From assembly GCA_030704615.1 (NCBI GenBank), contig CM060732.1, forward strand, positions 43,462,001 through 43,526,000: 64,000 nucleotides of DNA. Reading direction: 5' to 3'. Shown here piece by piece: positions 1-64,000 of this stretch (its first letter is position 1; each line of letters begins with the position of its first letter). The DNA comes from Takakia lepidozioides. Lineage: Eukaryota; Plantae; Bryophyta. Under the pieces are notes generated by a model. The model had not been told where the DNA came from, searched no databases, and saw nothing but the letters and a program-made list of their open reading frames with translations. A program made the position numbers and the translations under genes.

Positions 1-269
1 TTGTTATCCAAACCCCACATTCGTTGCACATTTGGAACTTTCCAGGTGCGCATGATCATTGGTAGTAGTATATAGATACATTTACTTAATCTGCAATCCC
101 ATTCTCGGATCCTGTGGCATGCTTCCAGGAAGTCGGCTTTGTTATTGGGTTTATTGATGAGGTTCTGATTAACGGTTTAACAGTTGCCGACACTGCCCCT
201 ATGGATTCTCTGACCACTGGGCCCACAAGAAAAGTAATGGGAAGTTGGTGAAATATTGTTTCCAAAACC

Positions 270-3200
270 GTGATGAGACGGCTCATATCAGAGTGGAGAG
301 TGCGTCCTGGTCGATACAGAGTACTTGGAGAGCCTCGGCGAAAGTCCCTTGGGTCATATGTGACGCCCGGGACTGCTGCTTCGGTCGTTGAAGACAAGAG
401 GGAGGTGGTGGTGAAAAAAGAACAGACTTCCTCCACTCCAATCGTTGAGCTTTCGGATTCTTCCGATGATGACATAAGTGAAATTCCAAATCCAGTCCTT
501 CCTACTGTGGTTGCAGAAGCTGATGAAGAAGAGATTTGTAGTGTCATTCCAAAATTGCGGGCGATGGGAGGAATGGCTGGATTCAAAAGTGAGTTGCGGG
601 GAATTGATTGGGAATCTTTGAAGCAGGTGCCTGTGAAGTTCTTGCCGGAGACTTTTGATGGCGATATCCTATTCGAGCTGCCTCCTCCTCCGCGAGTTGG
701 AGGTGTAACAATCATGATGCATGGAATGGACAAGAAACACGACGGGCACCCGTGGTGCAGAACAAAAACATCCAATATTCAGAATGATGACAAGCTTGTT
801 TTCAGGAGGACAGTTTGCAATGGACACCTTAGGTGTGATAATTTGAATTGCAGACACTTTCTTCAGTCTGGAGTTCATAATCAAAGCGAATGGGAGGGTC
901 TGGCGGAGAATCCATTTCAGCCTGGGACTGCCCCTCCACCGGCAAACACTTTCGTCTGCAAATTCTGCAAACTTGTGCCATCCTGCTTGGCGCTCTACGG
1001 AGCAAGAATGTACTATGTTGTCCACCGTTTGAATACAATGACGAGAGCTTGTGTGCATTTTGGATTCCATAACCATCCTGTCTTGAAGGGGGATTACAGG
1101 GAGAGTGTTGAGACAGTATCGAGGTTGATCAAACAGGAGTTCGGGAGAAACCCATCCGCAACAACATCTGCAATTGCTCTTGGCGCAAGCAAGTCCTTCT
1201 TGGAAAGCCATATTTTGAGTGAAGGAGATTCTGTGGGGACTAAACTTGACGGTGCAGCATTGGACCTGGTCATGGATCATTTCTCCACTTTAAGTTCACC
1301 TAACATTCGGCATCAGATCAATGCATTGAGAATGGGCTCTGGGATCAGAGGCTACATAGACAATATTTTGGAATTGAAACGACTGAGCAAGTACGATTAC
1401 ATCCAGGACAATGTATTCCCAGGTCAAGGTGCCATCAAAGTTTTTCTTTTCAAAATGTCGACTGTTGGGGATGGCAGTGGGGTTAGCCTCGTGAAGCGGA
1501 TGCAGAAGACTGGGGACTTGCAGAACTGTTTTCTTATGTTTGATCATGTGAAATGAGTGAAGGATTGGACGACAATGGCTTGTCATGTCTACGATCCAGT
1601 GTACCAACGAGTTATGACAATTGCAGTTTGTGACATGCAATCCGAGGATACGGAATCCCAGAAGCTCATGTGGAATTCCCTGATACGTGTCATGGGCTGC
1701 CATGGGCTGCCATCTCCAAATTTCGCAGGTTTCATGGCGGATAGTGCTCAAGCAAATTTCAATGCTATTCGTATTGTCTTCAGATCGGGCGACCCAAAAG
1801 TGCCTATGCCAGGAAGAGAGCGTACATGTCTATTCCATTGGACACAATCTCTGGAAAAACATACAAAGTCGGACATCAAACCAGAGATGCAGACTCAGCA
1901 CCGTAAATTGTGCAAAGAGTACAAAGATGCTAGAACAATGAAGGAGGCGGACACTTTGTTCCAGACAATTCGTGCCTGGTGGTTCTCTTCTGGAGCTGCA
2001 TCACTTGAGAGTATGAGAGCATTGGAAGATTGGCTGGCGTTTTGGCACTTCCGGTATAGACAGTGGGGAGCAGCCATGACAATGGTACGAGGCTTCTATT
2101 TCATGCTTTATTCATACATTTGCTTTCCATATTTTTGACTCATTGCTTTCTTTATGTTGTTTCCTGTGCACTATTCTGAAGTGTGGTTATCCTCTTTGCA
2201 GAACATGTCCATTGAGGAAATGGCAGACATGCCATCTTGCAATTTGGCAGAAACTGTGCACAATGCATGGTTGCAGCAGTCTGGGAAACGAGGTCGGGAT
2301 TTGTATGTGGCAACAACAGATGATTTGATACGTGCCTTGCAACAACAAACCCGATACCGTGATTTCTTACGAGGTGGGGTTGGTGGCAAGGGTCCGGACA
2401 AATCGGAGTTGATGTTGCGTGCTGCAAACAGATCTGGGGATCCGATCAAGATAGCACGGGCGGTGAGCATGTATGCCCAGGGAACGCCACTTGTTTCTAG
2501 AGTTCCACATCTTGAAGGGGAGGAGAGATTCGGCTCCTGTAAGAGGAAATTGAACACTCCACCTGGTTCGGATTCAGATTCCCACAGGGCAGACCGTGAT
2601 AACTTCTCAAAGCCTCGTGTTCCCCTGCATGACAGCTCCGTGTCCGGAACCTCCATTGTGGAGGAACCTCCAACACGACGGCAAGCTCCAGCATCAAACC
2701 GTGCCACTGAAATGGTGCAGGAGAGAAACAACCCCCTTGATGTGCTTGAGTCCGTATGCCCCGACCACGTTTGGCACATAGAACGCACAAGTGTCGGGTC
2801 TTGTGTGAAATGTACAGCGATCAGGGCAACTAATTTCGAGAAGTGCACTTCATCTATATCCAGAGGTGGTGCCCGAACTCCTGCTCCGACTTTCACGGGC
2901 TTGATGCGTCCATACGGTCAACCAGAAGCCAAGAACCACAAGTTCTGGTTCTGCGCAGATGATTGTGCCAGATGTGTGCATGGAACTGTGCGTCCTTCCG
3001 TAGTGATGAAGCCATCTCCTCCAACCGTTTGGCCCGTGAAGGTGGGAACACATCTCAGCTTTCAGGAGATTGAAATGCTGGAGGAGGCAGGTTTTTCCCT
3101 TGCGAGACAACCCCAACTCCATGCATGTGCTACTACTCCTGCGTCCTCCCGGGTCCCCCCGGCAAATCCTGACTTGTGGCCAACCAAACGAGATGGAAAG

Positions 3201-3587
3201 CTCGTTCGGCGTTTCCCTCCAACCGCTGAACACTTTGGCAAAGTGGAGTCCGCAAGAATGCTCCAAGCTCGTGTCGGAAGCACCACGGAAGTACCCGATC
3301 CAGGATATGGTCGGGTATTCACAATCATCACTTCCACATCTGCTGTTCATGACAGGACCTACGACATCACGGTTTCCAATTTCCCCAATTGCACATGTCC
3401 TGATTTTGTGAATATGCTATCAACCAGTTTGGGCAAGAGAGGTAAATTCATACCCTGCAAACATTTGTATTTCATATTTTTGAGGAGGATGGTTTGCGAT
3501 CCCAAACGTGACAACTTCATTCACCAGGCCACTATGAGTTTCAACGAGGTCGATACTCTTTTGCAGCGGGATACAACACATGGGTAG
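270..3587 (+). pseudogene. MULE transposase with N-terminal GCM/WRKY-like Zn finger, DDE core and C-terminal SWIM finger; premature stop at 1554-1556; intron 2085-2201
   Basis: ORFs 270-1556 and 1557-2138 are in one frame, split by a single TGA. A GT..AG intron joins them in frame to ORF 2154-3587. Motifs: DGHPW..C.GHLRC.N..C..C..C..H...H.HP, MFDHVK, FMADSAQAN, CLFHW, NLAET, SWIM CTCPDF..CKH. Confidence 0.85.
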
Positions 3588-4039
3588 CATGAACTATGTA
3601 ATGTGGTATGTGGATGACCATGATTTGAAATGTGTAATTCACATCAATTCGTCGGCTGTGCAATGATATGGCCTCCAACTATACGGAGTGAGGTCTGAGT
3701 GACAACTTTTAGGTAGTGCACATTTGTCATTGCACCGTTCGAAGTCTACATGTCTTGCTGTCGCTATGCACTACAATCATCTTTTGAAGATGATCATAAC
3801 TCTCATTGTTATTTGAGGAGGGAGGAAGTCTTCTCGTGGCAGCCTTTATGGCGCACACTTTGTGAGGATATTTTGTCGTCTTCGTAATTGTAAAAGTGAA
3901 ACAAACATTTGTAATTGCACAATGTTGGATGCTGCAATTGTAGGCCTCAACGCTCGTCTTGATTCTATTTAGGCAAGATTCCCTGCATTAATTCCACGGT
4001 CATAGGACCATCCACGGTTATAGGCGGCGCATGTTAATG

Positions 4040-4237
4040 CTGACGTGGCAGTTGACGGACAGTGCCACGTCATCATTTACCGCCACATCAGCATGCTGAC
4101 ATGACGCTCACGCCACGTCAGCATGTGTGCAGGCTCACGCCACGTCAGCTGGCGTGAGCGTACGCTCACGCCACGTCACTCCTGCGTGAGCGTACGCTCG
4201 CGCGCTCACGTGCAACGCTCACGCCATTGCGTCGTTG
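4040..4237 (+). repeat. MULE-A subterminal repeats (GCCACGTCA / CGCTCACG motifs)
   Basis: Clustered direct and inverted GCCACGTCA, TGACGTGGC and GCGTGAGCGTACGCTC motifs. Related arrays occur at 20742-20900 and 23400-23550. Confidence 0.75.
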
Positions 4238-4601
4238 TAGTCTGTCCAGCAGTCTGCTGGAAGAGTTGCAGGGATGAGGTGGAAGTGTGGTGAGCAGACT
4301 TTAGGAGTGGGCAGCAGACTGACCAGCAGACTGGCTTACTGGCGTTCGCAGTCTGTTGACTGTGACTCTGTTGGGAGACTGTGCGTGAGTCCGTTGGGAA
4401 ACTATGCTTGGGAGACTGTGTGGGAGTCAGTTGGGAGACTGTGCAGAAGTCCATTGTGGGACTCTGCAGCCGTCTGATGGGAGTTTGTGCCGAAGTGTGC
4501 TGGGATTGTGGAGACTGGAGGAGTCCGTTGGGAGACTGTGCATGAGTCCATTGCGGACTTGTATTTCAGAAAGGGACAATGCTATCAGAGGAATTGCAGA
4601 C

Positions 4602-7600
4602 TTATATTGTCTTCTTCGTGACACCTACACGACCTGAAACCTTGCGAATTTTTGAGTATATATGTGCTGCAGGTGCAGGTGCAGACACCCTCTTACTGGT
4701 TGTCCGCAAAACCCTAGGCCAAGTTTTCCAGGCCTCCACGAAATCTCGTCTCCTTTTCAGAGACATGTTGTTGTTGTTGTTGTTCAGAGAACAGAAAGCC
4801 TTCGCTACCGCAAGGTGCAACATTCCAGCCGCACTTTTCGCCAGGATATCAACAAGCTGCCCTCTGCACATATGAAGAGCAGATCGGGCATGTGCCTCCA
4901 GGTATTTGTCATCACCTACAATGCAAAGTATGTCCGCAAATTCTTGTTCCATTGAGGCTGAGACCTCCAGAGGTGCCTCATCATAGGGGAAATCGTCCGG
5001 AGGATGTCTTTCCAAGAACTGATTGGATTCGTCGTTGCCGCCGGCACCATTGCCCAAGAGCAAGTTAGGTAATCCTCCATGAATGGTTCCGAGCGCCGTG
5101 CCACAAGCGCGCACAAGGAGGCCATCTTGCAGGTCAGGGTGAAGCATCTTCAGGACACGGACCTGATGCTTGCATAAGTTTCCATTTATTGCCCATGGGC
5201 ACGTGCAACAAGCCCAATCGCAATCAGGATTGTAAACAATGTATGTTGTGTCAGGGTGGTTGCTGCTGAGAATGTAGGCTGGTTCACCAGGACCCAAGGG
5301 AAGAGTAACACTCTCAGCAGGAATGTCTCGTGCCGCAAGTATAGAACTGGATATGTACTTTTTGTGTTTGTCATTTCTTATGAACCCATGGGTCTTTAAA
5401 TGGATTGCGTACCAGTAGTGTATTAGCACACGGCCAGTGAGTTCCCATATAAGCCAGTCCACTCTACAACCACTCATCTTGCCTTTCCCCATGGCAAGTC
5501 TTGCCTTCAGATTTCCATGGTATGCCTCAATGCTTGCGTTTGTGTCTTGGTTCGCATGAGGGACATGGCGGGCTGTTGTACACCACATTGCTATTTTGGG
5601 CTTCCAGTACTGTTCGATATAGTCAAGAAATTCATGTCTTTTCGGGTATTTTGACCTCATACGACGGATTCTCCTTGCAACCCACCGAAGCGCTCTTTTC
5701 TCGTTGCTTGGTCCCCCTCTACAGTACATGAGGTCTCCCATATCCTTCAACAAGTTTACAGCGGTCACCGGATCCTTTGTTTTCTTGCATGATTGCTTCA
5801 CCCATGCCTTGCGGACATGCCAAAGGCAGAGAAAAATGAATACTCCTTAAAAAACAATTCTGCACAACACACATGGTACACATTAGAGTCTTGGGATCGG
5901 ACTGCAATGGTGGACTGCCGGAGTGGACTGTAACAGCGACCTGTATCAGCGGGCAGAGCCACTGGACTCGCCCAGTGGACAGTACAATGCCATGACGTTG
6001 ATGTGCTGGAATAACCCCATTGGACTACCCATTGGACTTCCCCTAGCTAGAACTGGGGCAGCGGACTGCCGAGCGGACTTGCCAGGGACTGCCGAGTGGA
6101 CTTGGCAGCGGACGACCGACCCCAGGGACTGCTGAGTGGACTTGCCATCGGACTTGGCAGCGGACTGCCGAGCGGACTTGCAGGGGACTGATGAGCAGAC
6201 TTGACAGCGGACTACCAGTGGATTTGCCCAGCGAACTGCCATCGGGTTTCGCCACAGGAGTCTGCCAGTGGACTGTACCAATGGACTGCTGCAATGGACC
6301 TCGACAATGGACCGGTACTGTGGACCAATAGACTTACCGAATAGCGTTGATTTCTGCTTCAGCATCGTCCACAATGAAGGCATTGGGTCGCCAGCTCGGC
6401 AAATCTGCGAGGAGTGAATCACACAAGCCTCTCATCCACGGAACCAGGTCTGTTGTCCGATTCCTCGCGGATAGGATATAGACAACTGGTATACCGTTCA
6501 ACCACTCGTCGAAGACCATCAACGTGTACAATGGGAACTGTTGGAATGCATAATGTAAGATGGTCAGAGCATGCAAATTCCGCTCAGTTCTGCACGAGAA
6601 GACTTCATAAGAGTGATGAGGTCTGCAGCGGTTCACAATGGGTCTGCCCCTTGATCTTTTGCAACGTACACATGAAAACATACAGAAAGGGTCAGCACAC
6701 CAAATTTTATGTGAATGTTGCATGGTACTATGCTATCATGCTCGTACAAGTCCATGGAATCGTTCGAATAGTACCTTGTCATGATTTGTCCCAAAGGTTG
6801 CATCACATGCAACGATACGGTCATGTCATAGTTCCAGCATTCGTCTTTTCTGCCACGGAGTCTGTATGCCAATAGTGAATGTCAAATCTCCATCAAAATG
6901 CTCGAATGTTGGCTCTAATTTCTCCTCTTGATAGAAAAAAACAGACGCAGGATTCTGGTCTCTCCACATGCGCACACTCTCCGCATCATCGGCGTGCTTT
7001 TTGAAAGTTTGTCACGCACGTTTCTCGGCAAGGTTGCGAACATCTTGCTCCAACAAGAAATCATCGTGGGTCCATGCATCGCCCAAGCCGGTGTTGTTCA
7101 TCACGTGCTCTTTATGCTCCATCATGATTTGGGCGACCGACAGGCCTCGGCACAAACACTCGACGACCCAGGCTTTCAATTCCTCGCTATTGTGTGGTGC
7201 ATAGGCGTGGCGGATGTTCATGTACTCTGCGGACTTCCCATGCGAGGGTTTCCCTTGCGCATCTGTATGCTCCATGTTGTTGTAGTACGTGAGGACACAG
7301 ATGTCAGGGGCGAGATAGCATTGCTGGACCTTGAAACAACATTGGCAACCACGCTTGTAAGACTCTCCATACTCCGACTTCTTTATCCTTGGGCCTTTAT
7401 GAGGGCAAGATGTTCTAGCACCCACAAGAGGTCCTCCACGCTTCTGTTTTGGATCCTCCACTATTGCCTTCTTGGTGCGCTTGTCATCAGGACCATAGCA
7501 GCATTGATACCTGGACAGAAAATTCTAAATCGATATCCAACGACTTGAGGAAGCATAAAATCAGAGAACTCGTGAAACAAAAAATGGCAACCGACATGCA

Positions 7601-7957
7601 ATGAAACGTCAAAAGGACTGAGGATGGTGCACACATAATACTGGACAGAAATGTGTTGGCTCTGGGTGCTTTTCGCGAGCCGGGTTCCACTTTAGAATGG
7701 ACATTCACCCAAAACTGAGTGGGGTAGTCCTCCAAACTCTCGTCTCCCAGGACAAAGTCACCAACTCTATCCCAAGGTATGCAGGTCTTTTCAACATTCA
7801 CTCGCACACCCATAAACCCATATTGTGTCTCACTCTTCTAATGGAGATCCTTCATGTTGAAGGGTCCTGGTTTTGCTGTTTGCAAACATTATCGAAGAGG
7901 CCGTATAAGCGGGCTTTCCGTGATCAGTATATCATCGGGTTTTGCTTCCATGTCCAT
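4602..7957 (-). pseudogene. Multi-exon MULE/SWIM transposase with several in-frame stops
   Basis: Motifs: IPWDRVGDFVLGDE, KRGCQCCF..H....PSHG, FPLYTLMVFDEW..GIPV, FIVDDAEAE, CLWHVRKAW, DTNASIEAYH, SWIM CTCPW...GNLCKH. ATG at 7957 is in frame with ORF 7487-7813 across two stops. Intron 5860-6337. Confidence 0.8.
5898..6335. repeat. Degenerate (G)GACTG / GCGGACT repeat array inside a MULE-B intron
   Basis: Dozens of GGACT-core units about 11-12 bp apart. Same core as the subterminal repeats at 8165-8355. Confidence 0.75.
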
Positions 7958-8164
7958 GCCATATACAGTACAAAGGACACGCTTCTGAACAGGCAAGAAA
8001 CGCGCCGCAGTACAGGACACGATTGACAACGTGCCAGGAGAACAGTGCGCACGTTCGCGGCTGCTGGCAAGTGGCAGGCGGCAGGGATAAAGGTTTGAAT
8101 TGCAGCCCTAAAAATGGAGGGCTCGAATGGGTTATAGGAATGGACGGTGGCGATCTTGCGCCGT

Positions 8165-8355
8165 CAGCGGACTCGATGGCAGGGGACTGGCCAGCGGACG
8201 GGCGGGCAGATTGGCGGACTGGCAGACTGCTGGGCAGCGGACTGGCCAGCACCGGACTGGCAGGCAGACTGGCGGACTCGCAAACTGTTGGGCAACAGAC
8301 TGGCCAGCAACGGACTGGCAGACTGGAGGGCAGCGGACTCATGGGCGGGGGACTG
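8165..8355. repeat. MULE-B subterminal GCGGACTGGC/AGACTGGC repeats
   Basis: Short direct repeats just inside the putative terminus at 8440. Confidence 0.7.
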
Positions 8356-9577
8356 GCCGCGCGGCGGATAGGGGCGCGGGCGGGGTGCTGGGGAGCCGGG
8401 CGTCCGTGCGCGGGGCCCACTGGCCACATCGCACGTACCCATTGAAGACCCTATTATCTTAAAATGAGAGGCTTTACATAGGCTGTCAATATGTCCAGAT
8501 ATCATATTGTATTTACTCTCATTTGTCCCCATGACTTCAATAGAGACGTGGAGACATACAATGAACAGCGGCCCACCATTTTTCAGACAGCTGGAAAGCG
8601 AAGACCACTAGGGAAGACAGACATAAGAGCATCCCCACCCTTCTCACTGAAGGCACGTTCACACGATAGAACTCCGTTCGTCCCATCGGGACGTGGCGGC
8701 TGCAGCGGGTGTGGCGGGGCAGGGTCCACCCTCGAGGAACGCGACGACGAGGATGAGACGGACGGCCTGGCCACCGTAAGAAGGTACTTCCCGCTGTCCG
8801 TGCCATCCCCCCGTTCCTTCCCCGTGGCTATTCATGGCTAAACCTGTGTGTAGGGTTTAGCCGGAGGTCTCTTCGTGAGAGCTTCTTTTGCTCTTGCGCA
8901 GGGTTTAGGGTGCAGTTTCCACCAAGCTTTGTTGCATCTTGGTCTCTTTTTTCTTCTCTCCAAAGTCTTGCAAGCCATGGCAGCAAATATACAGAATGTA
9001 AACAGAGTAAAAGAAGAAACCCCTCCAAGCTCATCTTCACCCACATCTGAGCCAAAGATTAACCAAAAAATCAAGTAAATATGCATCATGTACACCTAGT
9101 ACTAACTGTCATAAACAGCTTGTACACTTAGTACTCTCCAGTATAACTCTCATAAGCTTGTACTCCTAGTACTTGCGTAACTCTCACAAGTGTACCAGCC
9201 TGTACACATAGTACGAACAGAGCTCTCACAAAAACAGAGGCAAAATCCCTTGCTTGGGCGTGGCTAAACTCAATGTTGCCTCACATGTGCATATCACGTG
9301 TGAACCTGTTGCACCGTCCCAATGAACGGGAAGAACCGGCAGCCAGTTACATGCCAGCCGAGTGCCATCCTGGAATTTCCGGGTATGACATGAAACCTCC
9401 GGAAAATGAACCGACGGAAAAAATGGCCCAAGAGGAAATCATCCGAGTGCCTGACTCAGAGGACGGATTTTTGTCTTTCCGTATCAGTAAATGCCGGAAA
9501 TATGCCTTAGTTGGCACGCCTGGACGGATTCCAGCCGTTCTTATCTTATAAGAAAACGGAAAATGGCCGTTGAATGC

Positions 9578-9785
9578 TGCCACGTGGCGGAAATCCAGCA
9601 TGCCAGGGCCCAGGCCTGGTTACATCCAACGGACGGGGTCAGGGTGGTTGGGGGCAAACCCTAGAAGAGACTAGAAGAGCCTTGCCACGTGGCGGAAATC
9701 CAGCATGCCAGGGCCCAGGCCTGGTTACATCCAACGGACGGAGCCAGGGTGGTTGGGGGCAAACCCTAGAAGAGCCTTGCACTCG
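9578..9785 (+). repeat. 105-bp tandem duplication in the hAT 5' region; 9774-9880 is also repeated at 10226-10332
   Basis: TGCCACGTGGCGGAAATCC... starts at 9578 and at 9683. GCCTTGCACTCGTTCTTTGCTAAG... occurs twice. Confidence 0.85.
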
Positions 9786-10390
9786 TTCTTTGCTAAGTCC
9801 TTTGCTCACCTGCCGGGCCCGCACTTACCACTGGCTGTATGTTGATGTGCTGCCGACGCTCCCGCCTGCTTGCACTCGCTGCGTGCTACCACACTTCAAG
9901 GCCCAGGTATGAGTCTTTGTTTCATTTGGTTATGTCCTTGCTTTTCCTAGTGAGAGGTTATGACTTTTGCCTTTCGAAGTCTATAGCTACATGACTTTCT
10001 GCATACTTTGTGCTCATCATGCAGTAAAAAGCAAGGGCATTGGTAGGCCTCCCCCTTCGGTTCTTCTACTATTCTTTCGACCACGGTTTCTGTTGCTTTG
10101 CAGCAGGCACAAGCCGTGTCTATTTTGTGTCGGGCAAAGGCGGCTGGGAGGGCTGCATCTCACCTCACACCCATTTCTGACCCACCTCCCCTTTTATTTT
10201 CTGATTTGCTTCAGGCAGTTGGCAGGCCTTGCACTCGTTCTTTGCTAAGTCCACAGCTCACCTGCCGGGGCCCGCACTTACCACTGGCTGTATGTTGATG
10301 TGCTGCCGACGCTCCCGCCTGCTTGCACTCGCTGGCCCTTCCTTGTTGCAATTTCCGTGCTATAAATTTGTATTTTGTAAGGTCTTGGCT

Positions 10391-12656
10391 ATGGCCAAGC
10401 GCCAAAGGAATCTAAGAAATATGTTATTTAGGGCTGGTCGCACTGGTGATTGTGATGAGGAGTCTCCTTCCGCTGTCCCCCCTGCCTCATCTTCAAGTGG
10501 TATGGACAAAGCCATCGAATAGTGTAGAGGCAGCCCATAAAGCATGGAAAGATGTTTGGTACACTCAATTTGATTGGATTGAGTTTAACCATGATCTAGG
10601 TAGGGTTTTTTGTAAAGTTTGTAGAGGGAAAGGAGGGAGGACAGTCTTTGCAAATGCTGGTTCTGTCAATGTCAAGGTGAGTTCATTCCAAGACCATGCT
10701 AGGTCAGAAGAGCATCGTAAGTTCTCTTGGGCCCTACAATCTGGTAAGAAAGCCATGGAGAAAGCCATAGCTAGTGCTAATCGAGCTTGTGATGATGCTG
10801 TTTTGGCTCTTTTCCAAGTTGCTTACTACATTGGTTTGGAGGCCTTGCCATTTAGCAAATTTCCAGGTTTGTGTCAACTTTTGGTTACTCTCAAAGCTTG
10901 TATTACCCAGAAACTGTACCATGATGAGAAGTCATGTGCTGATATATTGTATTGTATCTCATGTGTTGTTCAGAAAAAGGTGTTGGATAGAGTGAAGGAT
11001 TCCAAGTACTATGGAATCATGATAGATGAGTCAACTGACATTTCAGTGACCGGTCATCTTGTTGTTTTTGCTTCTTTTGTTGAAGAGGGTTTGCCAATCA
11101 CTCTGTTTTTGGGATTACTTCAGATTATTGATGGCAAGAAGGATGCCGCAATGATATATGAGTGTTTACTAACTAGTTTGAAAGAGTGGGGTTTGGATGT
11201 AGATAAGTTTTTGGGGTTTGGTTCGGATGAGGCAGCAACCATGGTGGGGGCTCGATCCGGCATGGCTGCTCGTCTTAAGCAAAAGGTAAACCCCTTTATG
11301 TTGGCCGTCCATTGCGTAGCACATAGGACCAACTTGGCAGCATTAGAAGCTGCCAAGACATCAGCATGTCATCTTATTTCAAATGAGGTTGACACACCTT
11401 TGAACTCTCTTGCTGGTCATTTTCGCAAATCATCTAAGCGTAAGGCAACCTTGCAAGCTTTGCAGACCGAGCTTAATGATGCTCAGAAGTGCCTCAAAAG
11501 GTTTCACAAGATTCGTTGGTTATCTAGGTGGCAGGCCGTGACATCGCTTTGTGATAGTCTTGAGAGTGTTGTCATGTATTTTAGAGATGTGCCGGTTGCC
11601 AATGATGATGGATCAGCCCCTCTTTTGTATAACAAGCTTAGATCATTCAAAATGATTTATGTCTTGTATTTTTTGGCTGATATGTTGCACGGTCTATCTC
11701 TACTCTCACGTGTGTTCCAATGGAAGTTTGTGGATGTAACCAGCACTGGGTCCATAGTTAAGACAGAGATTGCACAAATACGAATGTTTTTCATTGAGGA
11801 TAGCACGGATTTGAACCAATCCACCTTCAATGAGGAAATGGATTATCACATCATCCCGGAATTTGGTCCTCCTGGTGGGTATTTGAGGCGGCTAGCCTCT
11901 GAGATTAGGGGATCCAATTTTCATGGTGTACAAATGACACGAGAGAGGATGGGGGGTGATTTGGAGGCAGCACTTACCTTCCAAAAGCTTTATGCAGAGG
12001 CTATTTGCAATGCTTTGGATGCCAGATTTGAGGACAACGGAGTTGTAAGTGCATTCAAAATATTGAGTCCATGTAACCTACCAACTAGGCAAGTGGGGTT
12101 AGCAAGTTGGGGTGTAGTAGAGTTGGAAATATTATGTGCGTACTATGGTGTCGAAAGACATATTGCAGGAAGGACATTGCCTGCCCTTGTTGACATAGCA
12201 GCGGTGAAACGAGAGTTCTTTGCTTTCAAACTACAGGCAAGTACCGAGTGGATGGAGAAAACTTTCAAGGATCTTTGGGGCATGGTGACTTGGAACCCTT
12301 CTCTAACGATGAAGTATGAAAACTTGCTTGTGCTTTCTGAAATTGCTCGAGTTCAATGTGTAAGCACTGCCGCATGTGAGAGGGCATTCTCAGTTCAAAA
12401 CTCAATCAAAACTAAATTTCGAAACAAGTTGAAAACAAAGAACTTGGAAAGTGTGCTTCATGTTGCTTTGGAAGGGCCAAGTGTGCAAGCATGTCAACCT
12501 GTTTTGATTGAGGCCATATCTTTGTGGAAGAACTCCACAAACTTCAGACATTTGTTCTCTCATCCTGAGCTATATTTAGCTGGACAGCCAATAGCTGGAC
12601 AACCAGAAGGTGGGCCATCATATGCAGAAGGTACGAATGATGATTTGCAGTTTTGA
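10391..12656 (+). CDS. hAT transposase (ZNF862-like, TTF-type Zn finger); probable 1-nt frameshift near 10510
   Basis: Zn finger WIEF..FCKVC..DHARSEEH, then IDESTD, SDEAATMVG, CVAH, RW, ACERAFS. The basic N-terminus MAKRQR from ATG 10391 is out of frame with the 736-aa ORF. Confidence 0.85.
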
Positions 12657-13583
12657 ATTTATATTTGTTTGTTTGTTTAGATAGGTAACGCTTCTAAAAT
12701 TCAAGGCCCTTCAACTTTTGGTTGAGGTCCTTGCATTTTAGAAGGTTTCGATCCTTGGCCTCCAACTGGTGGAGGGCATTGACAGGTTCAACTCCTGCCA
12801 ATGATACTTTTCTGCACTTGTTTGAATTGCTTAAAATTGGTTGTGATTATTTATTGTTGTTCATTTGTTGAATTTGTATGCAGCCGAATTTAATTTTCAT
12901 TTGCAGGAAATGAACCGGTTGATATGTACAATGGCCGGATTTATAGCCGAACACACGAAAAAGAAGAAGGAATATTACCGGTTGTAAAACAATATGTAGG
13001 AAATTGACCGCCTGAAGTTACCACTAAGGGGCAGCAGCTGACCCCCCAACCCACTTAGCCGGTTGGTGTTGAAAATGAGCGGCCACTGGCTGGTTCAACT
13101 CAAAATATTTCCCGGACACTGCACCGTCCGTCCCCCTTCACGCGTGCGGAGGGCCCGCCACTATGGCTGGACGGGACGGACGGATTTACGTCGTTTGAAC
13201 CTGCCTTGAAATGGCCCCTCTAATTTACATCCGTTTTGAAGAGGTTGAACCAGCACGACCCACCTTTAGATGTGTACTGAGTGAAGGACAAAGTCATGTC
13301 TTGACTCTTGTACTCCCTAGGCCAGAGCTGCAAGCTGGGCAGAGGCAGGAGAAGAAGAAAGAAAGAAAGATCTCCGTGACGTCGCAACCTGCAGTAGGCC
13401 AATCTGTCTTAAATGGGTGTTGTAGGTGACACCAAGGCAGGAATGTCTCGTACAGAAGGAAGTTGCTTTAAGGGGGACTCTTCATCACTTCTTTTGTGTG
13501 TACAGTTTAGTATTCTGCATGCGCTGAAATGAGCATGTCCTGCTACATTGTAACAATTCGTGACTTGGGAGCGAACATCGACA

Positions 13584-16500
13584 ATGTTGATGACCACCAG
13601 ATTGCCCTACGGTGGGGCGATGGTACCGCGCTCCAGCCAACTCGTGCGTTTCCTACGATGGCTTCCTGCCTCTCTAGTGATTCCTCCGACTTCATCGCTC
13701 GTCATCAGGTATATTTCTGTCCTCTTGGAATGCATTCCAGCAGTTGCAAGCAAAATATCACGTGGAGATTTCAATTTGCAATTTGCTTACATTCTCCTGT
13801 ACCATAGGGTACTTGAAAGAGCTCTGAGCAAGAGTTAAAATGCTTATACGCAGTTAGAGACTGGAACAGCTTTACATAAGGTTTTCTTTTCCAAAGCCTG
13901 GGAATCAATTGACTCTTTGCAAGAATGCTACTTTGGCTGTAACTGTAAGACTCGAAAACTGGGTTTCCCTCAGTTAACCGGTTTTTTTCTTTTCTTTGTA
14001 ACAACTGCTGTTAGACCATCGGCCATAGACTAGACAATTTTTCCGGGATGGCAGTAATATAAGTTCTGGTGTTCTGGTCACTTGGAAAGCTTTGGCCCAA
14101 GTTAAAAGCAGAATGTGAGCAATCAGCAACATTTGTGGGCAGGTGTCAAGGAGGGGTCACAGGACCGGACATCAGCAGACATCAGCAAGAGCTGCAAGCT
14201 GCTGTTGATGTGGTGGAGCGTGCATGCCGCCTATGCCTCTCTGTAAGTATGTCCACCCATCATGTACTTTGCTAGGCTTCTTTTGGGGTAGGAAGATTCT
14301 GGTTGCCTTACTTGTCACAGGAAGTGGGGAGCTAAGGCATGATCATGCATTAAGGATTAGGGCTTCTGCTCAGAAAAGATCTGAATCATCAATGGAGCAC
14401 ACAGCATGGCTACATGCACAAGGTGGCCCTCACTTTTGTAAACTTACATGAACTTAAACTCCTCACCACAATGGCACATCCGAGCTCTTCGAGCACACTC
14501 TTAAGTGAGATTGCTTCTGAACCAGGTGTCTCAGTGGCTGTGATTGTGGAGGTGATTTAGAGGGCGTTGTGCAACAGGTTCGGGCAGGTATGGAGCAGGG
14601 GGTGGCGCAGCTGGAGAAAAGTGATGACACGCCTGTCACTATTGCCGATTTTGGAGTACAGGCCCTTGTTAGCTTAGGTTGGCTCGTTTACCCCCATTTT
14701 CTTTCTTCCAGTTCACAACTGGTTTTAGGGGTGCATTCTCGATCTGGAGCTTAATGCCATACTTCTTGGACAGAGGGCTTGATGCAACTATGAGTATGGC
14801 ACGTGGATATCAGATGTTCTATATCAGAGGAGTTCATTGGATTTTAAATCAGGCTGAACTGTGTACTGAACACCCCAATGTCTACAGTCTTGAGCCAGGC
14901 GTACTGCACTGCAATCTGACCTCTGATCTACCTGTAGGGTTCATATGTGTGTTATCCCCTCCATGAAGCTGGATACAGCTGTTGGTCTGTTGTGACCATT
15001 TTTATATAACTGAAAAGAGATCGAGCCTCAATTGCCTCAGTGTCACATCAAGTACTGCAGGGCCTGTTGTCAGTAACAGCTGGGAGGCAGTATGCGATAG
15101 TCTCACATATTTTTGACAGGTTCATGTGACCTTCATGTGACCTTCCAGTGTTTGTGCTTGCGTCAGTTGACGCTCACGTCCTGAATCCACTGCTGTGTTG
15201 GCATGTAGAACTGGGGAGATTGTTCCCCTCAATACCTTTGGTAGGCGAGGAGGATGCAAGCCAGCTTCGTGCAGAGTATGAGGGAAAGAAAGGAATCCAG
15301 GGGGACAAGAAGGCACTGGTGGAATCTGTTGTGGATGTCATATCCATGGTGGCATCTGCTGAGTTGGGCAGTGTGGATTGCGAAACTGTGTTGGATGCCA
15401 TTGATAGAGGTGCAATGCCTCTATCTCCAATTCACGATGGTCCGGTTGGGCAAAGCTCCTATTGGGTAAGCTCCAACACCTCATGTATATATTGGTTGGA
15501 CAGCAGTCTTGCCCTTAATCAAGCCAAAATTTAGCTCTCTCTCTCTCTCTGACCACAAGGCTATGGCAAACAAAGTCTTATGAGTACATTCTCTATATCT
15601 CATCCAGCTGAGGTTTTCCTGGGTTCTATGTGAGCTCTATGACAATTGTGGATTGAGGTATACATTGGTGGATGAAAACCCACAAACAACTACATCAGGT
15701 CCATACTTCTAACGATGGCGAAGGGCTCCTTGACCTGGCCGATGGTGTATAAGGGGGACTAGATACAGGGGAAACCACTCGTGAACACTCGATCTCCGTA
15801 GGCTGCGTATAGTTTGTCTGAAGCTTTGTAAGGCATCATTTTCTTCACTTTTTAAATCATGTTTGGTTGCTGTTGGTTGGATTTTGGTGTGCTTGCACAG
15901 GTGCTAGATCCCATTGATGGCACTCGGGGCTTTCTCAGAGGTGGAGATGCCTTGTACGTGGTACATTCCACAAAGCTGGTTGCACATAAGTAATGGTTAA
16001 CAATACCTTAAATTCAATGACTGAACAATCAATCATGGTGCTATGCTTGCAGATAGAAGAGGAAATAGCTTACCTTTCTTGCTGCGCTAGCTTATTCCTC
16101 ATGCGTCTTATTCCTCTTTCAGCACGATTGTTAAGCACTTGTGTATGTTAACAAATGGTTTCACTTCCACTAGAACCTTGTCATGGAAAAGATGTCACTT
16201 GACATCTGTATGAAAACACATAACAAAAGCACACAAGGGGTGCTCATGTGCAAGTTCCTCTTCATGTGTTGAGGTGCCTCGAAACACTAAATGGCGTATT
16301 CCTAACTATATAGCCCGTCATAATGGATGTACTTCTATTTCTCAGAAGAGTGTGCTCTCAAGAAACTTTTAGGACAACTCACTCGTTGATGCTCATCCCA
16401 GCAAGTAAGTCCGGTCTTTGCTCCAGCAACCCCACACTTTTTCTGGACATAAGTAGGATGTCAGTCTGGGAGGGAGTCAAGGTGAGGTCTAAGTTAGAAA

Positions 16501-18158
16501 CAAGTATCTGCTGTGTACTCCGGACCACAATCCATCCACCTCAGAGACACCGAAGTCACAAGTGCATACTGAATTTGCCATCTTGAGTCCTGGCTCTTCT
16601 ATAGAAGTTCGAAGGTCTAGTGGTGCACACGTAAATGCAACAGAGTCCCCTTGCTCTGCCCTTTACACCCTTTGAGTATCCGGAGTCTTCTTCCCTTCAA
16701 ATACTGCTGGTAAGCTATATTGAAGTATCTCATTGACCACTGGGGATGGATGGGCAGGTGGGCCTTGCTTTGGTGGAGGAAGGCAAACTTGTACTGGGGG
16801 TAATGGGGTGCCCCAATCTGGCCTTCACCTGCAGTGATTCTGTTCTTCAGATGGCAAATATATACTACAATCCAGAGAAATACAGGGGTGGTGGTGTGTC
16901 TCAACGTGGAATCATCATGGCAGCCAGCTTGGGCGGTGGTTGCTGGGTAAAGCCCATTCAGAAAGGTGCCTCAGCTGTGGGTCAAGCAGTGGCCCAGGGG
17001 CTAATTCGGTGCAGAGTTGATAGCCATGCGTTAGTAGCGGATGCTTGGTTTTGCATCTCTGATCATGAAGTATGGTCCAGATTGCCATTAGCTCAGGCAC
17101 TTGCGACATCCCCTCGTGAGGAGAGACTGGAGAAGCAGGATGTGCAATTGCTTCCACTTTGCTGTGGAAGGTAATTCAATGTTCACTCACCTGCAGACTT
17201 CTGTTGCAAATTGTGTGGCATCTGAATCTTCTTCTTTGGTACTATTTCCACTGATATAGCAGTAGTTTAGTTCCGAAGCTCCAGCGCTCTGCTTCCTTTG
17301 CATGGAGCGATAACATTTTATCAGGTATGATTGCTGTTGGACATGAAGAAAGATGACTGCCATTGTGTCAGTGCTTCTATGCCTCCATGTGCTCAAGAAG
17401 TCTAATCAGCAGTGGTTTCTTATGCAGTCTATGCAAGTACTTTGCTTTGGCCCTGGGGGGAGCATCTGTGTTTATACTTCATGACAGTGGAGTGTCTTCT
17501 CTTAAGGTAAAGTGTTTGACAAGAATCTGTAGTGGTGGACATGTTCAGGAGAATGACCATATCTGAGTACTGTTGTATTGATATCAACAGCACTGCCACT
17601 ATGAGGCCTACATCTCATGTGGTGAAAAGCCATATGACCATACTCAAACTCTTCTTGGACAGTGACTTAACACGGAATCACATGAGAGGAGAGAGGGGCT
17701 GACCCTCTTTCATATCATCAGTAAACTCAGTTTAGCCACTTACAGAGATATCATGGAATGGGGGATGGGGACAGGTGTGGGATCATGCAGCGGGTGTGAT
17801 ATGTGTGGTGGAAGCTGGAGGCCAGGTAGCATTCCTTGCTCTTGTTATGAGTATTACTTAAGCAGACCATGCCTTATTTCTTAGGGCTACAGAGTGTGCC
17901 TTCCAGCAAATGTTCTTCACAGGACGTGTGCCAGTGCTTGTGTGACGTATTTAATTCATTTGCATGTTCAAGTCTGTTCTAATTGTGTGAATGAAATCAC
18001 AGGTTACAGACGCCAGAGGAACAGCTTTGGAGAAGCTTATCGGACATGGGAGACGATCGTTTAAAGTGGAGGGTGGCGGCATTTTAGCCAGCAATGGGTC
18101 TCTCCATCACCTTCTCTTGACACGAATGTGTGGGCATGTTTCTTTTCTTGGTCAATGA
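13584..18158 (+). CDS. PAP-specific phosphatase / 3'(2'),5'-bisphosphate nucleotidase (inositol monophosphatase family, At4g05090-like), with putative transit peptide
   Basis: Exons 13584-13708, 14143-14242, 14578-14677, 15209-15465, 15901-15960, 16758-17170, 17428-17506, 17775-17825, 18003-18158, with GT-AG junctions and consistent phases. Motifs: KSDDTPVTIADFGVQA, GEED, WVLDPIDGTRGF, GCPN, CCGSLCKY, WDHAAG. Confidence 0.92.
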
Positions 18159-18584
18159 CTAGGTGTAGTCTTCTGACTTTCTGGTTGGCGCCGTATGTGT
18201 GTGCCTAGTGATTCTACTATTACTGGCGTGAGTCCTTGAGGTGAATGATATTAGTGTTCGAAAAAGCATAGCCTCATGCAGCACGTACCATTTCAGTTCG
18301 AAGGTAGGAGCAAGTTTTGACTGCAAATGACAGTACACCCTGAGTGCCGGACTTTTTGCCAGCCTCAGGACTTCACAAGCTAACAAATCATGAACATTGG
18401 AACCTTGAATACTATCGCCCCTTGGCATCTTGCCTGATTTTGATTTCTGAGTGGATTTGCACTTGAAAAGAAGAAGAAGAAGAAGACAACCAACGTGGAG
18501 GCAGCCTACGAATATTTTGATCATATTTCTAATAGATATATGTATTGTCTTAATATAGTAATATTAGAACAGATTCACCAAAAT

Positions 18585-20741
18585 GATTTTTTTATTATTA
18601 TTTTATTATTTTATTTTGAGAGAAAGGGGAGGAAGCCCTTTAGAGCTTTATTAATAATTATTGGAAGGGAAAAAAATTAAAACCCTTGGGTGCCCGAAGG
18701 CTGCCATAAGGCGTAACGCACAGGGTCGTGTTTGATACCAGAAGAACCGAGTTCCTCCTGTTTGATCGAATCAAGTCATGCAAGCTCTTGGTAGAACTTC
18801 ATTGCTATCTGCATTTGCTAAGTGCATTAGTTATTTGCCTTTTGCTAATTGCAATTTTGAACCAGCCAGCCTGCTGTGACTTATGACTGAGGCGAAACCC
18901 CCAGGCTTTGAGATAGAATACTGTGTACGCTGGACCCTACAAAAGAACTGCCAAAAGTATGGCCCTGCAGGAAAACCGAGCAAGAAAGCGAAGGGAGTTC
19001 AAACATAGAGAGTGGGAGGGAAGGGGGAAGAAAGCATGAAGAGTGAAAGGACAGTAGTGGCATGAGGACTATCTGTGGAAATGGAGCCTAGTGGCCTTGG
19101 AGGTTCTGATGTGTTTCCAATTAACCTCCGAACTTCCGTATTCAGGAGATGCCGAAGAGGTTGGCACGGTGTCCCTGCGAGTAGTCTGGGAGTCTGGCCG
19201 TCCATACACAGGTGAGATCATTAGTGCAGCGACAAATGATCCAATGCTGTCCCCAGGTTGCTCTAAAGGCAGAGAGGAGGGCCAGATGGCGCTGCGGTTT
19301 CCTGATAGCCTCAGCACACAATAGTGCCCATGCTTTCTTAGAGGCCACCTTGAGATCAAAGAATACTAGAGAAAGAATTGCAGTGGCAGATGTGTTGTCA
19401 TTGCTTAGGGCCCGTGCACATCTGGCTTTCCATAGATTCCATAGAACTGAGTATCTCATTGTTTCGAAAACCGGACAGTCCAAAGTGATATCATTTCTCT
19501 GCTGGTTGTAGTTGAGAAGAAGAGCCACAGGTGTTACTGGCATATTGTCCCAAGAACTGTATAAGACCCGGGCCAAAGGCCAGATGATTGTAGGGGCCGA
19601 ACAGTGTAGGAGACAATGCTCCAGGGACTCTATGGTCCCTATAGAGCAGCACTGGCATAGGAGGCCTTCCGCAAAATTTAGGAATTGCCCAACTTTAAGC
19701 ACCCTGTTTGCTATTTGCCAAAGGAAGGCACTGGCCTTAGCAGGTTTGGATTTTTCCCATATCACCTCCAGATGCATTTCCAATCTTCCTGTGCAAACTG
19801 CATGTGTTCCATTTGTCGTATAATGGTTTAGCATTTAGCATGGCTCTGTATCCTCTCTTGGCTGTATAATCAAAGAAAGGTAGGAGCTCATTATCGAAGG
19901 CCCATTTCCATTCTGCTGGGTCCAGCTGCAGGTAGGAGATGCCACAGCCTCCTATGAGGGCAAAGGTGCTTTTTTTTTAGCAAGTCCAGGGCAGGAGCAC
20001 CCATGGGAGCAGAAGGATTAAATGGTTTTGAAGGGTCAGACCAGAGACAGATGCGAGCAGGAGAGGTAATGGATGAGGGAAGGGTGAGTGAGGTAGAGTA
20101 CACGTAGAACAGGAAGAGAGGTGATGATCCAAAGGTGAGGGGACTGTGGGGCAGGGCCATCCTTGAGGATCTGTTTCCAAGAGTTAGGGATGGATTCAAT
20201 GATAGCAGTGATGCCAGTGCGAAGACGGCGGGGCCCCAGGGAGAGCTGAAGGGAGGCGGGCGTGCTATTCCATAGGTTTAGAACTGTAGAAAAACCCCTG
20301 GTCTCCCAGGCAGCCCATCTTTTGGCTTGGCTTTTCTCCTGCTGGGTCGGGTTGTTTGAGTTCAGGAAAAGATGTTGTCTCATAGTCTCATGATACGAGG
20401 TAGGCTCCTGTTTCCTTAGAAATTGCCTGATGCAATTCCAAGCATCCCAAATGGACTTCCACAACGGGGATCCTTCGGGTTTATGGTTAAATCCTTGAAT
20501 CAACCAGCGAGTAGAGGAGGGCCAGACCGTGCTAGGCATTGGCGAGGATGTGGTAATGGAGGAGACTACCATTAGTTTCCACCAACCACCCTCAGGTCCC
20601 AAAAACCTAGGAACCCACTTGGCAAGAAGGGCCTTGATCTGGGTCTGTGGATCAAGTACCCCCAGACCACCCATTTTCTTGGGGAGACAGATCTGATGCC
20701 AAGATACCTACGGCCTCTTATTCTGCGAGATTGAGGTTGCC
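18585..20741 (-). mobile_element. L1-type LINE, 3' part (end of ORF2 with zf-RVT, 3' UTR, A-rich tail)
   Basis: WHQICLPKKMGGLG, FLWQIANR..C..C....ESLEHCLLHC, WNLWKARC. (AATAA)n-like tail near 18585-18620. Candidate TSD AAAATGATTTT at 18580-18590 and 24859-24869. Confidence 0.85.
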
Positions 20742-23550
20742 CAACGACGCAATGGCGTGAGCCTGGCGCGCGAGCGTACGCTCACACAAGAGTGATGTGG
20801 TGTGAGCCTGCACCCACGCTGACGTGGCGAGAGCCTCTGTCAGCAGGCTGATGTGGCGGCAAATGATGATGTAGCACTGCGCCGTCATCAGCCACGTCAA
20901 CACTAACATGTGTCGCCTATAACCGAGGATGGTCCTATGACCGTGGGATTAATGCAGGGAATCCTTGGCTGAATACAATCAAGACTACCATGAGGCCTAC
21001 ACATGTAGCATCCAACATTGTGCAATTACAAATGTTTCTTTCACTTTTACAATTACGAGGACGAGAAAATATCCTCACAAAGTGTGCGCCATAGAGGCTG
21101 CCACGAGAAGACCAGAGTCCCTCCCCAAATAACAATGAGAGTTAGGATCATCTTCAAAAGATGATTGCAGTGCATAGCGACAGGAAGACATGTAGACTTC
21201 GAACGGTGCAATGATGCATGTGCTTATAAAAGTTGCCACTCAGAGCTCACTTAGTATAGTTGGAAGCATAATGGAGGGATAAGGGACGTCATATCATTGC
21301 ACCGCCGACAATGTTGCGAACGAATTGATTTGAATTGAATTTCCATGACAATGTTGCAAATTGGACATTTCATAGCATGGTCGTCCACATACCACTGGTT
21401 GGCCACAAGTGAGGATTTGTCAGGGGTACCCGAGAGGACGCAGAAGTAGTAGCACATGCATGCAGTTGGGGTTGTCTCGCAAGGGAAAAGTCTGCCTCCT
21501 CCAACATTGCAATCTCCTGACTTGTGAGATGTGTTCCCACCTTGACGGGCCAAACGGTTGGAGGAGCTGGCTTCATCACCACGGAAGGACGCACAGTTTC
21601 ATGCACACATCTGCCACAATCATCTGCGCAGAACCAGAACTTGTGGTTCTTGGCTTCTGGTTGACCGTATGGACGCATCAAACCCATGAAAAGTCGGAGC
21701 AGGAGTCTGGGCACCGCCTCTTGATATAGATGAAGTGCACTTCTCGAAATTAGTTGCCCTGATCATTGTACATTTCACACGAGACCCTGCACTTGTGCGT
21801 TCTATGTGCCAAACGTGGTCCGGGCATGCGGACTCAAGCACATCAAGGGGGTTGTTGCTCTCCTGCACCATTTCAGTGGCACTGTTTGATGTTGGAGCAT
21901 GGTTTTCCACACCTGCAGTTTGTGACTGGTGGTACCGCCATTCACTATGAAGCCATGTTGATTTGCTTTGTACTCAGCTGTTTATGGTTTTCCACACCTG
22001 CAGTTTGTGACTGGTGGTCGTACCACCATTCACTATGAAGCCATGTTGATTTGCTTTGTACTCCTCTGTTTATGGTTTTCCACACCTGCAGTTTGTGACT
22101 GGTGGTACCGCCATTCACTATGAAGCCATGTTGATTTGCTTTGTACTCCTCTGTTTATGGTTTTCCACACCTCCAGTTTGTGACTGGTGGTACCGCCATT
22201 CACTATGAAGCCATGTTGATTTGCTTTGTACTCCTCTGTTTATGGTTTTCCACACCTGCAGTTTGTGACTGGTGGCCGTACCGCCATTCACTATGAAGCC
22301 ATGTTGATTTGCTTTGTACTCCTCTGTTTATGGTTTTCCACACCTCCAGTTTGTGACTGGTGGCCGTACCGCCATGCACTATGAAGCCATGTTGATTTGC
22401 TTTGTACTCCTCTGTTTATGGTTTTCCACACCTGCAGTTTGTGACTGCTGGCCGTACCGCCATTCACTATGAAGCCATGTTGATTTGCTTTGTACTCCTC
22501 TGTTTATGGTTTTCCACACCTGCAGTTTGTGACTGCTGGTCGTACCGCCATTCACTATGAAGCCATGTTGATTTGCTTTGTACTCCTCTGTTTATGGTTT
22601 TCCACACCTGCAGTTTGTGACTGCTGGTAGTACCGCCATTCACTATGAAGCCAAGTTGATTTGCTTTGTACCGAAGCAATGGCACTTCATGCGGCCGAGT
22701 CTCTATCCCCTGACTTTTTATTGCCCGGCCGTAGGTGTAGCCAGCATAGATCCGGAGTTCTTCAATACTCAGACTTAGATGCAGAGGACGCAGGGATACA
22801 TTGTACTGACTCTGAGTCATACTGAACTTTGTTCTTTTAATGTTCTGTTTCATCCTCTTCGGAAAACATTGAATCCCCTTACTCCACTGTAGTTGTTCCG
22901 GCAGAAAAAAAAGAAAATCAAAGAATCCACTTTCATTAAAATGGCAATATGTATGAATCCATCTGACAAACCCCACTCACTCTTGTCATATCCATTGTGC
23001 ATTCATGTACTGTGCATTCATGCGTGCTCCATTCGTGAATGTTTTCCTTTATTAAACATCAAGTATACATTCATCCACTGTACTCTGTAATCCACCCCAC
23101 AAACCTATCACACTCATGTCATATACATTGTGCATTCATCTACAGAGTATTCATGCATCCTCCAGTCATGAATGTTTTCCATTATTCAACATCCATTATA
23201 CATTCATCCATTTTACTATTACCCATCCCACATTCATCCATCTACTTTCATTTTTCGCACTCATCCATCTGTTTATCATCCACTCTACATTCATCCATCC
23301 TTCATTCATCTGTTGCTTTCAGGTGGGATTGACCACGTCCTTTTATTATGTCATCCAGCTTGTTTCCGCGGTGAAGGGTGCTCTTCCGCGGGAATACACT
23401 CCACTTCTTCTTGCGGCGTGGTGACGGGGCCTTCAAGCGCAATGACGTGGAGTGAGCCCCGTGATGTGGCGTTGGCGCAAGGTGACGTGGCGTGAGCGCA
23501 GTTGCGTTCACACACTCTCACGCGACCAGGCTCACGTCGAGGCATCCCTG
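20742..23550 (-). mobile_element. Non-autonomous deletion derivative of MULE A inserted in the LINE
   Basis: 9-bp TSD GAGGTTGCC (20733-20741) / GAGGTCGCC (23551-23559). Imperfect TIRs CAACGACGCAATGGCGTGAGCCTGG / CAGGGATGCCTCGACGTGAGCCTGG. 20742-21898 is homologous to 2685-3185 plus 3603-4237. Confidence 0.9.
21899..22670. repeat. Tandem minisatellite, 9 units of 85/88 bp
   Basis: Units beginning ATGGTTTTCCACACC start at 21899, 21984, 22072, 22157, 22242, 22330, 22418, 22506 and 22594. Confidence 0.95.
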
Positions 23551-24858
23551 GAGGTCGCCCCCAAGACACATTTCTTGACCTCATTGATGAACCTATTGTC
23601 CGGCCCCCAGGCGGAGGCAAAGTACCAAATGCCTGCCATGAGAACCTGATTGGCAGCCAGGGCTCTTCCAGTGATTGAAAGATGGAGAGAGCCCCAGTAG
23701 GCTAGCTGTTTCTTGAGGGCGTGGATGGTTGGGCCCATTCTCTGATCCTCAGTAAGATTGATGCCAAATGTATGCCCCAGAAGCATAGTGGTTTCGCCTT
23801 CTTTCAGCCAAACCAAGCCCAGGTGTAGTCCCCAGTTTGGAGCCGTTCCTATGGATGACTTGGAGGTATCACCCAGAAGTAAGGCCCTGGTTTTGGACCA
23901 GTCGACTCTAAAGCCAGAGACGGCACAGAATTGCATAAGGGATTGTTCAGCAGCAGCTAAGGTGGATGGGGTTGCCTCAAGAAGAAGGAAAGTGTCATCA
24001 ACAAACATGGAATCCTTGACCTCACACCAATCATTGGTTCTCGGATTTTGAAGCTTCAGGCCCCTAACAGCCCTGTAATTGTCAAGCATATAACCTAGGG
24101 CATCTGCCACAAACAAGAATAGGAAGGGGGCTAGCGGGCAACCCTGCCTAACTGATCTCTGAAGCGGGAAGGCTTTGGAGAGATGACCATTGACCGTTAC
24201 CCTACTTGAGGCTCCCTCTAGAAGGATAGAAACCCATTGGCAAAAACTGGGTGGGAGACCAGCTTTCCGAAGCACTGCGAGTAGAAAGTTCCAGTCCACC
24301 TTGTCAAATGCTTTCTCAAAGTCGAGAAGACATAAAGCCAGGGCCTGGCCTGACTTGGTAGCGAAAGACGAAGCTTCCTGAGCAAGGAGGACATTGTCCA
24401 ACATGTATCTCCCTTTGATGAAGCCTGATTGCCCAGTTCTTATCATGGTCGGGAGCAGCGGTTGGATTCGAAGAGCAAAGGTTTTAGCTATGATTTTGTA
24501 GGCAACATTGAGTAGCGTGATTGGTCTGTAGTTTCCTATGGAGGCCCTATCTCCTTTCTTGAAAAGCAAGGTTATTACCCCCTGTGACATGGATTGAGGC
24601 ATAATTCCAGAGGCTTTAATCCCGTTGGCCATATTGCAGAAGTCGTCCGCAATAGTTGTCCAGACTGCTTTATAAAATTCGACCGGCATCCCATCAATCC
24701 CTGGGACCTTGTTATTACTCATGAGGTCAAGAGCTTTCTTCAGTTCAAGAGCCGTGAATTCAGTCTCCAGGGCTGGGGAGTCATGTGCCTAAAGTTTTTG
24801 CGGGAAGTATTGAAGACAGTCACGTAGGTGGAAGTCATAGTGAGGGTTTTTTGGGTCT
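23551..24858 (-). mobile_element. L1-type LINE, reverse transcriptase part (5'-truncated)
   Basis: ORF 23532-24722 has PGIDG..VEFY, NYRPITLLN..YK, QSGFIKGR, LDFEKAFD, RQGCPLAP, FVDD. It rejoins the 3' part across the MULE TSD. Confidence 0.9.
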
Positions 24859-25823
24859 AAAATGATTTTCAAACTTCAGTTTCTTTTTTTCTTTAGGCAG
24901 TTTTAAGAATGTGATGACAATGACGTGGTTGATGATGAATGATGTGACAACAATGCCCAAAAAAGAAGTTTTTTGGGCGGGCAGATTAAAATATATTACG
25001 ATGGTGACATGGCAGCAATGCCCCAAAAAGATTTTGCAAAATTAAGAGTTTAGAGCTTAATAAATGACGATGATGATGTGGCTGACGATGAGATGACATT
25101 GACACTATGGCACCCTATTCCTGCGCTATAATAGAACTAGTCTTCGACTTCAGTCATCACTAGAATATCACCGGGGTTGCGCCTTGCTCTAGCGCATTAT
25201 CAATGATGACTTCTGAGAACAATGTAATCTTTTATTGGACATTTTTTATGTGGAAGAAAATAGGAATAATGTAAGAACTTTAATGCATGCGTGCGATTTT
25301 GATGGTACTTTTGCCGAATTCAGGCAGCGTCAACTCCTTGCGTTTTGTTGAGAAAAAAAGCGTATTGATTAATCAATCAGTTATTTAACCCTCGCACATT
25401 CCCTTGGTTACGGCATTAGAAGGGTTTTAGTTTCTAAATGGAAGACAATAGCCCTTTATGGTGAAGTGACACCATAAATTCTCTATGCTTCGACAAGAGT
25501 TTTTTTCATTTCAATCTTTCTTACATGGTTCAATATCTCTTTATATTAAGTTTAAAATAAAATATTCAACAAATCTTAAAAATCTAGATTATATATAATT
25601 GTTATAAATTTAAAAAATAATAATTTAAAAATTAATACATATTCAATCAGTTAATGGTACTGTTATTTTTATAGAGATAAGAAAAAACTCTAGCTGGTGA
25701 TAAGTAACTAAGAGCCACTTCATTTATGGTGATTGTTTCCTGTAAATAGTGGGTTCTATAGAGTTTTTTCTAAATCTTAACAAGCAAATTTAAATATTGG
25801 GGCTTCATTCCCTTTTTAAAAAG

Positions 25824-25824
<1 letters not shown>

Positions 25825-25858
<34 letters not shown>
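25825..25858. repeat. (TA)n microsatellite
   Basis: Direct observation. Confidence 0.9.
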
Positions 25859-25859
<1 letters not shown>

Positions 25860-27179
25860 TGAGAGCATTTGCACCGCTTCACCCCAAAGGCCATGCCAAC
25901 GACACTCTTCCAAAAAACTGAGTTCCAATAGTAGCAGTTGTGGGGGCCATTTCTGGAAATATGGTGTCAAGTTAAATAAGCACAGTGTGAAAACAGCTAG
26001 AATAAAACTAGTTATTTGTATTTAACACTTGGATTTAGGTCAAGTGTTAAATCAGGTGTCAAGTTTAGTTTGACACCTGGTCCGTCTTATCTTCACGAGA
26101 GCGGCAGTCGCGCGCTCATCTCTCTCTTTCTCGAGTTGAGCCTGCGCGACCGAGCTCCTGCATGTGTTTAGATTTGAGTGTGCTTATGTAGGGGTACAGG
26201 TTGTTGTGGGGTGGAGTCCCCATAGCTTGGGGTGCCCCTGGCTCGACTACTATTTCTAAGAGTGATGGTTTGGTTTTCATGTTTTGTGTCAACAGTGTGT
26301 TCGTTGGATTTCTATCACTCGAGAAAGATGCTCTCTTACCTGTGAGTGCAAGGTAGGAGTTGAGGGTTAGCACTTGCAAGATTACCTGCGTATAAGTAGT
26401 GATTAGTTTGAGAAGCATATCATTGAATGTGACCACAAGATTCAGCGTGCCCTGAAACGCCTGGAGGATGACGATGCCAGAGCCGCCATTGTTATTGCAG
26501 TTGCTGAAGCTACCAAGTCACTAGAGGCTTTGGGGTACACAAGGAGATACTTAAAAATGCAGCAGCAAATGCTAGTTGGCACCTATGCATGATCCTTGAA
26601 GCTGGATGATCGTTTCACCAGTAAGCTTATAGAGGAGCTCTTCTGGTCTTGTGTGTCATGTCTGAAGGCTTCATTGCATACCACTGATCCTCTTTCAAAG
26701 GAACAACCGCTTGACTGTCCAGGCTTTGCAGAATCAGAAGCTTGAAGTCACAACGAACGATGATGATGATGTGGAACAGTGGGTGGAAGCTTGTCTTCCA
26801 AATTTTTGGCAGCAGATGACACTGCAGCGCGGAAAAGGCTTTGCTCGGAAGAAGGCTCTGATCCAACTAGTTGTGTGTATCTGTGACTTGGCAGAGGACT
26901 GGGCATAAATGACATTTGGTGGGTCTCAAAAGTGGGTCCACATCTGAACGTTGTCACTTGGGGCTGCAAGTTATCGTGATTCAGGGGTGACTCTAACTGA
27001 ATCACCATTGACAAGGACAGTAGTGGCAAGTGCTGTTTAGGGAAGACACCACTGTGGACGACTTGATTCATGTGATAGAAGGCTAAATACAGCAGTGGTG
27101 GGACTAGCCAACAACCGACAAGGCAATCCAGCATGCAGTACCTGGACAGTTTTTTTTTTTTTTTTCAAAATGGATTGCA

Positions 27180-27740
27180 GGGATATCAGCAGATGAGAAG
27201 GCAAGACTGCTACACTGTGTTGTTGTAGGTGGTGGTCCTACAGGGTGGAACTCAGTGGTGAGCTCAGTGACTCATCAGGAGAGACGTCTACGGCTAGTTC
27301 GGCCATGTGAAAGATTTTATCCATGTCACACTTATTGAGGCAAAGGAGATTTTTTTTTCATCTTTCGATGTTCGACTCCGGGAGTACGCGACCAGGCACC
27401 TGATCAAGGGTTTGGAGGGATAAGCTGGAGGGTCTTAAACACATAACTGTTTTCAGACTGGGGTAAAGCTGATGCAAGATGTAGTCAAGGATGTTCTGCC
27501 AGACAAATTAGTGCTTACGGATGGGACGGAGGTGCCATACGGGCTGCTGGTTTGATCAATGGGTTTGGATCTTCTTCCTTTGTCCACTCCTTACCTGTGA
27601 AGAAGTGCCCTGGTGGAAGCTTGGCAGTTGATCCAGTTACTAATGGAAGCCCTACCGCAACAAAGAGTGTTGCTGAGAGACAAGGAAACCTGGGCAAATC
27701 TTTGAACAAGCTGGCACAAGCAGGTGGTGGTCAGGCTGGG
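27180..27740 (+). pseudogene. Captured fragment of an NDA-type alternative NADH:ubiquinone oxidoreductase gene
   Basis: Translation across frameshifts: [75 protein letters not shown]. Intron acceptor remnants are present. Confidence 0.88.
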
Positions 27741-28520
27741 GTCCTTTTGTAGATATTCTGTGGGCCTTTAATGAGCAAGTGATCCAACCATACTCTAAGC
27801 TCAGGCGTTGAGCAGCCTTACAGGTGAATCTATAGGGTCCCGTGGGAACAATTTCTGCAGCTACACAGGTGTGTTAGTGGCCTAAGAACAGCTTAGAAAT
27901 GCTTCAGTGCAAGCCCTGGAAATTGTGGCGTCAATGCCCGTACACGATGGCAACGTTGAGTCAATCATATTCATACACCAAGTGTCTGGTGAGTTCACAG
28001 TCTCCCACTCCATGCTTTCCTGCAACGGGCATTGGCGTACCTGCATCCTGAGTGCCCAGGGTGTACTGATCTGAAGCCTTCTCACGTTCTCCTTGACAGA
28101 AAGGCCAAGACCCGCATCACGACCTTCACATCCCACGCACTACCACAGCATAAGAGCACAGAACGAGAGGAGGGGTGAATCCAGACTGTGAGAACTACAT
28201 GAACATGTGGGAACCCGAAGATAACCAGGGAACAGGAACCAAGACAAATATTTTTTTTTAAAAAAAAAAAAAACCTTTTGATCTAATTTAAATGATTTAA
28301 AGCCTTGGTCATATCTTTGTCAAATGGACTCTGTTTGACTCAGTTTTTGGGGGATAGCTGGAAAGGGAAATCTACCTATCTAGACCTGGTTTTTGTTTTT
28401 GGGACTCTGCTAAAAATCTATGGAATTTTTAGAGTGTGAGTGTGCCATGAAAGATCCACAATCTGTTCTAGAACCTGTGCTGGTCTATATGAGAGACAAA
28501 TCTGTGGATGTACTCCTTGC

Positions 28521-29270
28521 ATGGCTGGGGGAAATGAGGACGTAATTGAAGGGCAGGTCTCTTCTCTTAGCCTGTGCACACAAGGGGACAGGATTTATGT
28601 TTCCCAAGGAACTCAGACTGATTTGAGTGGAGAACAGTTGGACGAGTTGATTGCATACTGGGAGTCAGGCATTAGCAGTAGACAACAGACTGCTGTAGTT
28701 GGCATTGAGGGCCTCAATATCGCCTTGGACAGTCAGAACTCTGTTGGAGCCAGCAGTTCTGCAGCTGTAGGTGAAATACCAAAGTGGGTGAAAGCTAGGC
28801 TTGGAACACAGCCAAAGACAGCCCCGGGGACCAAGGTGTTCAGCCACAAGGCCGTGGTGTACTGGAGCAGAGGAGCAGGAGCTACACAAGTTTGTGCAAT
28901 CAGACATGGTTGCAGCCGGATACGCTCTGCACAGGGCAACCACGAGCGGGGGTTCATCAGCAATGACATGTTTGTTGTGCGTGAAGGAGATGCAGTCATT
29001 CGCAATGAGGACACCCGCAACCGTCTCAAAGCTTTCGAGTTGAGAGACTATCAGACCCTACCTTTGTTTTCTTTAGTGTTCAGTGAGCGGGAGATAGGGG
29101 AGTATTGCTTTGTCTCTACCTGGCAGAAAGAGGAGGAGGGTTGGTTAGAGCGAGCTACTGTAGCTTGGGACAAGGTTAGTGGCAGGTTTCTGGACATAGA
29201 TATACCTCCTACACCTTACCATCATGCAGAGCGAGGCACTTTGAGAGAAGTCTGGCAGTTGATAGCATAG
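28521..29270 (+). CDS. Orphan 249-aa ORF upstream of gag, function unknown
   Basis: Uninterrupted ATG..TAG ORF with globular-looking composition. No motif recognised. Confidence 0.5.
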   Translation: MAGGNEDVIEGQVSSLSLCTQGDRIYVSQGTQTDLSGEQLDELIAYWESGISSRQQTAVVGIEGLNIALDSQNSVGASSSAAVGEIPKWVKARLGTQPKTAPGTKVFSHKAVVYWSRGAGATQVCAIRHGCSRIRSAQGNHERGFISNDMFVVREGDAVIRNEDTRNRLKAFELRDYQTLPLFSLVFSEREIGEYCFVSTWQKEEEGWLERATVAWDKVSGRFLDIDIPPTPYHHAERGTLREVWQLIA

Positions 29271-29789
29271 ATCAGGATTAGATCTTGCTTGGTCGGGCTT
29301 CTATTCTTCCCCTCCATCTCTGTACTATTTTCATTACCTTGTACTTGTACTAGTTGCCAAAGCCTCTCTTGGTGGAGGCCAGTCAGTCCGGGGTTTTGGG
29401 CTGGGATATTCTGCAGGATCAGCATTGCAGCTGGATTTTGGTGTGGGGGTGTTGATGTTTTGATTTCTTGTGTTTGGATCCCCCCCAACACCTGCATGCT
29501 TGACTGTGCGCCATGTTGGTTTTGTGTGGGCGCTTGCTTTCATAGGGATTAGGCCGGATTTGATCACCGGTCAATCCTAGAGTATGCTGTCGGTGAGGCT
29601 GGAGTGATGACCAGCAAGACCACCAGTGTTTCTTCTATGGTGAGGCTGGGTTGATGACCAGCCAACCATAGGAGTTCTTGCGGTGGATGCAGGTGCAGGT
29701 GCCCTGAGCCATTGGGATATGACCCTTAAACTGCAACAGGTGCCCACCCGTGTCACTATTAGATTAGTACTAGAGCCTTATAGTGTCAC

Positions 29790-31300
29790 GTGGAGGAGGT
29801 GCACATTGTGAGTGTCATTACGGAGTTACCCAAGGGTTTTGAGGGGAGTACGGCTACAGGCAGTAACAGTGAGAGTGGGTTCACAAGACGAGGTATTCGG
29901 TTCAGACCACCTTCACCGCCACCCTCAATTACTGTAGAGTCAGACACAGACTCGGAGGCTTCATCAACAGGTGTGCACTTTCATTCGCCATTGTTGTGGG
30001 ACGACATGGAGGAGATGTATGGAGCTACCAAGGGGCCTCGTAGGTACTCTGGAGCTGTGGGCACAATCGAGTTGGATGACTTTATCCAGGAGTTCGACAG
30101 CTGGTGTGATTTGCAGCAGATGCGCAATCCACAGCTATTCACCCCATTCATGGCGTGGAAGGGACTGTTCCAGCATTTGGAAGGCCCGCCTATGGACGAT
30201 TACCACGAGTTCAGGCGAGGACATGAAGCAGAGATTGAGGAGTGGAGGATGTATTGGTCACCTGACTACGTCTCCATTACTCGAGGCACGACGCGACCAG
30301 TAGCTGCATCAGTACCAATAGCTCCCACTGCCAGCACTAGTAGTGGAGCAAGTAGTGCTGGTACTTCTGCAGGTGGTACCAGTTCAAAAGGTGCTACTAC
30401 TCCTCCTGCCACAACTACAACACATGTGCCTAGATTCAACCCGGTGGTGGAGTTCTTCCAGGAGTTGCGGAGGAACTACCAAGGTGTACGGACAGAGAAG
30501 CTGCGAAGTTTGCAAGACTTCCAGCGCAAACCCAGTGAGAGCCTGCGAGAGGCGTACACTCGTATGAGGCGCTTGATAAGTGTGACCCAAGGGGTTACTG
30601 AAGCTCAGGCAATCCAGTTTTGGTATGGAATTCTGGACAAGGAGCTCAAGAGAAGGGTGCGAGATGCAACCCTGTTACAAGCAGCCCAACCCACATTAGC
30701 AGATGTTTTTCTGCTGGCTGAGCGGATTGAGCTCAACATGGTGGAGAGCGAGTTGTTACAATTGGATTTGGCAAGGACATGCCTGTACGGGGCACAGCTG
30801 TCAGCCCACAGCACAAGGGACTGCCCAACAGCGTGGTCAGGGGGGCAAGGTTGCCCAGCCCAAGTTCCATGGAGCTTACAGGGGACCTCAGGTGCAGAGG
30901 CCCGTGGCATCTTTTGCAGGCCAACAGCAACCAGGGTGATATGTTGGACATGTGGAGGACCCCATGTCAAGAGAGATTGCCCAGAGAGTGGCAGAAGGCC
31001 GGCACAAGCACAGCCTGCACAGTTGCAGTGTGGGCATTGTGGCAAGTATGGGCATGGAGATGCCCAGTGTTATGACTTGCATCCTGAGTTGCGCCCAGGC
31101 CAGTTCCAAGGGAACAATGGTGGCCGGGGGCGAGGTGGACCAGCCCAAGAGGACGAGGTGGTCGGGCACGAGGTGCAGGCCAAGGGCAAGCTCAACATGG
31201 CCAAGGACGCGGAGGTCAGGGTGTTGACCAAGGCATGGCCAACCGGCTTCAGCAGCTAGAGCAGAGGCTCGCTGCCATGGCTATAGCTCAGGCGGTACCG
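29790..31300 (+). pseudogene. Gypsy gag (ATG at 30006), frameshifted
   Basis: Capsid-like FQRKPSESLREAYTRM, Zn knuckles CWTCGGPHVKRDC and CGHCGKYGHGDAQC, RGG-rich tail. Confidence 0.88.
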
Positions 31301-31922
31301 CTCCCAGGCGGGATGGTCCACCTCCTGCTCCTGAGGGAGGAGATATGGGAGGCATGGGATTTTGTGCGGAGCAGCACTACCACTAGAGCAGGTGGAGTCT
31401 GCTGCAGCCGTGACTCGAGGAGCAGCACGAGTTCCTGAGCCACGAGGTGCAGAGGTGGAATTGGATCCACAGCGTGGGGAGGCAAGCCGTCAGGCAAGGC
31501 TTCCTCAGTCATTCACATTGGCGGAGACTGTGTCGACGCCATCCATGGCACCTAGTTCTCGCCCGACTGTTACCGAGGCGGAGGTTACTATGCCATTGGG
31601 GAGAGCTACACGTGCAGCACTGACACCTGCTGCCAAGGCTAGTGCGGCCGGTGTTTTTTGGGGGCAGCCACCTCTGTGTGTCAAGCCCCACTGTTTCTCG
31701 CAACAATGATTGCGACGCCGGGGTGAGACCAGCTGCAGTGTTCAGACTAGCAGCAACACTCTGTGAGAGTGGGGAGGTCACTTCATCTTCTGCGGAGTTA
31801 GTGGAAGGTGTAGTGGCAGAGGGATCCTCGGATTTGAGGGTCAAGACTGCCACGGCTGCGCCATGGCAAGCTGCAGCTGCCAGGTTGACGGAGCTGCCAG
31901 CTAGGCCAGCCTTGAGCGCGCC

Positions 31923-32400
31923 ATGGTGACACCTGGAGTTGTCTTGTTAGACAACCAGGGAGGCATTTTCACTTTGAGTGGACCGGCAGGCAAGAACCGG
32001 CCACTGCGGGTCTTGTTGGACTCAGGAGCTCAGCCACTGATGTTGGGCAGAGCTGCTATTGCAGGTTTGGGCCTCATGGAGGCGGATATGGAGCCTTGTC
32101 CTTTCCAGATACAGACATCTCTGGGAGGATCAGAGCAGGCTCGCGGCATGACACGGCATCAGTTGGCTATTAGACTGCAGCCGGATCATCCTGTAGATGG
32201 CTCAGTGATGCGAGCCAAGGCCATTGTGACAGACGCGGTCTCTTACGATGTCCTCGTTGGTGGGGCAGTGTTATACCCCATGGGCTTCACCCTGGATTTC
32301 TGGGAGGAGTCAGCATCCTACAGGCCTGGATGGCAGTCAGGGGATGGTCGCCGTGCACAGCTCCCTGTGACATTCATTGGGGGTATTGCAGCTGCCCAGC
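31923..32400 (+). pseudogene. Retroviral-type aspartic protease
   Basis: RVLLDSGA active site and downstream YDVLVG motif. Confidence 0.85.
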
Positions 32401-32725
32401 GGGGCAAGATGCCAACACTAGCCGCCTTCACAGCTGCAGTTAGTTGGCCTGGAGAGTTGCTGGAAGGCAATGCCCATGCAGAGGATGTGCCACCTCCAGC
32501 AGCAGGATGACATGCATGGTACGGCGGAGTTGCCTGCCATGGTTGCTCACACTCCGTTGTGGGGTACGAGCAAGGATTTGCAGCAAGCTGCTGATGGACG
32601 GGTGCAACAAGCTTGGGAAGAAGCTTTTTGTACCGTCAGGAGAGGAGGAGAGTGCGGTGATTGCACCAGGGCCACCTCAGTTGTCGCCATTGGACACCAC
32701 ACCTCTTGTGTGGCAGCGGCCGGAT

Positions 32726-33690
32726 GAAGGCATTTGCCTTCTGGACTTGTTTGGCGGGATCAGCACCGGATTGGCTGCTGTGCTACAGGCAGGTGTGCGG
32801 GTAAGGCGTTACCTGTATGTGGAGAGGGATGAGACTGCACGACGCGTCTCACTGCGCCATGTGGCTCAGTTGGTACAGCAGTACCCTGACTTGTTGCCTG
32901 TGTCTGCAGTTCGTGGATACCAACAAGCCTTGCCAGCAGACATTTCCTTGTTGGGGGCGCAAGATTTGGAGCAGGTTGGCTCCATTGATCTGATAGTGGC
33001 AGGTTGGCCCTGCCAAGGGCATTCATCAGCCGGGCATGGCAATGGATTGCGAGACTCGAGGACGGGTCTGTTTTGGGAGATGGTGCGGATTTTGCGCTGC
33101 TTGCAGCTTCATCAAGCTGTATCTCCAGCATACATCTTGGAGAATGTTGATGGGTGATTCTCGGGCCAGGGTGATGGCCAGTGTGCATCAAGTCCGGTCG
33201 TGGCTTGGGTCAGCAGTGTTGCTGGATGCAGCTGCAGTGGGGTCACGGGCTCATCGTCCACGACTATGGTGGACTAACTTGATGCCACCCGTGCTCAAGC
33301 GTGCATTTGATGGGGTGCAGCGGCCAGCACACCTCACCGTGGATGGCATTTTGGACACAGGAAGGCAGTCTCAACGTGTGAGACACGATGACCGTTTCGC
33401 CTTTGGCAGTGGTCAACAGGGTGGGTCAACCACGAGCAGCATTACCTACACTGCTCAGCTTCCCAGGATCCCATGCTTTTCGGGATGGTGGGACCTGGCC
33501 TCTGTGGGATGCTCAGTTGCAGCAGTTAGTGGAGCCTAATGCCGACGAGCGAGAGCGGGCTATGGGTTTTCCACTGGGACCACGGCGGTGCCTTCTCTTT
33601 CTGAGGCATCACGTCGTCAGGTGTTGGGGCAAGCAATGGATCTCAATTGCTTGACCTGGATTGTCAGCTTGGCTATGGCTGAGCAACGTA
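32726..33690 (+). pseudogene. DNMT3-like C5 cytosine DNA methyltransferase domain within the retrotransposon polyprotein (about 3 frameshifts)
   Basis: Motifs in canonical order: I LDLFGGI, II YVERD, III ADI, IV GWPCQGHS, V DSRTGLFWE, VI ILENV, VII LDAA, VIII AHRPRLWWTNL, IX ERERAMGFP, X RRQVLGQAMDL. Confidence 0.93.
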
Positions 33691-33965
33691 GAGTGCGGAG
33701 TGCACTTCCCTTGACGGTCTCTCTGCCTACCGAGACGGTACAGGCAGCGAGTGGGGGCGAGCCGGTGAGGACCACGAGGTGTAGACATCCATGGCACACG
33801 TGGGAGGTGCTCGAGGTTCAGAGGGAGTTGGCAGCGAAGGCAGCTGTGATGGATGAGGTTGGGGATTCTTCTCGGGATGAGGAGGTTCTCAATGATGAGA
33901 TGATGGGGCAGGATGAGGCCTTGTCATTGACTGAGCAGGAAGGGGGTACTGCTCAAGAGGTTGCA

Positions 33966-33977
33966 GCATAGCAACCA
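33966..33977 (+). promoter_or_regulatory. Putative stop-codon readthrough signal GCA-TAG-CAA-CCA between DNMT and RT
   Basis: TAG at 33969-33971 is in frame with both flanking domains and followed by CARYYA. The same context occurs in the second copy at 36732-36743. Confidence 0.75.
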
Positions 33978-36193
33978 CGGGACGCGTCCTCTACCTCTAA
34001 GCCCACTGGACTTAAGGTTGCAGTTACGGAGGACAATTGGGAGCCTGACATTGGACCCATTGTCACCGGAGGAGAGAGACGACGTATACGGCGGTTCCTG
34101 AGGGCTTACAGGAATTGCTTTGCCTTCAGTTTGAAGGACTTGGGAGCACTGAAGGGTCAAGAGATCCGTATTGAGTTGGCCACTGACACGCCAATCTTTC
34201 GGAGACCCTATAGATACAGTGACATGGAGAGGTCTTTGATTCAGATGAGGACTCAAGATCTCTGGGAGGCAGGTTTGGTGGAGCTCTCTGGTGGAGAGTA
34301 TGCTTCAGCCACAGTGATGCCAGCTAAGAAGGATGTCTATGGCAATTGGACGGAGAGACGTATGTGCGGTGATTACCGGCCTGTAAATCGTCAGACCAAG
34401 TCCGATAGGTATGCCATGCCAACACCAGAGGAGATCTTTGATGCCATTGGGCATTCCAAGGTCTTTAGCACGTTGGATTTACGATCCGGATATCACCAGT
34501 TGCCGATCAAGGAGGCGGATAAGCAAAAGACGGCATTCTGGGGGATCAATGAGCACGGGAAGGATTGCCTATACCAGTGGCGGTTCTTACCATTTGGGCT
34601 TAAAAACGCTCCCGCTGAGTTTCAAAGAGTCATGGACAGGATTCTAGCAGGGGTGGAGTTTGCTCGGTGCTACATAGATGACATCATCATCTTTAGTGCT
34701 ACGGTGGAGGAGCATGAGAGACACCTTCAGGGGGTATTTGAGCGCTTGAGGACGCACGGATTGAAGTTACATCCGGGCAAGTGCAAGTTTTTCCACAACC
34801 ATTGAGTATCTGGGTCACATGATATATCCTGGAGGATTGGGGGTACAGCAGACTAAGGTAGAGTCCATTGCACAGGTTCCACGCCCCACGGATGTGAGCC
34901 GAGTTCGAGCTTTCATGGGGTTAGCAAACTATTACAGACGGTTTGTTAAGGGATTTAGTGCCATTGCAAAGGCTCTAACCAAGCTGACCAAGGTGGACCA
35001 GGAGTGGCAGTGGGAAGATGAGCAAGAACAAGCTTTTCAAGAGCTCAAGGCGAGGTTGACCTCGGCGCCCATCTTGAGACGACCTATCAGGGGCGTCCTT
35101 TTCAGCTGCATACAGATTGGAGCATGCTGGGGCTTGGAGCGGTGCTCACACAGGTGGATGATGAGGGAAGAGAGTTCGTAGTGGCTTATGCTAGCCGCTC
35201 GAACAATGCTGCAGAGTCTAAGTATAGCTCATATGAGGGAGAATGCTTAGCTGCAGTGTGGGCCGTGGCACACTTCAGGTGCTATCTATACGGCAATCTC
35301 TTCACCCTTGTCACGGATCACCAACCACTCAAGTGGTTGATGGAGTCAGACAAGCTTACGGGGAAGCTTGCACGGTGGGCACTCATCCTTCAAGAGTATG
35401 ACTTTCAGGTGGTGCATCGACCGGGTTTGGTCAATCGAAATGCAGATGGGTTGAGTCGCAATCCATGCACGAGCCAGCAGGATGACACTGGAGCTCGGTG
35501 GCATGGTGAGACGGACGAGGAGATGGTGCCCGGATGGCATGCATCTGCATTTCTGTGTATCTTGGCAGCGGAAGGCCAGGTTGGACCTACAACAGGGATG
35601 ACTGTAGATCAAGTGTCTGAGGACCCTGAGGCCAGCAATGAGCAGGTGGCGCCAAAGATATACATGAGGATTCAGTTGTGTTGGACTACCTCCGCAGTGG
35701 AGACACGGCAGCCACTATGACTGCCAAGGAGAGGGATCGGATCCTACAACGAGCCAAGAGGTTCAGGTGGGAGGGGACACACCTGCTCCGAGTGTGGGAG
35801 GATGGTCGAGTGAGGATTGTGCCTCACCCAACACAGCGGGCACGGTTAGTGCGGCATGCCCATGAGGAGTTGGGGCATTTTGGGGTGCGACGCACTCATA
35901 GTCTACTGCAGGGGCAGTATTGGTGGCGTGGTATGCACACAGAGGTGCAACAATTTGTGGCTAGGTGCATGGTGTGTGACAGGGTGCGTGCTTCATTCAA
36001 CGCCCCTACTCCACAATTGCACCCTCTTCCGATCATGGGATTGGGCTACAGGTGGAGTCTTGACTTCGCAGGGCCGTTGCCACTGACCATGCGCCACAAC
36101 AAGTACGTGTTGGTGATGGTGGAGCACTTCTCCAAGTGGATTGAATTGGTTCCATTGCCTGATAAGGCTAGTGAGGGAGCTGCGTATGCATTC
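33972..36193 (+). pseudogene. Gypsy RT, RNase H and integrase N-half (copy a)
   Basis: RMCGDYRPVN, LDLRSGYHQL, LPFGLKNAP, YIDD; HTDWS..GLGAVL, YEGECLA, TDHQPL; HHCC (HAHEELGH..CMVC), LDFAGPLP. Confidence 0.92.
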
Positions 36194-39100
36194 ACCACGA
36201 GCAGCACTACCTACACTGCTCAACTTCCCAGGATCGCATGCTTTCCGGGATAATGGACCTGGCCTCCTGTGGGATGCTTAGTTGCAGCAGTTAATGGAGC
36301 CTAATGCGGACGAGTGCGAGCGGGCTATGGGTTTTTCCATTGGGACCACGGCGGTGCCTTCTCTTTCTGAGGCATCACGTCGTCAGGTGTTGGGGCAAGT
36401 GATGGATCTAAATTGCTTGACCTGGATTATCAGTTTGGCTATGGCTGAGCAACGTAGAGTGCAGAGTGCACTTCCCTTGACGGTCTCTCTACCTACCGAG
36501 ACGGTACAGGCAGTGAGTGGGGGCGAGCCGGTGAGGACCATGGGGTGTAGACATCCATGGCACACGTGGGAGGTGCTCAAGGTTCAGAGGGAGTTGGCAG
36601 CCAAGGCGGCTGTGATGGATGAGGTTGGGGATTCTTCTCGGGTTGAGGAGGTCATTAAGGATGAGATGATAGGGCAGGATGAGGCCTTGTCATTGACTAA
36701 GCAGGCAGGGAGTACTGCTCATGAGATTGCGGCATAGCAACCACGGGACGCGTCTCCTACCTCTAAGTCTGCTGGACTTACGTTGCACTTATGGAGGACA
36801 ATTAGGAACCTGACATTGGACCCATTGTGACTGGAGGAGAGAGACGACGTATACGGCGGTTCCTGAGGGCTTACCTGAATTGCTTTGCCTTTAGTTTGAA
36901 GGATTTGGGAGCACTGAAGGGTCAGGAGATTCGTATTGAGTTGGCCACGGACACGCCAATCTTTCGGAGACCCTATAGATACAGTGACATGAAGAGGTCT
37001 TTGATTCAGATGAGGACTCAAGATCTCTGGGAGGCTGGTTTGGTGGAGCTCTCTGGTGGAGAGTATGCTTCAGCCACGGTGATGCCAGCCAAGAAGGATG
37101 TCTATGGCAATTGGACGGAGAGACGTATGTGCGGTGACTACCAGCCTGTAAATCGTCAGACCAAGTCCGATAAGTATGCCATGCCCACACCTGATGAGAT
37201 CTTTGATGCCATTGGGCATGCCAAGGTCTTTAGCACTTTGGACTTTTGATTGATCCCCCAGAATGCCGTCTTCTGCTTGTCCGCCTCCTTGATCGGCAAC
37301 TGGTGATATCCGCAAGGTTGAGAGAGTCCATTTTCTTGACTTTGTTCTAACTCATATATTAAAAAAATCCATAACGTCTTTTTTCATGGATTGTGACAAT
37401 TCCTTATGGACTTTTTAAAAGTCCATAGCATCTAGAGATTTTGGTTTTTGATAATGAGATTTAAAAGTGTGAAAGTATATATAGATGAGCCTCTATATAT
37501 GAGTCCCTTTTTATTGATGACATTGTCATGTAGGAGTATGATAATTTACCACTATTCTATATCTGGGAAAAACAATGTTGTGACAGCAAAAAATGGTGCC
37601 TATATCAGTGGCGGTTCTTACCATTCGGGCTTAAGAACGCTCCTGCAGAGTTCCGAAGAGTCATGGACAGGATTCTAGCAGGGGTAGACTTTGCTCGGTG
37701 CTACATAGATGGCATCATCATCTTTAGCGCTACGGTGGAGGAGCACGAGAGACACCTTCAGGTGGTGTTTGAGCGCTTGAGAGCGCACGGATTGAAATTA
37801 CATCCGGGGAAGTGCAAGTTCTTCCACAACCAGATTGAGTATCTGGGCCATATGATATATCCTAGAAGATTGGGGATGCAGCAGACTAAGGTAGAGACCA
37901 TTGCACAGATTCCACGCCCCACGGATGTGAGCCGAGTTCGAACTTTCATGGGGTTGGCAAACTACTATAGACGGTTTGTCAAGGGATTTAGTGCTATTGC
38001 AAAGGCTCTAACCAAGCTGACAAAGGTAGACCAGGAGTGGCAGTGGGAAGATAAGCAAGAGCGAGCTTTTCAGGAGCTCAAGGCGAGGTTGACCTCGGCG
38101 CCCATCTTGAGACGACCTATCAAGGGGCATCTCTTTCAGCTGCATACAGATTGGAGCATGTTGGGGCTTGGAGCGGTGCCACATAGGTGGAGGATGAGGG
38201 AAGAGAGTTCGTAGTGGCTTATGCTAGCCGCTCACAACATGCTTCAGAGTACTAATTATAGCTCATATGAGGGGAGTGCTTAGCTTGCAATGGGGGGCCG
38301 TGGCACACTTCAGGTGCTCTCTATATACGACCAATCTCTTCACTCTTGTCACGGATCACCAGCCACTTCAAGCGTTGATGGGGTGTCAGTACCAAGCTTA
38401 TGGGGAAGCTTGCATGGTGGGCACTTATACTCCAAGAGTATGACTTTCAGGTTGTGCATCGACCGGGTTTGGTCAATAGGGATGCGGATGGATTGAGTCG
38501 CAATCCATGCACGGCCAGCAAGATGACACTGAGCTCGGTGGCATGGTGAGACAGACGAGGGGGAGATGGGTGCTATGATGGCATGTTGCATCTGCCCTTT
38601 TGTGTATCTTTAGCATCGGGGTAGGTCAGGTTGGACCTACAACAGGGATTAATGTAGACGGAGTGTCTGAGGACCCTGAGGCAGTGATGAGTCATGTGGT
38701 GCCAGAGATATCCATGAGATTCGGTTGTATTTGATACCTCCGCACTGGAGACACGACAGCTAGTGTGACTGCCAAGGAGAGGGATCGGATCCTGCACAAG
38801 CTACGAGGTTCAAGTGGGAGGGGATACACCTGCTACGAATGTGGGAGGGTGGTCGGGTGAGAATCGTGCCTCACCCAACCCAGCGTGCACGGTTGGTGCG
38901 GCATGCCCCATGAGGAGTTGGGCATTTTGGAGTGCGACGCAGTCATAGTCTCTTGCAGGGGCATTATGGAGGCGTGGTATTCCATCTAGGGGCAAACAGT
39001 TTGTGGCTAGGTGCATGGTGTGTGACGGGTGCGAGCTTTCTCCATTCAACGCCCCTACACCACAATTGCAATCTTTTACCCATCATGGGATTGGGCTACA

Positions 39101-39760
39101 GGTGGAGTCTTGACTTCGCAGGGGCCGTTGCCACTGACGATGCGCCACCACAGATATATGTTGGTGATGGGGTGGAGAACTTCTCCAAGTGGATTGAGTT
39201 GGTTCCATTGGCCTGACAAGGCTAGTGGAGGGGGCTGCGTATGCATTCCTGGATTTTGTGCTTAGCCGATTCGGTTCTCCAGCTGAGGTACTCACGACCC
39301 AGGGAGAGAGTTCTTGGGGGAGTTTTCAGGCTTTGTGTATAAGCCTTGATAGACCACCGTACCACTTCTTTGGGATCATCCTGAGTCCGATGGCTTGGCA
39401 GGAGAGAGTGGTTCAGACAGTGAAGAGGGGTTTGCGCAAGTATGGCTTGCAAAATTGATACCTAGGAGATTGGGATCTTCAGGTGCCTTGGTTAGCATGG
39501 GCTACAGGTTTAGCAAGCAAGCATCACTTGCCTCCTTTTCACCATATTTCCTTCTTTTTGGCCAAGAGCCGGATTTGCCTGCATCTATTCGCAGGGAGGC
39601 TGCAGTAGTCCTCAACCTTGATGATCCGGAAGTGTGGACACAAGCATGCGCCCAACGGGCAGAGTTGTTCAAGAGAGTCATGCCTATGGCTTTTGAGAAT
39701 CTTGCTATTGCCCAACACCGATACACATTGAGGTATGCCACTATACGTGGAGTTGGATAT
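36194..39760 (+). pseudogene. Second, diverged copy of DNMT C-terminus, RT, RH and IN (copy b), degraded
   Basis: At 36193/36194 the integrase (AAYAF) jumps back to sequence homologous to 33429 onward. The integrase core continues to RYATIRG at 39760. Many indels after 38200. Confidence 0.9.
37313..37596 (+). mobile_element. AT-rich insertion in RT copy b, possibly one end of a DNA transposon/MITE
   Basis: Interrupts RT, begins CAAGGTTGAGAGAGTCC, and abuts a 63-bp inversion. Confidence 0.5.
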
Positions 39761-40297
39761 GTCCACACTGCTTGGGATAGTGGCAGTGGATATGACTAGT
39801 GGCAGCCTAACAAGACATGGGAGGGGGGCCAAGCCACTAGGAGTCCAATCCCGAGATCTCAGGCTCAAGTCACAGGTTGCAAGACGGCGACTAACGATGG
39901 GGCAACTCTTGTACCCGGCCCTCTTGATCTATCGATTTTGAGTGTAGTAGGAATAGCGTTGGAGGACTTAGTGAGGCTATGACCACTATCACATTTTGTG
40001 GCTACCTGGACTTAGAGGGACCTAAGCGCCAGCTAGGGGGGCGATTGTGATGGACTAGTGGCAGCCTAGTGATGGATTAGTGGTGGCTAGTGACAGCCTA
40101 GTGCTAGACTAGTGGCTGCACTAGTGGTTGCTAGTGGCAGCCTAGTGGTTGGACTAGTGGCTGCACTAGTGGTGGCTAGTGGCAGCCTAGTGGCTGCACT
40201 AGTGGTGGATTAGTGATAGACTAGTATTTGGTGTGCAATGTTGTTGTGTGGTTGTGGACAATAATATAGTTGTGTAGCGATATGTATGCGCACGACA
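39761..40297 (+). mobile_element. 3' end of a different LTR element: polypurine tract plus ~250-bp LTR (40046-40297) with CTAGTGG tandem repeats
   Basis: AGGGGGGCGAT directly before TGTGATGG...GCACGACA (TG..CA). The 3' portion is homologous to 61720-61798. Confidence 0.6.
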
Positions 40298-43200
40298 CTC
40301 CTCCTCCCTCAGGAGTAGGAAGTGGACCATCCGGCGTTGGAGCCGGTACCACCTGAGCTGTGACCATGGCATCGAGCCTATGCTCTAACTGCTGAAACCG
40401 GTTGGCCATACCTTGGCCACCACCCTGACCTCCGCGTCCTTGGCCATGTTGAGCTTGCCCTTGGCCTGCACCTCGTGCCTGGCCACCTCGTCCTCTCTGG
40501 GCTGCTCTACCTCGCCCCCGGCCACCATTGTTCCCTTGGAATTGGCCTGGGCGCAACTCAGGATGCGAACCATAGCATTGGGCCTCTCCATGCCCATACT
40601 TGCCACAATGGCCACACTGCAACTGTGCCAGTGCCAAACCATTGCCTCCGTCTGGGCAATCCTTCTTGACATGGGGTCCTCCACATGTCCAGCACACCAC
40701 ATCCGCCCATTGTTGGCCAACAAATGAAGGCTGAGACCCCTGCATCTGAGGTCCTCTCTGCCTTCCCTGGGCTTCACCTGAGCCCCCTTGTTGCCTTGAG
40801 CACATTGAGGTAGTGGCTGGCTAAGAGCACCACTACCCTGTGGTGCCTCCTTAGCAAATCCCACCATGACCACTCGTTCCTCCACCATGTTGAGCTCTAT
40901 CCGCTCTGCCAGCAAAAACACATTTGCTAAGGTGGGTTGGGCCGCTTGTAGGAGAGTTGTATCCCGTACCCTTCTCCTCAGCTCCTTGTTCAATATCCCG
41001 TACCAGAACTGGACTGCCTGAGCCTCCGTAACCCCTTGGGTTACATTAATCAAGAGCCTCATGCGAGTGAAAGCCTCCCTCAAGCTCTCAGTAGGCTTCC
41101 TCTGGAACTCTTGCAAGCTCCTCAACTTCTCTGTCCTCACCCCTGGTAGTTCCTTCTCAACTCTTCGAAGAACTCCACAATAGGGTTGAAGGCAGGCACG
41201 ACCACTAGTGCTGGTGCAGTAGTAGCTTGGGTGGACGTCGTAGTTGTTGTACCACTAGTCTCACTACTGCTCGTGGAAGCTGCTGTTGTAGCTGCTGCTG
41301 CGGTGGTGGCTGCTGCCCTTGTGCCTCTAGTGATGGAGACATAGTCGGGTGACCAGTATATTTTCCACTCCTCGATCTCAACATCGTGCCCCCGCCTAAA
41401 CTCATGGTAATCATCCATGGGTGGCCCCTCAAGGTGCTAAAACAGCCCCTTCCATGCCATAAAAAGCGTAAACAGTTGTGGATTGCGCATTTGCTGCAAG
41501 TCATACCAACTATCAAACTCTTGATAAAAATCATCCAACTCAATGGTGCCCACCGCCCCAGAGTACCTACGTGGCCCCTTGGTGGCTCCATACATCTCCT
41601 CCATTGTGACCCACAACAATGGCAAGGAAACAACTTGCACCGCCGGTGCGAGCCCCCCTGATTCACAATCCGAATCAGACCTCCATAGAAAGACACATGA
41701 GGTGAAGGTGGCCTAAACCGCACACCTCGTCTCGTATACCCACTAGTATCGCTAGTGCTCGTACCGACACTTTTCCCAGCAACTAGTGGCACCTCCGTGT
41801 TGACAAACTGACACTCAACGGTCATGAACATGTCCCTAACCACCCCCTCTCTACAAGTAACCCGTAGAGAACCTGATGCGGCTTATGGTTTGGAATACTA
41901 GGTTCCTAACATAGCCTGCACCACACACTGCATCCACCACAGGCACTCCTATGGTTGGCTAGTCATCACCTCCAACCTCACCACAAGAGAAACAAAGATG
42001 GTCTGACTGGTCATCAACCCAGCCTCACCATCGACAGCATGCTCTAGGGTTGGATCGGCGATCAAGCCCAAGTCAACCACCTATAAAATCAAGTGGCCCG
42101 CACACAAAACTAGCCATGGCGCACAATCAAGCATGAAGGTGTGGAGGGGATCCAAACACAAGAATGAAAAGCAACAACTCCCCCCAGACCAAAACAACTC
42201 CCATGTGTCGATCCTGCAACCCAGCCCAAACCTGGACCGACTCTTGCCTCCCCCTACGGAAAGGTCTCGGCCTACAGAGAAGGTGGAAAGCTACAAGGAA
42301 AGGAAGCTAAAGCAATGCCTATCCCCAACACGTTCTCATCCCAACACCTTTTTTTTTCCTCTCTTCTCTCACTTGCATGACCATGAGAGCATCCTGTAGA
42401 CACTCCTCAAACCGCCCTCCACGAGCTCATGAAACTTGGCCTCCAAGGCCCCATGCAAGCCTCCACAGGGTCCGCTAGTGCCTCCTTACGTCCACCAGCC
42501 ATTCCTCAGAATGGAACCACCCCAGGAAACCACACCATTCGTTGAAGGTTCAAAAATGGAGCAAATAAAGGTACATATAGGCCCCAACAACATTCTGTCC
42601 AAAGGAATTACCTGCAGGCTGGTCTCCCCCATAATTAAGAATTGGGCTGAAAACCAGAAAAGATTACCTGCAGGGGAGTAATCCCCTTTGTTAAAACGCA
42701 AGGGAGGCAATTCCGACTTTTCTGCCGGATTAGCTAGCTCAAAACCGTTGTTCTTCAGAGCCCAACCTCCCCATCAAGGTCCCACGAAACGAGTGAAAAA
42801 AGATATATATATATTTCACTCTGCCTGTTCGCGGCTTTCTGTGGCTCCAACCGCCACGACTCCTCACGGTCCGCCCTAGGCACTCGTTGGCCACGGGCTG
42901 CCTCGTGATACCCCGTGGTACCACTCCCACGAGCCTTCACGGCCCGCCATTCCCACGATCTAGTCATCGTGCCCACCCGTTGTGTCTGCACCACGACTTC
43001 CAACGGTCACGGCAACAGTCACGACCTGGGCTCGTGGTATCTCGTGATACCGCCCCGACGGAACATCACGACCACTATTCTCTGCGTTCCCTGGAACTCC
43101 CAACGAGTTTTTATGCGTTCCCGGACGTTCCTACGCGTTCCCACGCGTTCCCGAGCTGGGGTTTGCTCTTGCACCTGTTGCCGCCGAGCTATGGCTTCTG

Positions 43201-44299
43201 TGAAGCCACCAGACCTGCTGTCATGCTCTCTTGGTCTCTCACGACCCACCGGAGGCACCCTAAACTCAACAAGCAAGCAATATGCTACCCAACAAGCTCC
43301 ATTTCTTCATAAAACTCACAAAAACGAATCTGAAAATACACACATTTACAAACTTGGTGCACCTGCACTTCTCACGCATATCCCTTGGCTCTAGGGCGCC
43401 TCGTTGCTGCCCTTCCAGCCCCGCTCTTGCCACTCCAAGAGCCCTTACACTGTTGAGTTTCAGATTAAAGCTCCAACTTATTTGCATACAAGAGGGACCA
43501 GCCCCCTCTCTTCACTCATACATCTTCATGAGCTTGGAGCTGAAGCTCCCAACGGGCTGCGATGCATCCCCTCGCAGCTCCACCATTCGGCTGTTCCTCA
43601 TCTACCCGCAACAACTAGTTTTGAGCAGAAATACCTGGAGCTGATCATATCATCTCCAACCTGCAACACGCTAGCTTCCCATGCGCAGCCCACATTTCTG
43701 CAGCTTCTCAACTCGGCCTGCAACTGAAGAAGATGACCACAGTTCGTCCACTCGTGGCTAGCATCTTCTCCGCTTCACACTGAACCGCATACTCAGTTGC
43801 CATAATGTTGAGCTATGCAACACTGACTGCCTCTCTATCCATTGCAAACCTGCAACCTGTTCGTCTTTGCACTCTATCCGCTTTGGATAGGCTTATGCAC
43901 GGATCCCTGCACTCTAGGCTGAACTGTTTCTCATGATCTGAAAACACAAGTGCTACAACTAACTCGAACCTGACACTCACAAACTCGAGCTGATATTTCT
44001 CGAGTGATAAAGAAAGGAATGATACAAGCATACAAGCTCTCTCAAACTCACACACTTGCACATGAAAACATCACTCATATATTAAGTCGAGCCAAGTGTA
44101 CCCCACGCCATGGGGAATCCACACTACGGCGCCATAGCTAGATGCGGTGAGGCTCAACTCGAGAAAGATGAGCCCACCGCGATCTGCCGTGAAGATAACA
44201 ACGCCAGGTGCCCAAACATATATTGGTCCCTGGATTGATACTTGGGTCAATCCCAAATGTCAATATATAAAAGCTAGCTATTTCCTAGCTAACTTCACA
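40298..44299 (-). mobile_element. Related Gypsy copy, 5' region plus gag only
   Basis: Minus-strand gag (MEEMYGATKGPRRYSGAVGTIELDDF, both Zn knuckles). Blocks 41915-42240 and 43950-44299 are homologous to 29380-29700 and 25986-26380. Confidence 0.87.
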
Positions 44300-47200
44300 C
44301 TAGTTGTAAAATAACTGGACATGTACATCTGTGGTGTAGAAGCGTGGAATGAAGCATGTATCAAAATGTATCGCAAGTGCTTATGCTGATAGATAGATAA
44401 TGTTTGTTTTTGCAAGGTTTCATAGTCCATAATTAAAAAAACAACAAAGATAAGCTCAAGTCTCCCGATGACCAACAACACTGCCACACGATGAAACTAT
44501 ACATCGTTGAGTGAAGAGCATATTGGACCTGATCCCTTTACAACGCTATTGGAATGCGCAAATGCATAGCCCTAGCCCCAAACATCCAAAGTATCTATCT
44601 AGAGCCAAGCTAATATTGCAAGTGCGGATGTAGGGATAGAACCGTTGTCATAGCTTGGTTAGAAACCCTTGACATGTATGTTAATGGCGAGTAAGACCCC
44701 TTATGCAAGCAAACATCTGACCATATCCGACTCAGTGGGGAAGATGAGACGGTGGGCCTTTGGAAAAAGAAGGTTGTAGAAGATTTGGAGGGACAAAATA
44801 ATGAGCACTCTCGTGGGGATAGTGCGTCCGCTGCCGAGAAGGAGGTGGAGAGCCGAGAGCCAAGGAATCGAATGAAGTTATAACTTGCAAAAACGAAAGG
44901 TGTGAGAATGTTCTTGCAATGAAACCCCACAAAGGAAAGAGAAGACCCATTGATACCCATCATTGTCTGGTCGTTTTGAATGTGTGCTATTGTTGTTATC
45001 TACATCCATCAAGTTCCCATTACCAGAAAACACCTAGCCGGTACGATTCTCAAATGGATCCCACAAGTGCATATTTCCATATCTGGGAAAGGTGAGGATG
45101 CTGGTGGTATCATGCACTGAACCCATATTGCAGGTTACTTGCAGGTTACTTTGATGATGTAGGCATATCTGAGAATTGTGTGGTTAACATGAATGCTTGA
45201 CAATAGAGGACAGGACACATCAATGAGGGCTTTCCCCCTTCTTCCGGATAGAGCCCACCCCTCAAAGGGTCAGTACCCGCAAGGGGAAGAGGCTCTTATT
45301 TGTGCTAGCTTCGGTTGGCGTCATATATGTATATCCCCCTTCTTATTCTAAATGGTGCATGACAATGGCCAAGCTCTCTTGGATTTTTTCACCTGCCTGC
45401 TGGCATCCCCCTTCCTTTAGATGGGGTCTGGTTTAGCCTGGTTCTTTTGAAACCCATTGTGTGGATGCTTTTGGAGGTCCATTTGTGGGTCCCCCTCTCT
45501 CTCTACCACTATGAAGGGTTTTGTTTCCTAGGAAGGAAGGGATCTGTTTTACCTCTCCGACTCGTTCAATGCCTCTCTCATTGGAGGGATCAGAATCCGG
45601 GCCCATTCGAAGAGCAAAAGGAGGCACGGGACAGAGAAAATGAGCTTGTTGTTGATTTACTTTGACCATGTTGCAGTCTAAAAGAGACACTGTAATGAAA
45701 AGTGCGTGCTACAAGTCTGGTAGGTCCGAGGAGATGGAAGCTGTCCACGGGCCCCAAAGATTGTCGACCAAGAAGTATGCCACAAACAAGCAGCGACGGG
45801 GATAAGGTGATGAGACTGTTTTGAATAGGAGCCACAGAGGACATGCACAAAGCATCAACCACTCCACATGGCTTGTGACAAGTGTTTGCAGCCAACAAAG
45901 ACTTTTTTTTTACCTCAAACTATCTTACACATGTCGCCCAACACCTCAAGGAAGTCGGCCGATTCCTCTCTCGGAATGAAAAGATATATGCGCCGGCTAA
46001 ACCTGTCATGGTTGCCATGTGGGAGGAGGTGGAAAGAGATTGCAAAGGAGCAGATAATTACCAATTCGGGACATCTTGTGGAGCACACCAGTCGTTTAAT
46101 CGATTTCAACCTGACCTCATGAGAAGTTTAGCTACACTTAGGGTTACACAATCTGACATGTGGAGTACAGTATTCATTGGGTTGCATCACGGATAATCCA
46201 TCACATGTTTTGCATCCATGATTCTTTTGCACTTCACAGAATTGTATCCAAGCGGGAATATACTAGAGTCGGTAGCCTGAGAACAATCAGCACCTCCTCG
46301 CAACGACGACAAAAGTGGAAATATCTCTCACAAGTTGCAGGGCCAAGTTGCATGTTATTCAGAAGCTCAACTTTTGAAGCGTTGATTGCGGTGCGAGAAA
46401 GGTGTCCTATCCCTGCAATAGTGCACTTGCACAGCGCAGACACAGATTTGTACTCACTGCAGCAATCTCCTCGGGATCAAGTATGCTGCACGGATAGGCT
46501 GCCTTTGCACAAGAGGTATCACCTAAAAGTAGTCAAGTGTGGCAGCTTCCACATGCTCAAAGCAAGCCACAGTGTCATAAAGTGCACCACTTTTCCAAGC
46601 AGCTTGTGCATCTCCTGAGGATTTCTGGAAGCTCCAGACTGGCCATAAACACAAACTTTGATCGGATGAGAACTGTGGCCTGTATATCCTTGAGTTAGGT
46701 GCACATGGTTACCTCCGTAACGGTACACAGTGGCCCTTCACATGAACGTGCAAGATAATCATGTTCTACCTAACAAAAGCGAAAGTATCGAATAGCCTCG
46801 CCACCACTGGGTACGTGGGTCATCTTTACTGTAATGGAGAGAAGAGAAGACTTAGGAGTACAGCCCCGCTATGAAAATGCTCGTCTTTAGAAAAGTGTCC
46901 TACTCTAACATGATGCTTGCATAGCGTGTTAAGCTTCTAGATTTGAAGAGGTAATGCAGAGAACCTGAAGAGGTAGATTTGAAAAGCTACAGGGTATGTC
47001 TGAAAAGGCAAAAGAGAAGAACACATGCGGACCCACCAGGCTTGGATTGAGGGACTTAAGTGGGTTTTGGCCAATGACATTGTTTGATTTCACTCTCCGA
47101 GATTATATTAGTGTTGGAAATGTGCATGCAGAAGACAAGTAGGCCAGTTCTTTTGGAGGGGCCAAGTTTATCGGGAGGGAGGGAGGGAGGGAGGGGCCCA

Positions 47201-48349
47201 GTTGGACAATGGGGGGTCGGTGAGGGCAACTGCTGCTTGTGAGGAAAGCGTTTACCGACCAGAAGCGGTCAGCGAGGCCGTGTGCAGGGTAACTGCAAGT
47301 GCCTCTTACCTTGTCCTGCTCCTCGTCACACCCACACAAACGCAGGGAAGAAATGAGGTGGAAGCAGACGTGTATGTGTCAAACTTGGACTGCTTCCTGG
47401 GTTGGGGGATGCTGTCTGCGTTCGTGAGTTGTAGATAACGGGTTGCAAGGTGGAGCAATGTTGAGAGATTGAACACGTCCGGTTCCCATGCTCTGAGTGT
47501 CGTGAGATGCAGCAAGTCCCGCACCTGCCCTGCCTCCTGGGTGCCAACACTTTTCGTTTTTTAAGATGAAGCTGACGAGTGGTTCAGGGTACAGAAAGAC
47601 TCGGAGATCGAACATGTGACCGTAGCAGTTCTCCGAGCCTCGGTGAGGCGCAGCAGCCGTTAAGGAAGAAATGGGAAAGAGTGACGTATTGTGCGATCAG
47701 GAAAGGCAGCAGCACATTGTATTTCTCTTTATTTGATGAAGTCACCACGAGAGGTTCGGTGTCATTGTTGATCGGAATTGCGGTGTTGGCTCTACTTGAT
47801 CCATCTGTGCGTTTATATGGGTTGGTAGCGTGCCTGGCGATGGTGGCCTTTGGTAACAGGTCTGGAAGTAACAACCACTGAAACAGGTAGGCTTCTTGGT
47901 GAGTACCTCTGGTTTGTCCACTAGGTGCAGATCAGATCATATCTTCTCATCAGTGCTTCTTTTTTGGCTACTGTTAATTGTAAGTATTGAGATATCTCGA
48001 AAGGATATTTGTCCATGAGGTGCAGTGTCAGTACATCATAGCCCTTGTGCTTCAACTGGGCTACCTCGGGTGAAGAGAAGGGGCTGTTTGAAGGGAGTGA
48101 GTGTTAGCAGTGGGAGCGGATGTCGTCATAGATTTTCAAGCATTCAAGCGTACTCATAAGTTTGTAAGTTTTTAAGCGCGTTGCAGGGCGATATGGTGAG
48201 TTTATCTTGTTCCTGACTGAGAAGATGTTGGAGCTACGAGGTTGTTTGGTGAAAATGAATATTTAGTAACCTCACATTGACGTACCGAATAGCATCCGTC
48301 TCTTATTCATTTCATTTCTATTCTATTGCAGAGCATCGCATTGGCTTCT

Positions 48350-51300
48350 ATGGATCGAGGCGGTGAGCGCATAAAACCAAGGATTGTTCAATGCCCTAAA
48401 TGTGGGGCTCTTCTACATGAGCCCCCTCCTGGGAATCCCTTTTACAAATGTGGAAGCTGTTCCACAACTCTTCAAGGTCTGTTTCTTTGTTCCCTTTAAG
48501 ATCTCTTACTTCATCTCTTAGGTTTTTTGTGGGTTCCTTCACTTTTTAAACTGGCAAGGATTGGGAGGTTTTGAGGATAACCAGTTTTGCCCTCAAGTCC
48601 TCTTCTTGTCGTCCTGGCTGATCAAGTAAAACTTTGTTCCAGTTCTAAGCTTCTAAAGCTTACGTTCGTTTCTTTGGCATATTTTCTCATGGTATGTCCT
48701 GTTTTGTGTTGTAGCTAAGCATGCCACTCAAGAAGACATGCTCATGCATCAAAAGGGGATAGTGAAACGACTGGAAACAAACAGATTCACCAAAAATCAC
48801 TCGTCTCAAGAGGGTACAAAGGTATTGTACTCAGATTCATCCGGTGGGACACCAGAAAGATTGTCTGATGAGTTTTCCTTTTCTGGAGAGGGGTCTCCCT
48901 CTTGGTCACCTTCAAGGTGGGAATCCCCAGTCTACAGAAAGATCCCATCAAACCACTCGCTGCAAAGACCAGTAGGAAGTTCTTTCGAGGAGCCACTCTA
49001 CAGCCCTCGGGTGATTGCTCCTCCGGTGAAGCATGAGATTCCAATTCAGACCATGGAGACTTTGGGCCAAGATATGCGTCAGCTTGTTTTCGACAAAAAT
49101 GAAGACGCAATTCACCAGAAACCCGCGTGCTGGTCTTTGAGTCCAGACCCATCCTTTGGTCATGCTGCTCAGCAAAGGCCAACAAGCATGATGCAACCTC
49201 ATTCACATGAGATGCTGTCAGCTATTGGTATGTCTTCTGAAGAACATCAGTCTTCAGAACCATCAATGCAAGACCGAGTTGCCTCCAGTGAGGGGAAGCA
49301 GGGTGCTATCAACAAACAGCTTGCTGTTGGGATCGATCAATCATCCGAGAATGCAAAGCTATCCTTGCAACCTCGCCCACTTCCTGCTCCATCTGTGATG
49401 AGGGACAGTGGACAAGGTGAAGATCTGCACACTGCATCCAGAATGCATCATTGTGCGGAGGGCTCTTTAATCCACCATGATATGTATGCTGCTACTGATA
49501 TACTGGACTATGAGACAAGTGAGTATTCTTCAACCATGGATGAAGCTGATGCTTATCAGGGCAATCTATTGGATAGCAAACCCCAACTGGTGGCTGCCGA
49601 TGTCGGTTCTCTCACGCTTGACCAGAAAGCAATGGGAACTGGGGCCTTTCAGCGAGGTCTTGCAGGATACTCAGATGGGTGGTCACGCTCTGGTCGGAGA
49701 CTTGGTGGAGAAGTGCATGAGCAACAAGTGGCATCAGATCGGTCTACTCTGCCACATCAAACGCATTGGGTGCACAAGACAGTGCAGCATCTCTCAACAG
49801 TTTCCTCCTACCAGGTTCAGCCTTCTACTCTTCACTCTCCTCGGCACCCTCCTCTACGATCACCTCCTCACTCTTCTCACACGAAATCATGTGAAGCACG
49901 TCAAGGTGTAAACGGTTCACGAGAGTCAGATGTGGCATCCATTGACGGCCAGGGGCAGGTGCCAACCAAACCAAGGACATATCCACCGTTGCCGGGGCCT
50001 AGTGATGCACCCTATGTGGTTTGTCAGAACTGTAATCAACTGTTAGCAGTTCCATCAAACCTGCCTCCCAGCAGAAAATGGTATCAAAAGCTCCGGTGCG
50101 GTGCTTGCATGAAGATTTCAGTTTTTGTTGTGAGGTCCTCCGATTCCATTCCTCGTGTATCATTTTCTGATGATCACAGTCCTGCTCTCACTTCCTCAAA
50201 GGCAGCTGCTGCTATGGTGAATTTGTCTAATGCCCCACTTCCTCCTGACAATCTGAGGGACTCATCTGCTAGAGGAAGATGGGCAGGTCCACCGTCTCTT
50301 CCAGAAAGAGGTGACTCGGACAGATTGTACGTCCAAACTAGTTCAGGAGCTTCCCCTCGCCTGCCACCTTCGGTGAGGCAACCTTCACGTGCTTCTTCAG
50401 GATCCAAATTGTCAGCTAGAACTGCAGCTGCCACCGGCTTGGCTGAAGTTCCGGTATCAAATGGATTAGCTGACTTGGATTCAGGTACAGGCATTCAAGG
50501 TCGAGGCATGTCTCCTCAGTTTTCTTTTTTCAGTGATGAGACACCCACTCGGGCGTCAAATGTGTCATGTGTCGACCATGATATGTACAGTACAGCAGCA
50601 CGTGAACTGGGCAACGGTCTTGATCGTCAACCTTTACAGGATGGCAGGGTGCTGCAAGCAAGCAGTGACTCTGATAGTGATGCCCCAAAAAAGTCCTCAT
50701 ACAACTCCAGACCAGGCTCTCCAATCCATGAGTACTCTGGGTACAACTCTCCCCGAATGTTGTCTCGCAGTGCCATCTCAGCACCGCAACACTCCAAGGA
50801 TGCAGGGCAAGAGACAGCAAAGGGATTGAACAAGGGTCTAAGGGGCTTTCTTAAAAAGAGTGTGAAGGAGTTGACCAAGAGCAAGAACGCAATAGGGACC
50901 AGTCAGTTTCGACGCAAGATGTCTGTGAATGGTAATGCTGTACCTGATGCAGTTGTCAGACGGGCTGAGGAACATGCTGGACCCATCCATCCAGGCTCTT
51001 ACTGGTATGGGATTAGTGCTGCCTTTGTCGTTGGAACTAGTACCCACATGTTTCAGCAAGCATCGTTGATGCTGGGCTTGCTATGTAGGTGGTTAGGAGT
51101 ACATGCACAAAATCACTGATAATAATCTCTGGCATGAGGTTTTTGTGTTGTTTACCTCAAGGATTGCTGCTTATTTTGGAAACTGCCATCGTCAATTACT
51201 AGTAGAGATAGACTAAGGTATGTGGATTACTTTGACCTGCAGGTATGATGTGCGAGCCGGCTTCTGGGGTGTTATGGGTGGGCCAGGCCTTGGAATGATC

Positions 51301-52118
51301 CCAGTAAGTGGACTCATTTGTTTTTCCACCTTTCCATTTTCACGAAGCTACAGGCTGACAGATGGTGCATTCACTTTAATGAGCCTTCTGTATGTCTGAC
51401 ATGATGGGTGGTTGGCAGCCCTTCATTGAAGAGTTGAACTACCCACTGGCAAGGCACTGCTCTGGGGGCAAGACAGGGGTTCTAGTGAATGGTAGGGAGC
51501 TGCATCAGAGGGACCTTCAACTACTGATGCGGCGTGGCCTGCCAGCCACCCCGGGCATGTCCTACAGTGTGGATATTGATGGTCGCCTTATGGAAGCAGC
51601 TACTGGCACCGAGCTCCGGGGTCTTGGCCGGCTTGCACCCACGTATGTATGAAGCCTTTTTATTCAGTATTGTGAAGTGAAACATTTACGTATGGAAAGT
51701 TCCAATGGTATGTGCCTTGACACGTTGAAGTGCTGAATTCATGTGACCATGGATTTGAAAAGGTCCTCACAGGCTGTATCGATCAGAAGGGTCTATAACA
51801 AAACCTATCTTACGTGGATGGTAGATAATCATGGTGAGGCACAGTTGGCTCTTTTTCCAGCTTTTTCCTGTTCAATGTGGCTGTTTCATGTCCCTGCTGT
51901 ACTTCAAGTTTCCAGGATAGGCCACATGCTCTCAACTTGGTGTTATTGTCAAAAATATCAAGTTGTGAAAGGTGAAATCTGCCAGTTTGGGCGGTCAATA
52001 TAGGTGCCAGGTTTCCAGTTTGAGGGTCTCTCCTGATAACAACTTGTTGGTTGACAGGTTGGAGCAAACTGGACGGGGTCAAGGTATGTGGGTACCAGGA
52101 AGCAGCAAAGTAGTATGA
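48350..52118 (+). CDS. EDR4-like / extra-large G-protein-like zinc-ribbon protein (DUF3133 family)
   Basis: Exons 48350-48476, 48715-51004, 51243-51303, 51419-51642, 52058-52118. N-terminal RIVQCPKC..YKCGSC, central PYVVCQNCNQLL..KLRCGAC, C-terminal PGSYWYD.RAGFWG..PPFIEE..VNGRELH. Confidence 0.9.
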
Positions 52119-53775
52119 TCATGCCCCAGCAGAGACATTTTCTATTCTGAGGCTACCCAATTGAGAGAGCAGTAGTGACACTGTGTCATTGCCCAAGGCC
52201 ACTTATCTCTCGGATTCAGTCACCAGCAGTGCATCTGCAGGTGCAATGAACTTTTGGAATCCTGTCTTGAGGGTGGGTTATTGTCCAGTGAGCTCTCTTA
52301 TCCTTCAAGCTGTTTGCTTTTCTAACATCACTGTATTAGCTCATGGATCTGGAAAGAATGATGGACTTGTCCACTGCACAGGTGGTTCTTCATTCTTATG
52401 CACATGACTTGGCTCTTTCACAGTCAGTTACTTGAAATACTAATTGGCTTTTGGCTGGAGCTTATTGTGCAGGTTTTGCTTAGGAGGAACAATTCTACCT
52501 CTATTTACAGTTTCCATGGAGACAACCCTAACTAGCCCTCTGGCTGTGACATGATGTCACTACCTCTTGTTTACATGTCTACTGGCCTCATTTGATTCTT
52601 ACATAGCTTCATCATGTTAGGGGCCAGCTGTTGGTTAGGAGAGCAAAACATCTAATGTGCCATACTGCCACTTTTGTCAACTTCACAACCATTGTGAAGC
52701 AACATTGTGAAGTTTCGAAATCCGGTCAATATTATTCAATGTCCCATATTGGTATATTTGTAACTGTGACTGGTGAGTCAACAAATGAGGTGGAAGTCCT
52801 ATGGTAGTTTTCTATTCAAGCTTACATTTTGTCACTTTGTTGTGAAGTTTTTCATGATATGTTCTTCCCCAGAATCTGATCTCCTGATCTGCTATCTTGA
52901 GGCATATAACATACAATTGCCCAGCTTTGCAGAAAGTTGGGGGGCATCTATCTGTGCATGGGAGTGTTGTATTGAGCACTCAAAAGTGATCTGCCTCACT
53001 TCTAAACTATATAGTCAGTAGTTGATTTCATGTTCAGGTGAAAAGTAGCACTCAGTTCTAATAATCGGACGAACTGTAAGTATCTCTACTTGCCAGGGGA
53101 AAAATTCTAATTTTCTATTCCGAACACACAAGGTTGTTTTGAGTTTTTTAGGGATCATATTCTGCACCAGATAACCCTCCTTCCCACAAATTCCGCAGAT
53201 GGTTTGCCGCTAGCCCATACGGAATCTACAAAGTTGCGACTGGGTAGGTGGGATATGATGTGAGGGGATTTGGTTAGCTGAAATTCAACGGGTTTGGAGC
53301 GGTCAGTCCGGTCCCGAACACAAGGTGATTGGAGAGGGACCGGCTACCCTGAGGACATGTGGGACCCGCCATTCCTTGCCACCCTTTCTCGTTAGCTAAG
53401 TTTCAGAGCAGCCCAGATCCACTCATTTTGAGGAGGTTCGCAACGAATCATCTTCTGAATACAAAAATCCCATGTACTGTGTAAACAGAACTACAGTAAA
53501 GGCGTGGCCATGTAATGATCCTGACTAATAACCAAAAAACTTCAATGGGAAAGATTATGAGAACCCCAGTTGGTATAACTCCTTTCAACTCCCTTCAGTT
53601 GGTTCAACTCCTTCACATGAATTTCCCTGCCAACCGCTGCAACAGAATCGTCCAGACTAGATTCTTTGGCTAGGAGATGCACACCATAAATTTCAACCTT
53701 TTGAAGCCGAGCAGGCAGCATGAGGAGAGTAGAAATAGGGGTTGCAACTGTCAGATCTTCACTGTAGTTGTCCAT

Positions 53776-54067
53776 CAATTCAACCTCATTTACTCGCGAG
53801 TCTTTGTAACTTTTCCATCCATGACATGCAAATACAGTAAGACCCAAGTCCTCGAGTTGCTTTAGAAGGTGGATATCAGATTTCCTGGCATTTCGACCTG
53901 CTTAAAAACAGGGTTATGGAGGGCAATTCAACCTCATTTACTCGTGAGTCTTTGTAACTTTTCCATCCATGACATGCAAATACAGTAAGACCTAAGTCCT
54001 CGAGTTGCTTTAGAAGGTGGATATCAGGTTTCCTGGCATTTCGACCTGCTTAAAAACAGGGTTATGG
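53776..54067. repeat. 148-bp-period tandem duplication
   Basis: CAATTCAACCTCATTTACTCG... starts at 53776 and at 53924, nearly identical. Confidence 0.9.
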
Positions 54068-55318
54068 TGGGAACACCTAGTAAAAGGATGATGGTAAGAA
54101 GTTAATGCTAGAAATCCTGGAAGAGGTTTGCATTTGCATCTGCCTCCGCATCACCACCTCAACCATCATCTCTCATGCAAGTAGGCTGTGTACAGACCTA
54201 CCAGGCAGCCCACTCTTGAAAGTCACTGGAGACCCTGGTTTTTGATCCCAAGTTTAAATAACCGACCAGTGCTTATATCATGCAGTACATCCAGCTGCCG
54301 GTCAAACTGCTGAGGTAATTTAGTTGTATAAGCTTGACAAATTTTCAGATGGACAATATATTCAAATACTCAGAAACTACACACTGAGATCCACCAACAC
54401 ACTGCCAGATACATCATTGATGCCTCACCCAGCCACCTTCCCGCGAGCAAAGGATGTTTCCTGTTAAAGCCTGTTCTACCTCAGTCATTACTTCCACAAT
54501 CTGTAAAGAGATCACACTTCCATACCCAGATCCACACCAGCTTCACCTACTCAGGCAATTACAAAACAGAATCCGTGCAGCAACCCAAACACATCGAAGT
54601 TATCATAAGCCACACGTCCAAAAGAGTGCATTCAGATCAAGCTGAAGTAACACGCACACCATATTAGACCAACCCTGATCAGACAATAAACAGAGCAAGC
54701 TCACATTATAATATATGCTTCAAAGAACTTTGCAACATGCTCCAAGCACCCTAGAAGTAGAGTCTATGTACAGACACCAGCCTAAGCAGCATGCAAGCAG
54801 GGAAGCCTGCATGAGAAACAGAGAAATAAATGGAAGACAGAGATAGTGCTCCACTCTGAACGTGTCTGCAGAATGGTGCACATGACAGCAGGCCTGGCTC
54901 TCACACAAACCCACCCATGTGAAGCTTACCCTTGCAGAGGTAGCATGCTTACCACACAGTGGCTGTCGCCATGTCCGAGCATGTCCAGCCTGCCCTGGGG
55001 CGTTTGCCGCAGGCCTGTGTCACGCAGCCAGTTCCAAGCCTCTGCATCAGGACCATCATTCTCACATGGGGTGGAGAGGAGAGAAGAAAGGACATGCACC
55101 ACACACTAACCGAGGCATGTGGCAGAACGGGGGCTTCTGGAGCATACCCAATGGGCCTCCACAGCTTGGGATGCCCACAGCATCCACCCCACCTGGCTGC
55201 AATATACGACGCTCTGTTCATCAGCCTAATACATGGGACTCACACTACCAATTTACAGACAGAAAACGGAGCTATTGGACATCACATGACATGCCAGCCA
55301 CTACCACATGCATGTTTT

Positions 55319-56083
55319 CTATGCAGCACAAGACCCATCTCCCAGACTCTCGTCGGAGACTATCTCCGGTCCTCCATCGTTTGCAAGCCGCTGTCGAAGG
55401 CGTACCAACTCCTGCGTCATGGCCCACAGCCGCTGCTGCAAAGACAAGTTCTCCTCCTCCAGTTGAGCGATGTGGGTTTCCTGCTGCCCAACCGGCGAGT
55501 CAGCCGTGAAGAGGATCTCAAAGCGCTGCAGACCATGGTCGATTCTTTCCTCCACCTGTTCAACACTATCTGCTGGCGGCCGCCCACACTGATCGGTGTC
55601 GCTCTCCCCACAAGATGATGAACCCGAGTCTCGCTCAGCATCATCTGCGCGAAGCCGAATCCGACCGTTCATGGAGCCGTATGCATTCACCCCGAGGTCG
55701 TTGGCCACCTGCCCATCCCTTAGAGATTCTTGCGGCCATGTTGCAGGCGAGATCACAGGTGTGGCTAGCGCTGGAGTTGCTGGGGACAGCAACGGCGCGT
55801 GTATGCCCAGCTTGCCAGCCCTCATCAAATACGAGCTCGTGTTGTAGGGTGCACAAGGAACCCTCGTCATGTGCTTCCTATACTTCCTGCTTCGCGGCTT
55901 GTGTCTGCGAGGAAGAGCGTGCAGCACACCCCTGGCATGCGCAGGTGCATAGAACCCCGGCGTTGGCTCCCAGTTCCGTCGCCACTCTTTCTTCCCATAC
56001 GATGGTGCCAGATTTGTCCCAGGATCGCCGCCTCCTGGAATCAATTGCACCACCCAACCATCTCTCTTTGCAGGAAAGCCCAT
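55319..56083 (-). CDS. PRLI-interacting factor A-like protein (HEXIM-like layout)
   Basis: Basic patch, APYNTSSYLMRA, SPATP..TP..SP, GVNAYGSMNGRIRLR, ERIDHGLQRFE, C-terminal coiled coil (LEEENLSL). Confidence 0.8.
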   Translation of the reverse strand: MGFPAKRDGWVVQLIPGGGDPGTNLAPSYGKKEWRRNWEPTPGFYAPAHARGVLHALPRRHKPRSRKYRKHMTRVPCAPYNTSSYLMRAGKLGIHAPLLSPATPALATPVISPATWPQESLRDGQVANDLGVNAYGSMNGRIRLRADDAERDSGSSSCGESDTDQCGRPPADSVEQVEERIDHGLQRFEILFTADSPVGQQETHIAQLEEENLSLQQRLWAMTQELVRLRQRLANDGGPEIVSDESLGDGSCAA

Positions 56084-57475
56084 CTACTCTACCCTGCCTC
56101 TTCAGCCGTTCTCAAACACTTGTTTTAAGGTCCCCTCCCGCACCAGTGGCTGGCAATGCAATCTCAGTAGCCGAAGCCAGCTGTTATCCAGCTCGCTGAC
56201 TGCCCTCTACCTCAAGATTCCCAGAGCACAATCGCAGTGCACCAAGGGCTGATGAAAACACAGATCAAAAGCTCCGATCGCTCACAGCAGTTGAGATCCA
56301 GCAGAAGTCCACCACCCGGCAAACCCAACTTCCTTTCCTTCAGTATTTTGCTTTCTTACACCCTCCCAATTGCACTTTCCAACTCTGTAATCTCAACAGA
56401 GGGTAAGTAGACAAGAAGAACTAGAAACACAAACAGTGTTCCTTGCTTGCAGAGCAGCGAGAGAGAGACAGGCACAATAGCAGAGAGGGAGAGACGCGCG
56501 CCCCTATGAGCGTGCTAGACAGGGCGTAACCACCTGCACCCACTCTGCCATGCCTCCTCGCCCATTGGCTGTCTTAGAGCACAGTGTCGATGTGGCCCTT
56601 CTTCACTGGTTGAACCCTGAGATACAACTCTCTGCCCAATCAGACAATGCCTGCTGCTAACCCTATCCCTCCAGTTTGAAGTTTGAACAAGGAACCCACC
56701 TTCAACTTGTTAAGCAAAGCCGAGCCTCCTTCACATTCTGAGGGGCATGCAACTAAGTTATACTTGTTGAGGTCTCTAGAGAACTCAACCAAAACCAACT
56801 GTTTTCTAGTTTTGTTTTGACCTTGCAAGTCATTAGTCATCACAAGACGCCCTCTTTGGCCGGAGTCTTCTTCTTCTTCTGCACCTAGCTATGGACTCTC
56901 ATGTTGCTAAGTTCGCCCCCATATTTGCAAGTTGATTTGACCTAGATTGATCAATACTTGCTAAGTTATTGAGTCTCATGTAAGCGTCGCTAATTATTGG
57001 GTAAGAAGAAGTAGTCAAAAAGTATAAACTATAAACAGCCCTTATCATTTATTTCCTGTAATTGGTGATGGATGAAGCATTATTAGTATAGACTATGTTG
57101 GCCCATGCTCCAACAACTAGGTATTACATTTATTCGTCCATCATTGAAGCAGAGAATTGTTCTTTTACAAAAAAGACTCTTCCTCAAGCAAATGTAACGT
57201 ACGGGCCACTGCCTTCTGATGTTGCCTTCTGATGAGAAAGTGGACATCTTACACACATGTGGTTTTGAACCCACAACCATTAATAAAATGATATTATGCC
57301 CTAACCTGATTAGTTATATTTTAGTCTCCAGATTGCCAATAATGACGGGTCAAGGTGTCTAAGAAATTAGAAACAAAAAAACAAAAAAACAAAAAACAAA
57401 ACCAAGAACATAGAGTGAGAGTCTGAAACTAGTGAGCAATCCAATGTAAAACACAAAGACAAAATATGGGTCTTA

Positions 57476-57610
57476 GGGCCGCTTTACACTAGGGCCCAAG
57501 CCCAAGACCAAGTGAGAATGGAGCATTCCCATTGGCGGAGGCCTGAAAATTGGGCCCAACGGCTTTACACTACAGCCCGAGCCCAAGAAAATGGAAGTGG
57601 GTCATTTGCC
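57476..57610 (+). mobile_element. Possible PIF/Harbinger-type MITE end
   Basis: TTA followed by GGGCCGCTTTACAC, with an internal repeat of GCTTTACACTA..GCCCAAG. No partner TIR found. Confidence 0.3.
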
Positions 57611-57839
57611 TACATGGCACAAGTTTTGGCGCCAACTTCTTGGGCCAGACCAAGAAAAATGTTCACAATAATGAAGCTAGTGGGAGGCTTTCAGGTGGAC
57701 AGTTTCGGCACTCTTGCCTTCATGGGAAGACTTACTAGGGATCTTGCAGACCTGGTTTCAATTTGTACCATCGATGAAATGGGCAGGCCAAATCCTCTGC
57801 CCCAACCAAGGCATGAGGACAATTGGGCTCTGCATTCTA

Positions 57840-59030
57840 ATCTGCAATAGTTTCTATCTCATCCACTGGCAGGATTACAGTTTGACCCAGAGGAATGGTC
57901 TTGGATGGATAACAAAAGATCCCATTTCTTCACATACACGGTCAAGTTGGGAAATACTTTCAGGTGCCTAAAGCAATCTTCATTCAGAAATGGCAATTGA
58001 AGGGGGGGAACATCATCGGGCAGGGCTTGCCATTGGGAAACAAATGTGGAAGGACATCTGGAGGAAGGATAGATTGCCAAAATTTTGGCTTTCCTTTGGA
58101 AGATTGTGCACATGATTCTGCCGGTTAAGTCCACCGATGAGAACAACCCTCTCTGTTCCATCTGCTTGAGCATGCCTGAATCCTTGGAACACTGTTTGTT
58201 TCAGTGCCCCAGGCGTAGGAGCATTTGGGCAATAGTTCTACAGCTATATGCTAACTGGAAAAGGCTGCCCTCCTCTCCTAATCCCCTTGCTGAATTTCTT
58301 GGAAGATGCTGTTTTTCTATCACCTGCCCAGTATGGTCATGGTTGAGGGCTCACACCCTGTGGAATCTTGGAATACCAAGTGCTCTTAGGTTCATGAGGG
58401 TAGACCCCCTGCATCACATTTCTTCGATCTGAGGGGAAGAAGGCATGGCTCTCTGTTTGTGCAACTCTTCCCCGAGCTTCAGATCAATGCAGGGGGCAAC
58501 TGGGGGGAAGGGCAGCTTGCTTTGCACCAGCATTTCCAACTCACATGTACAATGGAAGGACACCGTCCCATCACAATGGGAGGTCCCAATGGATGGGATG
58601 GACAGTAATTTCAACTGACGCCACAAGAGAGCTCGGGATCAGAAGCTCAAGCTCCAGCAAATTTTTTGAATATGAGAAGTCTTGCCTACAATTTCAGATT
58701 GGCTCAGGTCTTGCCTGCTGACTGCGTCTTCACTCATTTTTGGATCACTTGTCTCTTTGTTCCAATAGAATAGCTTCACGGCCCCCCCCCCCCTTCCCTG
58801 CTCTTCCCCCTTGCATTCTCCTCACTTCATCCCCCTCTTCCCCAATTCTAAGGCATCTGCTCTTCCCTTAGTCTTTCTGGTATCAGGGATGTTTTCCCTT
58901 AGTATTTGCATAAGTAGTTTCTTAGTTACAGGGTAGTTTCCCCGCAGTAAGCCTTCACAGCCTATCGGGTGGTTATTTTTTCCACCACGATAAATAATTG
59001 AGAAATTTTTATAAAGGCCTTACCAAAGGA
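57840..59030 (+). mobile_element. LINE 3' remnant (zf-RVT and pyrimidine-rich 3' UTR)
   Basis: AFLWKIVH..CSIC..PESLEHCLFQC..IW, similar to 19142-19834. Confidence 0.75.
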
Positions 59031-59719
59031 GATACATTTAATGCATGTTTTATTTGGAGAAATTATAACAGGGACTTACATCTTTTTGACACTGATGTGT
59101 AGTATTTTCTTTAAGGAGGAGCCAATACAAAAGGACAGGGGGTGTTTCTTAGTTTAAGGTGATTGCAGAATCCCATTTGACATTTGACATTGTCATTCTT
59201 TAGATCTGATTAGAGACTATCTTAACAATGGAATTCTTGGTAGCATCGCGCTAGAGTATATAACATGCACTAATCTTCTTTTTTTTCTTTTTTCAATTAA
59301 CTTTATAACTGAGGACGATATTACATGTATTTTTATTGCAATAATATTTAGTTTTAAGCTAAATTTTGATTTTATCTGTTTTGTCTCTTTTGTTTTCGTT
59401 CTTTAGCATTTTTTTAATTAAAATATGTTTTTTTGTTGCTTTGGAGAGTCAATCCCAAGACCAATTTTCAAATTGCTCACCAAAGCGTTAATGTTGGTTG
59501 GTGCATTAATATATACGTTTTCCTACTTTCCGCAACCTCAAGTTTTTCTTAGATCTCAAATACCTTCATATTCCCTTTAGATCCATGAAGTTACATGTTG
59601 TTACCATAGTTGCCCATGCTATTCCTGGCCTTGCCAGAATCATTAATATATCTTGGAGAAGAGATCCAAATGCTTTAGCTGGTATTTTTATGTTATATAA
59701 TTATACAAGTGACACACTT

Positions 59720-59985
59720 GGCACGTCATCCTATTTCTTGGAAGCTTGTTTGGGCTTATGTGTGTTTCTCATGTCCTCTAAAATCTCGGCTTTTATATGG
59801 AGGATAGCTAACAGAATAGTCCTTGTTGGTGACTTCATCTCTGAGCCTCCTGCTTCATGTCATACTTGCAATATGAATATTCCGGAGGACTTGGAACACT
59901 GCCTAGTTCATGTTCCTTTGCAGCTGCAGTGTGGAATCGTCCAACCTCTTACAAGCCTTTCAAAGAGCTTCGTCCCACAATCATA
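59720..59985 (+). mobile_element. LINE zf-RVT fragment
   Basis: KISAFIWRIANR..CHTC..PEDLEHCLVH. Confidence 0.7.
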
Positions 59986-61178
59986 AAATTAACCGATACA
60001 CTTATTACATTGTGCAAGTTGATTTTCTTAACTCTATATACAATATAATAAAAGTATATTTAAAATATATTACTTAATTACATTATATATACTTATTTTC
60101 TAAATAATTAAATATAATATAATATATAATACGTACTCAATCATTGGCATATTTCAAATCCCTTGGCAAATAATGTTGACCACAATCTCACAATTCATGA
60201 AGTCATATCCATGACTCAGAAAGGTGGTCAAACAATATTAACTGCAATCTCCAAATTCTCGGAGTTGTATAGTCATACAATTGACCGTTTAGGAAGGTGG
60301 TAAGGAGACCTGCAGGGACTAATTTATTGTCGTATGGTTTTAATGATTTCAAAATTGTGGATGAAGTCGTACCAATCGTGACTATAATATGAAGAACAAC
60401 TCTTCTACTCTTCATAATCCAACTATGTTTGGAGCAGTGTTGGACTGTATATATATTGGTATGTGCACTGGTCTGGTATCATTTGGGAGAATACTTGGTC
60501 ATATACCAGACCAGGCTGGAATCAGATTTTTCGTACCAGCCACAATATCAGTTCTCCACCGCCGTCTTCCTCATCTACTCTAGTATGTGTACTGATACAC
60601 TAATATGTGTATACATATGTCTACATACTTGTACTGATGTATATTTATTTCTTTATGTATATTTCATTTATTTTCACATGATACTTGATAAACTTGTAAT
60701 TCAAGATGGCTCAGTTTGGAATGATACCAGAGTTGATATCGAGTCATACCAGCTGGTATTGTGGTCATGATACTCATACTCATATCAGTATCCAGAAAAA
60801 AAACATCAGTGTGCAGCAATTTCGAATGTGATGTGTTATAATTTGAGTCAACTCGGGGTCCACTCGGGGTCCAATGTTCGATGAGGCCAACCTTGAGTCA
60901 CATGCGTAAACACATAGAGTACAAGAATCACACCTATCTATGTCACAGTTCTATTTCTAGGTAACAACAGTAAAGAGAGAACCATGGGGACTATACAAAA
61001 GGTGCAAACACACAGCCTCGTTGTGTCAACCCACCAATGCTACCACAGTGAATTAGCAAACTATAACTGGATAGTCAAAAGATGCTATAGTTAGATCATA
61101 GTGCAGGGTGAACATGGTTTTTAGGATGGTCAATCAGATTGATATGCTTGTTTGTTTGCTTGAACGGGTGATGTGAAC

Positions 61179-61182
<4 letters not shown>

Positions 61183-61212
<30 letters not shown>
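61183..61212. repeat. (GA)n microsatellite
   Basis: Direct observation. Confidence 0.9.
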
Positions 61213-61218
<6 letters not shown>

Positions 61219-61269
61219 AGAGGCGAGGGCAAGGCAGTAGAGAGACAGACTAGGGAAATAGTAAATACT

Positions 61270-61550
61270 TGATATGCAACATTTTATGGAGGTATGACCA
61301 GAACTCCAAACAGAAAGCCGTTAACTGTCTTGTTTACGACTTCCTTAGAAGTTCCATTCTTTGGCACATTTGGAGAGCCAGATGCAAAAGGACTTTATCT
61401 GAAACAACATGTTCGATTTTTTCTCTTTTATTCTCCATATATCAATATCTTCTCATAGACTCAATGAAAGCATGGATCAAACTCAGTGCTAACATGGAAA
61501 GATCCCCTCGCACTGCAGGGCAACTCACACTACCTTCATATCTACCTGGG
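61270..61550 (+). mobile_element. LINE ORF2 C-terminal fragment
   Basis: LRSSILWHIWRARC..KAW matches MRYSVLWNLWKARC..KAW of the LINE at 19142-19834. Confidence 0.7.
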
Positions 61551-61631
61551 GCCATCAAAGACCAAACACCGCGAATGGAAGAAACAAACACCCCCTCCCC
61601 CAAAGCTGGGGCAACCACAATCATTAGAGTT

Positions 61632-61798
61632 TGTCAAGAGGATTTTAAATAGTTAAATTAACTAGTTCACTAGTTAATGTGAAACTAGTAAGTTACTAGT
61701 TAGTATGAAAATATTGTGGCAAACTAGTGTGTGGTGTGCATATGTAATGTGTGGATTGGACAACGATATAGTTGTGCACGATATGTATGCACACGACA
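61632..61798 (+). mobile_element. Short solo-LTR-like remnant
   Basis: TGTC...GACA ends and ACTAGT repeats. The last ~80 bp are homologous to 40220-40297. Confidence 0.45.
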
Positions 61799-63284
61799 AG
61801 TCCACCGACAGACATGTAAATACGTCAAGCCTCTAGACCATTGAGACTCTACGTTCGATGATAATGAGTGTTTCCCTTATGATTCTTTCATAGTTTCTTT
61901 ACTCTTGTGAAAGGTCTCCTCAGGTCTACTCAAGTAGATTATCTAAGTAAGGCCCTCGGCCGTGTCTTTGCCTTACTTGGCATAGAGTAACAAGGTTCGT
62001 GTATTCACTGACTACGGTATGTGTGCCTAATGGTGTAATCGAGGGTTTCAATATTTTACCTTCTAATAACCCCAAATAAAGTTGATCTTAGGGCCTCTGA
62101 CCCCTGTTTAATCTTAACAAATAATAATAATTATAAACTTCCATGACTTATTTTCACATTCACCTCCAATTTACAATTATAAGTTTATTTTTTACTTTAT
62201 TTTTTACTACGTCTTACTACGATTTGTAGCTCTCAATTAAATCACATTTGGACAAGTTCAAAGGCACCTCATCAACGTTCATATATGGTACTACAGAGGT
62301 ATATTGGACGAACCATACACATGTATTTATTGCTCTTAAATTACCTAATTATATTATTTGCCACCAACATATCTCATCAACTAGGAGGAGCCATCACCCG
62401 ACGAGCCATACATGGACATTGATGAGCATGTGTAACTGTTTAACAAAATTATCTTTTATTATGAAACATTTTTAAGTAACAAAAAATAATGTTTTATTGC
62501 ATTCTTTCGAACAATACACATGCCTTTGCTAGAAAATTTGTTTGACTTTCTAGCACCAGCAGCATTATGTTTTCCAGATTTCTGGCATATCTTAGTTTAT
62601 GTAGAAATTCGGCTGATATTTGTGTCATAAGTTTGAGTTAATATGCTACATCAAATGAAGATGTTATTTTGCTGAAAAAACATCCCAAAATTATGTAAAA
62701 CACTTAAGGAATTTAATTTTTTCCACCAATGTGCCTCCCTTCTTACACTGTATGAAATATCCTATGATTTTTATTAATGGCACGAGAACATGGACATAGG
62801 TAATATGAAACAAGGCGTCAACAAAGGAAAGTGGGTTAAATTGTTGATAAAGCTCTAGAGCGTCAACATTCTCTCCTAGCAACCTTCCGAGCGACATGGG
62901 GAAGACAAGGCATCATATGCAGCTGCCCTTCGACTGATAGTACCTACCTGTAGCCTCAGCAAATCTCCAGAACAATGGCAAGGCCACAAGGCCAACGTCT
63001 TTGGCTTCAGAGTTTGATAAGTCTGAGATAAATTGGAAACACATTAGAGTGGTCACTAAAATAAAACTCCACTACCATAGATAGACACAGTCCCCACCTT
63101 TGCTCAATAATTATTATAAAAATTCCTGGTTTCAGCCCGGGGACTTTGAGTAAATTTTTCTACCTTACTGGTGCAATCCTTGGGCTTCCCTCACTGGGGT
63201 CCTTGGTTCTTTCCAGTAATTCATTTCGGTGCATTGTTTTCTACTCACGTTTATAGGGGTTATCCTGCTGTGGGCACAGAGGCT

Positions 63285-63373
63285 TATAAGGGTTTTAATA
63301 ATTTTCCCTTGAATAATTGTTAATAAAGTTCTCAAGGCTTCCTCACGTCTTTAAAAAAAAAAAAAAAAAAAAA
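63285..63373 (+). mobile_element. LINE-family 3' end with poly(A) tail
   Basis: AAGGGTTTTAAT..TTTTCCCTT..AATAATT.TTAATAAAG..GGCTTCCTC matches the reverse complement of 18620-18690 and is followed by A21. Confidence 0.65.
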
Positions 63374-63631
63374 GTAGATGGCACATAGAAAATGGATCTT
63401 CACCTTTGCATGGTCATAATTAAGATTTGATCTACCATCATATTATATAGCTCTTGACAAATTAAATTTCTCATGGTGATCATACTATTCATCACGGTGG
63501 GCTACACAAAAGACAATGTTGTATTGTTAGTACTCTCAAGTGCTGATGAGATCCATACCAAAGTTAGTCTGCGTTTGTATCCCACAATGTTGAATTTGAT
63601 TTATGATCTATCAATTCATGAAGTACTAGTA

Positions 63632-64000
63632 CTAGGCTGCTACAAGACATTGCTGTAATTTTTGGCCAAATAGAGCACCAGCACAACTTTGCACCAATGA
63701 GGAAAGTTTTGTTGTTGAAGCTATGGGTGGATAGTATCCCGCATCTGCATATTCTGCAATGTCTAATATGGAGGAGGAACCGCTGTACGAAGTCGGTTGG
63801 TGGAATGTAGATCCATTCGTCAATAGATCATTGGAGCTACGAATAGTGGCGGTTTGGTCAAAATCACTTCCTACCCCAGCAAACCATGGAGTCACCTCCG
63901 TCCTTCGACCCGCAACAAAGACATTGTTTTCGGACGTTATCTTAGCGTGAACTCTTGCACCCAAAGCATAGTATCCCCAATTGGTAAAAAGGTTGTTCAC
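63632..64000 (-). CDS. Pectate lyase (PL1), C-terminal part; gene continues beyond the window
   Basis: VNNLFTNWGYYALG..SENNVF..RSSNDLLTNGSTF..AGAL matches the plant pectate lyase C-terminus. Confidence 0.8.
   Translation of the reverse strand: MNNLFTNWGYYALGARVHAKITSENNVFVAGRRTEVTPWFAGVGSDFDQTATIRSSNDLLTNGSTFHQPTSYSGSSSILDIAEYADAGYYPPIASTTKLSSLVQSCAGALFGQKLQQCLVAA

What the first reader, a model, noticed from the sequence alone, without database searches (positions are those of the whole stretch)
31923..36193. Ty3/Gypsy retrotransposon carrying its own DNMT3-like cytosine methyltransferase between protease and RT
Seen: all ten C5-MTase motifs in canonical, non-permuted order (so not DRM-like), with catalytic PCQ, ENV and RxR intact, placed between LDSGA (protease) and RT. 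The C-terminal part recurs at the same position in a second diverged copy, so it belongs to the family rather than being a chance insertion. Motifs VIII-X (AHRPRLWWTNL; ERERAMGFP..T....SEASRRQVLG) resemble DNMT3 (AHRARYFWGNL; EMERVFGFP..T...SRLARQRLLG). Known: DNMT-carrying retrotransposons have been reported in Symbiodinium dinoflagellates and a charophyte alga (de Mendoza et al. 2018), with self-methylation of cDNA proposed. Inference: the neighbouring genes are land-plant type, so this lineage may persist in embryophytes, and the enzyme may pre-methylate cDNA inside the particle.
Basis: partly seen in the sequence, partly recalled or inferred. Interest (0 to 1): 0.95.

Follow-up and report, generated by a model that had tools for sequence, protein, structure and literature searches.

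The report
Moss retrotransposon with Gag-fused DNA methyltransferase
This is a broken copy of an abundant moss jumping gene that encodes its own DNMT3-like DNA methyltransferase, a kind of element described from a green alga; here the enzyme lies in the capsid (Gag) reading frame ahead of a conserved, likely leaky stop codon, so it is likely made in large excess over reverse transcriptase and likely methylates the element's new DNA copies.

Summary
Confirmed. 31923-36193 is a frameshifted Ty3/Gypsy copy, protease-DNMT-RT-RH-IN, in a moss (host gene 63% to Ceratodon). The DNMT is DNMT3-like by profile (E 3e-29) and by the fold of a relative (TM 0.72 to DNMT3A). Relatives with this order occur in Marchantia, Calypogeia, Sphagnum, Closterium and Mesostigma. 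The domain is under purifying selection (dN/dS 0.08-0.21 between subfamilies) and tracks the RT tree. It is a land-plant variant of the KnitGypsy-Dnmt3 kind (de Mendoza 2018), including A-coding-B-A-B split repeats. This scan found the family before on other DNA (10 notes).

New here: the DNMT is not in Pol proper. An in-frame TAG-CAA-CCA (33969; again 36735), matching the TMV readthrough signal UAG-CAR-YYA, separates Gag-protease-DNMT from RT-RH-IN. Stop plus CAR-YY occurs in 36 of 41 related loci, across lineages with unrelated flanks. One 7.2-kb frame (L069) has no other stop. So the DNMT is likely made at capsid stoichiometry and RT by readthrough.

Untested: enzyme activity, readthrough, cDNA methylation. 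No Klebsormidium sequence was retrieved.

The parts
25965..26400 (+). 5' terminus (repeat A), begins TGTC like 25 relatives
   Evidence: high summed depth; right edge approximate
26400..28250 (+). Low-copy insert in the 5' region with host-gene-like pieces, including a type II NADH dehydrogenase-like fragment near 27180-27760
   Evidence: depth falls about 100-fold here; weak PDB hit E 0.005; translation
28440..29270 (+). 276-codon open frame of unknown kind upstream of gag, high-copy
   Evidence: no Pfam match; not found in loci L018-L097
30006..31920 (+). Gag with CCHC-like knuckles and linker to protease; several frameshifts
   Evidence: weak PF03732 E 0.0013; 55% to Marchantia P0161 over its first 357 residues
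31923..32507 (+). Aspartyl protease (LDSGA 32016-32030)
32720..33700 (+). DNMT3-like C5 cytosine methyltransferase, motifs I-X in canonical order, three frameshifts
33969..33977 (+). In-frame stop with TMV-type context TAG CAA CCA ending ORF1
34041..35091 (+). Reverse transcriptase (YIDD 34671-34682), one frameshift near 34800
35094..35480 (+). RNase H
35669..36193 (+). Integrase N-half, truncated at the junction with copy 2
   Evidence: loose ends at 36193
36194..39770 (+). Second, 5'-truncated copy (DNMT C-part, same stop at 36735-36743, RT with an internal inversion/insert at 37249-37590, RH, IN), heavily frameshifted in its 3' part
40035..40297 (+). Polypurine tract (40035-40041) and repeat B ending CACGACA
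40298..44321 (-). Related element on the minus strand, 5' end and gag only (74% identical)

Best explanation
This is a broken copy of a moss Ty3/Gypsy retrotransposon whose first reading frame is Gag-protease-DNMT3-like methyltransferase and ends in an in-frame UAG-CAR-YYA stop that is likely read through at low frequency to make RT, RNase H and integrase, so the methyltransferase is likely packaged at capsid stoichiometry and likely methylates the element's own cDNA before integration. Shown: the domains, their order, the stop and its conservation, purifying selection on the DNMT, split terminal repeats with TG...CA ends and 4-bp target duplications in relatives. Inferred: readthrough (about 0.8); protease release of the DNMT and its packaging (about 0.7); catalytic activity on cDNA (about 0.6). 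The benefit is open; most likely new copies arrive already methylated like host DNA.
For: Architecture protease-DNMT-RT in Marchantia, Calypogeia, Sphagnum, Closterium and Mesostigma and metagenome loci. DNMT3A/B are the top PDB matches by profile and by fold of relative L019 (pLDDT 96.8; TM 0.72, E 2.7e-19). In alignment A3, catalytic Cys is kept in 62 of 63 rows, the ENV Glu in 61 of 63 and the RxR Args in 56 of 61 and 57 of 59. DNMT dN/dS is 0.08-0.21 in 9 between-subfamily pairs. RT and DNMT trees give largely the same groups. Stop: 36 of 41 loci of the window's RT clade or close to it have TAG/TAA followed by CAR-YY; exact CARYYA in the window (twice), L019, L068, L069, L074 with three different hexamers; background 60 of 19,486 TAG/TAA triplets. 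L069 is a single frame of 1369 + 1047 codons with that one stop. Database gene calls from Marchantia, Calypogeia and unnamed sources end at the matching place. CAR YYA after UAG is the TMV signal, 6-10% readthrough in stable Arabidopsis lines (PMC2754532 passages). Summed depth over the DNMT equals that over RT in the host's DNA runs.
Against: No activity data; KnitGypsy-Dnmt3 showed no methylation in yeast (PMC5890265). CpG o/e of the element (0.53) is no lower than that of other mobile and host sequence in the window (0.37-0.64), so composition gives no sign of self-methylation. The commonest subfamily among the loci has CAA CCC ATG (5 of 6 matches, followed by an ATG), which would also allow re-initiation. 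Related subfamilies have no stop (9 of 13 distant loci; P0048, P0225, P0289), so high DNMT dosage is not essential to the whole group. In Tca2 a suggestive stop context failed to direct readthrough (PMC2194720). 22 of 63 relatives have ECQ instead of PCQ, with unknown effect. Trees are quick searches without host DNMT3 sequences.
Confidence: 0.58

Rival explanations
1. The DNMT is made with Gag because it serves as a nucleic-acid-binding or structural particle protein, or it shields the internal att-like B|A junction and the cDNA from the element's own integrase. Marking new copies for the host is incidental.
For: Capsid-level dosage far exceeds what methylating one or two cDNAs needs (inference). 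The family has an internal palindromic CA-nn-TG junction that looks like two joined integrase ends. The same DNMT group also sits in DIRS-like polyproteins next to a Dam-like domain.
Against: Catalytic residues are almost invariant, which argues for catalysis. Stop-less subfamilies make the DNMT only in a single long frame.
Confidence: 0.17
2. RT-RH-IN is expressed by splicing, re-initiation or an internal promoter, not by readthrough; ORF1 is still Gag-protease-DNMT.
For: An ATG two codons after the stop in the Sphagnum-type subfamily. Marchantia and Sphagnum gene models that join DNMT to RT skip this region (P0172, P0182, P0200, P0216). Tca2 precedent.
Against: No ATG follows the stop in the window, L019, L068, L069 or L074. 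The frame is kept across the stop. Three different hexamers all fit CARYYA. The gene models are predictions whose DNA I could not see.
Confidence: 0.13
3. The enzyme acts mainly in trans on integrated copies or host chromatin, as a self-limiting brake or by re-patterning host methylation.
For: Proposed as a possibility in PMC5890265. Copy number is very high in this moss.
Against: No targeting domain is attached to the DNMT. Non-flowering plants have their own DNMT3 with DUF3444 (PMC6453930).
Confidence: 0.08
4. The DNMT is a neutral passenger or an assembly chimera.
For: This copy is broken and joined to a second copy.
Against: Same order in five named genera and dozens of loci; low dN/dS; even depth along the element.
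Confidence: 0.02

Closest known systems
KnitGypsy-Dnmt3 of Klebsormidium nitens (de Mendoza et al. 2018, PMC5890265; parts 1-5 of 7 read; Fig. 4c and the main supplementary PDF not seen)
   Same: Gypsy domain set, non-rearranged intronless Dnmt3-type domain, purifying selection, DIRS-like repeat arrangement (A-coding-B-A-B).
   Different: Land-plant host. There the DNMT is described as part of the Pol ORF; here it ends ORF1 and is separated from RT by a conserved in-frame stop. Direct sequence kinship was not tested because no Klebsormidium sequence was retrieved.
SymbioDIRS-Dnmt3 (same paper)
   Same: Retrotransposon-borne Dnmt3; split repeats; two such enzymes methylate CG de novo in yeast.
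   Different: DIRS RT and tyrosine recombinase there; Gypsy RT, rve integrase, TG...CA ends and 4-bp duplications here.
TMV-type UAG-CAR-YYA readthrough; in-frame-stop retroelements SIRE1, Tca2, MuLV (PMC2754532, PMC2194720, passages read)
   Same: In-frame stop controlling the ratio of two products; context matches the TMV consensus.
   Different: Those stops lie at gag/pol or pol/env; this one lies inside the usual pol, after protease and DNMT and before RT.
Host DNMT3 of non-flowering plants (PMC6453930, passages read) and animal DNMT3A/B
   Same: Catalytic fold and motifs (TM 0.72 to DNMT3A for relative L019).
   Different: About 21% identity to DNMT3A; no DUF3444 or PWWP/ADD match found; embedded in a polyprotein.

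Membership tests
Ty3/Gypsy LTR retrotransposon | Gag, protease, RT, RNase H, integrase in that order | tested here: met
Ty3/Gypsy LTR retrotransposon | TG...CA ends and target-site duplication | tested here: met
   4-bp duplications in 3 of 3 relatives with both ends seen (L040, L070, L092). The window's composite has the ends but no duplication.
Ty3/Gypsy LTR retrotransposon | Two identical LTRs and a tRNA primer-binding site | tested here: not met
   Repeats are split (A ... B or A ... B-A-B). No TGG primer site seen by eye after A in L070 or L092; no tRNA search was run.
DNMT3-type C5 methyltransferase | Motifs I-X unpermuted, catalytic Cys, ENV, RxR; closest to DNMT3 by profile and fold | tested here: met
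DNMT3-type C5 methyltransferase | Branches within the DNMT3 clade in a tree with host DNMT3, DRM and bacterial enzymes | not tested
DNMT3-type C5 methyltransferase | De novo DNA methylation activity | not testable with these tools
   needs an assay
KnitGypsy-Dnmt3 kind | Intronless Dnmt3-type domain in a Gypsy polyprotein | tested here: met
KnitGypsy-Dnmt3 kind | DIRS-like A-coding-B-A-B repeats | tested here: met
   complete in L070 and L092; B|A junction in 9 of 19 loci with enough 3' DNA. The window itself shows A ... B only.
KnitGypsy-Dnmt3 kind | DNMT under purifying selection | tested here: met
KnitGypsy-Dnmt3 kind | DNMT in the same open frame as RT | tested here: not met
   same frame but interrupted by a conserved stop in the window's clade; met in the stop-less sister groups
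KnitGypsy-Dnmt3 kind | Common descent with the Klebsormidium elements | tested here: inconclusive
   no Klebsormidium-labelled protein among named hits; only 30 of the 150 hits were looked up
TMV-type readthrough site | In-frame UAG followed by CAR YYA, conserved | tested here: met
TMV-type readthrough site | Measured readthrough | not testable with these tools
   needs a reporter, ribosome profiling or proteomics

The most novel reading that the evidence does not exclude
A green-lineage Gypsy radiation, thousands of copies strong in some bryophytes, has moved its main recoding point downstream of a captured DNMT3. Each particle would be loaded with an active methyltransferase at capsid stoichiometry, and the element would integrate by cutting an internal palindromic junction of a circular, pre-methylated cDNA, giving A-coding-B and A-coding-B-A-B insertions. 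New insertions in mosses and liverworts would be born methylated, independent of host de novo pathways.
Probability: 0.3. Interest if true: 0.82.

Novelty: new variant of a known kind. Interest (0 to 1): 0.6.

Why it matters
It extends DNMT-carrying retrotransposons from an alga to mosses and liverworts, including the model Marchantia, where annotated genes such as Mp4g09160 and Mp8g17980 are Gag-protease-DNMT frames. That makes the open question from 2018, what the captured enzyme does, testable in a tractable plant. The conserved stop predicts that the enzyme is a stoichiometric particle component, not a minor Pol domain, which narrows the mechanism. It also warns that such genes can inflate DNMT counts in bryophyte annotations.

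Tried and rejected
No whole genome is held for this window, so copies could not be counted directly. Viral contigs gave 17 loci, all weak matches (31-51% over parts of the query), and were not used. Single-sequence folding of the L069 DNMT failed (pLDDT 33.5); the alignment-based model of L019 was used. CpG/CHG depletion does not single out DNMT-bearing elements. No shared RNA structure was evident 3' of the stop in six sequences (by eye). No RNA holder was listed. Runs X5 and X6 are only guessed to be RNA, no silent control was laid, and X5 has no cover at 33071-33421, so expression is not shown either way; X5 record 21 does span 33597-35765 with 3 other letters and 4 gaps. Conservation of the stop among the host's own copies remains unexamined. 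The careful RT tree did not finish; quick trees were used. A DRM-type enzyme was rejected (motif order, lower scores). Algal contamination was rejected (moss-like host genes; the same runs hold a host gene and the element). A PDB search for the second NADH-dehydrogenase-like piece found nothing. Literature searches that found no report of such elements in land plants or of this stop. The library lacks most subscription journals. PMC12344493 mentions DNMT3 in LTR Copia and DIRS elements of 'streptophytes' without detail in the passages seen; its figures were not visible.
Full report
Observation. The region holds, on the + strand, Gag (from 30006), an aspartyl protease (LDSGA at 32016), a C5 cytosine methyltransferase (32720-33700), RT (YIDD at 34671), RNase H and the first half of an integrase. 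All ten motif-like blocks of the methyltransferase are in canonical order, but over four frame segments; the copy is broken as assembled. At 36193/36194 it is joined to a second, 5'-truncated copy that is 93% identical over its first kilobase and runs to a polypurine tract at 40035 and a terminus CACGACA at 40297. Whether that junction is biological or an assembly product is not known. Many breaks lie at short runs of one base where family contigs differ from the window by small indels, and contigs of another sample (X5) are nearly identical apart from such gaps, so some breaks may be assembly errors; this was not resolved.

Host. A neighbouring single-exon gene matches mosses best (Ceratodon 63%, Sphagnum 56%, liverworts and a lycophyte at most 54%). 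The runs that hold another host gene also hold the element. Summed depth is 188,683 and 223,814 over the two DNMT bins against 141,908-209,324 over the three RT bins in X1, where single contigs have depth about 20-35. The tool warns that this is no copy number and that X1 may be the source sample. I read it only as a very abundant family in which the DNMT is as common as RT.

The enzyme. A profile of 63 family sequences finds DNMT3A first (E 2.7e-29), DNMT3B next, DRM-type enzymes at 5e-16 or weaker and HhaI at 8e-10. The model of the unbroken DNMT of relative L019 (69% identical to the window over motifs I-VI) has pLDDT 96.8 and matches DNMT3A at TM 0.72. The catalytic Cys is kept in 62 of 63 rows, the ENV Glu in 61 of 63 and the second RxR Arg in 57 of 59. 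Of 16 pairs tested for dN/dS, 3 were saturated for the DNMT; 9 between-subfamily pairs gave 0.08-0.21 (several with dS above 2, so rough), and 4 pairs of close dead copies gave 0.37-0.75, as expected for decay after insertion.

Distribution. The N-half of the DNMT finds 64 longer proteins, up to 78% identical, including gene models of Marchantia polymorpha, Calypogeia fissa, Sphagnum troendelagicum and S. fallax. A full HMMER scan found 2821 representatives at E 0.001; 30 of the 150 listed were looked up, giving Calypogeia, Closterium, Mesostigma and Scenedesmus. Metagenomes gave 472 stretches encoding a relative, of which the best 80 were kept; where the contig is long enough they show protease-DNMT-RT. 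These loci were selected on the DNMT, so they do not measure how many family members lack it. Quick RT and DNMT trees of 54 elements recover largely the same groups. The window falls with L019, the Marchantia models and the Sphagnum-type loci (DNMT support 98; RT clade of 16 rows, support 97). L076 and the L080 group are placed differently in the two trees. Chlorophytes carry the DNMT after RNase H instead. No Klebsormidium-labelled sequence appeared.

The stop. Both window copies have GCA TAG CAA CCA in frame between the DNMT tail and RT. I examined the 54 of 80 loci with an RT start downstream of the DNMT. Of 41 in or near the window's RT clade, 36 have TAG or TAA followed by CAR-YY 18-25 codons before RT. 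Of the other five, two have a tyrosine codon there, two have the stop displaced by an insertion and one reads TAG TAG CCA. Of 13 distant loci, 9 have no stop in that range and 4 have unrelated stops. Many rows are near-identical copies and not independent. The informative cases are lineages with saturated synonymous sites and unrelated linker sequence: the window and L019 (CAA CCA), L068/L069 (CAG TTA) and L074 (CAA TCA) all fit CARYYA exactly, while the Sphagnum-type group has CAA CCC. The background rate of CARYYA after TAG/TAA in the same DNA is 60 of 19,486. L069 is one frame, 1369 codons of Gag-protease-DNMT and 1047 of RT-RH-IN-PHD, with that single stop. Gene calls P0161, P0167, P0171, P0206 (Marchantia), P0168 (Calypogeia), P0163, P0181 and several unnamed 1330-residue proteins end at the matching place; their DNA was not visible. 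UAG-CAR-YYA is the TMV readthrough signal and gave 6-10% readthrough in stable Arabidopsis lines (PMC2754532, passages). In-frame stops are known in SIRE1, Tca2 and MuLV at gag/pol or pol/env (PMC2194720, passages). Searches of papers and of this scan's notes found no report of this site; note e1-9524379 describes a TGA upstream of a methyltransferase-Pol gene in another element, a different position.

Ends. L070 and L092 show A-coding-PPT-B-A-B. Among 19 loci with enough 3' DNA, 9 show the B|A junction, 8 end after one B, and 2 are unclear. Elements start TGTC and end GACA, with 4-bp duplications in L040, L070 and L092. The junction is a near-palindrome CA-nn-TG. The paper's legend gives KnitGypsy-Dnmt3 DIRS-like repeats, and note e1-7304403 had mentioned split repeats. 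One reading, untested, is that B+A is the LTR and integrase cuts circles at the B|A site.

Mechanism. Shown: domain order, the stop and its conservation, selection, fold, termini. Inferred: ORF1 yields Gag, protease and DNMT together; a minority of ribosomes read through to RT-RH-IN; the protease frees the DNMT inside the particle; it methylates the cDNA before integration. The analogy is SymbioDIRS-Dnmt3, which methylates CG in yeast; the Klebsormidium enzyme did not, a result the authors call inconclusive (PMC5890265). Composition gives no support: CpG o/e 0.53 in the element against 0.37-0.64 in other window sequence. Stop-less sister groups show that high dosage is not universal.

Literature seen. 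PMC5890265: parts 1-5 of 7, passages, a term search of 3 supplementary files; the figure and the main supplementary PDF were not available and may show domain order or further taxa. PMC12344493: passages and one supplement search. PMC6453930, PMC11982613, PMC2754532, PMC2194720: passages. Searches found no description in land plants.

Verdict. Real, and a new variant of a known kind. The kind is published for an alga and this scan has noted the bryophyte family at least 10 times (8 notes shown). What this window adds is the conserved readthrough-type stop, which puts the methyltransferase in the Gag frame, and the exact terminal structure. Interest 0.6.

Noticed in passing
window 26400-28250: Low-copy insert in the element's 5' region made of host-gene-like pieces, one resembling a type II NADH dehydrogenase (E 0.005), with poly-T/poly-A runs near 27151 and 28255; looks like captured mRNA fragments amplified with a subfamily (depth still above single copy).
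   Followed up: partly
window 28440-29270 (+): 276-codon open frame upstream of gag, high-copy in the host, no Pfam match, absent from the 80 metagenome loci.
   Followed up: partly
proteins P0041, P0157 (Scenedesmus), P0265 (Monoraphidium), P0291, P0292 (Chlamydomonas eustigma) and many unnamed: A second Gypsy architecture, RT-RH-DNMT-IN-PHD, in chlorophytes; it forms its own group in the DNMT tree (22 rows, support 95).
   Followed up: partly
proteins P0037, P0116, P0140; P0095, P0146: The same DNMT group occurs in polyproteins with a divergent RT plus a Dam-like adenine methyltransferase (DIRS-like, two methyltransferases in one frame) and in RVT_2 (Copia-type) polyproteins; hosts unnamed.
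   Followed up: partly
L027, L031, L046, L069, L070, L074, L081, L090, L092: Internal B|A junction is a near-palindrome CA-nn-TG resembling two joined integrase ends; 25 of 25 listed 5' ends (some the same insertion) start at A with no B before them.
   Followed up: partly
L057, L071: Tyrosine codon at the position of the conserved stop; tyrosine is what plants insert at TMV-type UAG. May be simple mutation.
   Followed up: no
alignment A3: 22 of 63 relatives have ECQ instead of PCQ in motif IV.
   Followed up: no
window 61723-61798: A further fragment resembling the end of repeat B (84%).
   Followed up: no
window 252-3584, 4605-7524, 10416-12653, 19145-24788: Other mobile elements: SWIM-domain (Mutator-like, label recalled) transposases, an open 746-codon hAT transposase frame, and a LINE; an 88-bp tandem array at 21838-22759.
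   Followed up: no
window 48657-51116 (+), 55322-56083 (-): Host genes: EDR4-type zinc ribbon protein and a PRLI-interacting-factor-like protein whose best named match is Ceratodon (63%).
   Followed up: partly
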